52,887 nucleotides of DNA from assembly GCA_900315995.1 (NCBI GenBank), contig ONBF01000011.1, positions 1-52,887 of the forward strand, read 5' to 3'. Position numbers and translations under genes: made by a program. The DNA comes from an uncultured Eubacteriales bacterium. Lineage in GTDB: Bacteria; Bacillota; Clostridia; Christensenellales; RUG350. The notes under the pieces were generated by a model. It searched no databases. It worked only from the letters and a program-made list of their open reading frames with translations, and was not told where the DNA came from. This document shows positions 1 through 52,887 of the stretch, piece by piece; position 1 is the stretch's first letter; each line of letters opens with the position of its first letter.

Positions 1-188
1 GTGTTTTGGTTTTGGTGATGGTTTTGGTGATATAATTAATAATATAATGGGACAAATATAAGATACTCACCTATTAAAATTTGTATATCTCAGTGAAAGT
101 CTGATTTTTTCGATTTGTTAATGTAGCGTTGATTTTTATAAGTTGACTTGTTTTTTCGATTATTGTAAAGTAATAGTCGTGGTTAAAT

Positions 189-1016
189 ATGAAAGCGGTA
201 TGCGGTTTAATGACGAAAAATAAATTTTCAAAACGTTTGGGCGGGCGGCTTTTTGTCGAACGTTCGGGACGTATTGAATTTGACGTAAAAAATTTGAGTG
301 TTAATCTCGATTTTGCCGAATACGTTGTTTTATTCGTAACCGACGGCACGGGTATTCTTAAAGTTATCGGTAAGGACTTATATATAAACATCGGCGACAC
401 GGTAATAATTCCGCCGAATACGACTGTGCATATCGTGTCAGACGAGTACGCGTTTTTGAAAGCGAGTTTTATAACTTTCGGCGGTACCGACGTAAATCTT
501 TTATTGAAAAGCGTCGGCGCGTCGATTGAAGCTATAAGCGTAATTACGGGTGAATTGTCCGATGCGGTAACAGATTGTTTCAAAAACATATTTATGCTCG
601 AAGACGACTTATCGGGCGCGCTTGCCGCAAGCGGATACTTTGAAATTATATTTGCCGAACTTATTAAGACGTACGACGGTATAAAAAGTGAATTTATCGA
701 AAAACACGATAAGCGCATAGTCGAAGCCGTAAAATTTATCGACGAATACTATACGAAAGGCATAGGCGTTGCGGAAATTGCAGAACACGTCAAATTGGAG
801 CGCACATACTTTACGAAAATATTCAAACGTATACGCGGAATATCTCCGCAAAGTTATCTCGTTGAACTTCGTCTTGATAAGGCGGCGGAATTATTGTCAA
901 GCGGACAAAAAGCGGATAAGGTATACGAGAAAGTCGGATACTCGGATTATCAGGCGTTCGTCAGAGCGTTCAAGTTAAAATTCGGCGTAACTCCGCAAAA
1001 GTTTTTTAATGGATAA
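189..1016 (+). CDS. AraC-family transcriptional regulator (cupin-like N-terminus, C-terminal double HTH)
   Basis: C-terminal AraC signature (IAEHVKLERTYFTKIFK...LRLDKAAELL...VGYSDYQAFVRAFKLKFGVTP); start codon uncertain (189 or 210). Confidence 0.9.
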   Translation: MKAVCGLMTKNKFSKRLGGRLFVERSGRIEFDVKNLSVNLDFAEYVVLFVTDGTGILKVIGKDLYINIGDTVIIPPNTTVHIVSDEYAFLKASFITFGGTDVNLLLKSVGASIEAISVITGELSDAVTDCFKNIFMLEDDLSGALAASGYFEIIFAELIKTYDGIKSEFIEKHDKRIVEAVKFIDEYYTKGIGVAEIAEHVKLERTYFTKIFKRIRGISPQSYLVELRLDKAAELLSSGQKADKVYEKVGYSDYQAFVRAFKLKFGVTPQKFFNG

Positions 1017-1023
1017 AAAACGT

Positions 1024-1052
1024 TTGCAAATTATATATAATTGTTGTAGAAT
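1024..1052 (+). promoter_or_regulatory. sigma-A-type promoter of the tRNA gene
   Basis: TTGCAA (1024-1029), 17 bp, TAGAAT (1047-1052). Confidence 0.65.
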
Positions 1053-1077
1053 AACAACGTTGCAATACAAGGCGCGA

Positions 1078-1151
1078 TGGAGTATGGTGTAGTGGCAGCA
1101 CATAGGCCTCTGACTCCTATGGTGTAGGTTCGATTCCTACTACTCCTGCCA
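1078..1151 (+). tRNA. tRNA-Gln (anticodon CTG)
   Basis: Cloverleaf: acceptor TGGAGTA/TACTCCT, D arm GTGT-AGTGGCA-GCAC, anticodon loop CTCTGAC, T arm GTAGG-TTCGATT-CCTAC, discriminator G, encoded CCA. Confidence 0.95.
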
Positions 1152-1153
1152 AT

Positions 1154-1180
1154 AACCGCTCTTAACGGAGCGGTTTTATT
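1154..1180 (+). terminator. intrinsic terminator after tRNA
   Basis: AACCGCTC-ttaacg-GAGCGGTT followed by TTATT. Confidence 0.8.
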
Positions 1181-1252
1181 ATAGGATAATATTTAACTAA
1201 ATGAAATATTAATAAAATGAAATAAATAAAAAAATATCAAATATAGATAAAT

Positions 1253-1280
1253 AAAAAGGCGTAGCAAATCGGCTACGCCT
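1253..1280 (-). terminator. intrinsic terminator of the NifU-like/GGGtGRT operon
   Basis: AGGCGTAGC-aaatcg-GCTACGCCT with a T-run on the minus strand. Confidence 0.8.
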
Positions 1281-1299
1281 TAATTATTGAAAGAAATTG

Positions 1300-2307
1300 T
1301 TATTTGTTCATTGCTTCTTCTACCGCAACGGCAACCGCAACCGACGCGCCGACCATAGGATTGTTACCCATACCGATAAGCCCCATCATCTCAACGTGAG
1401 CGGGAACGGAAGAACTTCCCGCGAACTGTGCGTCAGAGTGCATTCTGCCCATCGTGTCCGTCATACCGTAACTTGCGGGACCCGCCGCCATATTATCGGG
1501 GTGAAGAGTACGTCCTGTGCCGCCGCCCGACGCAACCGAGAAGTATTTTTTGCCGTTTTCGACAGCCCATTTCTTATATGTGCCCGCAACGGGATGTTGG
1601 AAACGGGTGGGGTTGGTCGAATTTCCCGTAATAGAAACGTCGACTTTTTCGTGGCGCATTATTGCAACGCCCTCGTTTACGTCGTCCGCACCGTAACACT
1701 TTACCTTAGCGCGTTCACCGTCGCTGTAAGCTTTTTCTTTGATTATTTTAAGTTCGCCCGTATAGTAATCGTACTTCGTTTGAACGTAAGTGAAACCGTT
1801 GATACGGCTTATTATGTATGCGGCGTCTTTGCCGAGACCGTTTAAGATAACTCTCAACGGAGTTTTACGTACTTTATTTGCGGAGCGCGCGATACCGATT
1901 GCGCCTTCGGCAGCCGCAAATGACTCGTGCCCCGCAAGGAACGCGAAGCAGTCCGTTTCGTCTCTTAAAAGCATTGCTGCCAAATTTCCGTGTCCGAGAC
2001 CGACTTTACGTTGATCGGCAACGGAGCCCGGGATACAGAACGCTTGAAGACCGATACCGATTGCTTCCGCTGCGTCAGCGGCTTTTTTACAACCTTTCTT
2101 AATTGCGATGGCGCAGCCGACCGTATATGCCCAAACTGCGTTTTCAAAGGCAATAGGCTGGATAGAACGTACGAGTTCGTCTACGTTTATACCCTTGTCG
2201 GTGCAAATGGATTTTGCTTCCGCCAAATCTTTGATACCGTACTTTTTGAGTTCGGCATTTATTTTGTCAATTCTTCTTTCATAACCTTCGAATCTGATAG
2301 TTTCCAT
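1300..2307 (-). CDS. GGGtGRT family protein (function unknown)
   Basis: Family motif SGGGTGRTLHPDNMAAGPASYG; GGAGGG RBS before ATG at 2307. Confidence 0.9.
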   Translation of the reverse strand: METIRFEGYERRIDKINAELKKYGIKDLAEAKSICTDKGINVDELVRSIQPIAFENAVWAYTVGCAIAIKKGCKKAADAAEAIGIGLQAFCIPGSVADQRKVGLGHGNLAAMLLRDETDCFAFLAGHESFAAAEGAIGIARSANKVRKTPLRVILNGLGKDAAYIISRINGFTYVQTKYDYYTGELKIIKEKAYSDGERAKVKCYGADDVNEGVAIMRHEKVDVSITGNSTNPTRFQHPVAGTYKKWAVENGKKYFSVASGGGTGRTLHPDNMAAGPASYGMTDTMGRMHSDAQFAGSSSVPAHVEMMGLIGMGNNPMVGASVAVAVAVEEAMNK

Positions 2308-2318
2308 ATTGCCCTCCA

Positions 2319-3011
2319 TTATTCCTTACGCGGATCGATATACTTAGCGGCGGTTGCGAAACGACCGTAGGATCCGGTTGCCTTTTTGAGAGCGTCTGCG
2401 GGAGCTTCGCCCTTTTTGATCATATCCATCATTTTGCCCATATGTACGAATTCGTAGCCGATGACTTCGCCTTCTTCGTCAAGTCCCAAGCGGGTAACGT
2501 AACCTTCCGCCATTTCGAGATACCTTACGCCCTTAGCTTCGGTAGAGTACATAGTACCGACTTGGGAGCGGAGACCTTTACCGAGATCTTCAAGTCCCGC
2601 GCCGATGGGGAGACCGTTTTCGGAAAAAGCCGATTGTGTACGACCGTAAACTATCTGCAAGAACAACTCGCGCATAGCGGTGTTGATAGCGTCGCAGACA
2701 AGGTCGGTATTCAAAGCTTCGAGAATAGTTTTGCCCGTAAGAATTTCAGCAGCCATAGCAGCCGAGTGCGTCATACCCGAGCAACCGATTGTTTCGACGA
2801 GTGCTTCTCTTATGATACCGTCTTTGACGTTAAGAGTAAGTTTGCACGCGCCTTGTTGCGGTGCGCACCAACCGATACCGTGCGTAAGACCGCTGATGTC
2901 CTTAATCTCTTTTGCCTGTACCCATTTCGCTTCTTCGGGGATGGGAGCGGCACCGTGATTCGGACCTTTCTTTACGCAAGTCATTTGTTCAACTTCGTGT
3001 GAATATTGCAT
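2319..3011 (-). CDS. NifU/IscU-like Fe-S scaffold-domain protein, the usual GGGtGRT partner
   Basis: GWCAPQQGACKLTL...ETIGCSGMTHSAAMA...LVCDAIN Cys pattern; AGGAGG RBS before ATG at 3011. Confidence 0.85.
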   Translation of the reverse strand: MQYSHEVEQMTCVKKGPNHGAAPIPEEAKWVQAKEIKDISGLTHGIGWCAPQQGACKLTLNVKDGIIREALVETIGCSGMTHSAAMAAEILTGKTILEALNTDLVCDAINTAMRELFLQIVYGRTQSAFSENGLPIGAGLEDLGKGLRSQVGTMYSTEAKGVRYLEMAEGYVTRLGLDEEGEVIGYEFVHMGKMMDMIKKGEAPADALKKATGSYGRFATAAKYIDPRKE

Positions 3012-3045
3012 AAAAAATCCTCCTGATTGATTTTTGAATTTTAAT

Positions 3046-4017
3046 TTATGGTCTTGGCGTAGCATCTACGCCACGAAGAACGTATGTCATTGTGCTTTCG
3101 ATTATTTTAACGGGTGCTTTGCTTATCACTACTTCTTTGGTTTTTTGCGTCCCGTTGTCGTTGTACTCGAATTCATTTGTAATATCTTCGTTGGAATAGA
3201 ACACATGAATAGACTTTCCCGCTATATCTTGCGAAAGACTGATATTGCATCTTATCGCGTTTACCGCTTCGTTATTGAAGTAGGGGATGTCCGATAAACT
3301 TTGTTTTGGAGTAAAAGAACTGTACAGTGCGGTGGACGTACCGTCTTTTACGTTGAAAATGCTGTAAGAAAAAGACGAACTCATATTTGCAATAGGGAGC
3401 GAACGCAAGACGAATATAAGGCTGTCGTTATCGAAGAAGTATTTTGCGTCAGTCGTAATTTCGCCTGTTTTAACGTCTTTACCCTGTTCGAGATAAGCAT
3501 ATGTTGCTTTGGAAAAGTCATAATTATCATAAGAATAATCTATTGAATAAGCATAGTTTACGGCAGCCGTATAATTCTCATTGTTTGCGTGCATTGCGTT
3601 GTATTTATCGGCAATCAACGTTTTGAAAGTGTAGACGGGACGTAACAGTTTATCGACTATCGAAATATATTCGAGATTGTCACCGCCCAACTCGCCCGAT
3701 GGATTGAAGTCCGTTTTACCCGTAATTATCGAGTAGCCTTCTTTTACGGAAATGTTTTTTGTCGAAACGGCACCGTTGTCGATAGTTTTGACTTCAATAT
3801 CTTCGGCTTTGTAGATTTTACGTACGGTCGTTGTAAAACTGCCGTACAGCATATTGTCCATTAAAACGTCGTAAGTAAACGTTTCGTCCGTGTCGCCGAT
3901 GCCCCAGTTTGCCGAAATTTGTTTGCCGTAATCGGTAGCGGAACAGCCCGTTGCCGAAACGGAGAACGCAAACAAAAGCATAAACGCCGTCAAAGTCAAT
4001 AACAGTTTCTTAATCAT
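3046..4017 (-). CDS. hypothetical lipoprotein
   Basis: Signal peptide MIKKLLLTLTAFMLLFAFSVSATG-C with lipobox Cys; Tyr/Thr/Asn-rich body. Confidence 0.7.
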   Translation of the reverse strand: MIKKLLLTLTAFMLLFAFSVSATGCSATDYGKQISANWGIGDTDETFTYDVLMDNMLYGSFTTTVRKIYKAEDIEVKTIDNGAVSTKNISVKEGYSIITGKTDFNPSGELGGDNLEYISIVDKLLRPVYTFKTLIADKYNAMHANNENYTAAVNYAYSIDYSYDNYDFSKATYAYLEQGKDVKTGEITTDAKYFFDNDSLIFVLRSLPIANMSSSFSYSIFNVKDGTSTALYSSFTPKQSLSDIPYFNNEAVNAIRCNISLSQDIAGKSIHVFYSNEDITNEFEYNDNGTQKTKEVVISKAPVKIIESTMTYVLRGVDATPRP

Positions 4018-4144
4018 AATGTAATGATTATAACAAAATAATCTTTTAATTACAAATAAATTAAGCGAGATAAACGATATTAATCATAAAATCAAAATTA
4101 TGTATTAAAGAGCATTTTATTATCGGCGCAACGGTTTGTATTTG

Positions 4145-4173
4145 TTGAACAATTCGTTAAACTGTGATAAAAT
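4145..4173 (+). promoter_or_regulatory. sigma-A-type promoter of addBA
   Basis: TTGAAC, 17 bp, TAAAAT with TG extension. Confidence 0.55.
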
Positions 4174-4200
4174 GCAAATAACGTTATTTTTGGGGGAATT

Positions 4201-7200
4201 ATGCTTTATCAATATTCTTCGGACGCGTTATCCGACGTTTTTACACAGGTGATTACGCGTATTTCCGAATCGGACGCAAAAAGGCATATAGTAATCGTTC
4301 CCGATAAGTTTACTTTGAGTACGGAACGATCCGTTCTCGATACCCTCAGGATAAAAGGTACTTTCAATACGGAAGTAATGAGTTTCGAGCGACTTGCCGA
4401 CGTTTATGCGGACAGAGTACGCTGTTTGACGCCCGAAAGTTCGCTTATGCTTATGCGGAAAGTCATAGACGACGTCAAAGATAAGTTTGTCTGCTACACT
4501 GCGCGCTCATATAATTCAATCGGTTTTGCGCACGATATGTACGCCGTGGTCACGGCGATAAGGACAAGCGACGTATCCGTCGCGGAATTTATGCGAGCAA
4601 GCGGAGAGCTTAACGGGTTTATGCGCAAGAAAGCGCACGACGTGGCGATTGTATACGACGGATATATGCGCGCGTTGTCCGATTATTCGGACGTCACTAC
4701 GCGTATGGAAGAGCTGACGCGTATTATACCCGAAATCGAAGGGATAGCCGAGACGGAATTTTATATACTCGAATATTTTTCATTTAACGCAAAGCAACTT
4801 AATATCATTGCGCAACTTATAAAAAACGCTTATAGGGTAAACGTCGGACTTATAACGAGCAGGAGTAAACCGAATTCACGAATTTATCCGAATCGTACCG
4901 CCGAAACCTTAAAGGCGATTGCCGGAACCGCAAATTCACGCTACGAAACGTCATACGCGGTGTCAAATACTCCCGAGCCGTTCAATACTCTCAAAACGCA
5001 ACTTTTTTCGTATGCGTATCCGAGAAGACAAGACGCGGCGAATAAAGTGAAAGTCTATGAGGCAAAGGACTTTAACGACGAAATACGCGCCGTTTGCCGT
5101 AATATAAGGCGGCTTGTAAACGGTGGCGCGAGATATAAGGACGTTGCGGTAGTTTGCGGCGATATCGAAGCGTATACGCCTGCGATAGCAAGACTGTTCA
5201 AAATGTACGGCGTGCCGTATTTTATAGATAAAAAGGCACGCCTTACAAGTACTTGTATCGTAAGGTATATCTTGTCCGTTTTGAGATGTACGGCTTACGG
5301 TTTTACAAGAGACGATGCAGTCGCTTATTTCAAAAATCCGCTGTCCGATACGGATACGGATTTTGCAGAGCAAATCGAGTGCGCGCTTGAAAATCGCGGG
5401 GTTAAGTATATATCCGAGCGTATCAAGACGGGTAAAGAAGAAATAGACGCTGCGATTGCGAAACTTATCGAAAAACTCAAAAGAATAACGCAAGTAAACG
5501 GAAAGACGGATACATACGGAGATTTCGCCGACGTTCTTCTTAAATTTATCGAAGACGAAAGTCTTATCGAAAGGAACGTGAAATTATTCGACCGTGACGT
5601 TGACCCGATTCACAGAACGATTAACGCGCAAGCGGGAGAAAAACTCGTATCGATACTCGAAACGATAAAAGAATTTTCGGGGACGCTTACCTTTAACGCG
5701 GAAGATTTTCTCATTACGCTTAACTCGGTTTTCGACGCGTCCGAAATATCCGTACTTCCGCAATACTCAGACAGCGTGTATATCGGCGAGTGTAAAGACA
5801 GCAGATATATTAACGTCAAAGCAATGTTTATAATCGGCGCGGTAGACGGTAATATTCCCGCGGAGTCCAAAGACGTCGGAATAATTTCGGATAAAGAATT
5901 GACGGAATACAAGGCGCACGATATTGTTATAGAGCCTTGTGCGAAAAGTCGCAATATGGAAGAACGGCTCTTTGTACAGCAACTCGTTTTGAAGCCGAAA
6001 GATCTTCTTTTCGTAAGTTATCCCGTAACGGACAATCAAGGGAAGAATACTTTTCCGTCCGTGCTTATAAGGGAGATAACCAAACTTCTTTATAACGACG
6101 GAGAAGGTAATGAATTCAGAATAACGACTTCGGAAAACGAAAATATTTACGAAAACGATACGGTGCGAAAACTCGTTGAACGAATATCGACCGTTGACGG
6201 CGGATTTTATGAATACGCGGACTTTTTGGGAGACGCGAGCGCGGACGCGCAGGGAAAATACTGCGAGTATGCGACGTTGCGCGCGATACTATATAACAGT
6301 GATGCCGCGCGGCTTGAACGAATAGAAACCGAAATTGCCGATAAAGAAAGTATAGAGCGAGAACTTTATTCGGGCGAAACCGTTTCGGCAAGCAGATTGC
6401 AAACTTATTTCAGATGTCCGTACAAACATTTTCTTCAATACAATTTGAACGCAAAGCGGACGGATAAAGGCGAAATGGACATACTCGGAACGGGCGCGTT
6501 TTTGCACTCCGTCGCGGAACTTTTCGTCAAAAAGAGAGCGACCGTAAAAGACGGAGATGAATTGACAAAGCGTATCTTTGACAAAGTATATGACGAACAA
6601 TTCAAGGACGTTGAAATCGACGGACATACGGGCGTTTTAATCAATAGGCTTAAAAAAGAAGCGTTACGGTTTACGCGATTGATAGATAAACAAATGAAAG
6701 CGTCCGAATTTGTGAACAAGAAGACGGAGTATGAGTTTATCACCGTGAAAGACGGTAAGTTTATTTACAAGGATATACCTGTTTCGTTTAAGGGTAAAAT
6801 CGACCGTTTGGATATATGCGGAGATAAGTTTATCGTACTCGATTACAAGTCGGGGAGCGTGCACGATAAACTTTACGAACTTTATTACGGTTTAAGGTCA
6901 AAGACGAATATTCCAAAAACGAAGACGATAAAATTTTGTACGGGCAGATTCTGAACGACGCGGATACCGTATCGAAACTCGACAAAACAGTTAACGAAGA
7001 TAAGCCGTCCGAGATTACGGGACTTTATATCAAAGACGGAAACTACGCTCCCGCAAAAGATTTGATAAGCGAAGACGATTTCGCGAATTACGGGGAATAC
7101 GTTATAGCATTGACGGATAAAGCACTTAAAGAAATGAAAGACGGTTACGCCGCGCGGAAAACGTATTGCGAGTCGAATTATTCGATTTGCGATAATTGCG

Positions 7201-7319
7201 ATTATAAAGAACTGTGCGGCGGTCACGACGTTAAGGTAAGAATACGCAAACAATCGGCAACGCTTATTAACGATAATTTCGTCGGCTGTAATGTGAACAA
7301 GGAGAATAACGATGGCTGA
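4201..7319 (+). pseudogene. addB: ATP-dependent helicase/nuclease subunit B, frameshifted near 6896 (real lesion or assembly error)
   Basis: AddB motifs IVPDKFT, SASRLQTYFRCPYKHF, GKIDRLD...DYKSG in 4201-6954; the C-terminal Fe-S cysteines (CDNCDYKELC) continue in the -1 frame up to 7319; adjacent to addA. Confidence 0.8.
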
Positions 7320-10300
7320 AAGAGAGTGGACGAGCGAACAGTTAAGCGTAATAACATCTCGCGGAAAACTTCTCGTCAACGCGTCGGCGGGAAGCGGTAA
7401 AACGGCGGTTATGGTCGAGCGCGTCGTGAAGACCGTTCTTGACGGCACGGATATAGAGCGTATACTCGTAGTGACGTTTACGGTAGCAGCCGCCCGTGAA
7501 ATGAAAGACAGGATAGCGACAGCGTTATCCGACGCTTGCGCAAACGGCGCGGACGAACGACTTAAAGAACAAATAGACAAGTTACCTCTTGCGGCAATCG
7601 GTACGATAGATTCGTTTTGTTCTCAGGTTGCGAAAAGATATTCGGAGTATGCGGGGGTAGACCCGTCGTTTTCGATAATCGGCGAAGACGAGAAAGACGT
7701 TCTTATTAAAGAGAGTTTCGACGAACTGTTCGATGCGTATTCAAAGCGAACGGACGAAGATTATTACAGAATACTCGACCGATATTCGATTAAGCGAAGC
7801 CAAAAACCGCTTAAAGAGATAATAAGCGGATTTTATGATTTTTTGTGCGTGCTTCCCGACCGTGACGAGTGGATACGAAATAATTCAAAGTATTTGTACG
7901 AGCATACGGACGAAATAAAAGCGCAGGTTTTCGGCGAACTCAAAACGAAGTGCGCCGAACTTCTTTCCGTATGCGTTGAGAATCATTATCTCGAAATAAG
8001 CAGGCAAAAAGCGGTTGCGGAAATAATCGACGCTTTGACGGCTTGCGTTAATGCGAATAGTTTTGAAGAATTGTCGCACATAACAAGCGTTTTGAGATTT
8101 TCACGCCTTAATTTCTCAAAAGATACCGACGCGTTTATGAAAGACGAAATAAAGAATTTCAAAGAACACGTCGGCGATATTCTCATTAAAGATTCCGACT
8201 CTGTATTAAACCGCAGTAACCTTGCTCTTGCAATGACGAAAGAGCGAGCGGAAGACGGAAAAAGAGATATAGACGTTTTAATGAAAATAACTCTCGAATA
8301 TGCCGAAATATTCGAAAATAAAAAACTCAAAAACAATCTTCTCGAATTTTCGGACGTAGCGCGCGCCGCATATCGTGCGCTCGAAAACAAGGAAGTTGCG
8401 TCCGAACTTTCTTCGGAATACGATTACGTATTCGTGGACGAGTATCAGGACGTCAATAAACTTCAAGAGAGCATATTCAAACTGCTTGAACGAAACGGCA
8501 ATCTTTTTATGGTCGGAGATCCCAAGCAAAGTATATACGGATTCAGACACGCCGATCCGACGATATTCACCGATACGATAAAAGACAAGTCGGTCAACAA
8601 TAAGAATATGACCGCGAATTTCAGAACGGACGCAAAAATTCTCGATTTTGTCAACAAACTGTTCGGAAATATTATGACGGAAAAAAGTGCGGGGATAGAT
8701 TATTCGCGCGGTTCGATGATGACGGGACTGGAATATCCGATTGTCAACGACGTTGCACCTGTAACCGTTGTCGACGTACTCGTCGATAAAAGCGTCAAAG
8801 AAGAGAAAATGCTCGGCGTATACAGCGTCAAAGAAGATAAACGTACGGCAAACGAACGGGAACAGGCGTCGGGAATATATGTGGCGCATAAGATAGCGGA
8901 ACTTATAGGCAAACCCGTTTGCACAGGTTTCGACGTCGACAAAAAACCGATTGTAAAACCTATCGGATACGGGGATATTGCCGTACTTGCAAGAAAAGGC
9001 AAACTCGTGTTCGATATACATAAAGTACTGCACTCATACGGTATTCCCACGCACGTAGAGTATAAAGAAGAGGCGTGTATTGCGGAAAACGAACTTAACG
9101 CTATGTTGACAGTCGTTGATAATTCGCGTCGCGATATACCGCTTATACTTGCAATGAAATCTTTCTTTGATTTTACAGATGAAGAACTGTTTGACATCGG
9201 AAACGGAAAGACGTGCGAAAACTTTTTTGAGTGCGTATTAAACGATAAAGAAGTCGTATCCGAAAAGCACGGGAATTTTTTGCGTGCTCTCGGCGAGTAT
9301 AAAAAACTTTCAAAGTATTGCGACGTACACGAACTTGCTTTATATATTATCAACGACAGAGATTTTTTCAATAAAGTTAACGCAAGAGACAGAGAAGAGG
9401 GTATACGGTTCGAGCGGTACGTTGACAAACTGTCGCAAATGAAATCGGCGGAGTCACTGTCATCTTACGTTAAGAAACTTGATAACGTCTTTAAGGACGA
9501 ATCGGACGTAGAGTACGGGAACAAAGAAAAGTCCGTATCGGTTATGACGATACACAAGAGCAAGGGACTTGAATTTCCGATAGTCTTTTTGGTCGGAGCA
9601 AATGAGAAATTTTTGTTCGAAGACGAAAAGAAAGAGACGTTGTTCGATAAACACGCAGGTATTGCGCTCAACAGTTTCGACGACGCCGAACGGATTAAAG
9701 AGACTAATTTTATTCGCAAGTATTATCTCGATAAATCGAAAGACAACGAAAGACGAGAAGAAATGCGCTTATTGTATGTTGCGTTGACGCGTGCGAAATC
9801 ACACTTGTTTACAGTCGCTCAAAAAGACGTTAAGGACGAGAAACCGACTGATGCGTATAAAGCCGATTCTTATATGGGTTATATAGCCGGCGGCGGAGAT
9901 TCCGAAAAAATTTATTACGGCGCGAAATACGAAAAGTTTGATGTCAACTCCGATTCAAACGGCGGTATTGCGAGTAAGCCCGATAAACGCGTCGGACTTT
10001 TTTCGGGGGACAAAGAATCCGTTAAGCGTGCCGCAAGTCTTATAAGCAAAGAATACGTGCACGATGCCGCTACAAGGACAAAATTCAAATATACAGTGTC
10101 GGAAATAAACGAGCTGTTGCACCCGATTGATAGTGCGAACCGTTCTGACAAAGCGGAAGACGACGAATTGGGTTCGCTTTATCATAAAGTGTTTCAGTAT
10201 ATTGATTTTTCGGCGACAACAAGAGAGAAAGTCGAAGCGGAGATTACGCGACTTATCGACGAGAAAGTAATGGATAAAGAACGTGCGGTCTTACTTGACG

Positions 10301-10650
10301 TCGATAAGATAAGTAAAGTGTTAAACACCGATTTGATACGCTATGCGTCGTGTAAACCTATATTGCGCGAGCAAAAATTAATGTTGTCCGTTCCCGCGAA
10401 AGAATTGGGAGTTGGAGATACGGAAGACGAAGTATTGGTGCAGGGTACGATTGATCTTTTGATAACGGGAGAAAAAACCGTGCTGGTCGATTACAAATTG
10501 TCGTCTCGTTCAGCCGACGCATTAAAAGCTACATACGGAACGCAAATGAAAATTTATAAGCGAGCTGCGGAAACCGTTCTCAAAAAGCCCGTTGACGAAG
10601 TTTTTATTATGTCGATTAACAATACTGAGGCAATAAAAATCGTGTTTTAG
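7312..10650 (+). CDS. addA: ATP-dependent helicase/nuclease subunit A (UvrD-like helicase + PD-(D/E)xK nuclease)
   Basis: ASAGSGKT, DEYQD, GDPKQSIYGFR, TIHKSKGLEF, RLLYVALTRA, QGTIDL..DYK..Q..IY. Confidence 0.93.
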   Translation: MAEREWTSEQLSVITSRGKLLVNASAGSGKTAVMVERVVKTVLDGTDIERILVVTFTVAAAREMKDRIATALSDACANGADERLKEQIDKLPLAAIGTIDSFCSQVAKRYSEYAGVDPSFSIIGEDEKDVLIKESFDELFDAYSKRTDEDYYRILDRYSIKRSQKPLKEIISGFYDFLCVLPDRDEWIRNNSKYLYEHTDEIKAQVFGELKTKCAELLSVCVENHYLEISRQKAVAEIIDALTACVNANSFEELSHITSVLRFSRLNFSKDTDAFMKDEIKNFKEHVGDILIKDSDSVLNRSNLALAMTKERAEDGKRDIDVLMKITLEYAEIFENKKLKNNLLEFSDVARAAYRALENKEVASELSSEYDYVFVDEYQDVNKLQESIFKLLERNGNLFMVGDPKQSIYGFRHADPTIFTDTIKDKSVNNKNMTANFRTDAKILDFVNKLFGNIMTEKSAGIDYSRGSMMTGLEYPIVNDVAPVTVVDVLVDKSVKEEKMLGVYSVKEDKRTANEREQASGIYVAHKIAELIGKPVCTGFDVDKKPIVKPIGYGDIAVLARKGKLVFDIHKVLHSYGIPTHVEYKEEACIAENELNAMLTVVDNSRRDIPLILAMKSFFDFTDEELFDIGNGKTCENFFECVLNDKEVVSEKHGNFLRALGEYKKLSKYCDVHELALYIINDRDFFNKVNARDREEGIRFERYVDKLSQMKSAESLSSYVKKLDNVFKDESDVEYGNKEKSVSVMTIHKSKGLEFPIVFLVGANEKFLFEDEKKETLFDKHAGIALNSFDDAERIKETNFIRKYYLDKSKDNERREEMRLLYVALTRAKSHLFTVAQKDVKDEKPTDAYKADSYMGYIAGGGDSEKIYYGAKYEKFDVNSDSNGGIASKPDKRVGLFSGDKESVKRAASLISKEYVHDAATRTKFKYTVSEINELLHPIDSANRSDKAEDDELGSLYHKVFQYIDFSATTREKVEAEITRLIDEKVMDKERAVLLDVDKISKVLNTDLIRYASCKPILREQKLMLSVPAKELGVGDTEDEVLVQGTIDLLITGEKTVLVDYKLSSRSADALKATYGTQMKIYKRAAETVLKKPVDEVFIMSINNTEAIKIVF

Positions 10651-10692
10651 TGCTTTTACTGAATTGTGTTTTGTAAAAACATATAAACATCA

Positions 10693-10721
10693 TTGCTTTT
10701 TGATTTAATTTTTGATATAAT
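10693..10721 (+). promoter_or_regulatory. sigma-A-type promoter about 370 bp upstream of glmS
   Basis: TTGCTT, 17 bp, TATAAT with TGn extension. Confidence 0.6.
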
Positions 10722-11090
10722 CTATACGAAATTAAATCGGGAGGAAATCGGCGATTATTATAACGACGATCGGAGTAGACAAATCGGCAAACGCTTATTT
10801 CTTTGAAATACGTTTATTGTTTGTATTTTCGGTTTTGTTGATTTTGAACGCGTTGTACGATGGGACAAATGCGGATAAAAGATTCAAAAACAACTCGGCA
10901 CAAGTTATGTTCAGTAAAATGAATACGTCTTTTATCGCATTAAAGAAGGAACGTTCGGACGACGAATTGCGTAAACTTTTTAACGCAATCAAAATAAATA
11001 TGAATTGTTTGTTATGGATAATTAATCTACGAAAGCTGTTGCTCGTTGATGACGACAGCTTTTATTTGTAAAATAATCGGAGGGGCGTAT

Positions 11091-12878
11091 ATGTGTGGAA
11101 TTGTTGGTTGTACCGGTAAGAAAAATTGTGTTCCCGTTCTTATGGACGGTCTTAAAAAACTTGAATACAGAGGATACGATTCGGTGGGGATTGCCGTTAT
11201 CGATTCAACGAACGATTTGCAAATAATCAAGAAACAAGGCAGAGTCGCTACGCTCGAAAAATATATAGAGGGCGTAAGCGGTAAGTGCGGGATAGGTCAT
11301 ACGCGTTGGGCGACGCACGGTAAACCGTCGGATAAAAATTCGCATCCGCACGCATGCGGCAATTTTGCGGTCGTTCACAACGGCATTATCGAAAACTTTC
11401 TCGAATTAAAACTCGAACTTTTGAGCCAAGGAGAGATTTTCAATTCCGATACGGATACCGAAATTATCGCTCACCTTATAAAACTGAACTACAAGGGCAG
11501 TTTTATCGAAGCGGTGAGAGATACGGTAAAGATGCTCGCAGGCTCTTACGCGCTTGCTGTAATCAGTAATAAGTATCCCGATGTCATTATCGTTGCAAAG
11601 AAAGACAATCCTCTTATAATAGGCAAGGGTAACGGCGTGAACTATATAGCGAGTGACGCTCCCGCGCTTGCCAAGTATACGAAAGACGTTTACGTTATGT
11701 CCGACGGCGACCTTGCAATGCTTACGCCTGCCGAAATCAAATTTTACGACGAAAACCTTAACGAAACGGAGAAAAAATTCAAGAAACTCGATATGGTTGA
11801 AAGTTCTTTGGAACTCGGAAATTATGAGAGTTTTATGATGAAAGAGATACACGAAATTCCGACTGCGATTGAAAATACGCTTGAAAGTCTTGACGGCAAC
11901 GTTTATCCGCCCGAGTTTATCGAAAAAATGCTTAATGCGCCCGCCGTAACGGTCGTTGCTTGCGGTACGGCGTATCACGCGGGACTTTGCGGACAATATT
12001 TGCTTGAAAAATTTAACAGACTGACAGTCAATATTGCTGTTGCCAGCGAATATCGATACAGAAATCCGATAATCAAAGACGGAGAAGTGATAATAGCCGT
12101 TTCGCAAAGCGGTGAGACTGCGGATACGATAGCCGCTGTTAAACTTGCGAAAGAACGCGGAGCATATGTGTGTTCGATTACCAACGTTGCGCAGTCAAGT
12201 ATCACTACGTACAGCGATTGCGTAATACATACTAAGGCGGGTCCCGAAATAGCCGTAGCCGCAACGAAAAGTTACAACTGTCAGCTTATAGCGTTCTATT
12301 ATATGTCGATGTTGCTGTTGAAAGCCCAAGGCAAAGACGTTAAGACGTTTGACAAAACGTTGAGAAGTTTGCCGTCTCTTGCGGAATCGGTTATAGATAA
12401 AGCAAAGAATATTCGTGAGTTTGCAGGCAAATTTTCACACGTTCAGGATATGTTTTTCTTAGGACGAAATCTCGACTATGCGGTTGCTCTCGAAGGTTCG
12501 CTTAAATTAAAAGAAATAAGTTATATTCACAGTGAGGGTTGTCCTGCGGGAGAGCTTAAACACGGCACACTTGCGCTTATCGAAAAGAATACGTTGGTAA
12601 TAGTCATAATCACGCGTCGTGAACTTGCCGAGAAAACAATGAACGGTATTCACGAAGTTAAGGCACGCGGAGCGACGGTTCTTGCGGTTACGCCGTTTGA
12701 AGACGTTGCAACGTCGGACGGTATCGATGAAGCGATACTTATTCCCGAGACGGATAATGATTTCGAGCCTGTATTGTCGGTTATACCGCTTCAAATATTC
12801 GCGTACTACATAGCGCGTGCGCGCGGCAACGATCCCGATAAGCCGAGAAATCTTGCAAAGTCGGTTACGGTAGAATAA
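11091..12878 (+). CDS. glmS: glutamine--fructose-6-phosphate transaminase
   Basis: MCGIVG N-terminus after GGAGGGG RBS, LEYRGYDS, GHTRWATHG, SQSGETADT, PRNLAKSVTVE C-terminus. Confidence 0.98.
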   Translation: MCGIVGCTGKKNCVPVLMDGLKKLEYRGYDSVGIAVIDSTNDLQIIKKQGRVATLEKYIEGVSGKCGIGHTRWATHGKPSDKNSHPHACGNFAVVHNGIIENFLELKLELLSQGEIFNSDTDTEIIAHLIKLNYKGSFIEAVRDTVKMLAGSYALAVISNKYPDVIIVAKKDNPLIIGKGNGVNYIASDAPALAKYTKDVYVMSDGDLAMLTPAEIKFYDENLNETEKKFKKLDMVESSLELGNYESFMMKEIHEIPTAIENTLESLDGNVYPPEFIEKMLNAPAVTVVACGTAYHAGLCGQYLLEKFNRLTVNIAVASEYRYRNPIIKDGEVIIAVSQSGETADTIAAVKLAKERGAYVCSITNVAQSSITTYSDCVIHTKAGPEIAVAATKSYNCQLIAFYYMSMLLLKAQGKDVKTFDKTLRSLPSLAESVIDKAKNIREFAGKFSHVQDMFFLGRNLDYAVALEGSLKLKEISYIHSEGCPAGELKHGTLALIEKNTLVIVIITRRELAEKTMNGIHEVKARGATVLAVTPFEDVATSDGIDEAILIPETDNDFEPVLSVIPLQIFAYYIARARGNDPDKPRNLAKSVTVE

Positions 12879-12890
12879 CGTTGTCAGAAG

Positions 12891-12914
12891 TTGCGGGATA
12901 ATCCCCGCAATTTT
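12891..12914. terminator. hairpin terminator between convergent genes
   Basis: TTGCGGG-ataatc-CCCGCAA then TTTT. Confidence 0.65.
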
Positions 12915-12915
12915 A

Positions 12916-13800
12916 TTAACTTAATCTTGCAAGGTCGTTACACAAGTCGTGATAATCATAGATTATCGCCGTATATGCATAGCGCACGGGGGACGACAGA
13001 TATACATAATCGGTTTTGCCTATTTCTTCGAGCCGTTTAACGATAAGCAACATTGCCGAACCGATTTTACCGACGGCAAGGTGAGCGCAGTTTGCGGTAG
13101 CGTAATCAAACGTATTTTTTTTATCGTTGACGTAGGATATAAGGTTTTTTATTTCGTTCATTGCATCGGTTTCGCTTAATCGGCTGTCATCGAGTTTATT
13201 GCTTATATCGAATAAGACGTCGTACACTTCGTCAAACGTATTCAGTCCCGTTTCGCATTTTTTTTGCATCGAATTACTCAAAAATTCCGAATAAAGCGGT
13301 TTTATTTCGATAGCCGTAATCGTAGCCGCCATATTGTTTTTTATCATACGATCGACTACTTGTATTGCGCGATCGCTGTCCTTGTAGACTGCTGCGATAA
13401 CGCTGTAATTTTCGTTACACCGTACATATCCCGCGGCGGCGCGCGCCGAGACGTCTTCGGAATAGGCGTCCGCTGTTTTTTTATCGCTGAAATAACCTAT
13501 TCTTACGGCGTAATATATTTTTGTCTCGACGGACGCCGTTTTCGGTTCGAAAACGGCGAGAATAAAGCCCGAAGTAAAATAATCCGCGCACAAAACGGTG
13601 GAGAAAAAGCATATCATAATAAGAAGAAGCGCAATCGCGCCGCGTTTGTTTCTTTTGTAAACGCGGGACTGCTTTTTGCGCGATTTTACGGAAATTTTCT
13701 CGAAATCCGTACTTGATTCGACAGTTTTATTCGCATTTTCAAGTTCGGATTCTCTGTAATTTTTATAAAAATACGGAGAATAAGGATTATTTTTACTCAT
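12916..13800 (-). CDS. membrane-anchored SPOR-like domain protein, probably sporulation-related
   Basis: Basic N-terminus, one TM helix, SPOR-like motif YYAVRIGYFSDKKTA, helical C-terminus; sigmaE-like CATATCTT just before ATG. Confidence 0.55.
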   Translation of the reverse strand: MSKNNPYSPYFYKNYRESELENANKTVESSTDFEKISVKSRKKQSRVYKRNKRGAIALLLIMICFFSTVLCADYFTSGFILAVFEPKTASVETKIYYAVRIGYFSDKKTADAYSEDVSARAAAGYVRCNENYSVIAAVYKDSDRAIQVVDRMIKNNMAATITAIEIKPLYSEFLSNSMQKKCETGLNTFDEVYDVLFDISNKLDDSRLSETDAMNEIKNLISYVNDKKNTFDYATANCAHLAVGKIGSAMLLIVKRLEEIGKTDYVYLSSPVRYAYTAIIYDYHDLCNDLARLS

Positions 13801-13853
13801 ACTATAAGATATGAACAAGAATATTTTATATGCGGTAAATTAAAACAGTATAA

Positions 13854-13882
13854 TTGACACTTGCTTATAATAAATGTATAAT
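13854..13882 (+). promoter_or_regulatory. consensus sigma-A promoter of glmU-glmM-pgi
   Basis: Perfect TTGACA, 17 bp, TATAAT. Confidence 0.85.
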
Positions 13883-13915
13883 ATACACATTATCTTAAAT
13901 TTCGGAGAACGATTT

Positions 13916-14938
13916 GTGTTTAATGATTATAAGGTCGTCGTTGTAGACGAGTGTTTGAACGCAACGCCAAATTTGATGGGGAGAACGTGTTTGGAGTGGC
14001 TCAAAACGACGGTTGAAATTGACGATATAGCGACGAATATTCCCGCGTCTGTCGATACGGATACGATTATATTATTCGACGATACACCGCTTGTTGATTA
14101 CGAAGCACTTGAACGTATAGTAACGGTTTTCGAATCAAAAGATTTAATTGCCGCGGAACTTAACCGCGGATACATCTTCAAAGCGGGTAAAATTAAAATA
14201 AAAGGACTTAAATTAATTGACGATTCGGCGTTTATAAGATTCGATGCGTCTAAATTTCCTTTCATAATATCGGCGTTAAGAGAAAAAATCAATAAAAGAT
14301 TGATTGAAAGCGGAGTATTTATATACGATCCCGCGAGTACATATATCGATGATACCGTAAAAATCGAAGAGGGGGCTGTTATTTATCCCAACGTAACCAT
14401 AACGGGCAACAGCGTTATCAAGAAAGGTGCCGTTATTAAACCAAACTGTTTTATAGAAAATTCCATTATCAACGGATACGCTACAATAAATGCGAGTACT
14501 GTTGCGGAAAGCGAAGTCGGTTCGTTGACAAACGTAGGACCGTATGCATATATAAGACCGGGTTCGAAAGTAGGGTCGGGGTGCAAGATAGGCGACTTTG
14601 TGGAGATTAAAAATTCGAGTATCGGCAACGGAACCAAAGTGCCGCACCTTGCATATGTCGGGGACGCTGACGTCGGCTCGGATATAAATATCGGTTGCGG
14701 TGTAATATTCGCGAATTACGACGGACGTAATAAACATCGTTCCCAAGTAGACGACGGCACGTTTATAGGCAGTAACTCGACGCTTATTGCGCCGATTAAA
14801 GTCGGACGTCGTTCGTTTATCGCGGCAGGCGCAACGCTTGTACACGACGTACCCGACGGTGCGCTTGTTATCGCGCGTGCAACCGAGACGGTTAAAGAAG
14901 GGCGTGCGGAAAAGTATCTTAAACCTGAACAACGCTGA
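13916..14938 (+). CDS. glmU: GlmU-like glucosamine-1-phosphate N-acetyltransferase with a degenerate N-terminal uridyltransferase domain
   Basis: Hexapeptide LbH domain with GPYAYIRPGS, GDFVEIKNS, KVPHLAYVGDA, NYDGRNKH; no GxGxR..K motif; GTG start after GGAG. Confidence 0.85.
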   Translation: MFNDYKVVVVDECLNATPNLMGRTCLEWLKTTVEIDDIATNIPASVDTDTIILFDDTPLVDYEALERIVTVFESKDLIAAELNRGYIFKAGKIKIKGLKLIDDSAFIRFDASKFPFIISALREKINKRLIESGVFIYDPASTYIDDTVKIEEGAVIYPNVTITGNSVIKKGAVIKPNCFIENSIINGYATINASTVAESEVGSLTNVGPYAYIRPGSKVGSGCKIGDFVEIKNSSIGNGTKVPHLAYVGDADVGSDINIGCGVIFANYDGRNKHRSQVDDGTFIGSNSTLIAPIKVGRRSFIAAGATLVHDVPDGALVIARATETVKEGRAEKYLKPEQR

Positions 14939-14953
14939 TAAACGGAGATAATT

Positions 14954-16261
14954 ATGAGAAGATATTTCGGAACGGACGGAATAAGGGGCATAATCAATCA
15001 AGATTTGGTACCCGATATAGCTTTTAAGGTAGGCAACGCGCTTACCGCCCTTAAACGTTACCCGGTAGTTTTGATAGGTCGGGACACGCGTCAGTCGGGC
15101 GACACGCTTTCGTTGTGCGTTGCAAGCGGAGTGTGTTCGGGCGGTGGCAGTGTAATCGACGTAGGTATATGTCCGACGGCGGGCGTTGCATATTTGACGA
15201 AATATTTCAATGCCGATTACGGCGTTGTTATAAGCGCAAGCCATAACCCCGCCGAGTACAACGGTATCAAAATTTTCAACAGTCGCGGATATAAACTTCT
15301 CGAAGACGACGAAGAAGAAGTCGAGAGCTGTTTCAAAACGCCGAATCTTATCGGACATCCGAAACTCGGCAGTTACAAAAAGATGGATACTGCGGTTGAC
15401 TTTTATATAAGTTATCTTTCAAAAGCAATAAACGTGGATTTAACGGGATTGAAAGTAGTGCTTGATTGCGCCAACGGCGCGGCATACCGAGTTGCTCCCG
15501 AAATATTCAAGAAAGCAGGCGCGGAAGTTTTTCAATATTTTACCGATAATTCGGGTATGGGCATCAACGCGAACTGCGGTGCGCTCTATCCCGAAAAATT
15601 AAAAGAGAAAGTCCTTGCCAAAGATGCCGACGTAGGTTATGCGTACGACGGTGACAGTGACAGGCTCGTGGCGGTAGACGATAAAGGCAACATCGTTAAC
15701 GGGGATATGTTGATATATGCGCTTGCTCTCGATATGCAAGCGAGCGGGGAACTCAAAAGCAATCTCGTAATAGGCACTCACCATACCAATATGGGAATAA
15801 GCAACGCGCTTAAAAAACACGGAATCAATTTGAGCCGTGCGGATATCGGAGACAAATACGTTATGGAAATGATGCTCAAAAGAGGCGCGATTCTCGGTGG
15901 CGAACAATCGGGACACATAATACTCTTAGACTATATGACGACGGGCGACGGAATACTTGCCTCGCTCAAAACGTCGGCTATGATAGTTAAGAATAAGAAA
16001 AAACTGAGTGAATTTACCGATGTTGAAATTTATCCGCAAACCAACATTAACGTAAATGTCAAGGACAAAATTCGCGTTATCAATAACGAAGAACTTGCGG
16101 AACTTATCGACAAGTGCCGTAATGAACTGGAAGGTAAAGGAAGAGTGCTTGTACGCGCATCGGGTACCGAACCTAAAATAAGAGTTATGGTGGAGTGCAA
16201 AGACGCGGAGCTCGGCAAAGACGTTGCCGAGAAGATAGCGGAAGCAGTCCGTAACACATAA
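14954..16261 (+). CDS. glmM: phosphoglucosamine mutase
   Basis: YFGTDGIRG, ISASHNP, DGDSDR, GGEQSGH, VRASGTEP. Confidence 0.97.
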   Translation: MRRYFGTDGIRGIINQDLVPDIAFKVGNALTALKRYPVVLIGRDTRQSGDTLSLCVASGVCSGGGSVIDVGICPTAGVAYLTKYFNADYGVVISASHNPAEYNGIKIFNSRGYKLLEDDEEEVESCFKTPNLIGHPKLGSYKKMDTAVDFYISYLSKAINVDLTGLKVVLDCANGAAYRVAPEIFKKAGAEVFQYFTDNSGMGINANCGALYPEKLKEKVLAKDADVGYAYDGDSDRLVAVDDKGNIVNGDMLIYALALDMQASGELKSNLVIGTHHTNMGISNALKKHGINLSRADIGDKYVMEMMLKRGAILGGEQSGHIILLDYMTTGDGILASLKTSAMIVKNKKKLSEFTDVEIYPQTNINVNVKDKIRVINNEELAELIDKCRNELEGKGRVLVRASGTEPKIRVMVECKDAELGKDVAEKIAEAVRNT

Positions 16262-16300
16262 AAATTTAATTTGCAGTGATACTGCTGAAAGGAGATAAAT

Positions 16301-17728
16301 ATGGCACACACTAAAGAATGGCGTTCAAGTATGAAAATACGCTTCGATTACAACAATATGATGCAAGCGTATATCGGAGAACACGGAATTACCGACGAAG
16401 AAATTTTCGCGAAAAGCAAACTTGCTAAAAACGCTTTGAATTTCTACAAGACCAACCGCGGCACAGGTATGATGTGTTGGAGTGAACTTCCGTACAATCA
16501 GACGGAAATCGTTAAGGAATTAAACGAAACGGCACGTTATATTTGCAAGAAATTCAAAAACTTCGTCGTACTCGGAATAGGCGGTTCCGCGCTCGGTCCG
16601 ATAGCGGTATTCCAAGCTCTCAATCATTTGAGAAACAACGAGCTTCCGAGAAAGGTTCGTAAAGTCCCGAAACTTTATGTGGAAGATAATGTAGACCCCG
16701 AGCGTATGGCTTCGCTACTAGACGTAATCGATGTTGAAGAAACGATGTTCAACGTTATTACAAAGAGCGGTTCAACGAGTGAAACAATGAGTCAATTCCT
16801 TATTATTTCGGATATATTGAAAAAGAAGCTCGGCGATAGGGCAAAAGAGCATATTATAGCGACTACTTCGGAAAACAAGGGTAATCTTATTAAGATAGCA
16901 CAGCGTGAAGGTTATAAAACGTTCTATATTCCGGACGGCGTAGGCGGAAGATTTTCGGAACTTTGCCCCGTTGGACTTCTGACGGCTGCCGTAATGGGTG
17001 TGAATATTTCGGAAATGCTCAAAGGCGCCGCCGATATGGATAAAGCGTGCTTGAACAAAAACGTATCCGAGAACCCTGCGCTTGCAGCTGCGGTACTTCA
17101 ATATATCGCTATCGAAAAGGGTAACAACATTTCGGTTATGATGCCGTATGCCGATGGACTTAAATACATTGCCGACTGGTATTGTCAACTTTGGGGCGAG
17201 AGTCTCGGAAAGAGAATCGATCTTGACGGTAAAGAAGTTTTTGCGGGGCAAACTCCGGTTAAGGCACTCGGCGTCACCGACCAACACAGTCAAATTCAAT
17301 TATATACCGAAGGTCCGTTTGATAAAGTCATAACTTTTCTCGGCGTAGACAAATACAGAGCGGAAGTCAAAATACCCGACGGATACAAAGATATTCCCGC
17401 AGTATCGTTCCTTTGCGGACATACGCTTAACGAACTTATAACCGCAGAACGTATGGCTACGGAATATGCGTTGATGCGCGCGGGACGTTTGAACCAAACC
17501 ATTATGCTTCCCGAACTCAATGAATATACACTCGGACAGCTCCTTATGTTCTTTGAGATACAGACGGCTTTCGTAGGCGCGATGTTTAATATCGATTCGT
17601 TCAATCAACCCGGCGTTGAAGAGGGCAAGAACGCAACATACGCATTGCTCGGCAAAGAAGGGTTTGAAGACAAAAAGAAAGAACTTGCGTCAGCACCTAA
17701 GAAGGACGCAAAATATATTATTCAATAA
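16301..17728 (+). CDS. pgi: glucose-6-phosphate isomerase
   Basis: GIGGSALG, TKSGSTSET, GGRFS, QLWGESLGK, DQHSQ, FNQPGVEEGK. Confidence 0.97.
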   Translation: MAHTKEWRSSMKIRFDYNNMMQAYIGEHGITDEEIFAKSKLAKNALNFYKTNRGTGMMCWSELPYNQTEIVKELNETARYICKKFKNFVVLGIGGSALGPIAVFQALNHLRNNELPRKVRKVPKLYVEDNVDPERMASLLDVIDVEETMFNVITKSGSTSETMSQFLIISDILKKKLGDRAKEHIIATTSENKGNLIKIAQREGYKTFYIPDGVGGRFSELCPVGLLTAAVMGVNISEMLKGAADMDKACLNKNVSENPALAAAVLQYIAIEKGNNISVMMPYADGLKYIADWYCQLWGESLGKRIDLDGKEVFAGQTPVKALGVTDQHSQIQLYTEGPFDKVITFLGVDKYRAEVKIPDGYKDIPAVSFLCGHTLNELITAERMATEYALMRAGRLNQTIMLPELNEYTLGQLLMFFEIQTAFVGAMFNIDSFNQPGVEEGKNATYALLGKEGFEDKKKELASAPKKDAKYIIQ

Positions 17729-17755
17729 ATTAACTTAATAATCCGATTCGTATAT

Positions 17756-17791
17756 AAGGCGTTTCACTAAGATGTGAGACGCTTTTATTTT
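17756..17791 (+). terminator. intrinsic terminator after pgi
   Basis: AAGGCGTTTCAC-taagat-GTGAGACGCTTT followed by a T-run. Confidence 0.75.
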
Positions 17792-17886
17792 TGTCATTAA
17801 TTTGCAGTGTTTAACGGCAGACAGTTTATTCTTATGACGGGTTATATAAGACGTTTTCCGTATCGGGATGCGTTTTGGGAGTGATT

Positions 17887-18684
17887 ATGAGAGTAGTTAT
17901 AGGAATAGACGGCAATGTGATTTTGACGGAGCAAGGCGCGATTTTCAGTAGAAGTAATGCGGTGAACAGACTTGAATTATACAGTCCGTACAGTCCGCTC
18001 GATGCGGTGATACTTAGTTTTAAGAGGCAGGATCACGTCGAACCGATGAGTAGGTATATGGCATATACGGGTATACAACAATATAACGGGAGCAATTATT
18101 ACGTATATGTTCACGATTTTTCGGCGTATCAACTTGCATCTGTCGGAACACTCGAAATGAATTGCAAAATAGTTATGTACGGCGGTGAAACGGTATTATC
18201 TACGGGTACGTTTTACGCAACGGTCGAAGACGGCGGAACTACAAATATCGAACTTCTTGCGGACGAGCAAAGTGAACTCCTTGCGCTTACGCAGGCGATA
18301 GAAAGCAGAGCCGTTTTACAACCGCTTGCAACACCGAATAATTTTGCGTCGATTGACAGTAGCGGACAGTTTGTGGACAGCGGTATAGCGGTATCGAGTT
18401 TAAGTTCGATATTAAACGGCAAAACGTATAGATTCAGCGTAACGATTCCGGTATCGTCGTGGAACTTGCAGACAAAACAAGCGACCGTTAACGTTCAAGG
18501 CATAAATTCAGATTGGACTTTGAGTTTTGCGCCTACACCGTCGAGTAAAACTGATTTTATCAATGCGGGAGGAGTGTACGGTGTGTCGATAGGAAGTAAT
18601 AGTATAACTTTCGAGTGCGTATCGATACCGACTTCCGAAATTGAAATGATTTGCGTCGGGGGTGAATACGATGCCTTGTCTTAA
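17887..18684 (+). CDS. phage tail-tip-like protein (BppU-like N-terminal domain, tail-fibre linker, C-terminal beta domain)
   Basis: BppU-like pattern (SFKRQD...LASVGTLEMNCKI...LSTGTFYATVE), fibre motif NNFASIDSSGQFVDSG, C-terminal VTIPVSSW...SITFECVSIPT; recognised by eye. Confidence 0.6.
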   Translation: MRVVIGIDGNVILTEQGAIFSRSNAVNRLELYSPYSPLDAVILSFKRQDHVEPMSRYMAYTGIQQYNGSNYYVYVHDFSAYQLASVGTLEMNCKIVMYGGETVLSTGTFYATVEDGGTTNIELLADEQSELLALTQAIESRAVLQPLATPNNFASIDSSGQFVDSGIAVSSLSSILNGKTYRFSVTIPVSSWNLQTKQATVNVQGINSDWTLSFAPTPSSKTDFINAGGVYGVSIGSNSITFECVSIPTSEIEMICVGGEYDALS

Positions 18685-19876
18685 CAATTATTTGCAGTTT
18701 ATCAAGCGGACGGTTACGATAACGCCTGCCGATTGGGACGCGGAGACCAAACTTGCCGCGGTTCAAGCCGATTGGGCAGTAGCGGGGATGAGCGCGACGT
18801 TTGCTCCGGTCGAGAGTTCAATGAACGTATTTACGGATATAGCGGTGCAAGGGGTGTATTGTACAAATATACTCAACGGAGATTTATTGTTTAAGTCGGG
18901 TAGCGGTGCAATAGTCAACGAGAATATAACTCTTAACGTGACGGCTTACAATGACGGTAAGGGAATTATCGTCAATGCGGAGATTGTCGGCGAAGGTATA
19001 AACGGTATGAGTATAACGGATAATTCGTTTGATTTTACGACTTCCGATAACGGAAGCACGATAACGAACATTAAATCCGTTTTTAAGTTAGTAATTCCGC
19101 CTTATGACGACCACGGCAATGAAATTACGGCGATACAACAAAGCAATAATAATTCGGTTGTCGGAGAATTGTATTTAATCAATAATATTAAAACGGTAGG
19201 AAACAGCGCATTTTATAATTCGAGTAATTTGAAAAAAGTGTATATCGGGAAGCAGTTAACGCTTATAGGCGCGGCGAGCGGAGGTTCGATACGTTCTTTC
19301 GGAAATTGTCCGAATTTATCCGAAGTCGTTTTCGAGCGCGAACGTACGGAGTTATTGGTGATAAGAAACTTCGATTCTAATGATGCAAACGCGTTGTTCT
19401 ATAACTCCGCAATAGAGAATCTTGTTATCCCCGAGAACGTCCAACTGATAGAAAAACCGTTCGCAAATTGTACGAAATTAAAAGCAGTCAGATATGAGAG
19501 TTCTTATGGTCTCGGTTATCCTTTCAGAAACTGTACTGCGCTTGAAGAATTAACCTTTACGCAAGCAACACCCGTAACAGTAGGAACACCTGCGCAAACG
19601 TTCAATTCGGCGCACTATATATTTGTGCCGTATGACAGTTTTACGGCTTATACGACCGCTACTAATTGGACAAGTTATGCAAGTTATATGTACGGTATCG
19701 GCAAATTTACGGCGGGTACTACATTGCCGACCAAAACAACGGACGATGGCTTTGATTTGACGTGGTATGCGACGAAAGCCGACTTAAAGGCAAGCAACAA
19801 CCCGATAACTGTTGCGCCGAGTGAGTTTGACAACGAATACGGCGAAATATATTGCGCTAAGGCTGTCGCCGAATAA
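18671..19876 (+). CDS. BspA-type leucine-rich repeat protein with phage-fibre-like N-terminal domain
   Basis: LRR units IKTVGNSAFYNSSNLKKVYI, FGNCPNLSEVVF, FANCTKLKAV, FRNCTALEELTF; cap IFVPYDSFTAYTTATNWTSYA; N-terminus resembles the C-terminus of the upstream gene; no signal peptide. Confidence 0.75.
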   Translation: MPCLNNYLQFIKRTVTITPADWDAETKLAAVQADWAVAGMSATFAPVESSMNVFTDIAVQGVYCTNILNGDLLFKSGSGAIVNENITLNVTAYNDGKGIIVNAEIVGEGINGMSITDNSFDFTTSDNGSTITNIKSVFKLVIPPYDDHGNEITAIQQSNNNSVVGELYLINNIKTVGNSAFYNSSNLKKVYIGKQLTLIGAASGGSIRSFGNCPNLSEVVFERERTELLVIRNFDSNDANALFYNSAIENLVIPENVQLIEKPFANCTKLKAVRYESSYGLGYPFRNCTALEELTFTQATPVTVGTPAQTFNSAHYIFVPYDSFTAYTTATNWTSYASYMYGIGKFTAGTTLPTKTTDDGFDLTWYATKADLKASNNPITVAPSEFDNEYGEIYCAKAVAE

Positions 19877-19885
19877 GGAGAGAAT

Positions 19886-20335
19886 ATGAAATATTTATTG
19901 AAAGAAAAAAGGGGCTATATTACAGAGCGTCCCGAATATGTTGACGTAAACGAAAATATAGTCGTCGAATTTGAGTTTGAAGACGGAAAACCGCCTGTTA
20001 TCGACAGCGGACTTTACGCCGTTCTTTTGAGAAGCGACGGTAAAGAGTTTACATATAAGATAGACGATAAACTCAAAGTATCGCTTAATAATAAAGAGAT
20101 TAACAAAGGATTGTTTTCGTTGACTGTCGTTCTCGTTATAGGTAATGAAATAAATAAGTCATGGAGATGCGAGCCGTTTTCGATAGAAAGTCTTACGGAT
20201 ATTATCGGCAACGTTCGCGAAGTCAACGAAAGTATGGAAGTGTTAAACGAGATAAAAACGCTTAATGAAGAAATTAAATTATTAAAAGACCGCGTGGAAC
20301 TGCTCGAAAACGAGTATGATCCGCGCAACATATAG
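19886..20335 (+). CDS. hypothetical protein (beta domain + C-terminal coiled coil), phage-like
   Basis: AAGGAG RBS; heptad tail LNEIKTLNEEIKLLKDRVELLE. Confidence 0.65.
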   Translation: MKYLLKEKRGYITERPEYVDVNENIVVEFEFEDGKPPVIDSGLYAVLLRSDGKEFTYKIDDKLKVSLNNKEINKGLFSLTVVLVIGNEINKSWRCEPFSIESLTDIIGNVREVNESMEVLNEIKTLNEEIKLLKDRVELLENEYDPRNI

Positions 20336-20343
20336 GAGGAATT

Positions 20344-20838
20344 ATGGATTTTAACGGTATTTGGAACTCAATCGAGCCTTATGTGATAGGCGCATTGACC
20401 GCGTTTATAAGCGGCGGTATGATATTTATTCTCGTAAAGCAAATTCTGAGTGGCTGGCTCAACAGAAATAATATCGATACGCTTGCCGAGCGTTTTGCAA
20501 ACAGCGTTGTCGGCGAAAAAATTTACGTTGATATACGAGCGTTATCCGACAAACGCGTTAAAGAACTCAACGAACAAATTAAGAATACTATCGAAGTTAC
20601 GTTAAAAAGAAATCTTAACGTTATCAATAATATCACTGCGATAGTTGCTGATGTGGGAGAAGTATTTATCAACAGTAAGACAGTGACTCCCGCACAACGC
20701 GCGAGACTTAAAGAAGATGTTGAAGCCGTAAGAAACGCAAGCGGTTGCGATTCGGTAAAGAGCGAAGATTGCTTAGTGGTTAATTTGGCACTTAACGGCA
20801 ATGAAGATAAAGAAAGACGACTTATTAATTTCGATTGA
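20344..20838 (+). CDS. hypothetical single-pass membrane protein with helical C-terminus (holin-like candidate)
   Basis: AGGAGG RBS; N-terminal TM YVIGALTAFISGGMIFILV. Confidence 0.65.
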   Translation: MDFNGIWNSIEPYVIGALTAFISGGMIFILVKQILSGWLNRNNIDTLAERFANSVVGEKIYVDIRALSDKRVKELNEQIKNTIEVTLKRNLNVINNITAIVADVGEVFINSKTVTPAQRARLKEDVEAVRNASGCDSVKSEDCLVVNLALNGNEDKERRLINFD

Positions 20839-20847
20839 AGGTGACGT

Positions 20848-21336
20848 ATGAAGTATTCAAAAAGAAAGCTTACGTTTTTTATATTCGAAGTGTTGTTTTC
20901 GGTAGTAATTCCAATATTGATAGGCATATTGTCGTGTATGGATAAAGGGCTTAAAGTAAGAATAGGCGCATACGGCATAACGCTTGCGATAATTTTATTT
21001 TACGTCATCAAAAAGTTGTTTATCAATAAACGGGTCGAAAACCTTAAAGGATTTACAGTACATCTTAAAAGCGAACTTGCGATAGAAACGGACGCCGTGA
21101 AGATTAACAATATAAGGCGCGCGCTTGCAAAGGCGCAAGTCTTTGAAGTTATTGCTACGGCAATCACTCCGATAGGCTTGTTAAGCGTATTTTTGTTGGT
21201 ATCTAAGAGCATAGAAGCGGGCATAGCGCACCTTTCGGGAGCTGTGGGACTTATTCTTTTATCAGTGATAATCGGGACGGTATTCGCAGTGCTTAACGCG
21301 TCGGTAATACGATGCGGAAACGGAGACGCGCAATGA
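20848..21336 (+). CDS. hypothetical 4-TM membrane protein
   Basis: Two hydrophobic hairpins separated by a charged helix; AAGGTGA RBS. Confidence 0.7.
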   Translation: MKYSKRKLTFFIFEVLFSVVIPILIGILSCMDKGLKVRIGAYGITLAIILFYVIKKLFINKRVENLKGFTVHLKSELAIETDAVKINNIRRALAKAQVFEVIATAITPIGLLSVFLLVSKSIEAGIAHLSGAVGLILLSVIIGTVFAVLNASVIRCGNGDAQ

Positions 21337-22136
21337 AGTATGCATTAAAGACTGTTGCTCTTACATCGATTTTTTTACTTGTAGTATTCATAAATATACT
21401 GAGCGACTACATAAGTTTTTCGTTCTCGACAGCGATATTTACAGACGCTGCTTATTGGCTGAACGTAGCTATACTTAATACGGGACTTATTATAGTCATA
21501 ATGATATGCAGGTCGTATGCAAAGGATAAAGAGATTGGTAGCAACAAAGAGTATGCGGATACGCAGAAAGAAATCGACGGCGCATACGTCGAGTTCAATA
21601 AACGCAAATTGTATACCGAGTTCAATAAGTATATAGGTGAAATCAATTTTAATAATAAGCTTGAAAGATACGAGATTAAACTTAATAGGAAATTAATTAA
21701 AGCCAAAAAAGAAGAGCGCAAAAACGAGCTTAAAGAATTAATAAAACGTGCGAGCGACGACGTTAAATATGTTCGCGTAAGATACAGGAAGTTACGAATT
21801 GCGAGTATTTTTTCGAGAACGGATATGAACGTTAAAGACGAATATGACATAGACGAACACGAAATGCGTGCAATTTCAAAACTTATGCTTAACAGGGTGC
21901 TTGCGATACTTGCGTTCAGTCTCGTATTTACAAGCGTATTGATGTCTGCGCGCGAGTTTGACATAGTGATGTTGTATTCCACGATGCTTAAATTGTTTCA
22001 GGTAGCGACGTCGATTTACGTCGGATTATCGGCGGGTTACAATTATGTTGCGGGTGAAATTTTACCTAAAACAAAACTTAAATTGCAGATTATAGAGAAG
22101 TTTCTCGAAAGCCGTTCGAATAACGACAATCTGTAA
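21333..22136 (+). CDS. hypothetical membrane protein (2 TM, Lys-rich coiled coil, 2 TM)
   Basis: ATGA overlap with the upstream gene; hydrophobicity pattern. Confidence 0.7.
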   Translation: MKYALKTVALTSIFLLVVFINILSDYISFSFSTAIFTDAAYWLNVAILNTGLIIVIMICRSYAKDKEIGSNKEYADTQKEIDGAYVEFNKRKLYTEFNKYIGEINFNNKLERYEIKLNRKLIKAKKEERKNELKELIKRASDDVKYVRVRYRKLRIASIFSRTDMNVKDEYDIDEHEMRAISKLMLNRVLAILAFSLVFTSVLMSAREFDIVMLYSTMLKLFQVATSIYVGLSAGYNYVAGEILPKTKLKLQIIEKFLESRSNNDNL

Positions 22137-22143
22137 TTCGTGA

Positions 22144-22172
22144 TTGCAAAAATAATTAAAGCGTGTTATAAT
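22144..22172 (+). promoter_or_regulatory. sigma-A-type promoter of the NYN gene
   Basis: TTGCAA, 17 bp, TATAAT with TGn extension. Confidence 0.7.
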
Positions 22173-22199
22173 AACCCCATTAATTTTGATGGAGTTATT

Positions 22200-22973
22200 A
22201 TGACCGGCGATAAAAAGATTGCACTTTTAATCGACGCGGAAAACGTGTCGGCTAAATACATCGGATATATTTGCAAAGAGCTTACAAAGTACGGAGTTGT
22301 GACGTATAAGCGTATTTACGGCGACTGGACGGGAAAAGGTGCGGACGGGTGGAAAAAGGTTTTGCTTGAACACTCGATAACGCCTATTCAACAGTACAGT
22401 TATACGGTGGGGAAAAATTCGTCCGACAGTGCTATGATAATAGACGCAATGGATATTTTGTATTCTCAAAGCGTCGATGCGTTTTGTATCGTATCGAGCG
22501 ACAGTGATTTTACGCGTCTTGCGGTAAGGCTCAGAGAAAACGGTAACACCGTTATCGGTATGGGTGAAAAGAAAACCCCGCAGGCATTTATTACGGCGTG
22601 CGAAAAATTCATATATCTCGAAATGCTTGCGCCTACGCAAAGCGTTAAGAAGACGCCGAAACGTTCGACTGTTGAAAAAACGGTAAATGATAATAAAGAA
22701 AACGTCTCGATTGAATCCGATATGACTATAATAATCGACGCGCTGAAAGATATTATCGAAGATTTAAGCGATGATATGGGCTGGGCGTATCTTGCGGACG
22801 TATTCAACGTGCTCGGCAAGCGGTTCCCCGATTTCGATTCGAGGTTATACGGTTACAAGAAAGCGTCGGAGTTTATTCGATCGCTTGAAGAATTCGAAAC
22901 GGAAGCGCGCTCGACTAAGGGAACGGGTAACCCCGACAGAATTTTCGTAAAAATTACGGGCAAAAAGAAATAA
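22200..22973 (+). CDS. NYN (PIN-like) domain protein with C-terminal OST-HTH/LOTUS domain
   Basis: IALLIDAENV, KRIYGDW, GKNSSDSAMIIDAMD, SSDSDF; C-terminal GWAYL...PDFDSRLYGYKK. Confidence 0.92.
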   Translation: MTGDKKIALLIDAENVSAKYIGYICKELTKYGVVTYKRIYGDWTGKGADGWKKVLLEHSITPIQQYSYTVGKNSSDSAMIIDAMDILYSQSVDAFCIVSSDSDFTRLAVRLRENGNTVIGMGEKKTPQAFITACEKFIYLEMLAPTQSVKKTPKRSTVEKTVNDNKENVSIESDMTIIIDALKDIIEDLSDDMGWAYLADVFNVLGKRFPDFDSRLYGYKKASEFIRSLEEFETEARSTKGTGNPDRIFVKITGKKK

Positions 22974-22974
22974 T

Positions 22975-23012
22975 AAAAAAAGGGTATAGAAAAAACGCTA
23001 TACCTTTTTTTT
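22975..23012. terminator. bidirectional terminator
   Basis: A-run, GGGTATAG-aaaaaacg-CTATACCT, T-run, between convergent genes. Confidence 0.8.
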
Positions 23013-23032
23013 ACAGATTCAAACGGTTGTTA

Positions 23033-24490
23033 TTATTTAAGTCGCTTTTTTCCAAGCGGTGTCAAATCGAAATTTTCAACATATTCGATAAGTTTAGGCA
23101 TAGACCAACGGGGGAGATATTCGCTCATTGTTTTGTTGAGTTTGTCCGCTATTTCTTTTTCATTTATGTTTTCTTTGAGTTTTATCTGGGCTTTAATGAT
23201 TTCGCCTTTAAGCGCATCGGGGACGCCGACGACCAGCACGTCGTCAACAAATTCGCATTTTTTGATAACAGACTCAATTTCTTGCGGAAATACGGTAACG
23301 CCGCTTGTTTTTATACTTTGTTTTATGCGTCCCGTGAAGTAAAGAAAGCCGTCTTTGTCGAAATATCCGACGTCTCCCGTTGCGAGCATACGAACGCCGT
23401 CTATTGTTTTTATCGTATTCTTACCCGAAAGGTATCCGTTCATAAGCGCGGGTGTGTCGATATATATTTCGCCTATTTCGTTCGGTTTATTTATTTTTTC
23501 ACCGTCTTTACAGATGTATATATTCGTATTCGGAAGAGGTTTTCCGACCGAGCCTATACGGTAAGCGTCGTCGCGGTTAACGCAGACTACCGAACACGTT
23601 TCGGACAGCCCGTAACCTTCTTTGAGAATTGCCGTCGAGCCGCATTTTGCCATATGTTCGTTAAAGGCTTTGATAAGTTCGGGTTCGGTATGGTCTCCGC
23701 CGACGAACGCGCTTCTTAAATATGTCAAGCGTGTATCGAAATCGGGTGATTTGAGAAGGCGCGCATAAAAGCGCGGTATTTCGACCAAGTAACTGATACG
23801 CATTTTTTTGATAAGTTTTACGGTAGAAGCCGCGTCGTAATCGTTTGAGAGAACGAGCGTTACGCGTGCGGTTACAAATCCGTGCATACCTATGCACAAT
23901 CCGAACGCGTGAAACATCGGAAGCAGACATAAAACTTTGTCGTCGCGATTTGCGTCCGGAATAAGTACGGAGTGTGTGGACGCGACGTAATTAAACTGCG
24001 CCGACGTGATAATAACCGTTTTCGGCGTATCGGTAGTGCCCCCGCTTTGAAGATACACTGCGGGCAAGTTTTCGTCCGTATTATGCGGACAAGTCTTCGA
24101 TACCGAGAAATTAAACCCCACTCCTTCGGCAAAGCCGTCGCAAACGACGGTCGGAATATCAATATGATAAGAACGAAGCGCGAAAATAAATTTTGCATTA
24201 CTGTTTTTCAAAAGCTCTTTAAGCGGTAAATCGGGCGTTTGCGGGTTAAGCATATACGCAATCGCGCCCAAACGGTTTATTGCGTATAACGTAATTACGG
24301 TTTCCGCTATATTCGGTAGAATAACAGCTACGACGTCGCCTTGTTTTATTCCGCAGTAATCGAGATAGGACGCAACGGAATCGGCTTTTGCGAGTAATTG
24401 CGAATAAGTCATATTGCGCTTATCACTGAAAAAAGCTATATCGTTCGGGCAAATCATTGCGTTGTATTTGACAATATCATACAAAGTCAT
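23033..24490 (-). CDS. class I adenylate-forming enzyme (acyl-CoA synthetase family)
   Basis: QSGGTTDTPK, EGYGLSET, TGDVG, GRIK, LTPLGK. Confidence 0.9.
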   Translation of the reverse strand: MTLYDIVKYNAMICPNDIAFFSDKRNMTYSQLLAKADSVASYLDYCGIKQGDVVAVILPNIAETVITLYAINRLGAIAYMLNPQTPDLPLKELLKNSNAKFIFALRSYHIDIPTVVCDGFAEGVGFNFSVSKTCPHNTDENLPAVYLQSGGTTDTPKTVIITSAQFNYVASTHSVLIPDANRDDKVLCLLPMFHAFGLCIGMHGFVTARVTLVLSNDYDAASTVKLIKKMRISYLVEIPRFYARLLKSPDFDTRLTYLRSAFVGGDHTEPELIKAFNEHMAKCGSTAILKEGYGLSETCSVVCVNRDDAYRIGSVGKPLPNTNIYICKDGEKINKPNEIGEIYIDTPALMNGYLSGKNTIKTIDGVRMLATGDVGYFDKDGFLYFTGRIKQSIKTSGVTVFPQEIESVIKKCEFVDDVLVVGVPDALKGEIIKAQIKLKENINEKEIADKLNKTMSEYLPRWSMPKLIEYVENFDLTPLGKKRLK

Positions 24491-24498
24491 ACGTCACC

Positions 24499-25266
24499 TC
24501 AAAATAAAGAGAATAATAATATTATTATCAACAATAAAGGTTGATGCAATATATAAGTCAAAAGCGCGTATCTTCCGACGAAACACGCGGGGCGCAACGG
24601 TGTCGGCGGTGCGGACGGTTTAAGGAGACGTTTTCGTTTCAGAAGTTTGCCGACAACTACGCCTATAAACACTATACCGACGAACGGCATAATACCGACC
24701 GTGTCGCCTGTATGAAACGGCAGGTATCCTATTCCGAGAAGCCCTACGAAAATGCCGGATCTATTCGGGTCAAAGAATATGGCGTGAAGTATAATCATAA
24801 TCGACGCGGAAGATAAATAAATCACGGTTTTTATCTTTTCGTTTTTAATAAATTCGATAAGTACCGTCAATAATATCGCGACCGTCAGCATATGCAACGT
24901 TCCGAACCAAACGACGAATCCTTGATACCCGAATATCGCATCGAACGTGTAGGTAACTATCGTAAGACCAACGCAAACGATAAAGAGTTTAAGAACGCGA
25001 TTAAGGTTATTTCTCGATAAACTTGTCGATATTCCGCACAAAAGGTAGAACGTACTTATTATGACCCCACGCGTAATAAGGCGTACGGGGTGATACCAGT
25101 AGTATACGGCGGCGGACGTAAGTGCTTGCGCAAACGGCGACGAGCTTAGACTCGGCAACATGTATCCGCAATCAAACATAAAGTGGTCGCAGATCATAAT
25201 CAGCACGCAAAAGCCTCTTATAAGGTCTATATAAAAAACGCGTTTTGAAGTCTTATCAGATGTCAT
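24499..25266 (-). CDS. DUF1624 / heparan-alpha-glucosaminide N-acetyltransferase-like membrane protein
   Basis: RVFYIDLIRG..MICDH, FGTLH, GRYALLTYILHQP. Confidence 0.85.
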   Translation of the reverse strand: MTSDKTSKRVFYIDLIRGFCVLIMICDHFMFDCGYMLPSLSSSPFAQALTSAAVYYWYHPVRLITRGVIISTFYLLCGISTSLSRNNLNRVLKLFIVCVGLTIVTYTFDAIFGYQGFVVWFGTLHMLTVAILLTVLIEFIKNEKIKTVIYLSSASIMIILHAIFFDPNRSGIFVGLLGIGYLPFHTGDTVGIMPFVGIVFIGVVVGKLLKRKRLLKPSAPPTPLRPACFVGRYALLTYILHQPLLLIIILLFSLF

Positions 25267-25753
25267 CTTTATACTCGATTTTCACAAGGCGCATTTCGCC
25301 GTTTATCCTTTTGTATAGTTTGAATCTGTCATGGTATTCGTGCACGAGAATATCGGGGTAGAGACGACTCCAATATATATCGGGTTTTTCAACGGCACGT
25401 TCATGATAAATCTGTCGTTTGGGGATATTGCGTCGTTCGTTACGGTTATCGTTTTCGTAGTGAACCTTTACCGTTTTGCGACTTAAAAATGCGAACGGTT
25501 TCGATATGTTTTTGGCAAATATCACCGCGCAACACACGAACGACGTCGCAAGCCCTATATAAAACAGCGTTGTTTCAACCGACGGGGCAGACAAATCAAA
25601 TCCGTATATCGCATAAAGGACAAGTATATATATTCCGTACAGCAAAGGAACGTGAAGCCCTGTTATACGAAGTATTCGCGCCACAATCTTGACTACTATG
25701 TCAAGTACGAATTTCAGTATTTTAAGTATAACGCTTAATATTGCCGTTAACAC
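25256..25753 (-). CDS. hypothetical membrane protein
   Basis: 2-3 TM segments; AGGAG RBS; coupled between leuS and the DUF1624 gene. Confidence 0.7.
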   Translation of the reverse strand: MLTAILSVILKILKFVLDIVVKIVARILRITGLHVPLLYGIYILVLYAIYGFDLSAPSVETTLFYIGLATSFVCCAVIFAKNISKPFAFLSRKTVKVHYENDNRNERRNIPKRQIYHERAVEKPDIYWSRLYPDILVHEYHDRFKLYKRINGEMRLVKIEYKDDI

Positions 25754-25762
25754 AAAGCTCCT

Positions 25763-28183
25763 TTAAGCAACGACTATATTTACGAGTCTGCCTTTTATAA
25801 CGATAACTTTTTTAACTTCTTTACCTTCCGTAAATGGTATAACCGCGCTGTCGCTTAAAGCGACGGCTTTTATTTCGTCGTCGGAAGCATTTGACGAAAC
25901 CGTGATTTTTGTTTTGACTTTGCTGTTTACCTGTACGGCAAGTTCGATACTGTCTTTTATCATTGCCGATTTGTCGGCGACGGGGTAACTTGCATTGAAT
26001 ACGCTGTACGGTAAATGCATTTTCTCGTTAAGTTCTTCCGCAAAATGCGGGGTAATCGGCGCAAGCATTTTGATAAAATCGATAACTGTTGCGCGGTAAA
26101 GTCCGTCGTTATTGCCGTCATATTTTTGAAGAGCGTTGGTAAGCTCCATAAGTCTTGCGATTGCGGTGTTAAACGAGAACGTTTCCATATCGGCGGTTAC
26201 GCGCTCGATAGTCGTATGTCGCACATAATTGAGTTCTTTATCCGCGGCTGTCAGCGGAGCGATTTCGTCTTTCATATCGTAAGCCTTTTCGACGATACGT
26301 TCCACTCTGTCAAGGTATTTTGAAATAGCTTTGATGCCGTCGTCGCTCCAAGGACCGCCTTCGACGTATGAGAAACCGAACATCAAATACATGCGGAAAG
26401 CGTCCGCGCCGTATTGTTCGATAAATGTGTCGGGAGATATTACGTTTCCGCGGCTCTTGCTCATTTTGAACCCGTCGGGTCCGAGTATAAGCCCTTGATG
26501 TACAAGAGACGTGAACGGTTCGTCGAAATTAAGGTATCCCATATCGCGCAACGCTTTCGTAACGAAACGCGCGTACAAAAGGTGCATACAAGCGTGTTCC
26601 GCACCGCCGATGTATTTATCGACGGGGAGCATCTTGTTTATTTTTTCTTTATCAAACGCCGCGTCCGTGTTTTTGCTGTCGGGGTATCTCAGATAATACC
26701 AACTTGAACATACGAACGTGTCAAGCGTATCGGGGTCTCGAAGCGCAGGACGTCCGCATACGGGACACACGGTGTGCATAAAGCCGTCGTGTTTAAGGAG
26801 AGGTGATTTTCCGTCGGGAGTAAAATCCACGTCGTACGGGAGACGTACGGGAAGGTCTTTTTCGGGGACGGGAACGTCTCCGCAGTGTTCACAATGAATA
26901 ATCGGGATAGGCGCGCCCCAGTATCTTTGACGCGATACGAGCCAGTCTCTCAAACGGTAATTCGTTTTAATTTCACCTTTACCGATTTTGTTTAACGCTT
27001 CGGTTATTTTGATTTTCGCATCGTCTACTTTAAGCCCGTCGAACTCGCCGCTGTTGACGAGTACGCCGCTGTGTTCGACGAAAGGTAAAGTATCGTCGCA
27101 GTCTATACCCTTAATAACTCGCGTTATCGGTAAATCGTATTTTTGAGCAAACCCGAAGTCGCGTTCGTCGTGCGACGGAACGCCCATAACCGCACCCGTG
27201 CCGTAACTGAACAGAACATAGTCCGCTATCCATACGGGAATTTTTTGATTATTAATCGGATTAACCGCATACGCGCCCGTAAACGCACCCGTCTTTTCGC
27301 GCGTTGACGAAAGTCTGTCTATTTCGGTTGCCGTTGATACATATTTCTTGTATTCTTCAACCGCCGATTTTTGTTCGGGTGTTGTGATTTTATCGACCAA
27401 AGGATGCTCGGGAGCGAGTACAACGTAACTTACTCCGAATAACGTATCCGCGCGCGTCGTAAAGACTTTGAACGTTTCACCCGTAGTCAAAGTAAACTCG
27501 ATTTCGCTGCCCGTTGATTTACCTATCCAGTTTTTTTGCATAAGTTTTGTCTTTTCGGGCCAGTCGAGTTTATCGAGGTCACGAAGAAGTTCTTCCGCAT
27601 AGTCCGTAATTTTCAAGAACCATTGCGTAAGATTTTTTCTGACGACCGTTGTACCGCATCGCTCGCAAACGCCGTCCGTTACTTGTTCGTTGGCAAGAAC
27701 GGTGTTGCAAGACGGACACCAGTTGACAGGCGCCGCCTTACGATAGGCAAGTCCGTGTTTGTATAATTGAAGGAAGAGCCATTGAGTCCACTTGTAATAA
27801 TCGGGAAGGCAAGTTTTGACTTCCGCGCTCCAATCGAACATTGCGCCCATTGTTTTTAGTTGTTTTTCCATAGTCGCAATGTTTTTAAGCGTCGAATCTT
27901 CGGGGTGAACGCCCGTTTTTATCGCGTAGTTTTCGGCGGGAAGTCCGAAAGCGTCGAAGCCCATCGGCTCGAATACGTTATATCCTTGCATAAGCTTGAA
28001 TCTTGCGAAACTGTCGGACGGACCGTAATTAAACCAATGTCCCGCATGCAGTTTTGCGCCCGAAGGATATGAAAACATTTCGAGAACGTAATACTTAGGT
28101 TTATCACTGTCGCGCTTGTAATCATAGATTTTGTCTTTTTCCCAGCGTGCTTGCCATTTTTGCTCAATATATTTGCAGTCCAT
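25763..28183 (-). CDS. leuS: leucine--tRNA ligase
   Basis: [15 protein letters not shown] (HIGH), FTTRADT editing domain, SRQRYWG, KMSKS. Confidence 0.98.
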
Positions 28184-28219
28184 ATAAAACTCCGATTAAT
28201 AAAATTATTTAATATAATA

Positions 28220-28248
28220 ATTATATTTAATATTAAAAGTAAAGTCAA
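28220..28248 (-). promoter_or_regulatory. sigma-A promoter of leuS
   Basis: TTGACT, 17 bp, TATAAT on the minus strand. Confidence 0.75.
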
Positions 28249-28408
28249 TGATAATAAGGATTTGCAAAAAGATAGGCAATGTTAATTATTTTATCCGTAT
28301 GAAAACTGCGCTTTACCCGCACAAACCGTTTGCATCTGAAAGCCGTTAAAAACGCATTATGAATAAAAAAGCGTGTCTTGCCAACAATAATAGAAACAGG
28401 AGGAGAGT

Positions 28409-28552
28409 ATGAATAAAAAATCCGATTCAACAAAGGACTGCGGAATGAAAGCTTGTAAACATTGCAAAAGCGGCGCTGACGAAAATCAAACGAGCGAAAA
28501 GCAAGAAACAAGCGACACAAAAAGAAGCCGTACTGCTAAAAGTTGTAAGTAA
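28409..28552 (+). CDS. 47-aa Lys/Ser/Cys-rich small protein (not in ORF track), probably spore-associated
   Basis: AGGAGGAG RBS; MNKKSDSTKDCGMKACKHCKSGADENQTSEKQETSDTKRSRTAKSCK; terminator directly after. Confidence 0.8.
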   Translation: MNKKSDSTKDCGMKACKHCKSGADENQTSEKQETSDTKRSRTAKSCK

Positions 28553-28561
28553 CGGCAAAGA

Positions 28562-28594
28562 AAAAGGACTTTATGCGTTTTGTAAAGTCCTTTT
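28562..28594. terminator. bidirectional terminator
   Basis: AAAAGGACTTTA-tgcgttttg-TAAAGTCCTTTT. Confidence 0.85.
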
Positions 28595-28621
28595 ACATAT
28601 TTCACTTTATTAATATTTCAT

Positions 28622-30304
28622 TTAATTAAAATTAATACAGTAATCTTTCATAACCATTACGATATTTATCGAGTGATCGGCTATACGCTCCAAGTTGCTT
28701 GTGAGAGCTATAAAGTGAGAACCTGCGGTTGCGGAACACTCACCCGTGCTCATACGTTTGATATGCGAATTTTTGAGTTGTTCGGTAAGCTCGTCGATTT
28801 TATCTTCGCGGAGTTTCAAGTCGCTGAGAGCTGCGATTGAAATTTCTTTGAAAGCGGATATTGCGACTTCGAGTTGCTCAAACGTTGCATTGAAAAGTGC
28901 TTTGATTTCCGCCGTTGCATTATCGCTGAAACCGATATTTTCTTTTTGCGCGGTTTCCGCGTACTCAATAATATTTTCGGCATAGTCGCCTATACGTTCG
29001 ACGTCAGTTACGGTATGGAAGTATGTGCCGATAACTTTACTTTCGTACGTCGGAAGACTCAACGCCGTAATTTCCACGAGATATTTTGCGATTTCACGGT
29101 TTAAGAAATTGATGTTCTTTTCACGAATATCGAATTCTTGTTTTTTATCCGTATTCTTGTTAAGTACGGCGTTTACGGCAAAACTTAAATTTTTTTGAGC
29201 AAGTCGCGCCATATTTTCGATTTCTTTTCTTACGTCCGTCATAATAACGCTTGCGTTTGGTTTGAGTTTCGGGTCGATATATACGTATTCGGTAAGCAAT
29301 TCCGAGGTTGTGACGCGTTTATCTTTAATAAGTTTCGTAAGTAACTTTTCCACTTGCTTTGCAAGAAGTATGAGTGTCGCGCCCGTAATGAGATTAAAGA
29401 ATATGTGAAACAGTGATATTTGTAAAGACTCATTATCAGGTGCGATTGCTTGTAAGAGTTTATAGCAGTTCGGGAAAGTAAACAGTATAATTCCGAAAAG
29501 TATAAGTCCGAACACATTGAAAAGCACATGTACGTACGCGGCGCGACGAGCGTTGGTTCTTGCGCCCAACGATATGACAACGGCGGTAACCGATGTACCC
29601 ATATTTGCGCCGAGTACTATAAGCATTGCGTTGTACAATGGAAGAACGCCGGATTCGATAAGCGGTATAAGTATTGCAATCGTTGCCGTCGAACTTTGTA
29701 CGAGTGCGGTAACGAGAATACCTATAAGTATCAAAAGAAAAGGATTTGATATAGTCGAAAAAGCGTTCTTAACGGACGGAATTTCGAGAAGCGGACTCAT
29801 AAATTCGTTCATAAAGAACAGTCCCGCAAATATCAAACCGAAGCCCGTAATAACGCCGCCTATTTCTTTCGTTACTCTTTTTTTCGACAAGAGAGTGATA
29901 AACATCCCGATAAGCGCGCACGCTGCGAGAATAGGGGATATGAGAGATACGCCTTGAAGGGATACGAGAAGCGCGGTTATCGTTGTTCCGAAATTTGCGC
30001 CTATTATAATGTTGGTTGCTTGATAGAGAGTGAGAAGTCCCGTATTGACAAGACCGACTGTCATAGCTGTCGTTGCGGACGAACTTTGAAGAATTGCGGT
30101 AACGCCTGCGCCGAGTCCAAACCCCGCAAAGCGATTGTTACCCACTTTATCGAGAGTACGGCGCAGTCGTGAGCCGAACGCCGTTTCGAGATGTTGACTC
30201 ATAAGGCGTAACCCCAAAAGAAGAACAGCCATACCTGCAAGCATGGCTAAAACGTCTGAAATAATATCGATTGTCGGCGGTAAATCCGCGGATATTAAAT
30301 ACAT
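28622..30304 (-). CDS. Na/Pi cotransporter family protein with C-terminal PhoU domains
   Basis: Two QSS(S/T)A repeats with GANxGT, and ERIGDYAENI / ERIADHSINI PhoU motifs; TGATG overlap with the upstream paralogue. Confidence 0.92.
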   Translation of the reverse strand: MYLISADLPPTIDIISDVLAMLAGMAVLLLGLRLMSQHLETAFGSRLRRTLDKVGNNRFAGFGLGAGVTAILQSSSATTAMTVGLVNTGLLTLYQATNIIIGANFGTTITALLVSLQGVSLISPILAACALIGMFITLLSKKRVTKEIGGVITGFGLIFAGLFFMNEFMSPLLEIPSVKNAFSTISNPFLLILIGILVTALVQSSTATIAILIPLIESGVLPLYNAMLIVLGANMGTSVTAVVISLGARTNARRAAYVHVLFNVFGLILFGIILFTFPNCYKLLQAIAPDNESLQISLFHIFFNLITGATLILLAKQVEKLLTKLIKDKRVTTSELLTEYVYIDPKLKPNASVIMTDVRKEIENMARLAQKNLSFAVNAVLNKNTDKKQEFDIREKNINFLNREIAKYLVEITALSLPTYESKVIGTYFHTVTDVERIGDYAENIIEYAETAQKENIGFSDNATAEIKALFNATFEQLEVAISAFKEISIAALSDLKLREDKIDELTEQLKNSHIKRMSTGECSATAGSHFIALTSNLERIADHSINIVMVMKDYCINFN

Positions 30305-31970
30305 CAGCAGTAGTCCTTTAAGGTGATTGCGATATTTTCGATATGGTCTGCTATACGTTCGAGATTGCTGATTAACGATAAAAATCTCGAACTCGATGAC
30401 GCGGAGCAAAGCCCTTTGTTCATACGTTCGATGTGTTTATGCTGTAACGCTTCTTGGAGAGTATCGATTTCTTCTTCGTTGATTTTAATTGTACCGAAAT
30501 CTTTAAGCGTTTCGTTCTCGAACGCATTTAATACCAAATCGAATTGAGCGTCGATCAGTTTTTGCATATCTTTGATTTCGTTGTTTGCCGTGTCGCTGAA
30601 ACTCGACTTATCGGCGATTGCTTCTTCGGTATACTCGATAATATTTTCGGCATAATCGCCTATACGTTCTATATCGGTAATTACGTGGTACAGCGAACCT
30701 ATGATTTTTTCGTCTCTGAAACTTATTTCCGCCGAACTTATTTCAACGAGAAACTTAGTAAGCTCACGGTTTAAGAAATTGATATTCTTTTCGCGCGTAA
30801 CGAAATCGGGTTTAATCGAAACGTCACTTGTTATGACGGCGTCGATGCTTATATCTAAATTCGTTTTTGCAAGGCGCGCCATATTCAATACTTCTTTACG
30901 AAGTTGCGGCATTGCAAAAGTCGGCGCCGACATAAGACGCGTATCGAGATAAACGAAACCTTTAAGAACAGCTTCCTGTTTATCGGATTCCGTATCTTTG
31001 ATAAGTTTGTTGAACAATTTGACGATATGCTTAGTGAACCCGATAAGAAGAAAAGCGGTTACGATGTTGAATACCGAGTGGAATATAGCGATTTGAAACT
31101 CGACTTTTTCGAAAACGTCGAGCAGATTCAAAACGTTCGGGAATATAAACAAAATTAACATAAAGAATATAACGCCGACGAGTTTTGCGAACAAATGTAT
31201 CGCAGCCGCGCGCTTTGCATTGGCGTTTGCGCCTATTGCCGCAAGTATTACGGTCATACACGTTCCGACGTTTGCGCCCAATACTACGAAAACGGCGTTT
31301 TCAAGCGGCATTATTCCGCTGCCTGCAAGCACTATAACTATGGAAATCGACGCGGAAGAACTTTGTATAGCCGCAGTGAAAACAATACCTACGAGTATCA
31401 AAAGCAACGGATGCTGAATACTTGCGAAGAAATCGAGTATGGCGGGAAGTTGCTTAATGTAGGTAAGTGCTTCGGAAGCGACTGTTAAACCGCAGAAAAT
31501 GAGACCAAAACCCATTACGATTCCGCCGATATTTACCAATATGTGCTTTTTACAAAACATCATCATGAAAGCACCTACGCAAGCGACGGAAGCAAGAGCG
31601 ACGGGAACTATTTTCAATGCACTCAAAGACGCATACCGATATTCGCGCCGAGAATTATCGTCGTTGCCTGAAAGAGCGTCATAATACCCGCGTTGAGAAG
31701 ACCGATAACCATAACGGTCGTTGCCGCAGAGCTTTGAATTACGGCTGTAACTGCCGCGCCGATGCCGAGACCTGCGAAACGGTTATCGCCTATTCTGTCA
31801 AGAAGCACGTTCATTTTACCGCCGGCTGCGGATTCGAGATTGTCGCTCATCAGTTTCATACCGAGCAAAAGTATACCGATACTCGCTACGATGAGTAAAA
31901 CGTATTTTATCGTATTGACTGTGTTTACGGCTATTACGATGTCGTTTGCCAAAAGAGCGGTATTCGGCAT
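30304..31970 (-). pseudogene. second Na/Pi cotransporter (PhoU domains), frameshifted near 31635
   Basis: N-part 31623-31970 (QSSAATT...GANIG) and C-part 30304-31626 are in different frames; the TT.TA.. segment is missing compared with the paralogue. Confidence 0.8.
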
Positions 31971-32098
31971 AAACCCTCCTACTTATCTCAAAATGTGCTT
32001 TAATAAATACAGTATAAATAACGACTTATACAAAAGTCAAACGTTTAATCTCAAATGTTTTGCGTCATAATATCGGACTATTTAAGCATAATAAACGT

Positions 32099-33682
32099 AT
32101 GAATGAACGGGCAGAAGAAAAGAATAGGGTAGTCAAGGGCTTCGGCGTGCTTGCCGTTGCGGCAATCGCGGGGAAATTACTCGGAGCGTTTTACCGGATT
32201 CCGCTCGTCAATATTTTAGGAGCCGACGGGACGGGACTTTATCAACTTGTGTATCCCGTATTCGTAATACTCATTACGTTATCTTCGGGCGGCATTGCGA
32301 CGACCCTTTCAAAACTTATTGCCGAGCGTCGTGTAAACGGCGAAATCGAAAGCGTTGACGGGCTCGTTAAAACCGCGCTTATAACGACGTCTTTCATTTC
32401 ACTTGTGTTTTCACTCGCAGTATATTTTGCGGGCGATTTAATAGCGAATATACAAGGTGATGCGCTTGCGGCTGTCGGATATAAAGCGATAGCACCTGCA
32501 ATTTTCGTAGTGGGAATACTTTCGGTACTCAGAGGGTATTATCAGGGGTATTCGGATATGGTTCCGACCGCACTCAGTCAAATTGTCGAACAAGTGGTAA
32601 AACTTGTTTTCGGATTGACGTTCGCACGGCTTTTCATAACGCGAGGCGTTCATTACGGAGCGTTCGGCGCACTGCTCGGAGTTAGCGTTTCGGAAATCGT
32701 TTCCGTAATATCCGTATTTCTTGCGTCATTAAAAAAACGCAATTTTCCGAAACTGTTTTCAAAAGGTATAACACACGGATACAAACGCGACTTATTCGAG
32801 ATTATACGTATTGCGCTGCCGATAACGCTCGGCGCGTGCGTGATGCCGATAACTCAGTTTATCGACAGTATGCTCGTTATTAATCTGACGTCCGACTCGG
32901 GCGTTGTTTCGCGTACCGCGTTGTACGGAATATTCACGGGACCCGTGTCGTCGCTCATTAATCTTCCGGTCGTGTTTACGATTGCGCTTGGAATTGCGCT
33001 CGTTCCGTCGATAAGCAAAAGTCGCGCGTCGTACAATCTCGAAAGTATAAAGATAAAGAGCGGAGTGACTTTGAAAATCGGCTTTGTATTCGGTATATTA
33101 TGTACGCTTGTATTTTGCGCGCTTTCAAAGCCTATCGTTACCGTTCTTTACCCGTCGCTTAACGTTGATGAAAGCGCAATATGCGTTGCGCTGCTTTCGA
33201 TAAGCTCGATTTCCGTATTGAGTTTGTCGCTTATTCAGATTTATTCGGCGTTGCTTCAAGGAGTGGGGCTTGTCGGAAAACCCGTTGTGCATATAGCGGT
33301 GGCGGCGGCAATAAAACTTATTCTTGATGTCTTGCTGCTGCGTCCGCTCGGGATATACGGCGCGGCTCTTTCGTCCGTTGTATGTTATATGACGGCGTTT
33401 ATAATGAACGCAATCTCGTGGCACAAGCGTTTTAAGGTTTTCAACATCGTTAAAATCGTTAGTACAATAGGCGTATCGGGTGTTATAATTGCTATGCCTG
33501 TTTTGTATATAAGTTACAATGCGTCGACGATAACGGCAGTCCTATCGGTTATTCCGTGCGCAGTATTGTATTTTCTTATGATAATGGCGTTCGGCGTGTT
33601 TTCAAAAGACGAATACAAGTCGATGCCGTTCGGCAACAGGTTATTGAAACTATTCGTAAAACTCGGAGGGAACAATGATTAA
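32099..33682 (+). CDS. MOP-superfamily flippase (SpoVB/YabM-like polysaccharide biosynthesis protein)
   Basis: KLLGAFYRIPL, RGYYQG, TALSQIVEQ, multiple TMs; upstream of a yabN-like gene as in Bacillus yabM-yabN. Confidence 0.88.
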   Translation: MNERAEEKNRVVKGFGVLAVAAIAGKLLGAFYRIPLVNILGADGTGLYQLVYPVFVILITLSSGGIATTLSKLIAERRVNGEIESVDGLVKTALITTSFISLVFSLAVYFAGDLIANIQGDALAAVGYKAIAPAIFVVGILSVLRGYYQGYSDMVPTALSQIVEQVVKLVFGLTFARLFITRGVHYGAFGALLGVSVSEIVSVISVFLASLKKRNFPKLFSKGITHGYKRDLFEIIRIALPITLGACVMPITQFIDSMLVINLTSDSGVVSRTALYGIFTGPVSSLINLPVVFTIALGIALVPSISKSRASYNLESIKIKSGVTLKIGFVFGILCTLVFCALSKPIVTVLYPSLNVDESAICVALLSISSISVLSLSLIQIYSALLQGVGLVGKPVVHIAVAAAIKLILDVLLLRPLGIYGAALSSVVCYMTAFIMNAISWHKRFKVFNIVKIVSTIGVSGVIIAMPVLYISYNASTITAVLSVIPCAVLYFLMIMAFGVFSKDEYKSMPFGNRLLKLFVKLGGNND

Positions 33683-35072
33683 GGTAATCGGAATCGGGAT
33701 ACGCGCAGGAGACGTCAGCATACGCGGAGCGGAAGCGATAAGAAGCGCTGACGTCGTAATCGTCAAAACGGCTTTTACTTCAACGTATACATATTTTAAG
33801 AATATCGAACACGTTACTCTCGACGAACTGTTTGAAAAGGCAGGCGACTTCGAAGAACTCAATAAAATAATCGTCGATAAGATTATTGAACTATCAGAGA
33901 ACAAAAACTCGGTCTATTGCGTACACGGCTCGGCGTGTGACGACGATACGGTTAAAGAATTGAAAAAGCGTATAGCCGTCGAAATAATACCGAGTGTTTC
34001 TTTTGCAAGCGACGCTCTTACTCGGTACGTTTCCGATTCATATGTTTCGTATTCAGCAAGCGAGTATCAAAGTATGATTTATAACGCGCACTTACCGCTT
34101 GTTGTCAAAGAAGTGGACAGTCGGTTTTCGGCGTCCGACTTAAAACTCAAACTTTCGGAATTTATCGAAGAAGAAAGGGAGATAACGGTAATCGATAAAG
34201 ATGGCGAAAAGACGGTTAAGTTATATGAACTCGACCGACTTGATAATTACGATTATTCAACGACCGTATTAATCGAGCCGAAACCTTTTACGGATAAGAC
34301 GAGATACACTTTCGACGACTTGGTGGATATTATGCATAGACTGCGCGCGCCCGACGGTTGTCCGTGGGACAAGGCGCAAACTCATAAGAGTATACGCGCA
34401 AACCTAATAGAAGAGTGCTATGAACTGATAGAAGGTATCGACAAAGACGACCAAGAAATTATGCGTGAAGAGACGGGCGACGTTATTTTACAAGCGTTGT
34501 TTCATATGGTTATCGGCGAAGATACGGGCGAATTTACGATAGGCGACGTAATAAGCGAACTTTGCGCAAAACTCGTCAGTCGTCACACGCACATTTTCGG
34601 CGCGGACAAAGCAAGCGACGCGGACGGTGCGTTGAGTGCGTGGGAACGGGCAAAGAGTAAAGAAAAAAAATATACGTGTGTATCCGACAAGATGTGCAAA
34701 ATTTCACGTTCGCTACCCGCTTTGATGCGTGCGGCGAAGGTACAAAAGGCGGCGGTTAAAGCGGGATTCGAGTGGGACTGCATAGATGGCGCGTTAGATA
34801 AACTCGACGAAGAGAAGGAAGAAGTAAGGCGCACGGTAACGCAGGAAGATGCGTTTGAAGAGTGCGGAGATTTACTGTTTGCCTGTCTCAACGTATTGAG
34901 ATTTAAGCGTGTAGAACCCGAAGAAGCGTTGACGTTTGCGACCGATAAATTCATCAGACGCTATACGCGTATGGAAGAAATTGCGAAAGCGGACGGCATA
35001 GATATTGCGACGCTTAACGTTAATGAACAGCAAACGTATTGGGAAAAGGTAAAGGCGGAGGAAAAGGCGTGA
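33675..35072 (+). CDS. mazG: YabN-type tetrapyrrole-methylase-like/MazG nucleoside triphosphate pyrophosphohydrolase
   Basis: LRAPDGCPWDKAQTH, EECYE, EETGD, RHTHIF, EECGDLLF; methylase-like N-terminus. Confidence 0.92.
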   Translation: MIKVIGIGIRAGDVSIRGAEAIRSADVVIVKTAFTSTYTYFKNIEHVTLDELFEKAGDFEELNKIIVDKIIELSENKNSVYCVHGSACDDDTVKELKKRIAVEIIPSVSFASDALTRYVSDSYVSYSASEYQSMIYNAHLPLVVKEVDSRFSASDLKLKLSEFIEEEREITVIDKDGEKTVKLYELDRLDNYDYSTTVLIEPKPFTDKTRYTFDDLVDIMHRLRAPDGCPWDKAQTHKSIRANLIEECYELIEGIDKDDQEIMREETGDVILQALFHMVIGEDTGEFTIGDVISELCAKLVSRHTHIFGADKASDADGALSAWERAKSKEKKYTCVSDKMCKISRSLPALMRAAKVQKAAVKAGFEWDCIDGALDKLDEEKEEVRRTVTQEDAFEECGDLLFACLNVLRFKRVEPEEALTFATDKFIRRYTRMEEIAKADGIDIATLNVNEQQTYWEKVKAEEKA

Positions 35073-36004
35073 GAATAGGTAACGTCGAAATAAACGGGAA
35101 CACTCTGCTTGCACCCATCGCGGGCTGGACGGATGTAGCGTTTAGGTTACTTGCGCGAAGATTCGGCGCAAGTCTTACATACACCGAAATGGTAAGCGCA
35201 AAGGGTTTGATGTACGGTAGCGACAAGACGGAAGACCTGCTTGTAACTCTTGATGACGAAAAGCCGTGCGCCGTACAGATATTCGGTAAAGAAGCGAATA
35301 TTATGGCGGACGCCGTTAAACGTTTGACTAAGTTTGACGTTATAGACATCAATATGGGTTGTCCCGTGCCGAAGATTAACAAAAACGGCGAGGGGTGCGC
35401 GTTGATGGCAGACCCGAAACTCGTATATAAAATAGTAAACGCGTGCGTTAAGGCGGCGGATAAGAGAGCCGTTACGGTCAAAATGCGTACGGGTTTGAGT
35501 GAAGACAAAATCAACGTATTTGAAGTGGCGAGAGCTTGCGAAGACGCAGGCGCGGCTGCGATTACCGTTCACGGAAGAACGAGAGAGCAGATGTATTCGG
35601 GACGCGCCGATTGGGATATAATCGGCAAGGTTAAAGCGAGCGTAAACGTTGTCGTTATCGGCAACGGGGATATAGAGACGAGAGAAGATTATTTAACGGC
35701 GTTGAGATACGGAGCAGACGGCGTAATGATTGCGCGTGGCGCGCTCGGACGACCGCAGATTTTTTCGGAACTTATCGGCGCGCCCGTCACTGTACGCGGC
35801 GATATAATACTCGAACATATCGATATTATGAGTAAGTATTTCAACGAGCGGTATGTTGTCGGCAATATGAAGAAACATTTTGCACGATATATCAAAGGTA
35901 TGCGTGATAATCGGTTCATTAAAGAGCGTATATATTCGTCTGATACGATTGACGAATTGAAAGAAATAGTTTATGAATTTGATTTAATCGACAAAAAGCT
36001 TTAA
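35069..36004 (+). CDS. dusB: tRNA-dihydrouridine synthase
   Basis: LAPIAG, TEMVSA, DINMGCP, VHGRT, GNGDI, MIARGALGRP; GTG start overlapping the mazG stop. Confidence 0.92.
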   Translation: MRIGNVEINGNTLLAPIAGWTDVAFRLLARRFGASLTYTEMVSAKGLMYGSDKTEDLLVTLDDEKPCAVQIFGKEANIMADAVKRLTKFDVIDINMGCPVPKINKNGEGCALMADPKLVYKIVNACVKAADKRAVTVKMRTGLSEDKINVFEVARACEDAGAAAITVHGRTREQMYSGRADWDIIGKVKASVNVVVIGNGDIETREDYLTALRYGADGVMIARGALGRPQIFSELIGAPVTVRGDIILEHIDIMSKYFNERYVVGNMKKHFARYIKGMRDNRFIKERIYSSDTIDELKEIVYEFDLIDKKL

Positions 36005-36041
36005 TCACAAAACGTATGCGGGCTTTCATAATATGGAGCAT

Positions 36042-36698
36042 ATGAAAGTCTATAACGTATCCGTTCCGTTTGAAAAATTCATTTTGAGTAAAGTCAATTC
36101 GATAGAGCCCGACAGTCTCGTTTTAATTCCGTATGGAATAATTGCGCCCGTTGACTTAAACGACGAACTCGTCGGCAACACCAACGTGATAAAGGACGTA
36201 TGCGCTTTTTCGCACGATAAGCGCGTAACCGTAGTATTTTGCGTCGATGCAACCGTTAACGGCAATAAATTTTTAAGTACGGTTATTGTCGATAAGGGCA
36301 GACTGCTCGGTATGTGCGACGAAACGCATACGCTCGACAATTCGGTTACCAAAGGCAGCGCAATACGCGTATTCGATACGAGCGTTGCGCGTTTGGGTAT
36401 ACTTATCGATGACGATATATACTATTTCGAAGCGGCGCGTATTGCGACTTTACTTGACGCGGAAATAATTCTGATGTTCGGAAAATGCGCTAAAAATTAC
36501 GGCGTCGCGCCGAGAGCAAATACCGAACTCAACGGACGCAGCGGAATACTTACGTGCGGCGATAGTATCGAAATTTTCAACGCGCATTACGATTTTACCG
36601 ACGGCTTATACGAATTCGATTTGACAGTCGACGATACATATCTCAAAAACAGGCGTAAAGACATTTATCGGCAATTATATTCGGTAATTCCTTATTGA
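36042..36698 (+). CDS. carbon-nitrogen hydrolase (nitrilase)-fold protein lacking catalytic residues
   Basis: GSAIRVFDTSVARLGILIDDDIYYFEAAR and terminal RRKDIY match the family pattern; start 36033 or 36042. Confidence 0.7.
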   Translation: MKVYNVSVPFEKFILSKVNSIEPDSLVLIPYGIIAPVDLNDELVGNTNVIKDVCAFSHDKRVTVVFCVDATVNGNKFLSTVIVDKGRLLGMCDETHTLDNSVTKGSAIRVFDTSVARLGILIDDDIYYFEAARIATLLDAEIILMFGKCAKNYGVAPRANTELNGRSGILTCGDSIEIFNAHYDFTDGLYEFDLTVDDTYLKNRRKDIYRQLYSVIPY

Positions 36699-36739
36699 TA
36701 TACGATTTCTTTATTTTATCAGTTAATAACACTTTTTGA

Positions 36740-36768
36740 TTGCCAAATTCCGTAAATCGTGATAAAAT
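36740..36768 (+). promoter_or_regulatory. sigma-A-type promoter of pgk
   Basis: TTGCCA, 17 bp, TAAAAT with TG extension. Confidence 0.65.
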
Positions 36769-36806
36769 ACTTATTCAGTAAATAAAAATCATTTAAGGAG
36801 TGTTTT

Positions 36807-38120
36807 ATGAATAAAAAAACAATTCTCGACGTAGACGTCAAAGGCAAAAAGTGTTTGGTCAGAGTGGACTTCAACGTTCCTATCAAGGACGGCAAGATTA
36901 CGGACGAAAACCGTATTAACGGCGCGCTTCCGACCATCAAATATCTTATCGAACACGGCGCGAAAGTTATCCTTTGTTCGCATATGGGTAAACCCCACAA
37001 TATTTTAACCGAAGGTTTCTCTTTGACAAAGAAAGAGAAGAAAGCGGTCGAAGCGCTTCCCGAAGAAGAGCGCGCTGCGGCAAAAGCGGAATATCTTAAA
37101 AAAGCTTTGAAAGATAAAGAAAAGTTCACTTTAAGACCCGTTGCCGAAAAACTTTCGGAAAAACTCGGAAAGAAAGTGGTTTTTGCGGAAGACGTAGTGG
37201 GAGCGTCCGCTGACGCAGCCGTTGCAAACGTTAAGGACGGCGAAGTCGTTCTGCTCGAAAACACAAGATTCGAAGCGGGTGAGGAAGCTCGTGACGAAGC
37301 TTTGTGTAGGAAACTTGCAAGTTACTGCGATATCTACGTAAACGACGCGTTCGGAACGGCTCACAGATCACACGCGACTACCGCGGCTATTGTAGAATAC
37401 GGTTTTGTCAAGACGGCGGTTTGCGGATTTCTTATCGAGAAAGAATTGAGCGTTATGGGTGATTCGCTTGACCATCCCGTCAGACCTTTCGTAGCGATTT
37501 TGGGCGGCGCGAAAGTAGCCGATAAGTTAAACGTTATTTCAAACTTGCTTGAAAAATGCGATACGCTTGTAATCGGCGGCGGTATGGCTTACACCTTTTT
37601 GAAAGCTAAGGGCTATCAAGTAGGTACGTCCCTTGTCGATGACGAAAAGATTGATTACTGCAAGGATATGATGGCAAAGGCGGAGAAACTCGGTAAAAAA
37701 CTTTTATTACCTATCGACTGTACGATAACGTCGGCGTTCCCCGAACCTATCGATGCGAAAGTCGAGACCGAAATTGTTGACGTTGACAAAATACCCGCCG
37801 ACAAGATGGGGCTTGATATAGGAGAGAAAACACAAAAACTCTTCGCGGACGCGGTAGCGAACGCAAAGACCGTAATTTGGAACGGACCTATGGGCGTGTT
37901 CGAGAACCCGATATTCGCAAAAGGCACGATTGCCGTTGCAAAAGCTCTTGCGGACTGTAAGAACGCTACGACGATTATCGGCGGCGGAGACTCGGCGGCT
38001 GCTGTCGCTCAACTCGGTTTTGCGGATAAAATGACGCACATCTCAACCGGTGGCGGCGCGTCGCTTGAACTCTTTGAGGGTAAAGTCCTTCCGGGTATAG
38101 CCTGCTTGAACGATAAGTAA
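36807..38120 (+). CDS. pgk: phosphoglycerate kinase
   Basis: [48 protein letters not shown]. Confidence 0.98.
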
Positions 38121-38278
38121 TAACTTAAAATTTATTAAAAATATCGTTTTCAAAAGAAACTCATTTTTATGAGTATTTTACATCGTGTTAAATGTAACAC
38201 AATGGCGGTTTTAAGTATTCTGATGCGGTTTAGAGTAATAGCGCCGTCATTTGCGTATACTATCCTCGGAGGTAGTCT

Positions 38279-38425
38279 ATGGCTAAGAAGAAACGAGGCA
38301 GATACAAGATGTTTAAGCAGAAGAGCGCGTATATGATGCCGGGCACGGGACCCGACCCGATGGGAAGTTATACGGGGTATCCCGTATTCGTTGACGAGCC
38401 GGAGCAGGACGCGGACGACTTATAA
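38279..38425 (+). CDS. 48-aa small protein ending DPxGSYTG..P.QDADDL (not in ORF track)
   Basis: GGAGGT RBS; MAKKKRGRYKMFKQKSAYMMPGTGPDPMGSYTGYPVFVDEPEQDADDL; terminator downstream. Confidence 0.85.
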   Translation: MAKKKRGRYKMFKQKSAYMMPGTGPDPMGSYTGYPVFVDEPEQDADDL

Positions 38426-38468
38426 TGTTTCCGCGAAAGCGATAAACTTAAAACAATATTTGAAAATT

Positions 38469-38502
38469 AAAGCCGGGCGTACGAAAGTGCGCCTGTTCTT
38501 TT
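38469..38502 (+). terminator. intrinsic terminator after the small ORF
   Basis: GGGCGTAC-GAAA-GTGCGCCT then GTTCTTTT. Confidence 0.75.
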
Positions 38503-38515
38503 ATGCTTATATTTG

Positions 38516-38544
38516 TTTACATAAAGTAAACGTCGTGATATAAT
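38516..38544 (+). promoter_or_regulatory. sigma-A promoter of serS-dapF
   Basis: TTTACA, 17 bp, TATAAT with TGn extension. Confidence 0.7.
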
Positions 38545-38572
38545 TGTACGGAAAAAAGTAAAGAGGCGTAAT

Positions 38573-39844
38573 ATGATTGATATTAATTTGATAAGACAGG
38601 AACCCGATAAAGTAGCCGCGGCACTTTTGAAGAAAGGAGTTAAGGTAGATTTTACCGAATTTCTCACGTTAGATGCTAAGCGTAAAGAGCTTATCAAGTC
38701 GAGTGAAACTATGAAAGCCGAACGCAACAAAGTTTCGGGTGAGATTCCGACGCTTAAAAAGAGCGGTAAAGACGTAACTTCTCTTATTGCTTCGATGAAA
38801 GACTTGGGCGATAAGATAACCGACGTCGATAAAGAACTTGACGCCGTTAACGAACGAATCAATGCGTTTATTTTGAAACTGCCCAATATGCCCGACGATG
38901 ACGTCGTTGCGGGCGATAAGGACAAGAACGAAGTAATCAAAGTTTTCGGCAAACAGCCGAAATTCGGTTTTGAACCTAAGAATCACGTTGACCTTTGCAC
39001 CAAACTCGGACTTATCGACTACGAACGCGGAGTTAAACTCGGCGGTAACGGTTTTTGGATATATAGGGGTATGGGTGCGCGGCTTGAATGGGCACTTCTT
39101 AACTACTTTATCGAAACTCATATTAAAGACGGTTATGAATTTATACTGCCGCCTCATATGCTCGGATACAACTGCGGTTTGGGCGCGGGACAGTTTCCGA
39201 AGTTTACAGACGAAGTATATTGGATCAAGACGGGCGATAACGAAGCCGAACACTTTATGCTGCCGACTGCCGAGACCGCACTTGTTAATATGTACGGCGG
39301 AGAGATAATAGACGAATCGAAACTCCCGATGAAATTCGCAGGCTATACTCCGTGTTACAGAAAGGAAGCGGGAAGTTACCGAAGCGAAGAGCGCGGAATG
39401 ATAAGAGGTCACCAGTTTAATAAGGTTGAAATGATTCAATACACTACGCAAGAAGGCGGAAAGGCAGCGTTTGAAGAAATGGTCGATAAGGCGGCAAAAC
39501 TCGTTGAAGGCTTAGGCTTGCATTTCAGAATAAGCAAACTTGCGGCGGAAGACTGCTCGTATTCTATGGCGCGAACGTACGACATAGAAGTATGGATACC
39601 GAGTATGAATATATATAAGGAAGTAAGCTCCGTATCGAACGCCAACGAGTATCAAGCGCGCCGTAACAACACAAGATACAGATCAAGCGACGGCAAGTTA
39701 CATTTCATTAACACGCTTAACGGATCGGGACTTGCGACAAGCAGAGTATTCCCCGCAATAATCGAACAGTATCAAAACGCGGACGGCTCGATAACCGTTC
39801 CCGAAGTTTTGCGTAAATATATCGGAGCGGACGTAATAAAATAA
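38573..39844 (+). CDS. serS: serine--tRNA ligase
   Basis: N-terminal coiled coil, PTAE, CYRKEAGS, RGHQFNKVE, TLNGSGLA. Confidence 0.97.
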   Translation: MIDINLIRQEPDKVAAALLKKGVKVDFTEFLTLDAKRKELIKSSETMKAERNKVSGEIPTLKKSGKDVTSLIASMKDLGDKITDVDKELDAVNERINAFILKLPNMPDDDVVAGDKDKNEVIKVFGKQPKFGFEPKNHVDLCTKLGLIDYERGVKLGGNGFWIYRGMGARLEWALLNYFIETHIKDGYEFILPPHMLGYNCGLGAGQFPKFTDEVYWIKTGDNEAEHFMLPTAETALVNMYGGEIIDESKLPMKFAGYTPCYRKEAGSYRSEERGMIRGHQFNKVEMIQYTTQEGGKAAFEEMVDKAAKLVEGLGLHFRISKLAAEDCSYSMARTYDIEVWIPSMNIYKEVSSVSNANEYQARRNNTRYRSSDGKLHFINTLNGSGLATSRVFPAIIEQYQNADGSITVPEVLRKYIGADVIK

Positions 39845-40677
39845 TGATTTTCAAATTTACGAAAATGCACGGCGCGGGCAACGATTACATTTATTTCGAT
39901 TGCTTTGACCGAAATATAAGCAATCCAAGCGAACTGTCGATAAAGTTATCGGACAGACATAAGGGCATAGGCGGAGACGGAATAGTACTTATACTGCCGA
40001 GCGACGTTGCGGACGCGAAAATGCGTATGTTTAACGCGGACGGAAGCGAGGGCAAAATGTGCGGTAACGCAATACGTTGCGTCGCTAAGTTGTTATTTGA
40101 CAGAAAGCGCGTGAGTACTCATTTGACGGTTGAAACGCTGTCGGGCATTAAGACGCTTGACGTTATTAAAACGGATAAGGACGGTAAGGCTCTTGAAGTT
40201 AAAGTCGATATGGGCGCACCGATACTTAAACCGAATAAAATTCCGTGCAAATTTGACGGCGACAGCGTAGTGAACAAAACGATTAATATAGACGGGGTAG
40301 ACTATAAAGTAACCTGCGTATCTATGGGCAATCCGCACGTTATAATATTTGTTGACGACGTAGAGCGTTTCGATGTGGAAAGGATAGGGCGTAAGTTTGA
40401 ACGTCATACGTTGTTTCCCGAGGGAGTCAATACGGAGTTTGTCCAAGTTATCGACAAGTCGCACGTAAAAATGCGCGTATGGGAGCGCGGAAGCGGTGAA
40501 ACAATGGCTTGCGGTACGGGAGCGTGCGCGACTGCCGTTGCTTGCGCTTTGAACAACAAGACGGGGCGTAAAGTCGAAGTCGAGTTACTCGGCGGAACGC
40601 TTTGTATAGAGTATACCGATACGGTATTTATGACGGGTAACGCCGTCGAAGTGTTCGACGGAACGGTCGAAATATAA
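39844..40677 (+). CDS. dapF: diaminopimelate epimerase
   Basis: KMHGAGNDY, NADGSEGKMCGNAIRC, SMGNPH, ERGSGETMACGTG. Confidence 0.97.
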   Translation: MIFKFTKMHGAGNDYIYFDCFDRNISNPSELSIKLSDRHKGIGGDGIVLILPSDVADAKMRMFNADGSEGKMCGNAIRCVAKLLFDRKRVSTHLTVETLSGIKTLDVIKTDKDGKALEVKVDMGAPILKPNKIPCKFDGDSVVNKTINIDGVDYKVTCVSMGNPHVIIFVDDVERFDVERIGRKFERHTLFPEGVNTEFVQVIDKSHVKMRVWERGSGETMACGTGACATAVACALNNKTGRKVEVELLGGTLCIEYTDTVFMTGNAVEVFDGTVEI

Positions 40678-40683
40678 ATCAAC

Positions 40684-40835
40684 TTAATACGGTTTTGCGG
40701 TGTCGGATTATTCGACTTAATAGGGAAGCATAGAAAGCACAGCCCCCGCTACTGATGGACTTAAACGCCATATGTCACTGAGCAATCGGGAAGACGGCGA
40801 CGCGAAAGCGCGTTCGGTCAGGAGACCTACCGCAA
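40684..40835 (+). ncRNA. cobalamin riboswitch
   Basis: GGTG...TTAATAGGGAA...CAGCCCCCGCTACTG...GTCACTGAGCAATCGGGAAGAC...GTCAGGAGACCTACCG (B12 box), upstream of B12 uptake genes. Confidence 0.9.
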
Positions 40836-40949
40836 TAACGACAACTACGGTTTTCGGGAGGAAAACACGTATCGCTTACGGAGTAATTCGTAGGCTTTTG
40901 CGTGTTGTTTCTTTTAGAAATAACACTTTTTTATTATCAGGAGGTACCT

Positions 40950-41399
40950 ATGAAAAAGGTAAGTAAAGTATTGGTGGTATTGCTTATAGCAATCTTTTCA
41001 ACATTTGTTCTTGCATCATGCAATGACAAAGAATCTGTTGAAAGCGTAAGTCCAACCGGTGCAGTAGAAAGTAACAGGCTTATCATAGTTGACAAAGCCG
41101 GCAACACGCTTTACGATCAGAAATTCGACACGGATAAAACAACGCTTAAAGCCGTTTTAGATGAGAAAGAAATTCCGTATACGATGAACGGCACTATGGT
41201 GTCGAGTGTTTACGGAAGAAGTAATCAGATTGACAGGTCGTACTGCTGGATGTTCTATACCGACGCTGACGGTATGACGGACGGCACAGATCCTTATACG
41301 TATGACGGAGTTCAATACGGTAGAGCAAGTTACGGTATAACCGAGTTGCAAATCAAGCAAGGCGCAACGTACGTAATCGTATTCGTTAAGTTTGAATGA
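40950..41399 (+). CDS. DUF4430-like (transcobalamin C-terminal-like) lipoprotein, probable cobalamin-binding protein
   Basis: Lipobox LAS-C; TLKAVL...GTMVSSVYG...WMFY...YGITELQIKQG pattern; riboswitch context. Confidence 0.8.
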   Translation: MKKVSKVLVVLLIAIFSTFVLASCNDKESVESVSPTGAVESNRLIIVDKAGNTLYDQKFDTDKTTLKAVLDEKEIPYTMNGTMVSSVYGRSNQIDRSYCWMFYTDADGMTDGTDPYTYDGVQYGRASYGITELQIKQGATYVIVFVKFE

Positions 41400-42055
41400 A
41401 TAAAAGGCGAGTAGCGCTCGACGTAGCGACGTGCGCCATGATGTCCGCGATGCTGACTGCCGTCAAGCTTGCGTTATCGTGGATCCCGAACGTCGAAGCT
41501 GTAAGCGTACTTATAGTGGTTTTCGCCTTAGGCTTCGGTTTAAGGCGAACGCTTACTGCCGTAAACTGTTTTATCTTGACGGAAATAATACTGTATCCCG
41601 CGCACATATGGATACTGTGTTACTTTATACACTGGAACACGCTTGCAATAGTGGTTTATTTTGTCGGCAAGATTAAAGAAAACAGTATACTGCTTGCGAT
41701 AGTCGTTGCGTTTCTCACATTTCTTTTCGGAGTCAGCACCACGACTTTCGAAGTACTTATCGGCAACTCGATTTATTCGTTTTGGAAGGCGTTTGCGATA
41801 AGATATGCGGCAGGCACATGGTATTTTGTCACGCATATCGTCTGCAATTTTCTGACTGTCAGCATATTGACTCCCGTACTTTTGCCCGTGGTGCGCAAAC
41901 TTTTGAAGTCGCAAAGAACAGAAGGCGTAAGGCGTGAAGACAAAACGTCGGAGACGGAACAACCCGAACGGAACGCGTCGCCGACAGCCGAACCGCATAA
42001 AGCCGATAAAATTAAAACGAAAACCGACAATGCGGATACATCGGCTGTAAATTAA
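41396..42055 (+). CDS. ECF transporter S component, CbrT-like cobalamin importer
   Basis: AMMSAM..AVKLALSWIPNVEAVS; about 6 TMs; THIVCN; riboswitch context. Confidence 0.8.
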   Translation: MNKRRVALDVATCAMMSAMLTAVKLALSWIPNVEAVSVLIVVFALGFGLRRTLTAVNCFILTEIILYPAHIWILCYFIHWNTLAIVVYFVGKIKENSILLAIVVAFLTFLFGVSTTTFEVLIGNSIYSFWKAFAIRYAAGTWYFVTHIVCNFLTVSILTPVLLPVVRKLLKSQRTEGVRREDKTSETEQPERNASPTAEPHKADKIKTKTDNADTSAVN

Positions 42056-42190
42056 AGTAAAACTCCGCCCGAAATGACAGAGTTTTTACAGATTGATTAT
42101 TATTAAACCGTAATTATGGGAATAAATTCTTTTACGTTTTTTCATAAAAAGTAAATTATTTATAAATGATTGCTTTTTTTGAAAAAGCTG

Positions 42191-42219
42191 TTGACAAATC
42201 GGGGGCGGGGGGATAATAT
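42191..42219 (+). promoter_or_regulatory. sigma-A-type promoter with a G-tract spacer
   Basis: TTGACA-aatcGGGGGcGGGGGGa-TAATAT (17 bp spacer). Confidence 0.7.
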
Positions 42220-42293
42220 ATAAATAGTATTGAATAACATATTTTCGATTTAATGCATATTCAAAACTTAATTATAAAAGGACGATTTTTACA

Positions 42294-43553
42294 ATGAGAA
42301 TTTTAGGAACGTTTTTTTCGATTATTATGGCGTTAGTTTCTATGCTAAACGGACTTGGCTTTCAAGACGCAACCGTTAATAACTTGAATACGTATATCGC
42401 ACAAGACTGCGTTTCGGTTGCTGATTTCATCGAAAACAATTTTGAACTTTTCGTTGAAGAGTACAATAATTCGTCGGACGAAGACGAAGACTGGTATGCC
42501 GAATACGTTGAGAACAGATTTATTATAACCGTAAATGAGTGCGGAAACGAATATAAAGGCGTTTTCCTTGACTTTGATAACGATAACGGCTATGCCGTAG
42601 TCGGAGACGATTACAATTTATGTGATTTCAAAACACAAGGCGAGTCGCCGTATCTCGATATAGTTTCCGACAGTTATTGCTATTCCGTGGTTTGCGGATA
42701 CTGTTACTTGCGTGACGGAGAATATGTAAGCGTAAACGAAGAAAACAACGCGGACGAAAATTTCATTTATGATAATGTCGTAGCTAAAAATTATGCGGGT
42801 CATGAAGATAAAAATGTAAAAGGTTGCGGGAGAATTGAAGACCCTGATCAATATGTAAACGATAAGTACGACGGCGGTTGGACTCTCGGACGGAACAATC
42901 ACTTAAATATGCAAGGTTATGCTCAATGGTATTTATCTTGTTATATTAAAGATGGTAGTGAAGGAAACTGTTGGTTTGTTTCCGCATATCATGTGTTGCA
43001 ATATATGGCGGACGTTTATTGGAAAAATATGCCTCAACGGTACGCTATGATCGGTTATTATAATCCGCAAACGCGAGAACCGACTTTGTATGCTAAATAT
43101 ATGTCCGAGGGTTATCGCTTAAATGATAGTAGAACTATTACAGAGTTATACGCCGACGTAAGAAAGCATATTAACGAAAGATATCAGCAAGTAGACGAGG
43201 GGATGATTTGGGATACTTCGGAGATAATCGAATATGTTGCAAGACAGTACGGGCATTACGTTAATTCGGTTGAACACATTGCGTGGGGATTATACACCGA
43301 TACGGCGACGAAAAAAATAGACAGCGGATATCCGGTATTGTGGTCTACGTCGAACGATACGTACGGTTCACACACAATGGCGGTGTGCGGATATAAATAT
43401 TATTGGAAAACGACGGGCTGGTGGATATTCAAAACAGCGTCATATAAACTTTTCTTTGAGATAAAAGACGGGTGGGTTGGTAATGGAGCATCGAGATATT
43501 ACGATATATCTGGACACGCCGGGTTTAGTGCGATTATATCATTGGAATTTTAA
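42294..43553 (+). CDS. secreted papain-fold cysteine peptidase (C39-like/C10-like) with N-terminal prodomain
   Basis: Hydrophobic N-terminus; prodomain-like FLDFDNDNGYAVVGDD; EGNCW (Cys), GYPVL...YGSHTMAVCGY (His), IKDGW (Asp). Confidence 0.75.
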   Translation: MRILGTFFSIIMALVSMLNGLGFQDATVNNLNTYIAQDCVSVADFIENNFELFVEEYNNSSDEDEDWYAEYVENRFIITVNECGNEYKGVFLDFDNDNGYAVVGDDYNLCDFKTQGESPYLDIVSDSYCYSVVCGYCYLRDGEYVSVNEENNADENFIYDNVVAKNYAGHEDKNVKGCGRIEDPDQYVNDKYDGGWTLGRNNHLNMQGYAQWYLSCYIKDGSEGNCWFVSAYHVLQYMADVYWKNMPQRYAMIGYYNPQTREPTLYAKYMSEGYRLNDSRTITELYADVRKHINERYQQVDEGMIWDTSEIIEYVARQYGHYVNSVEHIAWGLYTDTATKKIDSGYPVLWSTSNDTYGSHTMAVCGYKYYWKTTGWWIFKTASYKLFFEIKDGWVGNGASRYYDISGHAGFSAIISLEF

Positions 43554-43571
43554 CGAGGTGTAAATATAGAA

Positions 43572-44096
43572 ATGAAAAGAGTAGTATTATCCGTAATTAT
43601 AATATCCGTTGTGTTGCTGTTTGTAGGTTGCGGTCCGTATTCGAGAGTGAGAAAGTATCATATCGGCGAGGAAATTGTGTTCAGCAACGGCAGCGTCAAA
43701 TTGGACATTGACATAGATAATGAACGGTTTATCTATTATGATAATGTCGCTTCCGATAAGCAGTGGGGGAGTTTTAGTTTTGGATTCCGTGATCATTTGA
43801 CGGGTAAATACTATACAGATAATCCAACGCAGGTTGATGATGTTCGAACATTTGATTATTCCAAAGAATTTGAAATCACCGACAAAGACGGAAATGGAAT
43901 AGTTTTTACCGACCCTTCGGATAGTGGTATTTACTATTATGAATATTACGGCTCTAATATTTTCTATATATCATACAAGAACGCAAACACCGAAATCAAA
44001 GAAGCGATAGAAAAGGATAGGTATTCTATCGATACGGACAGTTTTGGGTTTATTTCTGAGCATTGGAACGATTCGACAAGCGAAAACGTCGAATAA
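43572..44096 (+). CDS. lipoprotein, copy 1 of tandem pair
   Basis: Lipobox FVG-C; near-identical to the next gene. Confidence 0.85.
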   Translation: MKRVVLSVIIISVVLLFVGCGPYSRVRKYHIGEEIVFSNGSVKLDIDIDNERFIYYDNVASDKQWGSFSFGFRDHLTGKYYTDNPTQVDDVRTFDYSKEFEITDKDGNGIVFTDPSDSGIYYYEYYGSNIFYISYKNANTEIKEAIEKDRYSIDTDSFGFISEHWNDSTSENVE

Positions 44097-44104
44097 GATA
44101 AAAA

Positions 44105-44641
44105 ATGAAAAGAATAGTATTATCCGTAATTATAATATCCGTTGTGTTGCTGTTTGTAGGTTGTCATTATAAAGGGGTGAGATTTTATGATTATTATATC
44201 GGTGAGGAAATTCAGTTCAGCAACGGCAGCGCCAAATTGGACATTGACATAGATAATGAACGGTTTATCTATTATGATAATGAAAATTCCGATAAACAGT
44301 GGGGGAGTTTTAGTTTTTTATTCCGTGATCATTTGACGGATAAAGACTATACAGATAATCCAACGCAGGTTGATGATGTTCGAATATTTGATTATTCCAA
44401 AGAATTTGAAATCACCGATAAAGACGGGAACAAAATTGTTTTTACCGATTTAGATTCTACAAGTAGCGGTATTTATGGTTATGAATATTACGGCTCTAAT
44501 ATTTTCTATATATCATACAAGAACGCAAACGCCGAAATCAAAGAAGCGATAGAAAAGGATAGGTATCGTATCAGTGCCGGCGGTTTTAGGTTTATTTCTG
44601 AGAATTATTGGAACGCTATGCCAAGCGAAAACGTCGAATAA
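44105..44641 (+). CDS. lipoprotein, copy 2 of tandem pair
   Basis: Lipobox FVG-C; near-identical to the previous gene. Confidence 0.85.
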   Translation: MKRIVLSVIIISVVLLFVGCHYKGVRFYDYYIGEEIQFSNGSAKLDIDIDNERFIYYDNENSDKQWGSFSFLFRDHLTDKDYTDNPTQVDDVRIFDYSKEFEITDKDGNKIVFTDLDSTSSGIYGYEYYGSNIFYISYKNANAEIKEAIEKDRYRISAGGFRFISENYWNAMPSENVE

Positions 44642-44647
44642 GATACG

Positions 44648-44690
44648 AAATTAATACGCAAACAACATATACTGTTTGCGTATTAATTTT
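44648..44690. terminator. 17-bp perfect inverted repeat, probable terminator
   Basis: AAATTAATACGCAAACA-acatatac-TGTTTGCGTATTAATTT. Confidence 0.75.
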
Positions 44691-44880
44691 AAGAAAAGAA
44701 TTATTTTGATGTATTATATGTTATTAAAGTCAAGTTGACTTGTTTAGAGAAACTTTATATACGACGGACGTTTATTGAACGATATACCGTAACGTTTGAT
44801 TTTATCGGTTATTATTCGCAAATAAAAGAATTGATTTATATGCCGAATATAAACATAATGAACGTTTTTATATTTCTTAA

Positions 44881-44909
44881 TTGTCAAAAACATTTAATAA
44901 TGTTATACT
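44881..44909 (+). promoter_or_regulatory. sigma-A promoter of recF (leaderless geometry)
   Basis: TTGTCA, 17 bp, TATACT with TGn extension; ATG 6 nt downstream. Confidence 0.7.
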
Positions 44910-44915
44910 TCAATT

Positions 44916-45986
44916 ATGAAAATTTCCGAGTTGAGACTTGAAGATTTCAGAAACTACGCGTCCGAACGCGTAGTTTTCGACGACGGTATCAATATCGTCA
45001 ACGGGCGTAACGCGGCGGGTAAGACGAATTTACTCGAAGCGATATATCTGTTTGCAATCGGCAAATCGCCGCTTGCTGTAAAGGATAAAGAACTTGTCAG
45101 GATGGGTGCGTTACGCGCTCACATATCGGCGGACGTATTCGATATGTACCGCACGCGCAAGATGGATGTTGTCATAGATTCGTCGGGTAGGAAACAGATA
45201 GCGGTAGATTCCGTGCCGCTTCTCAAAGTAAGCGAGCTGCTCGGTACGTTTAACGTAGTGTTTTTTTCACCCGACGATCTTAAAATGATAAGTGAAGCGC
45301 CGAGTGACAGGCGTAAATTTACGGACGTAAGTTTGTCTCAGCAAAGTAAACTTTACGGACAATCACTTACCCGATATAACTATGTACTTGCGCAGCGCAA
45401 TAAACTTTTGAAGACTTTCAAAAACAAACAAAGCACACTCGATACGCTTGAAGTGTGGGACGGAGAACTTATTAAAGCGGGTGCCGAAGTCTTGCGTTTG
45501 CGTAACGAGTTCATTACGCGCTTGATACCGCTTGCGCGAGAAAAGCATTTTTATTTATCGGGTGAAAGCGAAGAACTGACGTTATCATACGACGGAATAA
45601 CCGAAAACTATCTCGACGCGTTTACCGCCGCTTTGTGTGCCGCGCGTGATAAGGATATAGAGTTGGCGTATACGACCGTCGGACCGCATAGGGACGATAT
45701 AGCGATACGCGTAAACGATACGGACGTAAGGAAATACGGTTCGCGCGGACAGCAGCGTACGGCGTCGCTTGCGCTTAAACTTGCGGAGACCGAAGTATTC
45801 AGAAAGGTTTCGGGCGAGTATCCAGTACTCTTACTCGACGACGTTATGAGTGAACTTGACGACACGAGAAAAAGCAGACTCATATCGGCGGTGGACGGTA
45901 TTCAAACTTTTATAACCGACACGACGTTCAAGTGTGATAACGCTCGTAAATTTTTGGTTGATTCGGGTAAAGTTTTGTCTTATTGA
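44916..45986 (+). CDS. recF: DNA replication/repair protein RecF
   Basis: FRNY, GRNAAGKTNLLEAI, FSPDDL, GPHRDD, GSRGQQR, LLLDDVMSELD. Confidence 0.97.
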   Translation: MKISELRLEDFRNYASERVVFDDGINIVNGRNAAGKTNLLEAIYLFAIGKSPLAVKDKELVRMGALRAHISADVFDMYRTRKMDVVIDSSGRKQIAVDSVPLLKVSELLGTFNVVFFSPDDLKMISEAPSDRRKFTDVSLSQQSKLYGQSLTRYNYVLAQRNKLLKTFKNKQSTLDTLEVWDGELIKAGAEVLRLRNEFITRLIPLAREKHFYLSGESEELTLSYDGITENYLDAFTAALCAARDKDIELAYTTVGPHRDDIAIRVNDTDVRKYGSRGQQRTASLALKLAETEVFRKVSGEYPVLLLDDVMSELDDTRKSRLISAVDGIQTFITDTTFKCDNARKFLVDSGKVLSY

Positions 45987-46212
45987 TTATTAACGGCGAA
46001 ATACTGATTGAATTTTACAATTTTTCAATCGATAGAGTTGTCGAAGATTTCGAAAAAACTCAATTTCATTTGAAACCGTAAAAGATATTTATAATAAGAA
46101 GTTTTACGAGTATAATATATATGCTTTACGGAAGTATAAACTTTTCGGTTAACGGAAACGGGTTTGATACTTTTAATCGTATGATTAATTTATAGGAATA
46201 CGACACGGATAT

Positions 46213-46638
46213 ATGAAAAGAGCAGTAATAATATTAATTATGATCAGTGTGATGGGAATTTTTTCTATGACGGCTTGCGCAAGTAAAAGCGAGTTTGGAC
46301 TTAAAGATTTTTCGGAATATAAAGATATGAATACCGAAATTATAAAAATAAAAGTCGAGTGGGATGTAGGTACGGGAGAACCTATCGAGTTTTTGATTGA
46401 AGATGCTGATGATATGGATTTTATAAAAGGAAAACTATTGGATAAACAAGCTTTTACGCAGTCCGATTCGGGAGTTGACGCGGGATTCGGTTCAATGGTT
46501 ATTACAAGCGTTGATAATAAAGATACGAGAGTATCTTTATCTCAAATACACAGTAACGGTAAATACTATGTATATTCAACCGACGAAATATACGAATATA
46601 TTAAAGCTATCGGAATAAAGCAAGGGGTATTGTCTTAG
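46213..46638 (+). CDS. hypothetical lipoprotein
   Basis: Signal peptide with lipobox MTA-C; AT-rich flanks. Confidence 0.7.
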   Translation: MKRAVIILIMISVMGIFSMTACASKSEFGLKDFSEYKDMNTEIIKIKVEWDVGTGEPIEFLIEDADDMDFIKGKLLDKQAFTQSDSGVDAGFGSMVITSVDNKDTRVSLSQIHSNGKYYVYSTDEIYEYIKAIGIKQGVLS

Positions 46639-46733
46639 AATTATTAAAAGAGATAAAATGTATAATTACAACGTTGTATATATTCATACAAGGCGTTTTA
46701 GGTGTGATTATATAAACGATAATTTTCAAATGG

Positions 46734-46776
46734 TAAACGGCGGATTTTAATGTATATCCGCCGTTTATATTTTTTT
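46734..46776 (+). terminator. intrinsic terminator
   Basis: TAAACGGCGGAT-tttaatgtat-ATCCGCCGTTTA followed by a T-run. Confidence 0.75.
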
Positions 46777-46849
46777 ATAATCGACGTATTGACAATCGAG
46801 CATAAATCTTTTTACGCATTATTCAAGATGCAGAGCAATATACTTTTGT

Positions 46850-47398
46850 ATGAACAAAATTTGGGCGATAGTACTTATTGTATCAACGGTTGCATTGACC
46901 GTAATTTCTCCGTCGAACGTATTGCCGACGTATATGTCGGGCATAGGCTCCGCGCTTGAATTTACGTTTAAGATGGCGGTTATTTACGCAATGTGGATGG
47001 GCATAAACGCGCTTATGGACAAAGCGGGCATTAATAAATTTATTGCGAAAATTTTCAAACCTTTGACAAAGCGGCTTTTTAAGAACGAGAGCGAAAAGAC
47101 GCAGGAGTACATATCTCTTAATCTGTCGGCTAACTTACTCGGTATGAGCGGAGTGGCTACGCCGCTCGGAATAAAGGCGATTGAGGCTATGGACGACAAG
47201 AGTGGAATTGCTACGGAAAGTATGCGGCTTTTTACGGTTATTAACTGTACGTCCATACAGCTTATTCCGGCGACGGTTATTGCAATGCGCGCGTCTGCCG
47301 GTAGCGGAAGCGCGTCCGACATAATTTTACCGACGGTTATAGCGACTGCGATAGCGACGGTCGTCGGCGTATTGCTCGTAAAGGTGACGCGCAAGTGA
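46850..47398 (+). CDS. spmA: spore maturation protein A
   Basis: MNKIW, WMGI, ANLLGMSGVATPLGIKA, INCTSIQLIPATVIAMR. Confidence 0.93.
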   Translation: MNKIWAIVLIVSTVALTVISPSNVLPTYMSGIGSALEFTFKMAVIYAMWMGINALMDKAGINKFIAKIFKPLTKRLFKNESEKTQEYISLNLSANLLGMSGVATPLGIKAIEAMDDKSGIATESMRLFTVINCTSIQLIPATVIAMRASAGSGSASDIILPTVIATAIATVVGVLLVKVTRK

Positions 47399-47898
47399 CT
47401 TATGTAATACCCGTCTTTATAGCACTCGTTTTGATTATTGCGTTTATAAAGAAGGTGACTTGTTATGATACGTTTGCGGACGGCGCGATGGAAGGGCTTA
47501 AATTTGCGTTTACGGTGTTTCCGTATCTTGCGGCTATGTTTGTATTTATCGAACTCATTAAGGCAAGTGGTGTAGCCGACGCGCTTATCTCCGTATGCGC
47601 GCCCGTGTTTACTTTCTTAGGTATTCCGAAAGAACTTGCCGAACTCATTATTTTACGTCCGCTGTCGGGTAACGGCAGTCTTGCGATACTCGATACGCTT
47701 ATTGCGGAATACGGCGCGGACAGTTATATAGCAAGATCGGCGGCGGTAATTACGTCCGCCGCGGAAACGGTCTTTTACGTTGCGGCAGTCTATTTCAGTA
47801 CCGTTAAAGTAAAGAAAATGCGTTTTATTATTCCTATTTCATTATTTGCGAGTATGATAGGAGCAATCGTCGCTTGCCTTCTTTGCAGGTTTATATAG
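47395..47898 (+). CDS. spmB: spore maturation protein B
   Basis: YDTFADGA, RPLSGNG, YGADS, ETVFYVAAVYF; GTGA overlap with spmA. Confidence 0.93.
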   Translation: MTYVIPVFIALVLIIAFIKKVTCYDTFADGAMEGLKFAFTVFPYLAAMFVFIELIKASGVADALISVCAPVFTFLGIPKELAELIILRPLSGNGSLAILDTLIAEYGADSYIARSAAVITSAAETVFYVAAVYFSTVKVKKMRFIIPISLFASMIGAIVACLLCRFI

Positions 47899-48239
47899 AT
47901 TTATACGCTTCTTTATTCAGACCTTGTAGAGAAAATTTACCGATTTAACACACTTGCTTTTTGAACTTATCGAAGTATGCCGTATTATATTTTTTTGTTT
48001 CGTTTGTTACTGAACACGATCTATGGAACGCGGAACGATACAAACGATAAAAGAAAAATTTTTTTATAAGTTGCGGATAAGTATCGAGTAGGCTGTCGTT
48101 ATGATTTCAAAACGGTAAAAACGCAAAGCAATTCAGATTTTATTTGCTTATCGAGCGTATATAATAGTAGAGAAAAGACTTATCATTATAGAGTAGGCAT
48201 ATTTATTTCGTAATATTATAAGTTTGACTTTTTAATTAA

Positions 48240-48268
48240 TTGTCAAACGCGCGTATAAGTGGTATACT
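48240..48268 (+). promoter_or_regulatory. sigma-A promoter of tpiA-gpmI
   Basis: TTGTCA, 17 bp, TATACT with TGn extension. Confidence 0.7.
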
Positions 48269-48304
48269 TTTTACGTTAAAAATTTATTTAAGGAGTAACT
48301 TATT

Positions 48305-49057
48305 ATGAGCAGAAGACCTATTATTGCGGGAAACTGGAAGATGAACAACACGAAAGCCGAAACGACCGAACTTTTAACGGCTTTGAAACCGCTTGTTGCG
48401 GACGCCGCGGCGGAAGTAGTCGTATGCGTGCCGTATACGGCAATCGATACTGCCGCAAGCATAATAAAGGGCAGTAACATCAAACTCGGCGCGGAGAACG
48501 TACACTGGGCGGAAAAAGGTGCTTTTACGGGAGAAATATCCGCAAAAATGCTTGTCGAACTCGGCGTTGAATACGTTATTATCGGACACAGTGAAAGAAG
48601 ACAGTATTTCGGAGAGACCGACCAAACAGTCAATATGAGAGTGAAAGCCGCGCTTGCCGCAGGCTTAAAGCCGATTATTTGCGTGGGCGAGTCGCTCGAA
48701 GAGCGCGAAGCGGGCAAGACGGAAGAAGTTGTTACGAGACAAACGAAAGCCGCGTTTGACGGGATAGGCAAAGAAAACATTGAAAACACGGTTATTGCAT
48801 ACGAACCCATTTGGGCAATCGGCACGGGCAAGACAGCAACCGCAGAAGAAGCCAACGCAACGATTAAGGTTATACGCGATACGATGGCTGAGTTATATTG
48901 CGCAAAATGCGCAGAAGAAAAAGTCCGTATTCAATACGGCGGTTCAATGAACCCGAAGAACGCCAAAGAGCTTATGGCGCAGCCCAACATCGACGGCGGA
49001 CTTATCGGCGGAGCGAGTTTGAAAGCGGTAGATTTCAGTCAGGTAGTAAAGTATTGA
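48305..49057 (+). CDS. tpiA: triosephosphate isomerase
   Basis: AGNWKMN, GHSERR, AYEPIWAIGTG, YGGS, GGLIGGAS. Confidence 0.98.
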   Translation: MSRRPIIAGNWKMNNTKAETTELLTALKPLVADAAAEVVVCVPYTAIDTAASIIKGSNIKLGAENVHWAEKGAFTGEISAKMLVELGVEYVIIGHSERRQYFGETDQTVNMRVKAALAAGLKPIICVGESLEEREAGKTEEVVTRQTKAAFDGIGKENIENTVIAYEPIWAIGTGKTATAEEANATIKVIRDTMAELYCAKCAEEKVRIQYGGSMNPKNAKELMAQPNIDGGLIGGASLKAVDFSQVVKY

Positions 49058-49058
49058 T

Positions 49059-50627
49059 ATGAAAAATTTAACGGGATTGATTATTTTGGACGGGTTCGGG
49101 TACTCGAACGCCAACGACGGTAACGCCGTCAAAGCGAGCGGAACGCCTTATATCAAATCACTTTTAAGCGCATATCCGAATACTTTGATAGGCGCAAGCG
49201 GTATGGACGTCGGACTTCCCGACGGGCAGATGGGCAACTCGGAAGTCGGACATCTCAATATGGGCGCGGGACGCGTGGTGTATCAAGATTTAACCAAGAT
49301 TACGAAATCGATACAAGACGGCGACTTTTTCAAAAACGTCGCGCTGTTAAAAGCCGTCGATAACGCGGTAGATAATAATAAGCGTTTACACTTATACGGG
49401 CTTTTGTCAACGGGCGGAGTCCACAGCCACATAACGCATTTGTTTGCGCTTCTGAAACTTGCCGAAAACAAGGGCGTTAAAGAGACGTATATACATTGCT
49501 TTATGGACGGACGGGATACCGATCCGCAGTCGGGTAAAGATTACATCAAAGAGCTTCAAGCCGAAATCAAGCGTATCGGTTACGGCAAAATTGCCTCCGT
49601 TTGCGGAAGATATTACGCAATGGACAGAGATAATAACTGGGACAGAGTGGAGCTTGCATACGATATGCTTACGCTTGGCACGGGAATTAAGGCGGACGAC
49701 GCCGTACAAGCCGTAATCGACAGTTATAACAACGGTAAGACGGACGAGTTTATTCTGCCTACCAATATTTGCGAAAACGGTAAGCCGATAGGGCTTATCG
49801 GCAAAGGTGATTCGATAATATTCTTTAATTTCCGTCCCGACCGCGCAAGACAGATAACGCGCGCTTTTTCGCAAAGCGAGTTTACGCCGTACGTTGACGC
49901 CGACAGCGGCAAGAAGATGTACTTTGAGCGTAAGTCGGGGTATCTTGCGCCCGTATATACGGGCTTTGCGGTATATGACGCGTCGTTTAAGAACGTAAAC
50001 GTAGCGTTTCCGCCCGACGAAATCAACAATACTCTGCCGCAATATCTTGCAAGCAAAGGCTTGAAGCAGTTGCATATTGCCGAGACAGAAAAGTATGCCC
50101 ACGTAACGTTTTTCTTTAACGCGAAAATCGAAACGCCCGTTAAGAACGAAACGCGAATAGTGATACCGTCGCCGAAAGTCGCGACGTATGACATTAAGCC
50201 CGAAATGAGCGCGTTTGAAGTCGCGGATAAAACGGTTAGCGAATTGAGTACGGGCGAGTATGACGTGCTGATATTGAATTTCGCAAACTGCGATATGGTA
50301 GGTCATACGGGAGTGTTCGATGCGGCTGTCAAAGCGGTGGACGCGGTTGATAAATGCACCGAGAAAGTAGTCGAAAAGATTCTTTCGATGGGCGGCAACG
50401 TAATAGTGACCGCTGACCACGGCAACGCCGAAAAGATGACGGACGAACACGGTAATCCGTTTACCGCGCACACGACTAACAAAGTACCTTTTATAATAGT
50501 CGGCGAGAAGTTCAAAAACGCGAAACTGTACGACGACGGAAAACTGTGCGACGTTGCGCCTACGCTTCTTTATATGATGGGACTTGATAAGCCCGAAGAG
50601 ATGAGCGGAAAATCTTTGATAAAGTAG
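49059..50627 (+). CDS. gpmI: 2,3-bisphosphoglycerate-independent phosphoglycerate mutase
   Basis: ILDGFG, MGNSEVGH, GRYYAMDRD, ETEKYAHVTFF, DMVGHTG, ADHGNAE, TAHT. Confidence 0.98.
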   Translation: MKNLTGLIILDGFGYSNANDGNAVKASGTPYIKSLLSAYPNTLIGASGMDVGLPDGQMGNSEVGHLNMGAGRVVYQDLTKITKSIQDGDFFKNVALLKAVDNAVDNNKRLHLYGLLSTGGVHSHITHLFALLKLAENKGVKETYIHCFMDGRDTDPQSGKDYIKELQAEIKRIGYGKIASVCGRYYAMDRDNNWDRVELAYDMLTLGTGIKADDAVQAVIDSYNNGKTDEFILPTNICENGKPIGLIGKGDSIIFFNFRPDRARQITRAFSQSEFTPYVDADSGKKMYFERKSGYLAPVYTGFAVYDASFKNVNVAFPPDEINNTLPQYLASKGLKQLHIAETEKYAHVTFFFNAKIETPVKNETRIVIPSPKVATYDIKPEMSAFEVADKTVSELSTGEYDVLILNFANCDMVGHTGVFDAAVKAVDAVDKCTEKVVEKILSMGGNVIVTADHGNAEKMTDEHGNPFTAHTTNKVPFIIVGEKFKNAKLYDDGKLCDVAPTLLYMMGLDKPEEMSGKSLIK

Positions 50628-50636
50628 GAGAGAATA

Positions 50637-51587
50637 ATGCCGAACGTCAAGACGATTTACTTAGTTGTTCCGTGTTATAACGAAGAAGAAGCTTTGCCCG
50701 ATTCGGCTGTAAGGCTCAAAGAGCTATTTTATAATATGATTGCGGACGGTAAAATTTCCGACAGCAGTCGCATAATGCTTGTCAACGACGGAAGTAAAGA
50801 CAAGACGTGGGATATAATTCAATCTTTGCACGCGGAAGATAAACTGTTTGCGGGACTTTGTTTATCCCGTAACCGCGGACATCAAAACGCAGTGCTTGCG
50901 GGGCTTATGACTGCCAAGAATTATTGTGACGCCGCTATCTCGATTGATGCCGATCTTCAAGACGATATAGAGACTGTTCCGAAGATGGTAGACGAGTTTT
51001 ATGCGGGTAACGATATTGTGTACGGCGTGCGCTGCTCGCGGAAAAAAGATTCCTTATTCAAACGCATGACGGCGCATTGCTTTTATAAACTTTTGAAAAA
51101 ATTCGGCGTCGATATAATCTATAATCACGCGGACTACCGTCTTATGAGTAAACGCGCACTGGACGCACTCGAAGAATTTCCCGAAGTCAACCTGTTTCTG
51201 CGCGGAATCGTTCGTATGATAGGTTTTCCGTACTCGACAGTCGAGTATGAAAGAAAGGAGCGTACGAAAGGCGAGAGCAAATATCCGTTTAAGAAGATGT
51301 TACATCTTGCAGGTGACGGAATCACTTCGTTCAGCGTGGAGCCTATCAAAATGATTACGAGGTTCGGGATATTCTTCACGATAGTCGGTTTTCTTGCGTT
51401 TGCCGCGTTGCTTGTCTTGTATATCTTAAATATCGTAGCTCCGATATGGTCTATTATTTCGTTTACAGCGTTTATGGGCGGAATACAGCTTATAGCAATC
51501 GGCTTAGTCGGAACGTACGTCGGCAAGACGTATCAGGAGACGAAAAGAAGACCTAAATATATAATACAAGATTTACTGTTGAAATAG
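50637..51587 (+). CDS. GT2 polyprenol-phosphate glycosyltransferase (GtrB/DPM1-like)
   Basis: VVPCYNEEE, NDGSKD, LSRNRGHQ, IDADLQD, ADYRLMS, two C-terminal TMs. Confidence 0.92.
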   Translation: MPNVKTIYLVVPCYNEEEALPDSAVRLKELFYNMIADGKISDSSRIMLVNDGSKDKTWDIIQSLHAEDKLFAGLCLSRNRGHQNAVLAGLMTAKNYCDAAISIDADLQDDIETVPKMVDEFYAGNDIVYGVRCSRKKDSLFKRMTAHCFYKLLKKFGVDIIYNHADYRLMSKRALDALEEFPEVNLFLRGIVRMIGFPYSTVEYERKERTKGESKYPFKKMLHLAGDGITSFSVEPIKMITRFGIFFTIVGFLAFAALLVLYILNIVAPIWSIISFTAFMGGIQLIAIGLVGTYVGKTYQETKRRPKYIIQDLLLK

Positions 51588-51829
51588 GAAGAAGACATAA
51601 TAAATCGACTTTTTCAATTTGCAAAAGAAGATTAAATTTTAATTTTAGTTTTTTTAATCGATATATTTCCAGCAACAGTGACATGGATTTGTATTAGGAT
51701 AAGTACACATCTAAATGCTATGATTAAAAATATATAAAATAGTTTGCAAGTTTATTTTAAAAATCTTGTTAAAAAGATAGCTTTTTAAATTTTTTTATTA
51801 TATAATTAGTCTCGTAAAGGAGATGTAAA

Positions 51830-52887
51830 ATGAATCTTAAAAGTCAACAACTACGAAGTGATTTAAGTTTGGAAATAGATTTTGACCAAACATTAACTCC
51901 AAATCAGATTAAAGAAAAACTTATTACTTTACTGGGAAAAGAAAATATTTCAGAAGAAATGATTGCAAATAGAAAAGCATTAGTTTATGCGAATAATAGT
52001 GGAATAAAAGAAGTGATTTTATTTGCTAATATTTCATATTTAGGTGGAGATGGTGCGCATCCAATATTTAAAAAGAGAATCCAACTACAAAAATCTTTTA
52101 AAGATGTTGCACTTGCTGTTGCTAATAATTCTAAATACTTTGTTAGGTTTTTAGGCGTTTATCATTATAAAGGCAATATAGTTTTTGTTGATTTTGTTAA
52201 AGATACTTATTTAAATAAGAAAATGCACAATTCAGCTGCGCATGTTTATATTAATGACTTATATCAAGGCATGAAAAATGGCATTTTTAAGAAGATAGAT
52301 AGAAATGGTAATTTATTATATGTTATAAAATATACAAAATTAAAAGATTATTTAGATAATAATATTGTTGTGAAAAATAATATAACTAAAATATTTGATA
52401 TGTTTACGAAATTTAATTATGGCTTTCCATTTGGTCAATGGTTACAAGCTATAAAATGTGTTGAAGAAATGAGGGATAGGTCATGGTCTCAATGGGCTCA
52501 ATCTGAATGGGCTGGTTGGTATCTAGAATATAGATTTTATCATTACACACAAGATAATGATACGGAAATTTATTGTAAATATATTAGACAAAAACGTAAA
52601 TCAGATTTTGATTTATGGTTTAATGAAGTTTCTTTCTATGGAGATTTAAAATCCGAAAGCATATCTTCTTCTGCTATTCTCGGCAATGACAAGGAAAGTG
52701 TTTTGGAAGCAATAAATACTTATGATAAATTTTGGTATGTTGTATATGAACATGAAACGATAAAAGACAAAGATAAAAATTATGAAGCGAGTGAGTTCAT
52801 AAATAAATTAAAATTCTATAATGGTAAATGGCCAAAAGGAAAAGCATTTGACTCTCATTCATACGGAGATAAGTTAAAGCACTCAAT
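51830..52887 (+). CDS. putative restriction endonuclease (PD-(D/E)xK), truncated by the window end (not in ORF track)
   Basis: AAAGGAG RBS; open frame to the window edge: MNLKSQQLRSD...YLGGDGAHPIFKKRIQ...NSAAHVYINDL...WAQSEWAGWYLE...DFDLW...FYGDLKS; strongly AT-rich. Confidence 0.65.
   Translation, partial: MNLKSQQLRSDLSLEIDFDQTLTPNQIKEKLITLLGKENISEEMIANRKALVYANNSGIKEVILFANISYLGGDGAHPIFKKRIQLQKSFKDVALAVANNSKYFVRFLGVYHYKGNIVFVDFVKDTYLNKKMHNSAAHVYINDLYQGMKNGIFKKIDRNGNLLYVIKYTKLKDYLDNNIVVKNNITKIFDMFTKFNYGFPFGQWLQAIKCVEEMRDRSWSQWAQSEWAGWYLEYRFYHYTQDNDTEIYCKYIRQKRKSDFDLWFNEVSFYGDLKSESISSSAILGNDKESVLEAINTYDKFWYVVYEHETIKDKDKNYEASEFINKLKFYNGKWPKGKAFDSHSYGDKLKHS

Follow-up and report, generated by a model that had tools for sequence, protein, structure and literature searches.

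A compact block of six plus-strand genes, predicted to encode phage tail-tip and membrane proteins, was found between pgi and a NYN gene in the window, a 52,887-nucleotide stretch from an uncultured Eubacteriales bacterium. Comparison with related loci showed the six genes to be intact, syntenic and evidently under purifying selection over a deep divergence. They may arm and release a gene-transfer-agent-like (GTA-like) particle for which the head genes are encoded at a separate place in the genome. Our preferred reading, to which we give somewhat less than an even chance, is that the block was domesticated as a locus for fibres and release, comparable to operon II of the FpGTA element in Faecalibacterium prausnitzii (Borodovich et al., Nat Commun 2026), with a link that we infer to a particle encoded on contig C57 of the same genome. 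An earlier note on this DNA had described the block and suggested a domesticated part of a split particle; the observation was confirmed and the interpretation was partly supported.

The six open reading frames (g1 to g6) hold no internal stops and are tightly packed and co-oriented as the note had described. Genes g1 and g2 overlap by 14 bases, the following three gaps are 9, 8 and 9 bases long, and g5 and g6 share a 4-base ATGA overlap. Upstream, the block is bounded by a terminator-like hairpin 3' of pgi (17756..17785, + strand; a 12-pair stem followed by a T run) and downstream by a promoter-like site of the NYN gene (22144..22172, +; TTGCAA, 17 bases, TGtTATAAT with an extended -10), where neither kind of site is in excess region-wide (7 terminator-like sites against 6.3 +/- 2.5 in shuffles and 13 promoter-like consensus sites against 14.9 +/- 4.1). 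The NYN gene (22200..22973, +), which also encodes an OST-HTH/LOTUS domain (Pfam NYN 3.6e-37, OST-HTH 1e-13), is a conserved neighbour outside the block. Both flanks are formed by housekeeping genes, with addB, addA, glmS, glmM and pgi on one side and an AMP-binding ligase and leuS (identified by its translation alone) on the NYN side. No integrase, capsid, terminase or tail-tube gene was found near the block, no endolysin within or beside it, and no att-like direct repeat around it other than short imperfect pairs, in agreement with the earlier description; the only tRNA is located at 1078-1151. The composition of the block is native to the host, as had also been noted, with a GC content of 40.8% against 41.3% for the genome and a tetranucleotide distance at the 25th percentile of genome windows of the same size.

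The first gene, g1 (17887..18684, +; 265 aa), encodes a three-module fibre protein composed of a BppU_N-like anchor (residues 1-115), a helical linker (about 124-175) which includes the NFASIDSSGQFVDSG fibre motif, and a C-terminal beta domain (180-260). Its AF2 model (pLDDT 84.7) is predicted to have the fold of the phage-baseplate BppU N-terminal anchor, which bears out the earlier label of a BppU/fibre-like protein. In a Foldseek search of the PDB, the top six matches were TP901-1 baseplate chains of 4v96 (best E 1.9e-5), followed by the NF5 (9m8o) and 80alpha (6v8i) baseplates, and the BppU (ORF48) N-domain entry 3uh8 was observed at rank 47. BFVD returned 154 matches at E <= 1e-3, headed by a BppU N-terminal domain protein (1.8e-13) and with tail fibre proteins also among the leading ones, while the first ESM Atlas match (0.94) was a cluster with BppU_N in 99% of its members. 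Identity to the BppU-type structures is just 10-17%, and the Pfam BppU_N model matched neither g1 nor, in the 19-member alignment of its N-domain family, any other protein. Among 91 representatives at E <= 1e-3, each module of g1 was found to match different proteins. Similarity to the N-domain lies at the N-termini of proteins of 99-952 aa (mostly 350-950), that to the middle motif falls in repeats of giant proteins, and the C-domain recurs at the C-terminal end of numerous proteins. Members of the aligned g1-related sets (19 and 48 rows) matched PHROG tail-fibre families. Proteins matching g1 itself are rare, with 6 among 5.8 billion, and among 61 genomes g1 was observed only in that of the window.

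The second gene, g2 (18671..19876, +), encodes 401 aa from its first ATG, which lies behind a GGGGGTGA ribosome site; the listed GTG reading frame begins earlier, at 18662. The BspA-type LRR assignment of the note was upheld by Pfam LRR_5 (1.3e-12), and phrog_18805 was also matched (2.9e-15). A domain is common to g1 and g2 (g1 182-243 with g2 15-78, E 1e-4), such that g2 repeats the g1-like domain, variable at the C-terminus of g1, ahead of its LRR. We consider g2 probably to be a receptor-binding protein; it is the fastest-evolving part of the block, with a dN/dS of 0.21-0.36. The third gene, g3 (19886..20335, +; 149 aa), combines a second BppU_N-like beta-sandwich with a coiled-coil helix and terminates in a conserved YDPRNI, and its AF2 model (pLDDT 77) likewise gives a beta-sandwich plus a long helix, as the note had expected. 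The top four of 48,161 chains in the VIA comparison were 9m8o_P (Z 9.2), 3uh8_A (9.0), 6v8i_BN (8.8) and 4v96_AA (8.5), whereas generic Ig/FN3 folds scored 7.8 or lower; by this model, g3 too has the BppU N-terminal anchor fold. Phage-structural folds are predicted for both g1 and g3, which match baseplate chains. Hydropathy indicates neither a TM segment nor a signal peptide in g1-g3.

The remaining three genes encode integral membrane proteins of no known family, with the TM pattern that had been described. In g4 (20344..20838, +; 164 aa) one N-terminal TM helix (12-36) precedes a long helical tail, and in g5 (20848..21336, +; 162 aa) 2+2 TM helices are joined by a basic 35-residue linker. 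In g6 (21333..22136, +; 267 aa) two TM helices are followed by a charged helical linker (64-179, about 115 residues) and a hydrophobic stretch (180-207), where the fourth TM was assigned by eye and the rest by hydropathy; the length of 267 aa is that of a database cluster at 99% identity, and a longer reading frame begins at 21312. Matches were few and weak, namely ZorA2 in PADLOC for g4 (5.1e-4) and 4TM effectors for g5 (Pfam S_4TM 0.08, PADLOC 0.017). For g6, the family scans including Pfam and PADLOC gave no match, and its nearest Pfam-named cluster in the ESM Atlas was SIEA at 0.75, a level often reached by chance. The suggestion that g4-g6 are of holin type was not borne out, as none matched a holin family and no endolysin is adjacent.

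On the metagenome contig L014 the gene order is that of the window, from the 3' end of pgi through g1-g6 to NYN and the ligase, with each of them intact. Protein identities to the window are 86% for pgi, 79% for NYN and 65% for the ligase, and within the block they are 64.5, 48, 44, 46, 54 and 55% for g1 to g6 respectively, with dS saturated. Between the window and L013, dN/dS of g1 is 0.065-0.105, being 0.03-0.05 in the anchor and 0.14-0.18 in the C-domain. At both 64% and 85% g1 identity, g1-g3 are kept in a tight operon with the membrane genes. Contigs from three independent DNA runs (goat, bovine and gut) bridge pgi-g1-g2 and g2-NYN, and at least half of the sampled words are present in 19 DNA runs (12 studies, counting one RNA run). 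Judged by these contigs and reads, the block is not strain-specific, and the L014 copy, at 44-64% protein identity, is intact and has the same neighbours. The term domesticated holds because, even at saturated dS, the intact genes occur at the same place; their dN/dS is low and their composition native. The NYN gene is present in 5/5 family relatives, and g1-g3, g5 and g6 were not found on their NYN loci.

Relatives of the distal part of the block were observed in three other genomes (G001, G044 and G061), the last with g5-g6 only, in each case close to or at the end of a phage structural operon. In G044 (contig C17) and G001 (C95), g3-g6 relatives close operons after fibre genes, contiguous and co-oriented with structural genes, and these operons begin with the phages' own TerL and/or portal. 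The far end of such an operon is the usual place of the lysis cassette in phages. The resemblance to a distal tail-to-lysis end that the note had seen is thus substantiated, since the relatives end the structural operons of G001 and G044. Relatives of g4 were found in L014, G044 and G001, and of g5 in these and G061 (locus L058); identities are 26, 34 and 30% for g4, g5 and g6 in G044 and 32 and 29% for g5 and g6 in G061, and the g6 relative in G001 is distant. The g3 relatives in G001 and G044 are also distant (24% in alignment; BLAST E 0.001 and 5e-4), and the fibre N-termini of these two phages showed no significant profile similarity to the g1 N-domain. The g6 profile is convincing in 3/61 genomes, with three further weak matches (E 0.003-0.009). 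These modules resemble the block in their g4, g5 and g6 homologues, distant g3 kin and order behind fibre genes, but the elements possess large tail proteins of 968-1223 aa together with a TerL and/or portal of their own; the window genome lacks all of these, and only tip and membrane genes remain.

An unlinked terminase-portal-capsid-tail-hub cluster is located on contig C57 of the window genome, between dCMP deaminase and GroES/EL, so that a split particle, as the note had proposed, becomes plausible; no direct link between cluster and block was found. The order is regulator, TerL, portal, 190 aa, major head protein, 113 aa, 183 aa, a 493 aa virion protein and 308 aa, the last a charged helical protein that is not RBP-like. 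In the cluster, no gene was recognised as encoding a fibre protein, endolysin, integrase or replication function, and no promoter motif common to the g1 and TerL upstream regions was evident by eye. The tailocin variant of the proposal gained no support, as tape-measure, Sipho_tail (Dit), HK97-capsid, PF04860 portal and TerL_ATPase had no family match in the whole genome. Gene order in the C57 unit is conserved across the 9 loci examined, and its major head protein occurs in 26/61 relatives, including 5/5 in the family. All three other genomes with g5/g6 relatives carry a C57-type head protein on another contig, a weak co-occurrence (3/3 against a background of 25/60) among genomes that are kin. 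The far more restricted occurrence of the block speaks against a link to the head cluster, and genome G002, where the head cluster likewise lies beside GroES/EL, gave no match to g1, g5 or g6. Moreover, because the G001 and G044 relatives belong to phages that encode a TerL and/or portal themselves and are unrelated to C57, the module is independent of the C57 particle there. Under our preferred reading, a temperate phage late operon would have lost all but its distal end, and selection would have maintained the remnant after its fixation in the chromosome of a Christensenellales-like genus of the ruminant gut. Fibres and receptor binding would then fall to g1, g2 and g3, and membrane functions (release) to g4-g6, in a podovirus-like, GTA-like particle for which C57 would provide terminase, portal, capsid and tail hub.

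It is possible, though we consider it unlikely, that the block is instead a stand-alone anti-phage prophage remnant with no tie to the C57 particle, in which g4-g6 act as superinfection-exclusion or abortive membrane effectors and g1-g3 mask or compete for the receptor. In G061, other genes separate g5-g6 from the fibre genes and the pair directly adjoins an XRE repressor module on the opposite strand, a usual site of prophage-expressed exclusion genes; the same module follows in G044. That the block has a much smaller range than the head cluster (g1 1/61 and g6 3/61 against 26/61) also fits this reading, as do the ZorA2, 4TM and SIEA likenesses, but these effector matches are all below any curated threshold. 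In G001 and G044, moreover, g3-g6 are contiguous with structural genes and not with the repressor, and exclusion leaves unexplained both the low dN/dS of the g1 docking domain and the retention of three signal-less tail-tip proteins in an operon with membrane genes.

We regard as improbable a cell-surface fibre or adhesin system in which g1-g3 are exported through holin-like g4-g6 pores and displayed on the cell. BspA-type LRR domains such as that of g2 are a typical feature of adhesins on the cell surface, an analogy is offered by the phage-fibre-like adhesins that other bacteria display, and g1-g3, without signal peptide or TM, are encoded beside three membrane proteins. Against this, g3-g6 relatives sit in phage structural operons with TerL and/or portal, the Pfam scan matched no cell-wall anchor, SLH, LPXTG or similar family, and the BppU_N fold is a baseplate-docking module; we know of nothing that docks such a domain to a cell. 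That the block is a functionless relic of a deleted prophage with decay yet to come, as the absence of integrase, att site, head and tail-tube genes nearby and the homologous modules in phage-like operons elsewhere might suggest, is scarcely credible, since selection data already contradict it (g1 dN/dS 0.07-0.10), 6/6 reading frames are intact in two lineages across saturated synonymous divergence, the composition is fully ameliorated and strains from three independent runs have the block at an unchanged position.

Among known systems, the BppU-type proteins of TP901-1 (ORF48), 80alpha and NF5 (4v96, 3uh8, 6v8i and 9m8o) are the best structural matches for g1 and g3. They share with g1 the beta-sandwich anchor, helical linker and C-terminal domain, of which g3 has the anchor plus helix, but differ from both in their low identity and in the missed Pfam model. 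In the siphophage TP901-1 the BppU N-domain docks on the Dit ring of the baseplate, whereas the window genome has no Sipho_tail (Dit) family match. RcGTA of Rhodobacter capsulatus has tail fibre, head spike and holin/endolysin genes at loci apart from its head-tail cluster, all vertically inherited. In this arrangement and inheritance it resembles the block, but RcGTA is siphovirus-like and proteobacterial, and its regulation and lysis genes have been shown by experiment. The precedent for our preferred reading is FpGTA, which the published account (PMC12946183) describes as a two-locus GTA-like element, and because its operons I and II are published there, the claim of an undescribed kind of system is not sustained. 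Its head operon, of about ten genes (TerL, portal, scaffold, capsid and short-tail proteins), lies among chromosomal genes, and operon II, with baseplate, tail fibre, RBP, holin and endolysin genes, is 125 kb from operon I. Operon II was tied to capsids by particle proteomics and includes a recognised holin and endolysin, whereas the block was tied to C57 by no direct finding and encodes, in place of these, three membrane proteins that fall in no class, with no lysin among its genes. In gene content, both are short operons unlinked from a head operon and carrying fibre/RBP and membrane genes. Operon II was undetectable in 7/12 strains in that account and is therefore variable, like the block.

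Six co-oriented genes, g1 to g6, are located on the + strand between pgi (16301-17728) and a gene of the NYN/OST-HTH type (22200-22973, +), and each is an open reading frame without internal stops: g1 (17887-18684), g2 (18671-19876), g3 (19886-20335), g4 (20344-20838), g5 (20848-21336) and g6 (21333-22136). Between neighbouring genes there are overlaps of 14 or 4 bases or gaps of 8-9 bases, and clear ribosome sites are found ahead of g1 and g2. A hairpin resembling a terminator lies behind pgi, and the NYN gene is preceded by a promoter-like site whose -10 is extended; across the whole region, terminator- and promoter-like consensus hits were observed to be no commoner than in shuffled sequence. 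The flanking genes are housekeeping genes, and neither an att-like direct repeat around the block nor a tRNA near it was found. The GC content of the block is 40.8% compared with 41.3% for the genome, and its tetranucleotide distance to the genome falls at the 25th percentile of same-size windows. The intact block described in the earlier note is confirmed. An intact or recently integrated prophage was rejected as no integrase, att repeats, head or tail-tube genes are nearby and the composition is not foreign, and an active prophage was rejected on the same lack of integrase, att and head genes by the block and on native composition. The window is the entire contig C36 of a 1.3 Mb assembly of 73 contigs which is estimated to be 97% complete. 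Elsewhere in the window, a low-GC (0.33-0.39) stretch of unannotated genes at 42000-47000 may be a defence island, and the gene at 44916-45986 encodes an ABC-type ATPase matching the PADLOC mad3 model (1.3e-30). A full Na/Pi cotransporter-PhoU gene is located at 28622-30409, with a 115-aa fragment of the same Pfam domain 1.2 kb off on the same strand (31623-31970).

Relatives of part of the block are found in phage-like elements of related genomes. Profiles of g5 and g6 have relatives in the genomes G044, G001 and, through a scan of GTDB, G061. On contig C17 of G044 (loci L046/L056) and contig C95 of G001 (L047/L055), relatives of g3, g4, g5 and g6 follow large fibre/tail genes in that order and close operons which contain the elements' own portal and, in G001, also TerL (phrog_2, phrog_533). 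Nothing in the window's own genome is related to the portal and TerL genes of these two elements. In G061 (L058) the structural operon ends in relatives of g5 and g6 only, and in both G044 and G061 an XRE repressor module on the other strand comes next after the module. Neither an endolysin nor a known holin was recognised in the stretches read in the three genomes. The shared order and the place at the operon end indicate that, in phage-like elements of related bacteria, g3-g6 are a module of the distal late operon, and the module occupies the place expected for the lysis cassette in related phages. The window's own genome keeps the tip and membrane genes only: neither the head genes of those elements nor their tail genes of 316, 172 and 1223 aa have a homologue in it. 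We consider it solidly established that the block is what remains of a phage late operon's distal end and that it is maintained by selection.

The last three genes encode membrane proteins. One transmembrane helix is present in g4 and a 2+2 arrangement in g5, while g6 has two helices, then about 115 residues of charged linker and another hydrophobic stretch, the fourth helix being judged by eye. No relation between g5 and g6 was detected by hhalign. No known holin family was found for g4-g6 in Pfam, PHROGs or NCBIfam, and no lysin gene lies in or adjoining the block. The g6 profile matched just 8 of 5.8 billion proteins, all of them close relatives or the G001 copy; its scan of GTDB genome contigs returned only G044 and one further genome, and no relative was found in IMG/VR. 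Word- and pattern-based searches with g6 probably miss distant members. An exclusion or defence role of the block, independent of any particle, would be in keeping with similarities of g4-g6 to ZorA2 (5.1e-4), a 4TM effector (0.017 and 0.08) and SIEA (0.75, ESM Atlas), all of which are sub-threshold; with the module standing at the end of phage structural operons, we regard this role as unlikely.

Of the six genes, g2 alone is named by family libraries (Pfam LRR_5, 1.3e-12; phrog_18805, 2.9e-15), and its 48.2 bits against PF13306, the BspA-type LRR_5 family, exceed the gathering cut-off of 27.7. Relatives of g1 are rare: a search of 5.8 billion proteins gave just six, with identities ranging from 99 to 60%. 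When 1.84 billion representatives were searched in full with HMMER, 91 proteins matched g1 at E <= 1e-3, and these divide it into three modules: residues 1-130 match the N-termini of proteins of 99-952 aa (mostly 350-950 aa), residues 133-175 match a motif recurring in giant proteins and residues 180-255 match many proteins at their C-termini. The N-terminus of g2 repeats the C-terminal domain of g1 (E 1e-4). In the aligned match sets of g1 (19 and 48 rows), members of both match PHROG tail-fibre families. The Pfam model BppU_N (PF10651) gave no match to g1 or g3 at E <= 1, no match at E <= 1e-3 to any of the 19 aligned sequences, g1 among them, of the g1 N-domain family and none in either aligned set.

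The predicted structures point to baseplate proteins. The AF2 model of g1 (pLDDT 84.7) has the TP901-1 baseplate chains of 4v96 as its best PDB matches (E 1.9e-5), with the NF5 and then the 80alpha baseplates listed after them; the isolated BppU N-domain 3uh8 ranks 47th, with a TM-score of 0.50 normalised to the target. Among viral models, 154 match g1 at E <= 1e-3 and the best is a BppU N-terminal domain protein (1.8e-13), and a value of 0.94 to a BppU_N cluster in the ESM Atlas is an agreeing lead. The model of g3 (pLDDT 77) combines a beta-sandwich with a long helix. Of 48,161 chains compared with it, the four best matches are the baseplate proteins already seen for g1 (Z 8.5-9.2), exceeding generic Ig/FN3 folds by about one Z unit, and 3uh8_A is matched with a Z of 9.0 and an rmsd of 2.6 across 97 residues. 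The models thus predict for both g1 and g3 the fold of the BppU N-terminal domain with a helical stalk behind it. The g1 family and the fibre N-termini of G001 and G044 were compared by hhalign, which gave a probability of 0.8% (E 0.073). No match to g1 was found among 50,697 phage records, six of which were matched by g2 through its LRR part only. One stretch of a viral contig in an IMG/VR scan encodes a g1 relative; a record of the window's own genome, or of a very near relative, may have been filed as viral there. In the C-terminal part of g2 (19717-19755), strains from other sequencing runs were observed to carry paired one-base deletions and insertions 3-6 bases apart, and these amount to short compensated frame changes in what is likely to be the receptor-binding tip. 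Neither a transmembrane segment nor a signal peptide was found in g1-g3. A surface-adhesin and export system, with g1-g3 as the adhesins and g4-g6 exporting them, would accommodate the LRR protein and the adjoining membrane genes; beside the baseplate folds and the phage operons carrying g3-g6, this possibility appears quite improbable.

The whole locus is found in diverged form on a metagenome contig (L014), where the 3' end of pgi, g1-g6, the NYN gene and a convergent ligase gene occur in the same order as in the window with all genes intact. Protein identities for the flanks are 86% (pgi), 79% (NYN) and 65% (ligase), and those of g1 to g6 are 64.5, 48, 44, 46, 54 and 55%, with synonymous change saturated. 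Against the closer copy on a second contig (L013), g1 has a dN/dS of 0.065-0.105, which by domain is 0.03-0.05 in the anchor and 0.14-0.18 in the C-terminal domain, and the first 230 residues of g2 have a dN/dS of 0.21-0.36. This gradient, from a conserved dock to variable tips, is the pattern of receptor-binding modules. The block is inherited vertically under purifying selection. A strain-specific or decaying block, which the earlier note had set as the refuting case, is contradicted by the six intact genes of L014, the saturated dS and the low dN/dS of g1; and a neutral relic, with which the lack of integrase, att, head and tail-tube genes nearby would agree, has next to no plausibility.

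At least half of the sampled words of the block are contained in 19 DNA runs (goat, bovine or gut metagenome where labelled), and contigs from three of these span pgi-g1-g2 and g2-NYN. The word-match runs derive from 12 studies, counting a single RNA run. In this bovine-gut metatranscriptome, three small contigs of >= 99% identity match pgi, g1 at 18267-18469 and the junction of g5 and g6 at 21328-21541, and these may be DNA carry-over. Among the 61 genomes searched, g1 was observed in the window's own genome only. The NYN gene is present in all five family relatives; on the five loci searched, pgi does not adjoin it, and g1, g2, g3, g5 and g6 were not found by tblastn. A weak g4 hit on one of the loci (L011, E 5e-4) lies on the opposite strand of another gene and was taken as chance. 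Since pgi is not beside NYN in these relatives and block genes were not found there, no empty site can be defined.

The genome-wide search for an unlinked capsid and tail cluster, suggested in the earlier note, was successful. The families TerL_ATPase, HK97 capsid, Sipho_tail, PF04860 portal and tape measure gave no match in the hallmark-family search of the genome, and Terminase_6N gave one, on contig C57. A cluster with regulator, TerL, portal, capsid and tail-hub genes lies there intact at about 2510-13015 (L016, L018). It begins with a sigma-like regulator and a divergent gene for a secreted protein, followed by TerL, two small ORFs, the portal and a 190-aa protein, and ends with the major head protein (phrog_14242), proteins of 113 and 183 aa, a virion protein of 493 aa and a charged helical protein of 308 aa. 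An M23 peptidase gene flanks one side, and dCMP deaminase, GroES/EL and nrdD follow directly after the other end. No integrase or replication gene was named by a PHROG scan of its ORFs, and neither fibre nor endolysin genes were recognised. The major head protein is present in 26 of 61 relatives, including all five of the family, and the gene unit is syntenic at the 9 loci examined, with the GroES/EL context the same in the related genome G002. A phmmer search of PDB sequences with the 493-aa, 308-aa and major head proteins gave nothing below E 0.3. A tailocin was rejected on the two families searched, the tape measure (PF10145) and the distal-tail/baseplate-hub family (PF05709), neither of which has a match in this 97%-complete genome. 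The GroEL of C57 occurs as two ORFs, 14059-14769 (236 aa) and 14829-15602 (257 aa), covering profile positions 3-230 and 290-536; the gene of this essential chaperonin may be interrupted or may have been misassembled. In a genome of another family (G027, L031, contig C1 195000-210000), an NYN orthologue (51% identity) has dCMP deaminase and GroES/EL next to it and the head-cluster regulator about 9 kb away; NYN thus neighbours both GroES/EL and the head cluster there, and in the window's genome NYN adjoins the block.

The block would, in the reading we put forward, be the fibre, receptor-binding and release locus serving a GTA-like particle encoded on C57. This link is suggested by the lack of a recognised fibre or lysis gene in the C57 cluster, by the very strong conservation of the g1 docking domain in a genome without other recognised phage structure and by the precedent of FpGTA, the two-operon GTA-like element of Faecalibacterium prausnitzii. 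Each of the three further genomes that have g5/g6 relatives contains the head cluster as well, which is a weak point given a background of 25/60 and the kinship of the genomes. Against it, the range of the block is much narrower than that of the head cluster, G002 has the head cluster and no match to g1, g5 or g6, the module in G001 and G044 belongs to elements with their own TerL and/or portal, and the block lacks an endolysin. Complex prediction of g1 1-130 with the 493-aa and 183-aa proteins scored 0.00 (mark 0.32), which is uninformative for or against contact. By eye, the regions upstream of g1 and of the TerL operon showed no convincing promoter or LexA-type box in common. A near-palindrome, CAAACGTATGTTTG (L016, 2420-2445), occurs upstream of the C57 regulator only, with a TTGACA / TATAAT promoter-like pair just downstream, and by eye it resembles the Firmicutes LexA box with one changed position per half-site. 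On balance, we hold the functional link to the C57 particle to be a tentative proposal with nearly even chances. The fuller proposal is doubtful: that the particle is a podovirus-like GTA widespread in Christensenellales-type gut Clostridia and that g4-g5-g6 are a so far undescribed, endolysin-independent membrane module, for release or DNA passage, used by real phages instead of a holin and endolysin. If the link is true, g1, g2 and g3 would set the recipient cells of the DNA and g4-g6 the exit of the particle. Independently of it, g4-g6 are a conserved three-gene membrane module ending phage late operons without a recognisable endolysin, and are a lead to a new lysis or exclusion mechanism in Gram-positive anaerobes.

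RcGTA is a particle domesticated from a phage, with its fibre and lysis locus split off. In a 2026 report, GTA-like DNA packaging is described as common in gut Firmicutes and was seen in Christensenellaceae MAGs too (PMC12946183). There, FpGTA has a 10.5-kb head operon and, 125 kb away, a separate 5.5-kb operon of baseplate, tail fibre, RBP, holin and endolysin genes; proteomics linked this second operon to the particles, and it could not be detected in 7 of 12 strains (PMC12946183). Like the head operon of FpGTA, the head and packaging operon of C57 is chromosomal and is without recognised replication, integration or lysogeny genes. The block may correspond to the second FpGTA operon: a fibre and RBP part is present, and the membrane genes have the place of a lysis cassette in related phages, with neither a holin-family match nor an adjacent endolysin. 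Among the GTA-like elements of gut Firmicutes, only FpGTA is known to have both loci defined, and the head clusters of many uncultured Clostridia are without recognised fibre or lysis genes; a selected fibre and membrane operon in a genome with a head cluster is a concrete candidate for the missing half. A split fibre/lysis locus is of a kind already known from RcGTA and FpGTA, and the block would be a variant in another lineage. If it is a GTA locus, its new features would be anchors of the BppU fold on a particle with a short tail and, in place of holin and endolysin, an unclassified membrane module of three proteins.
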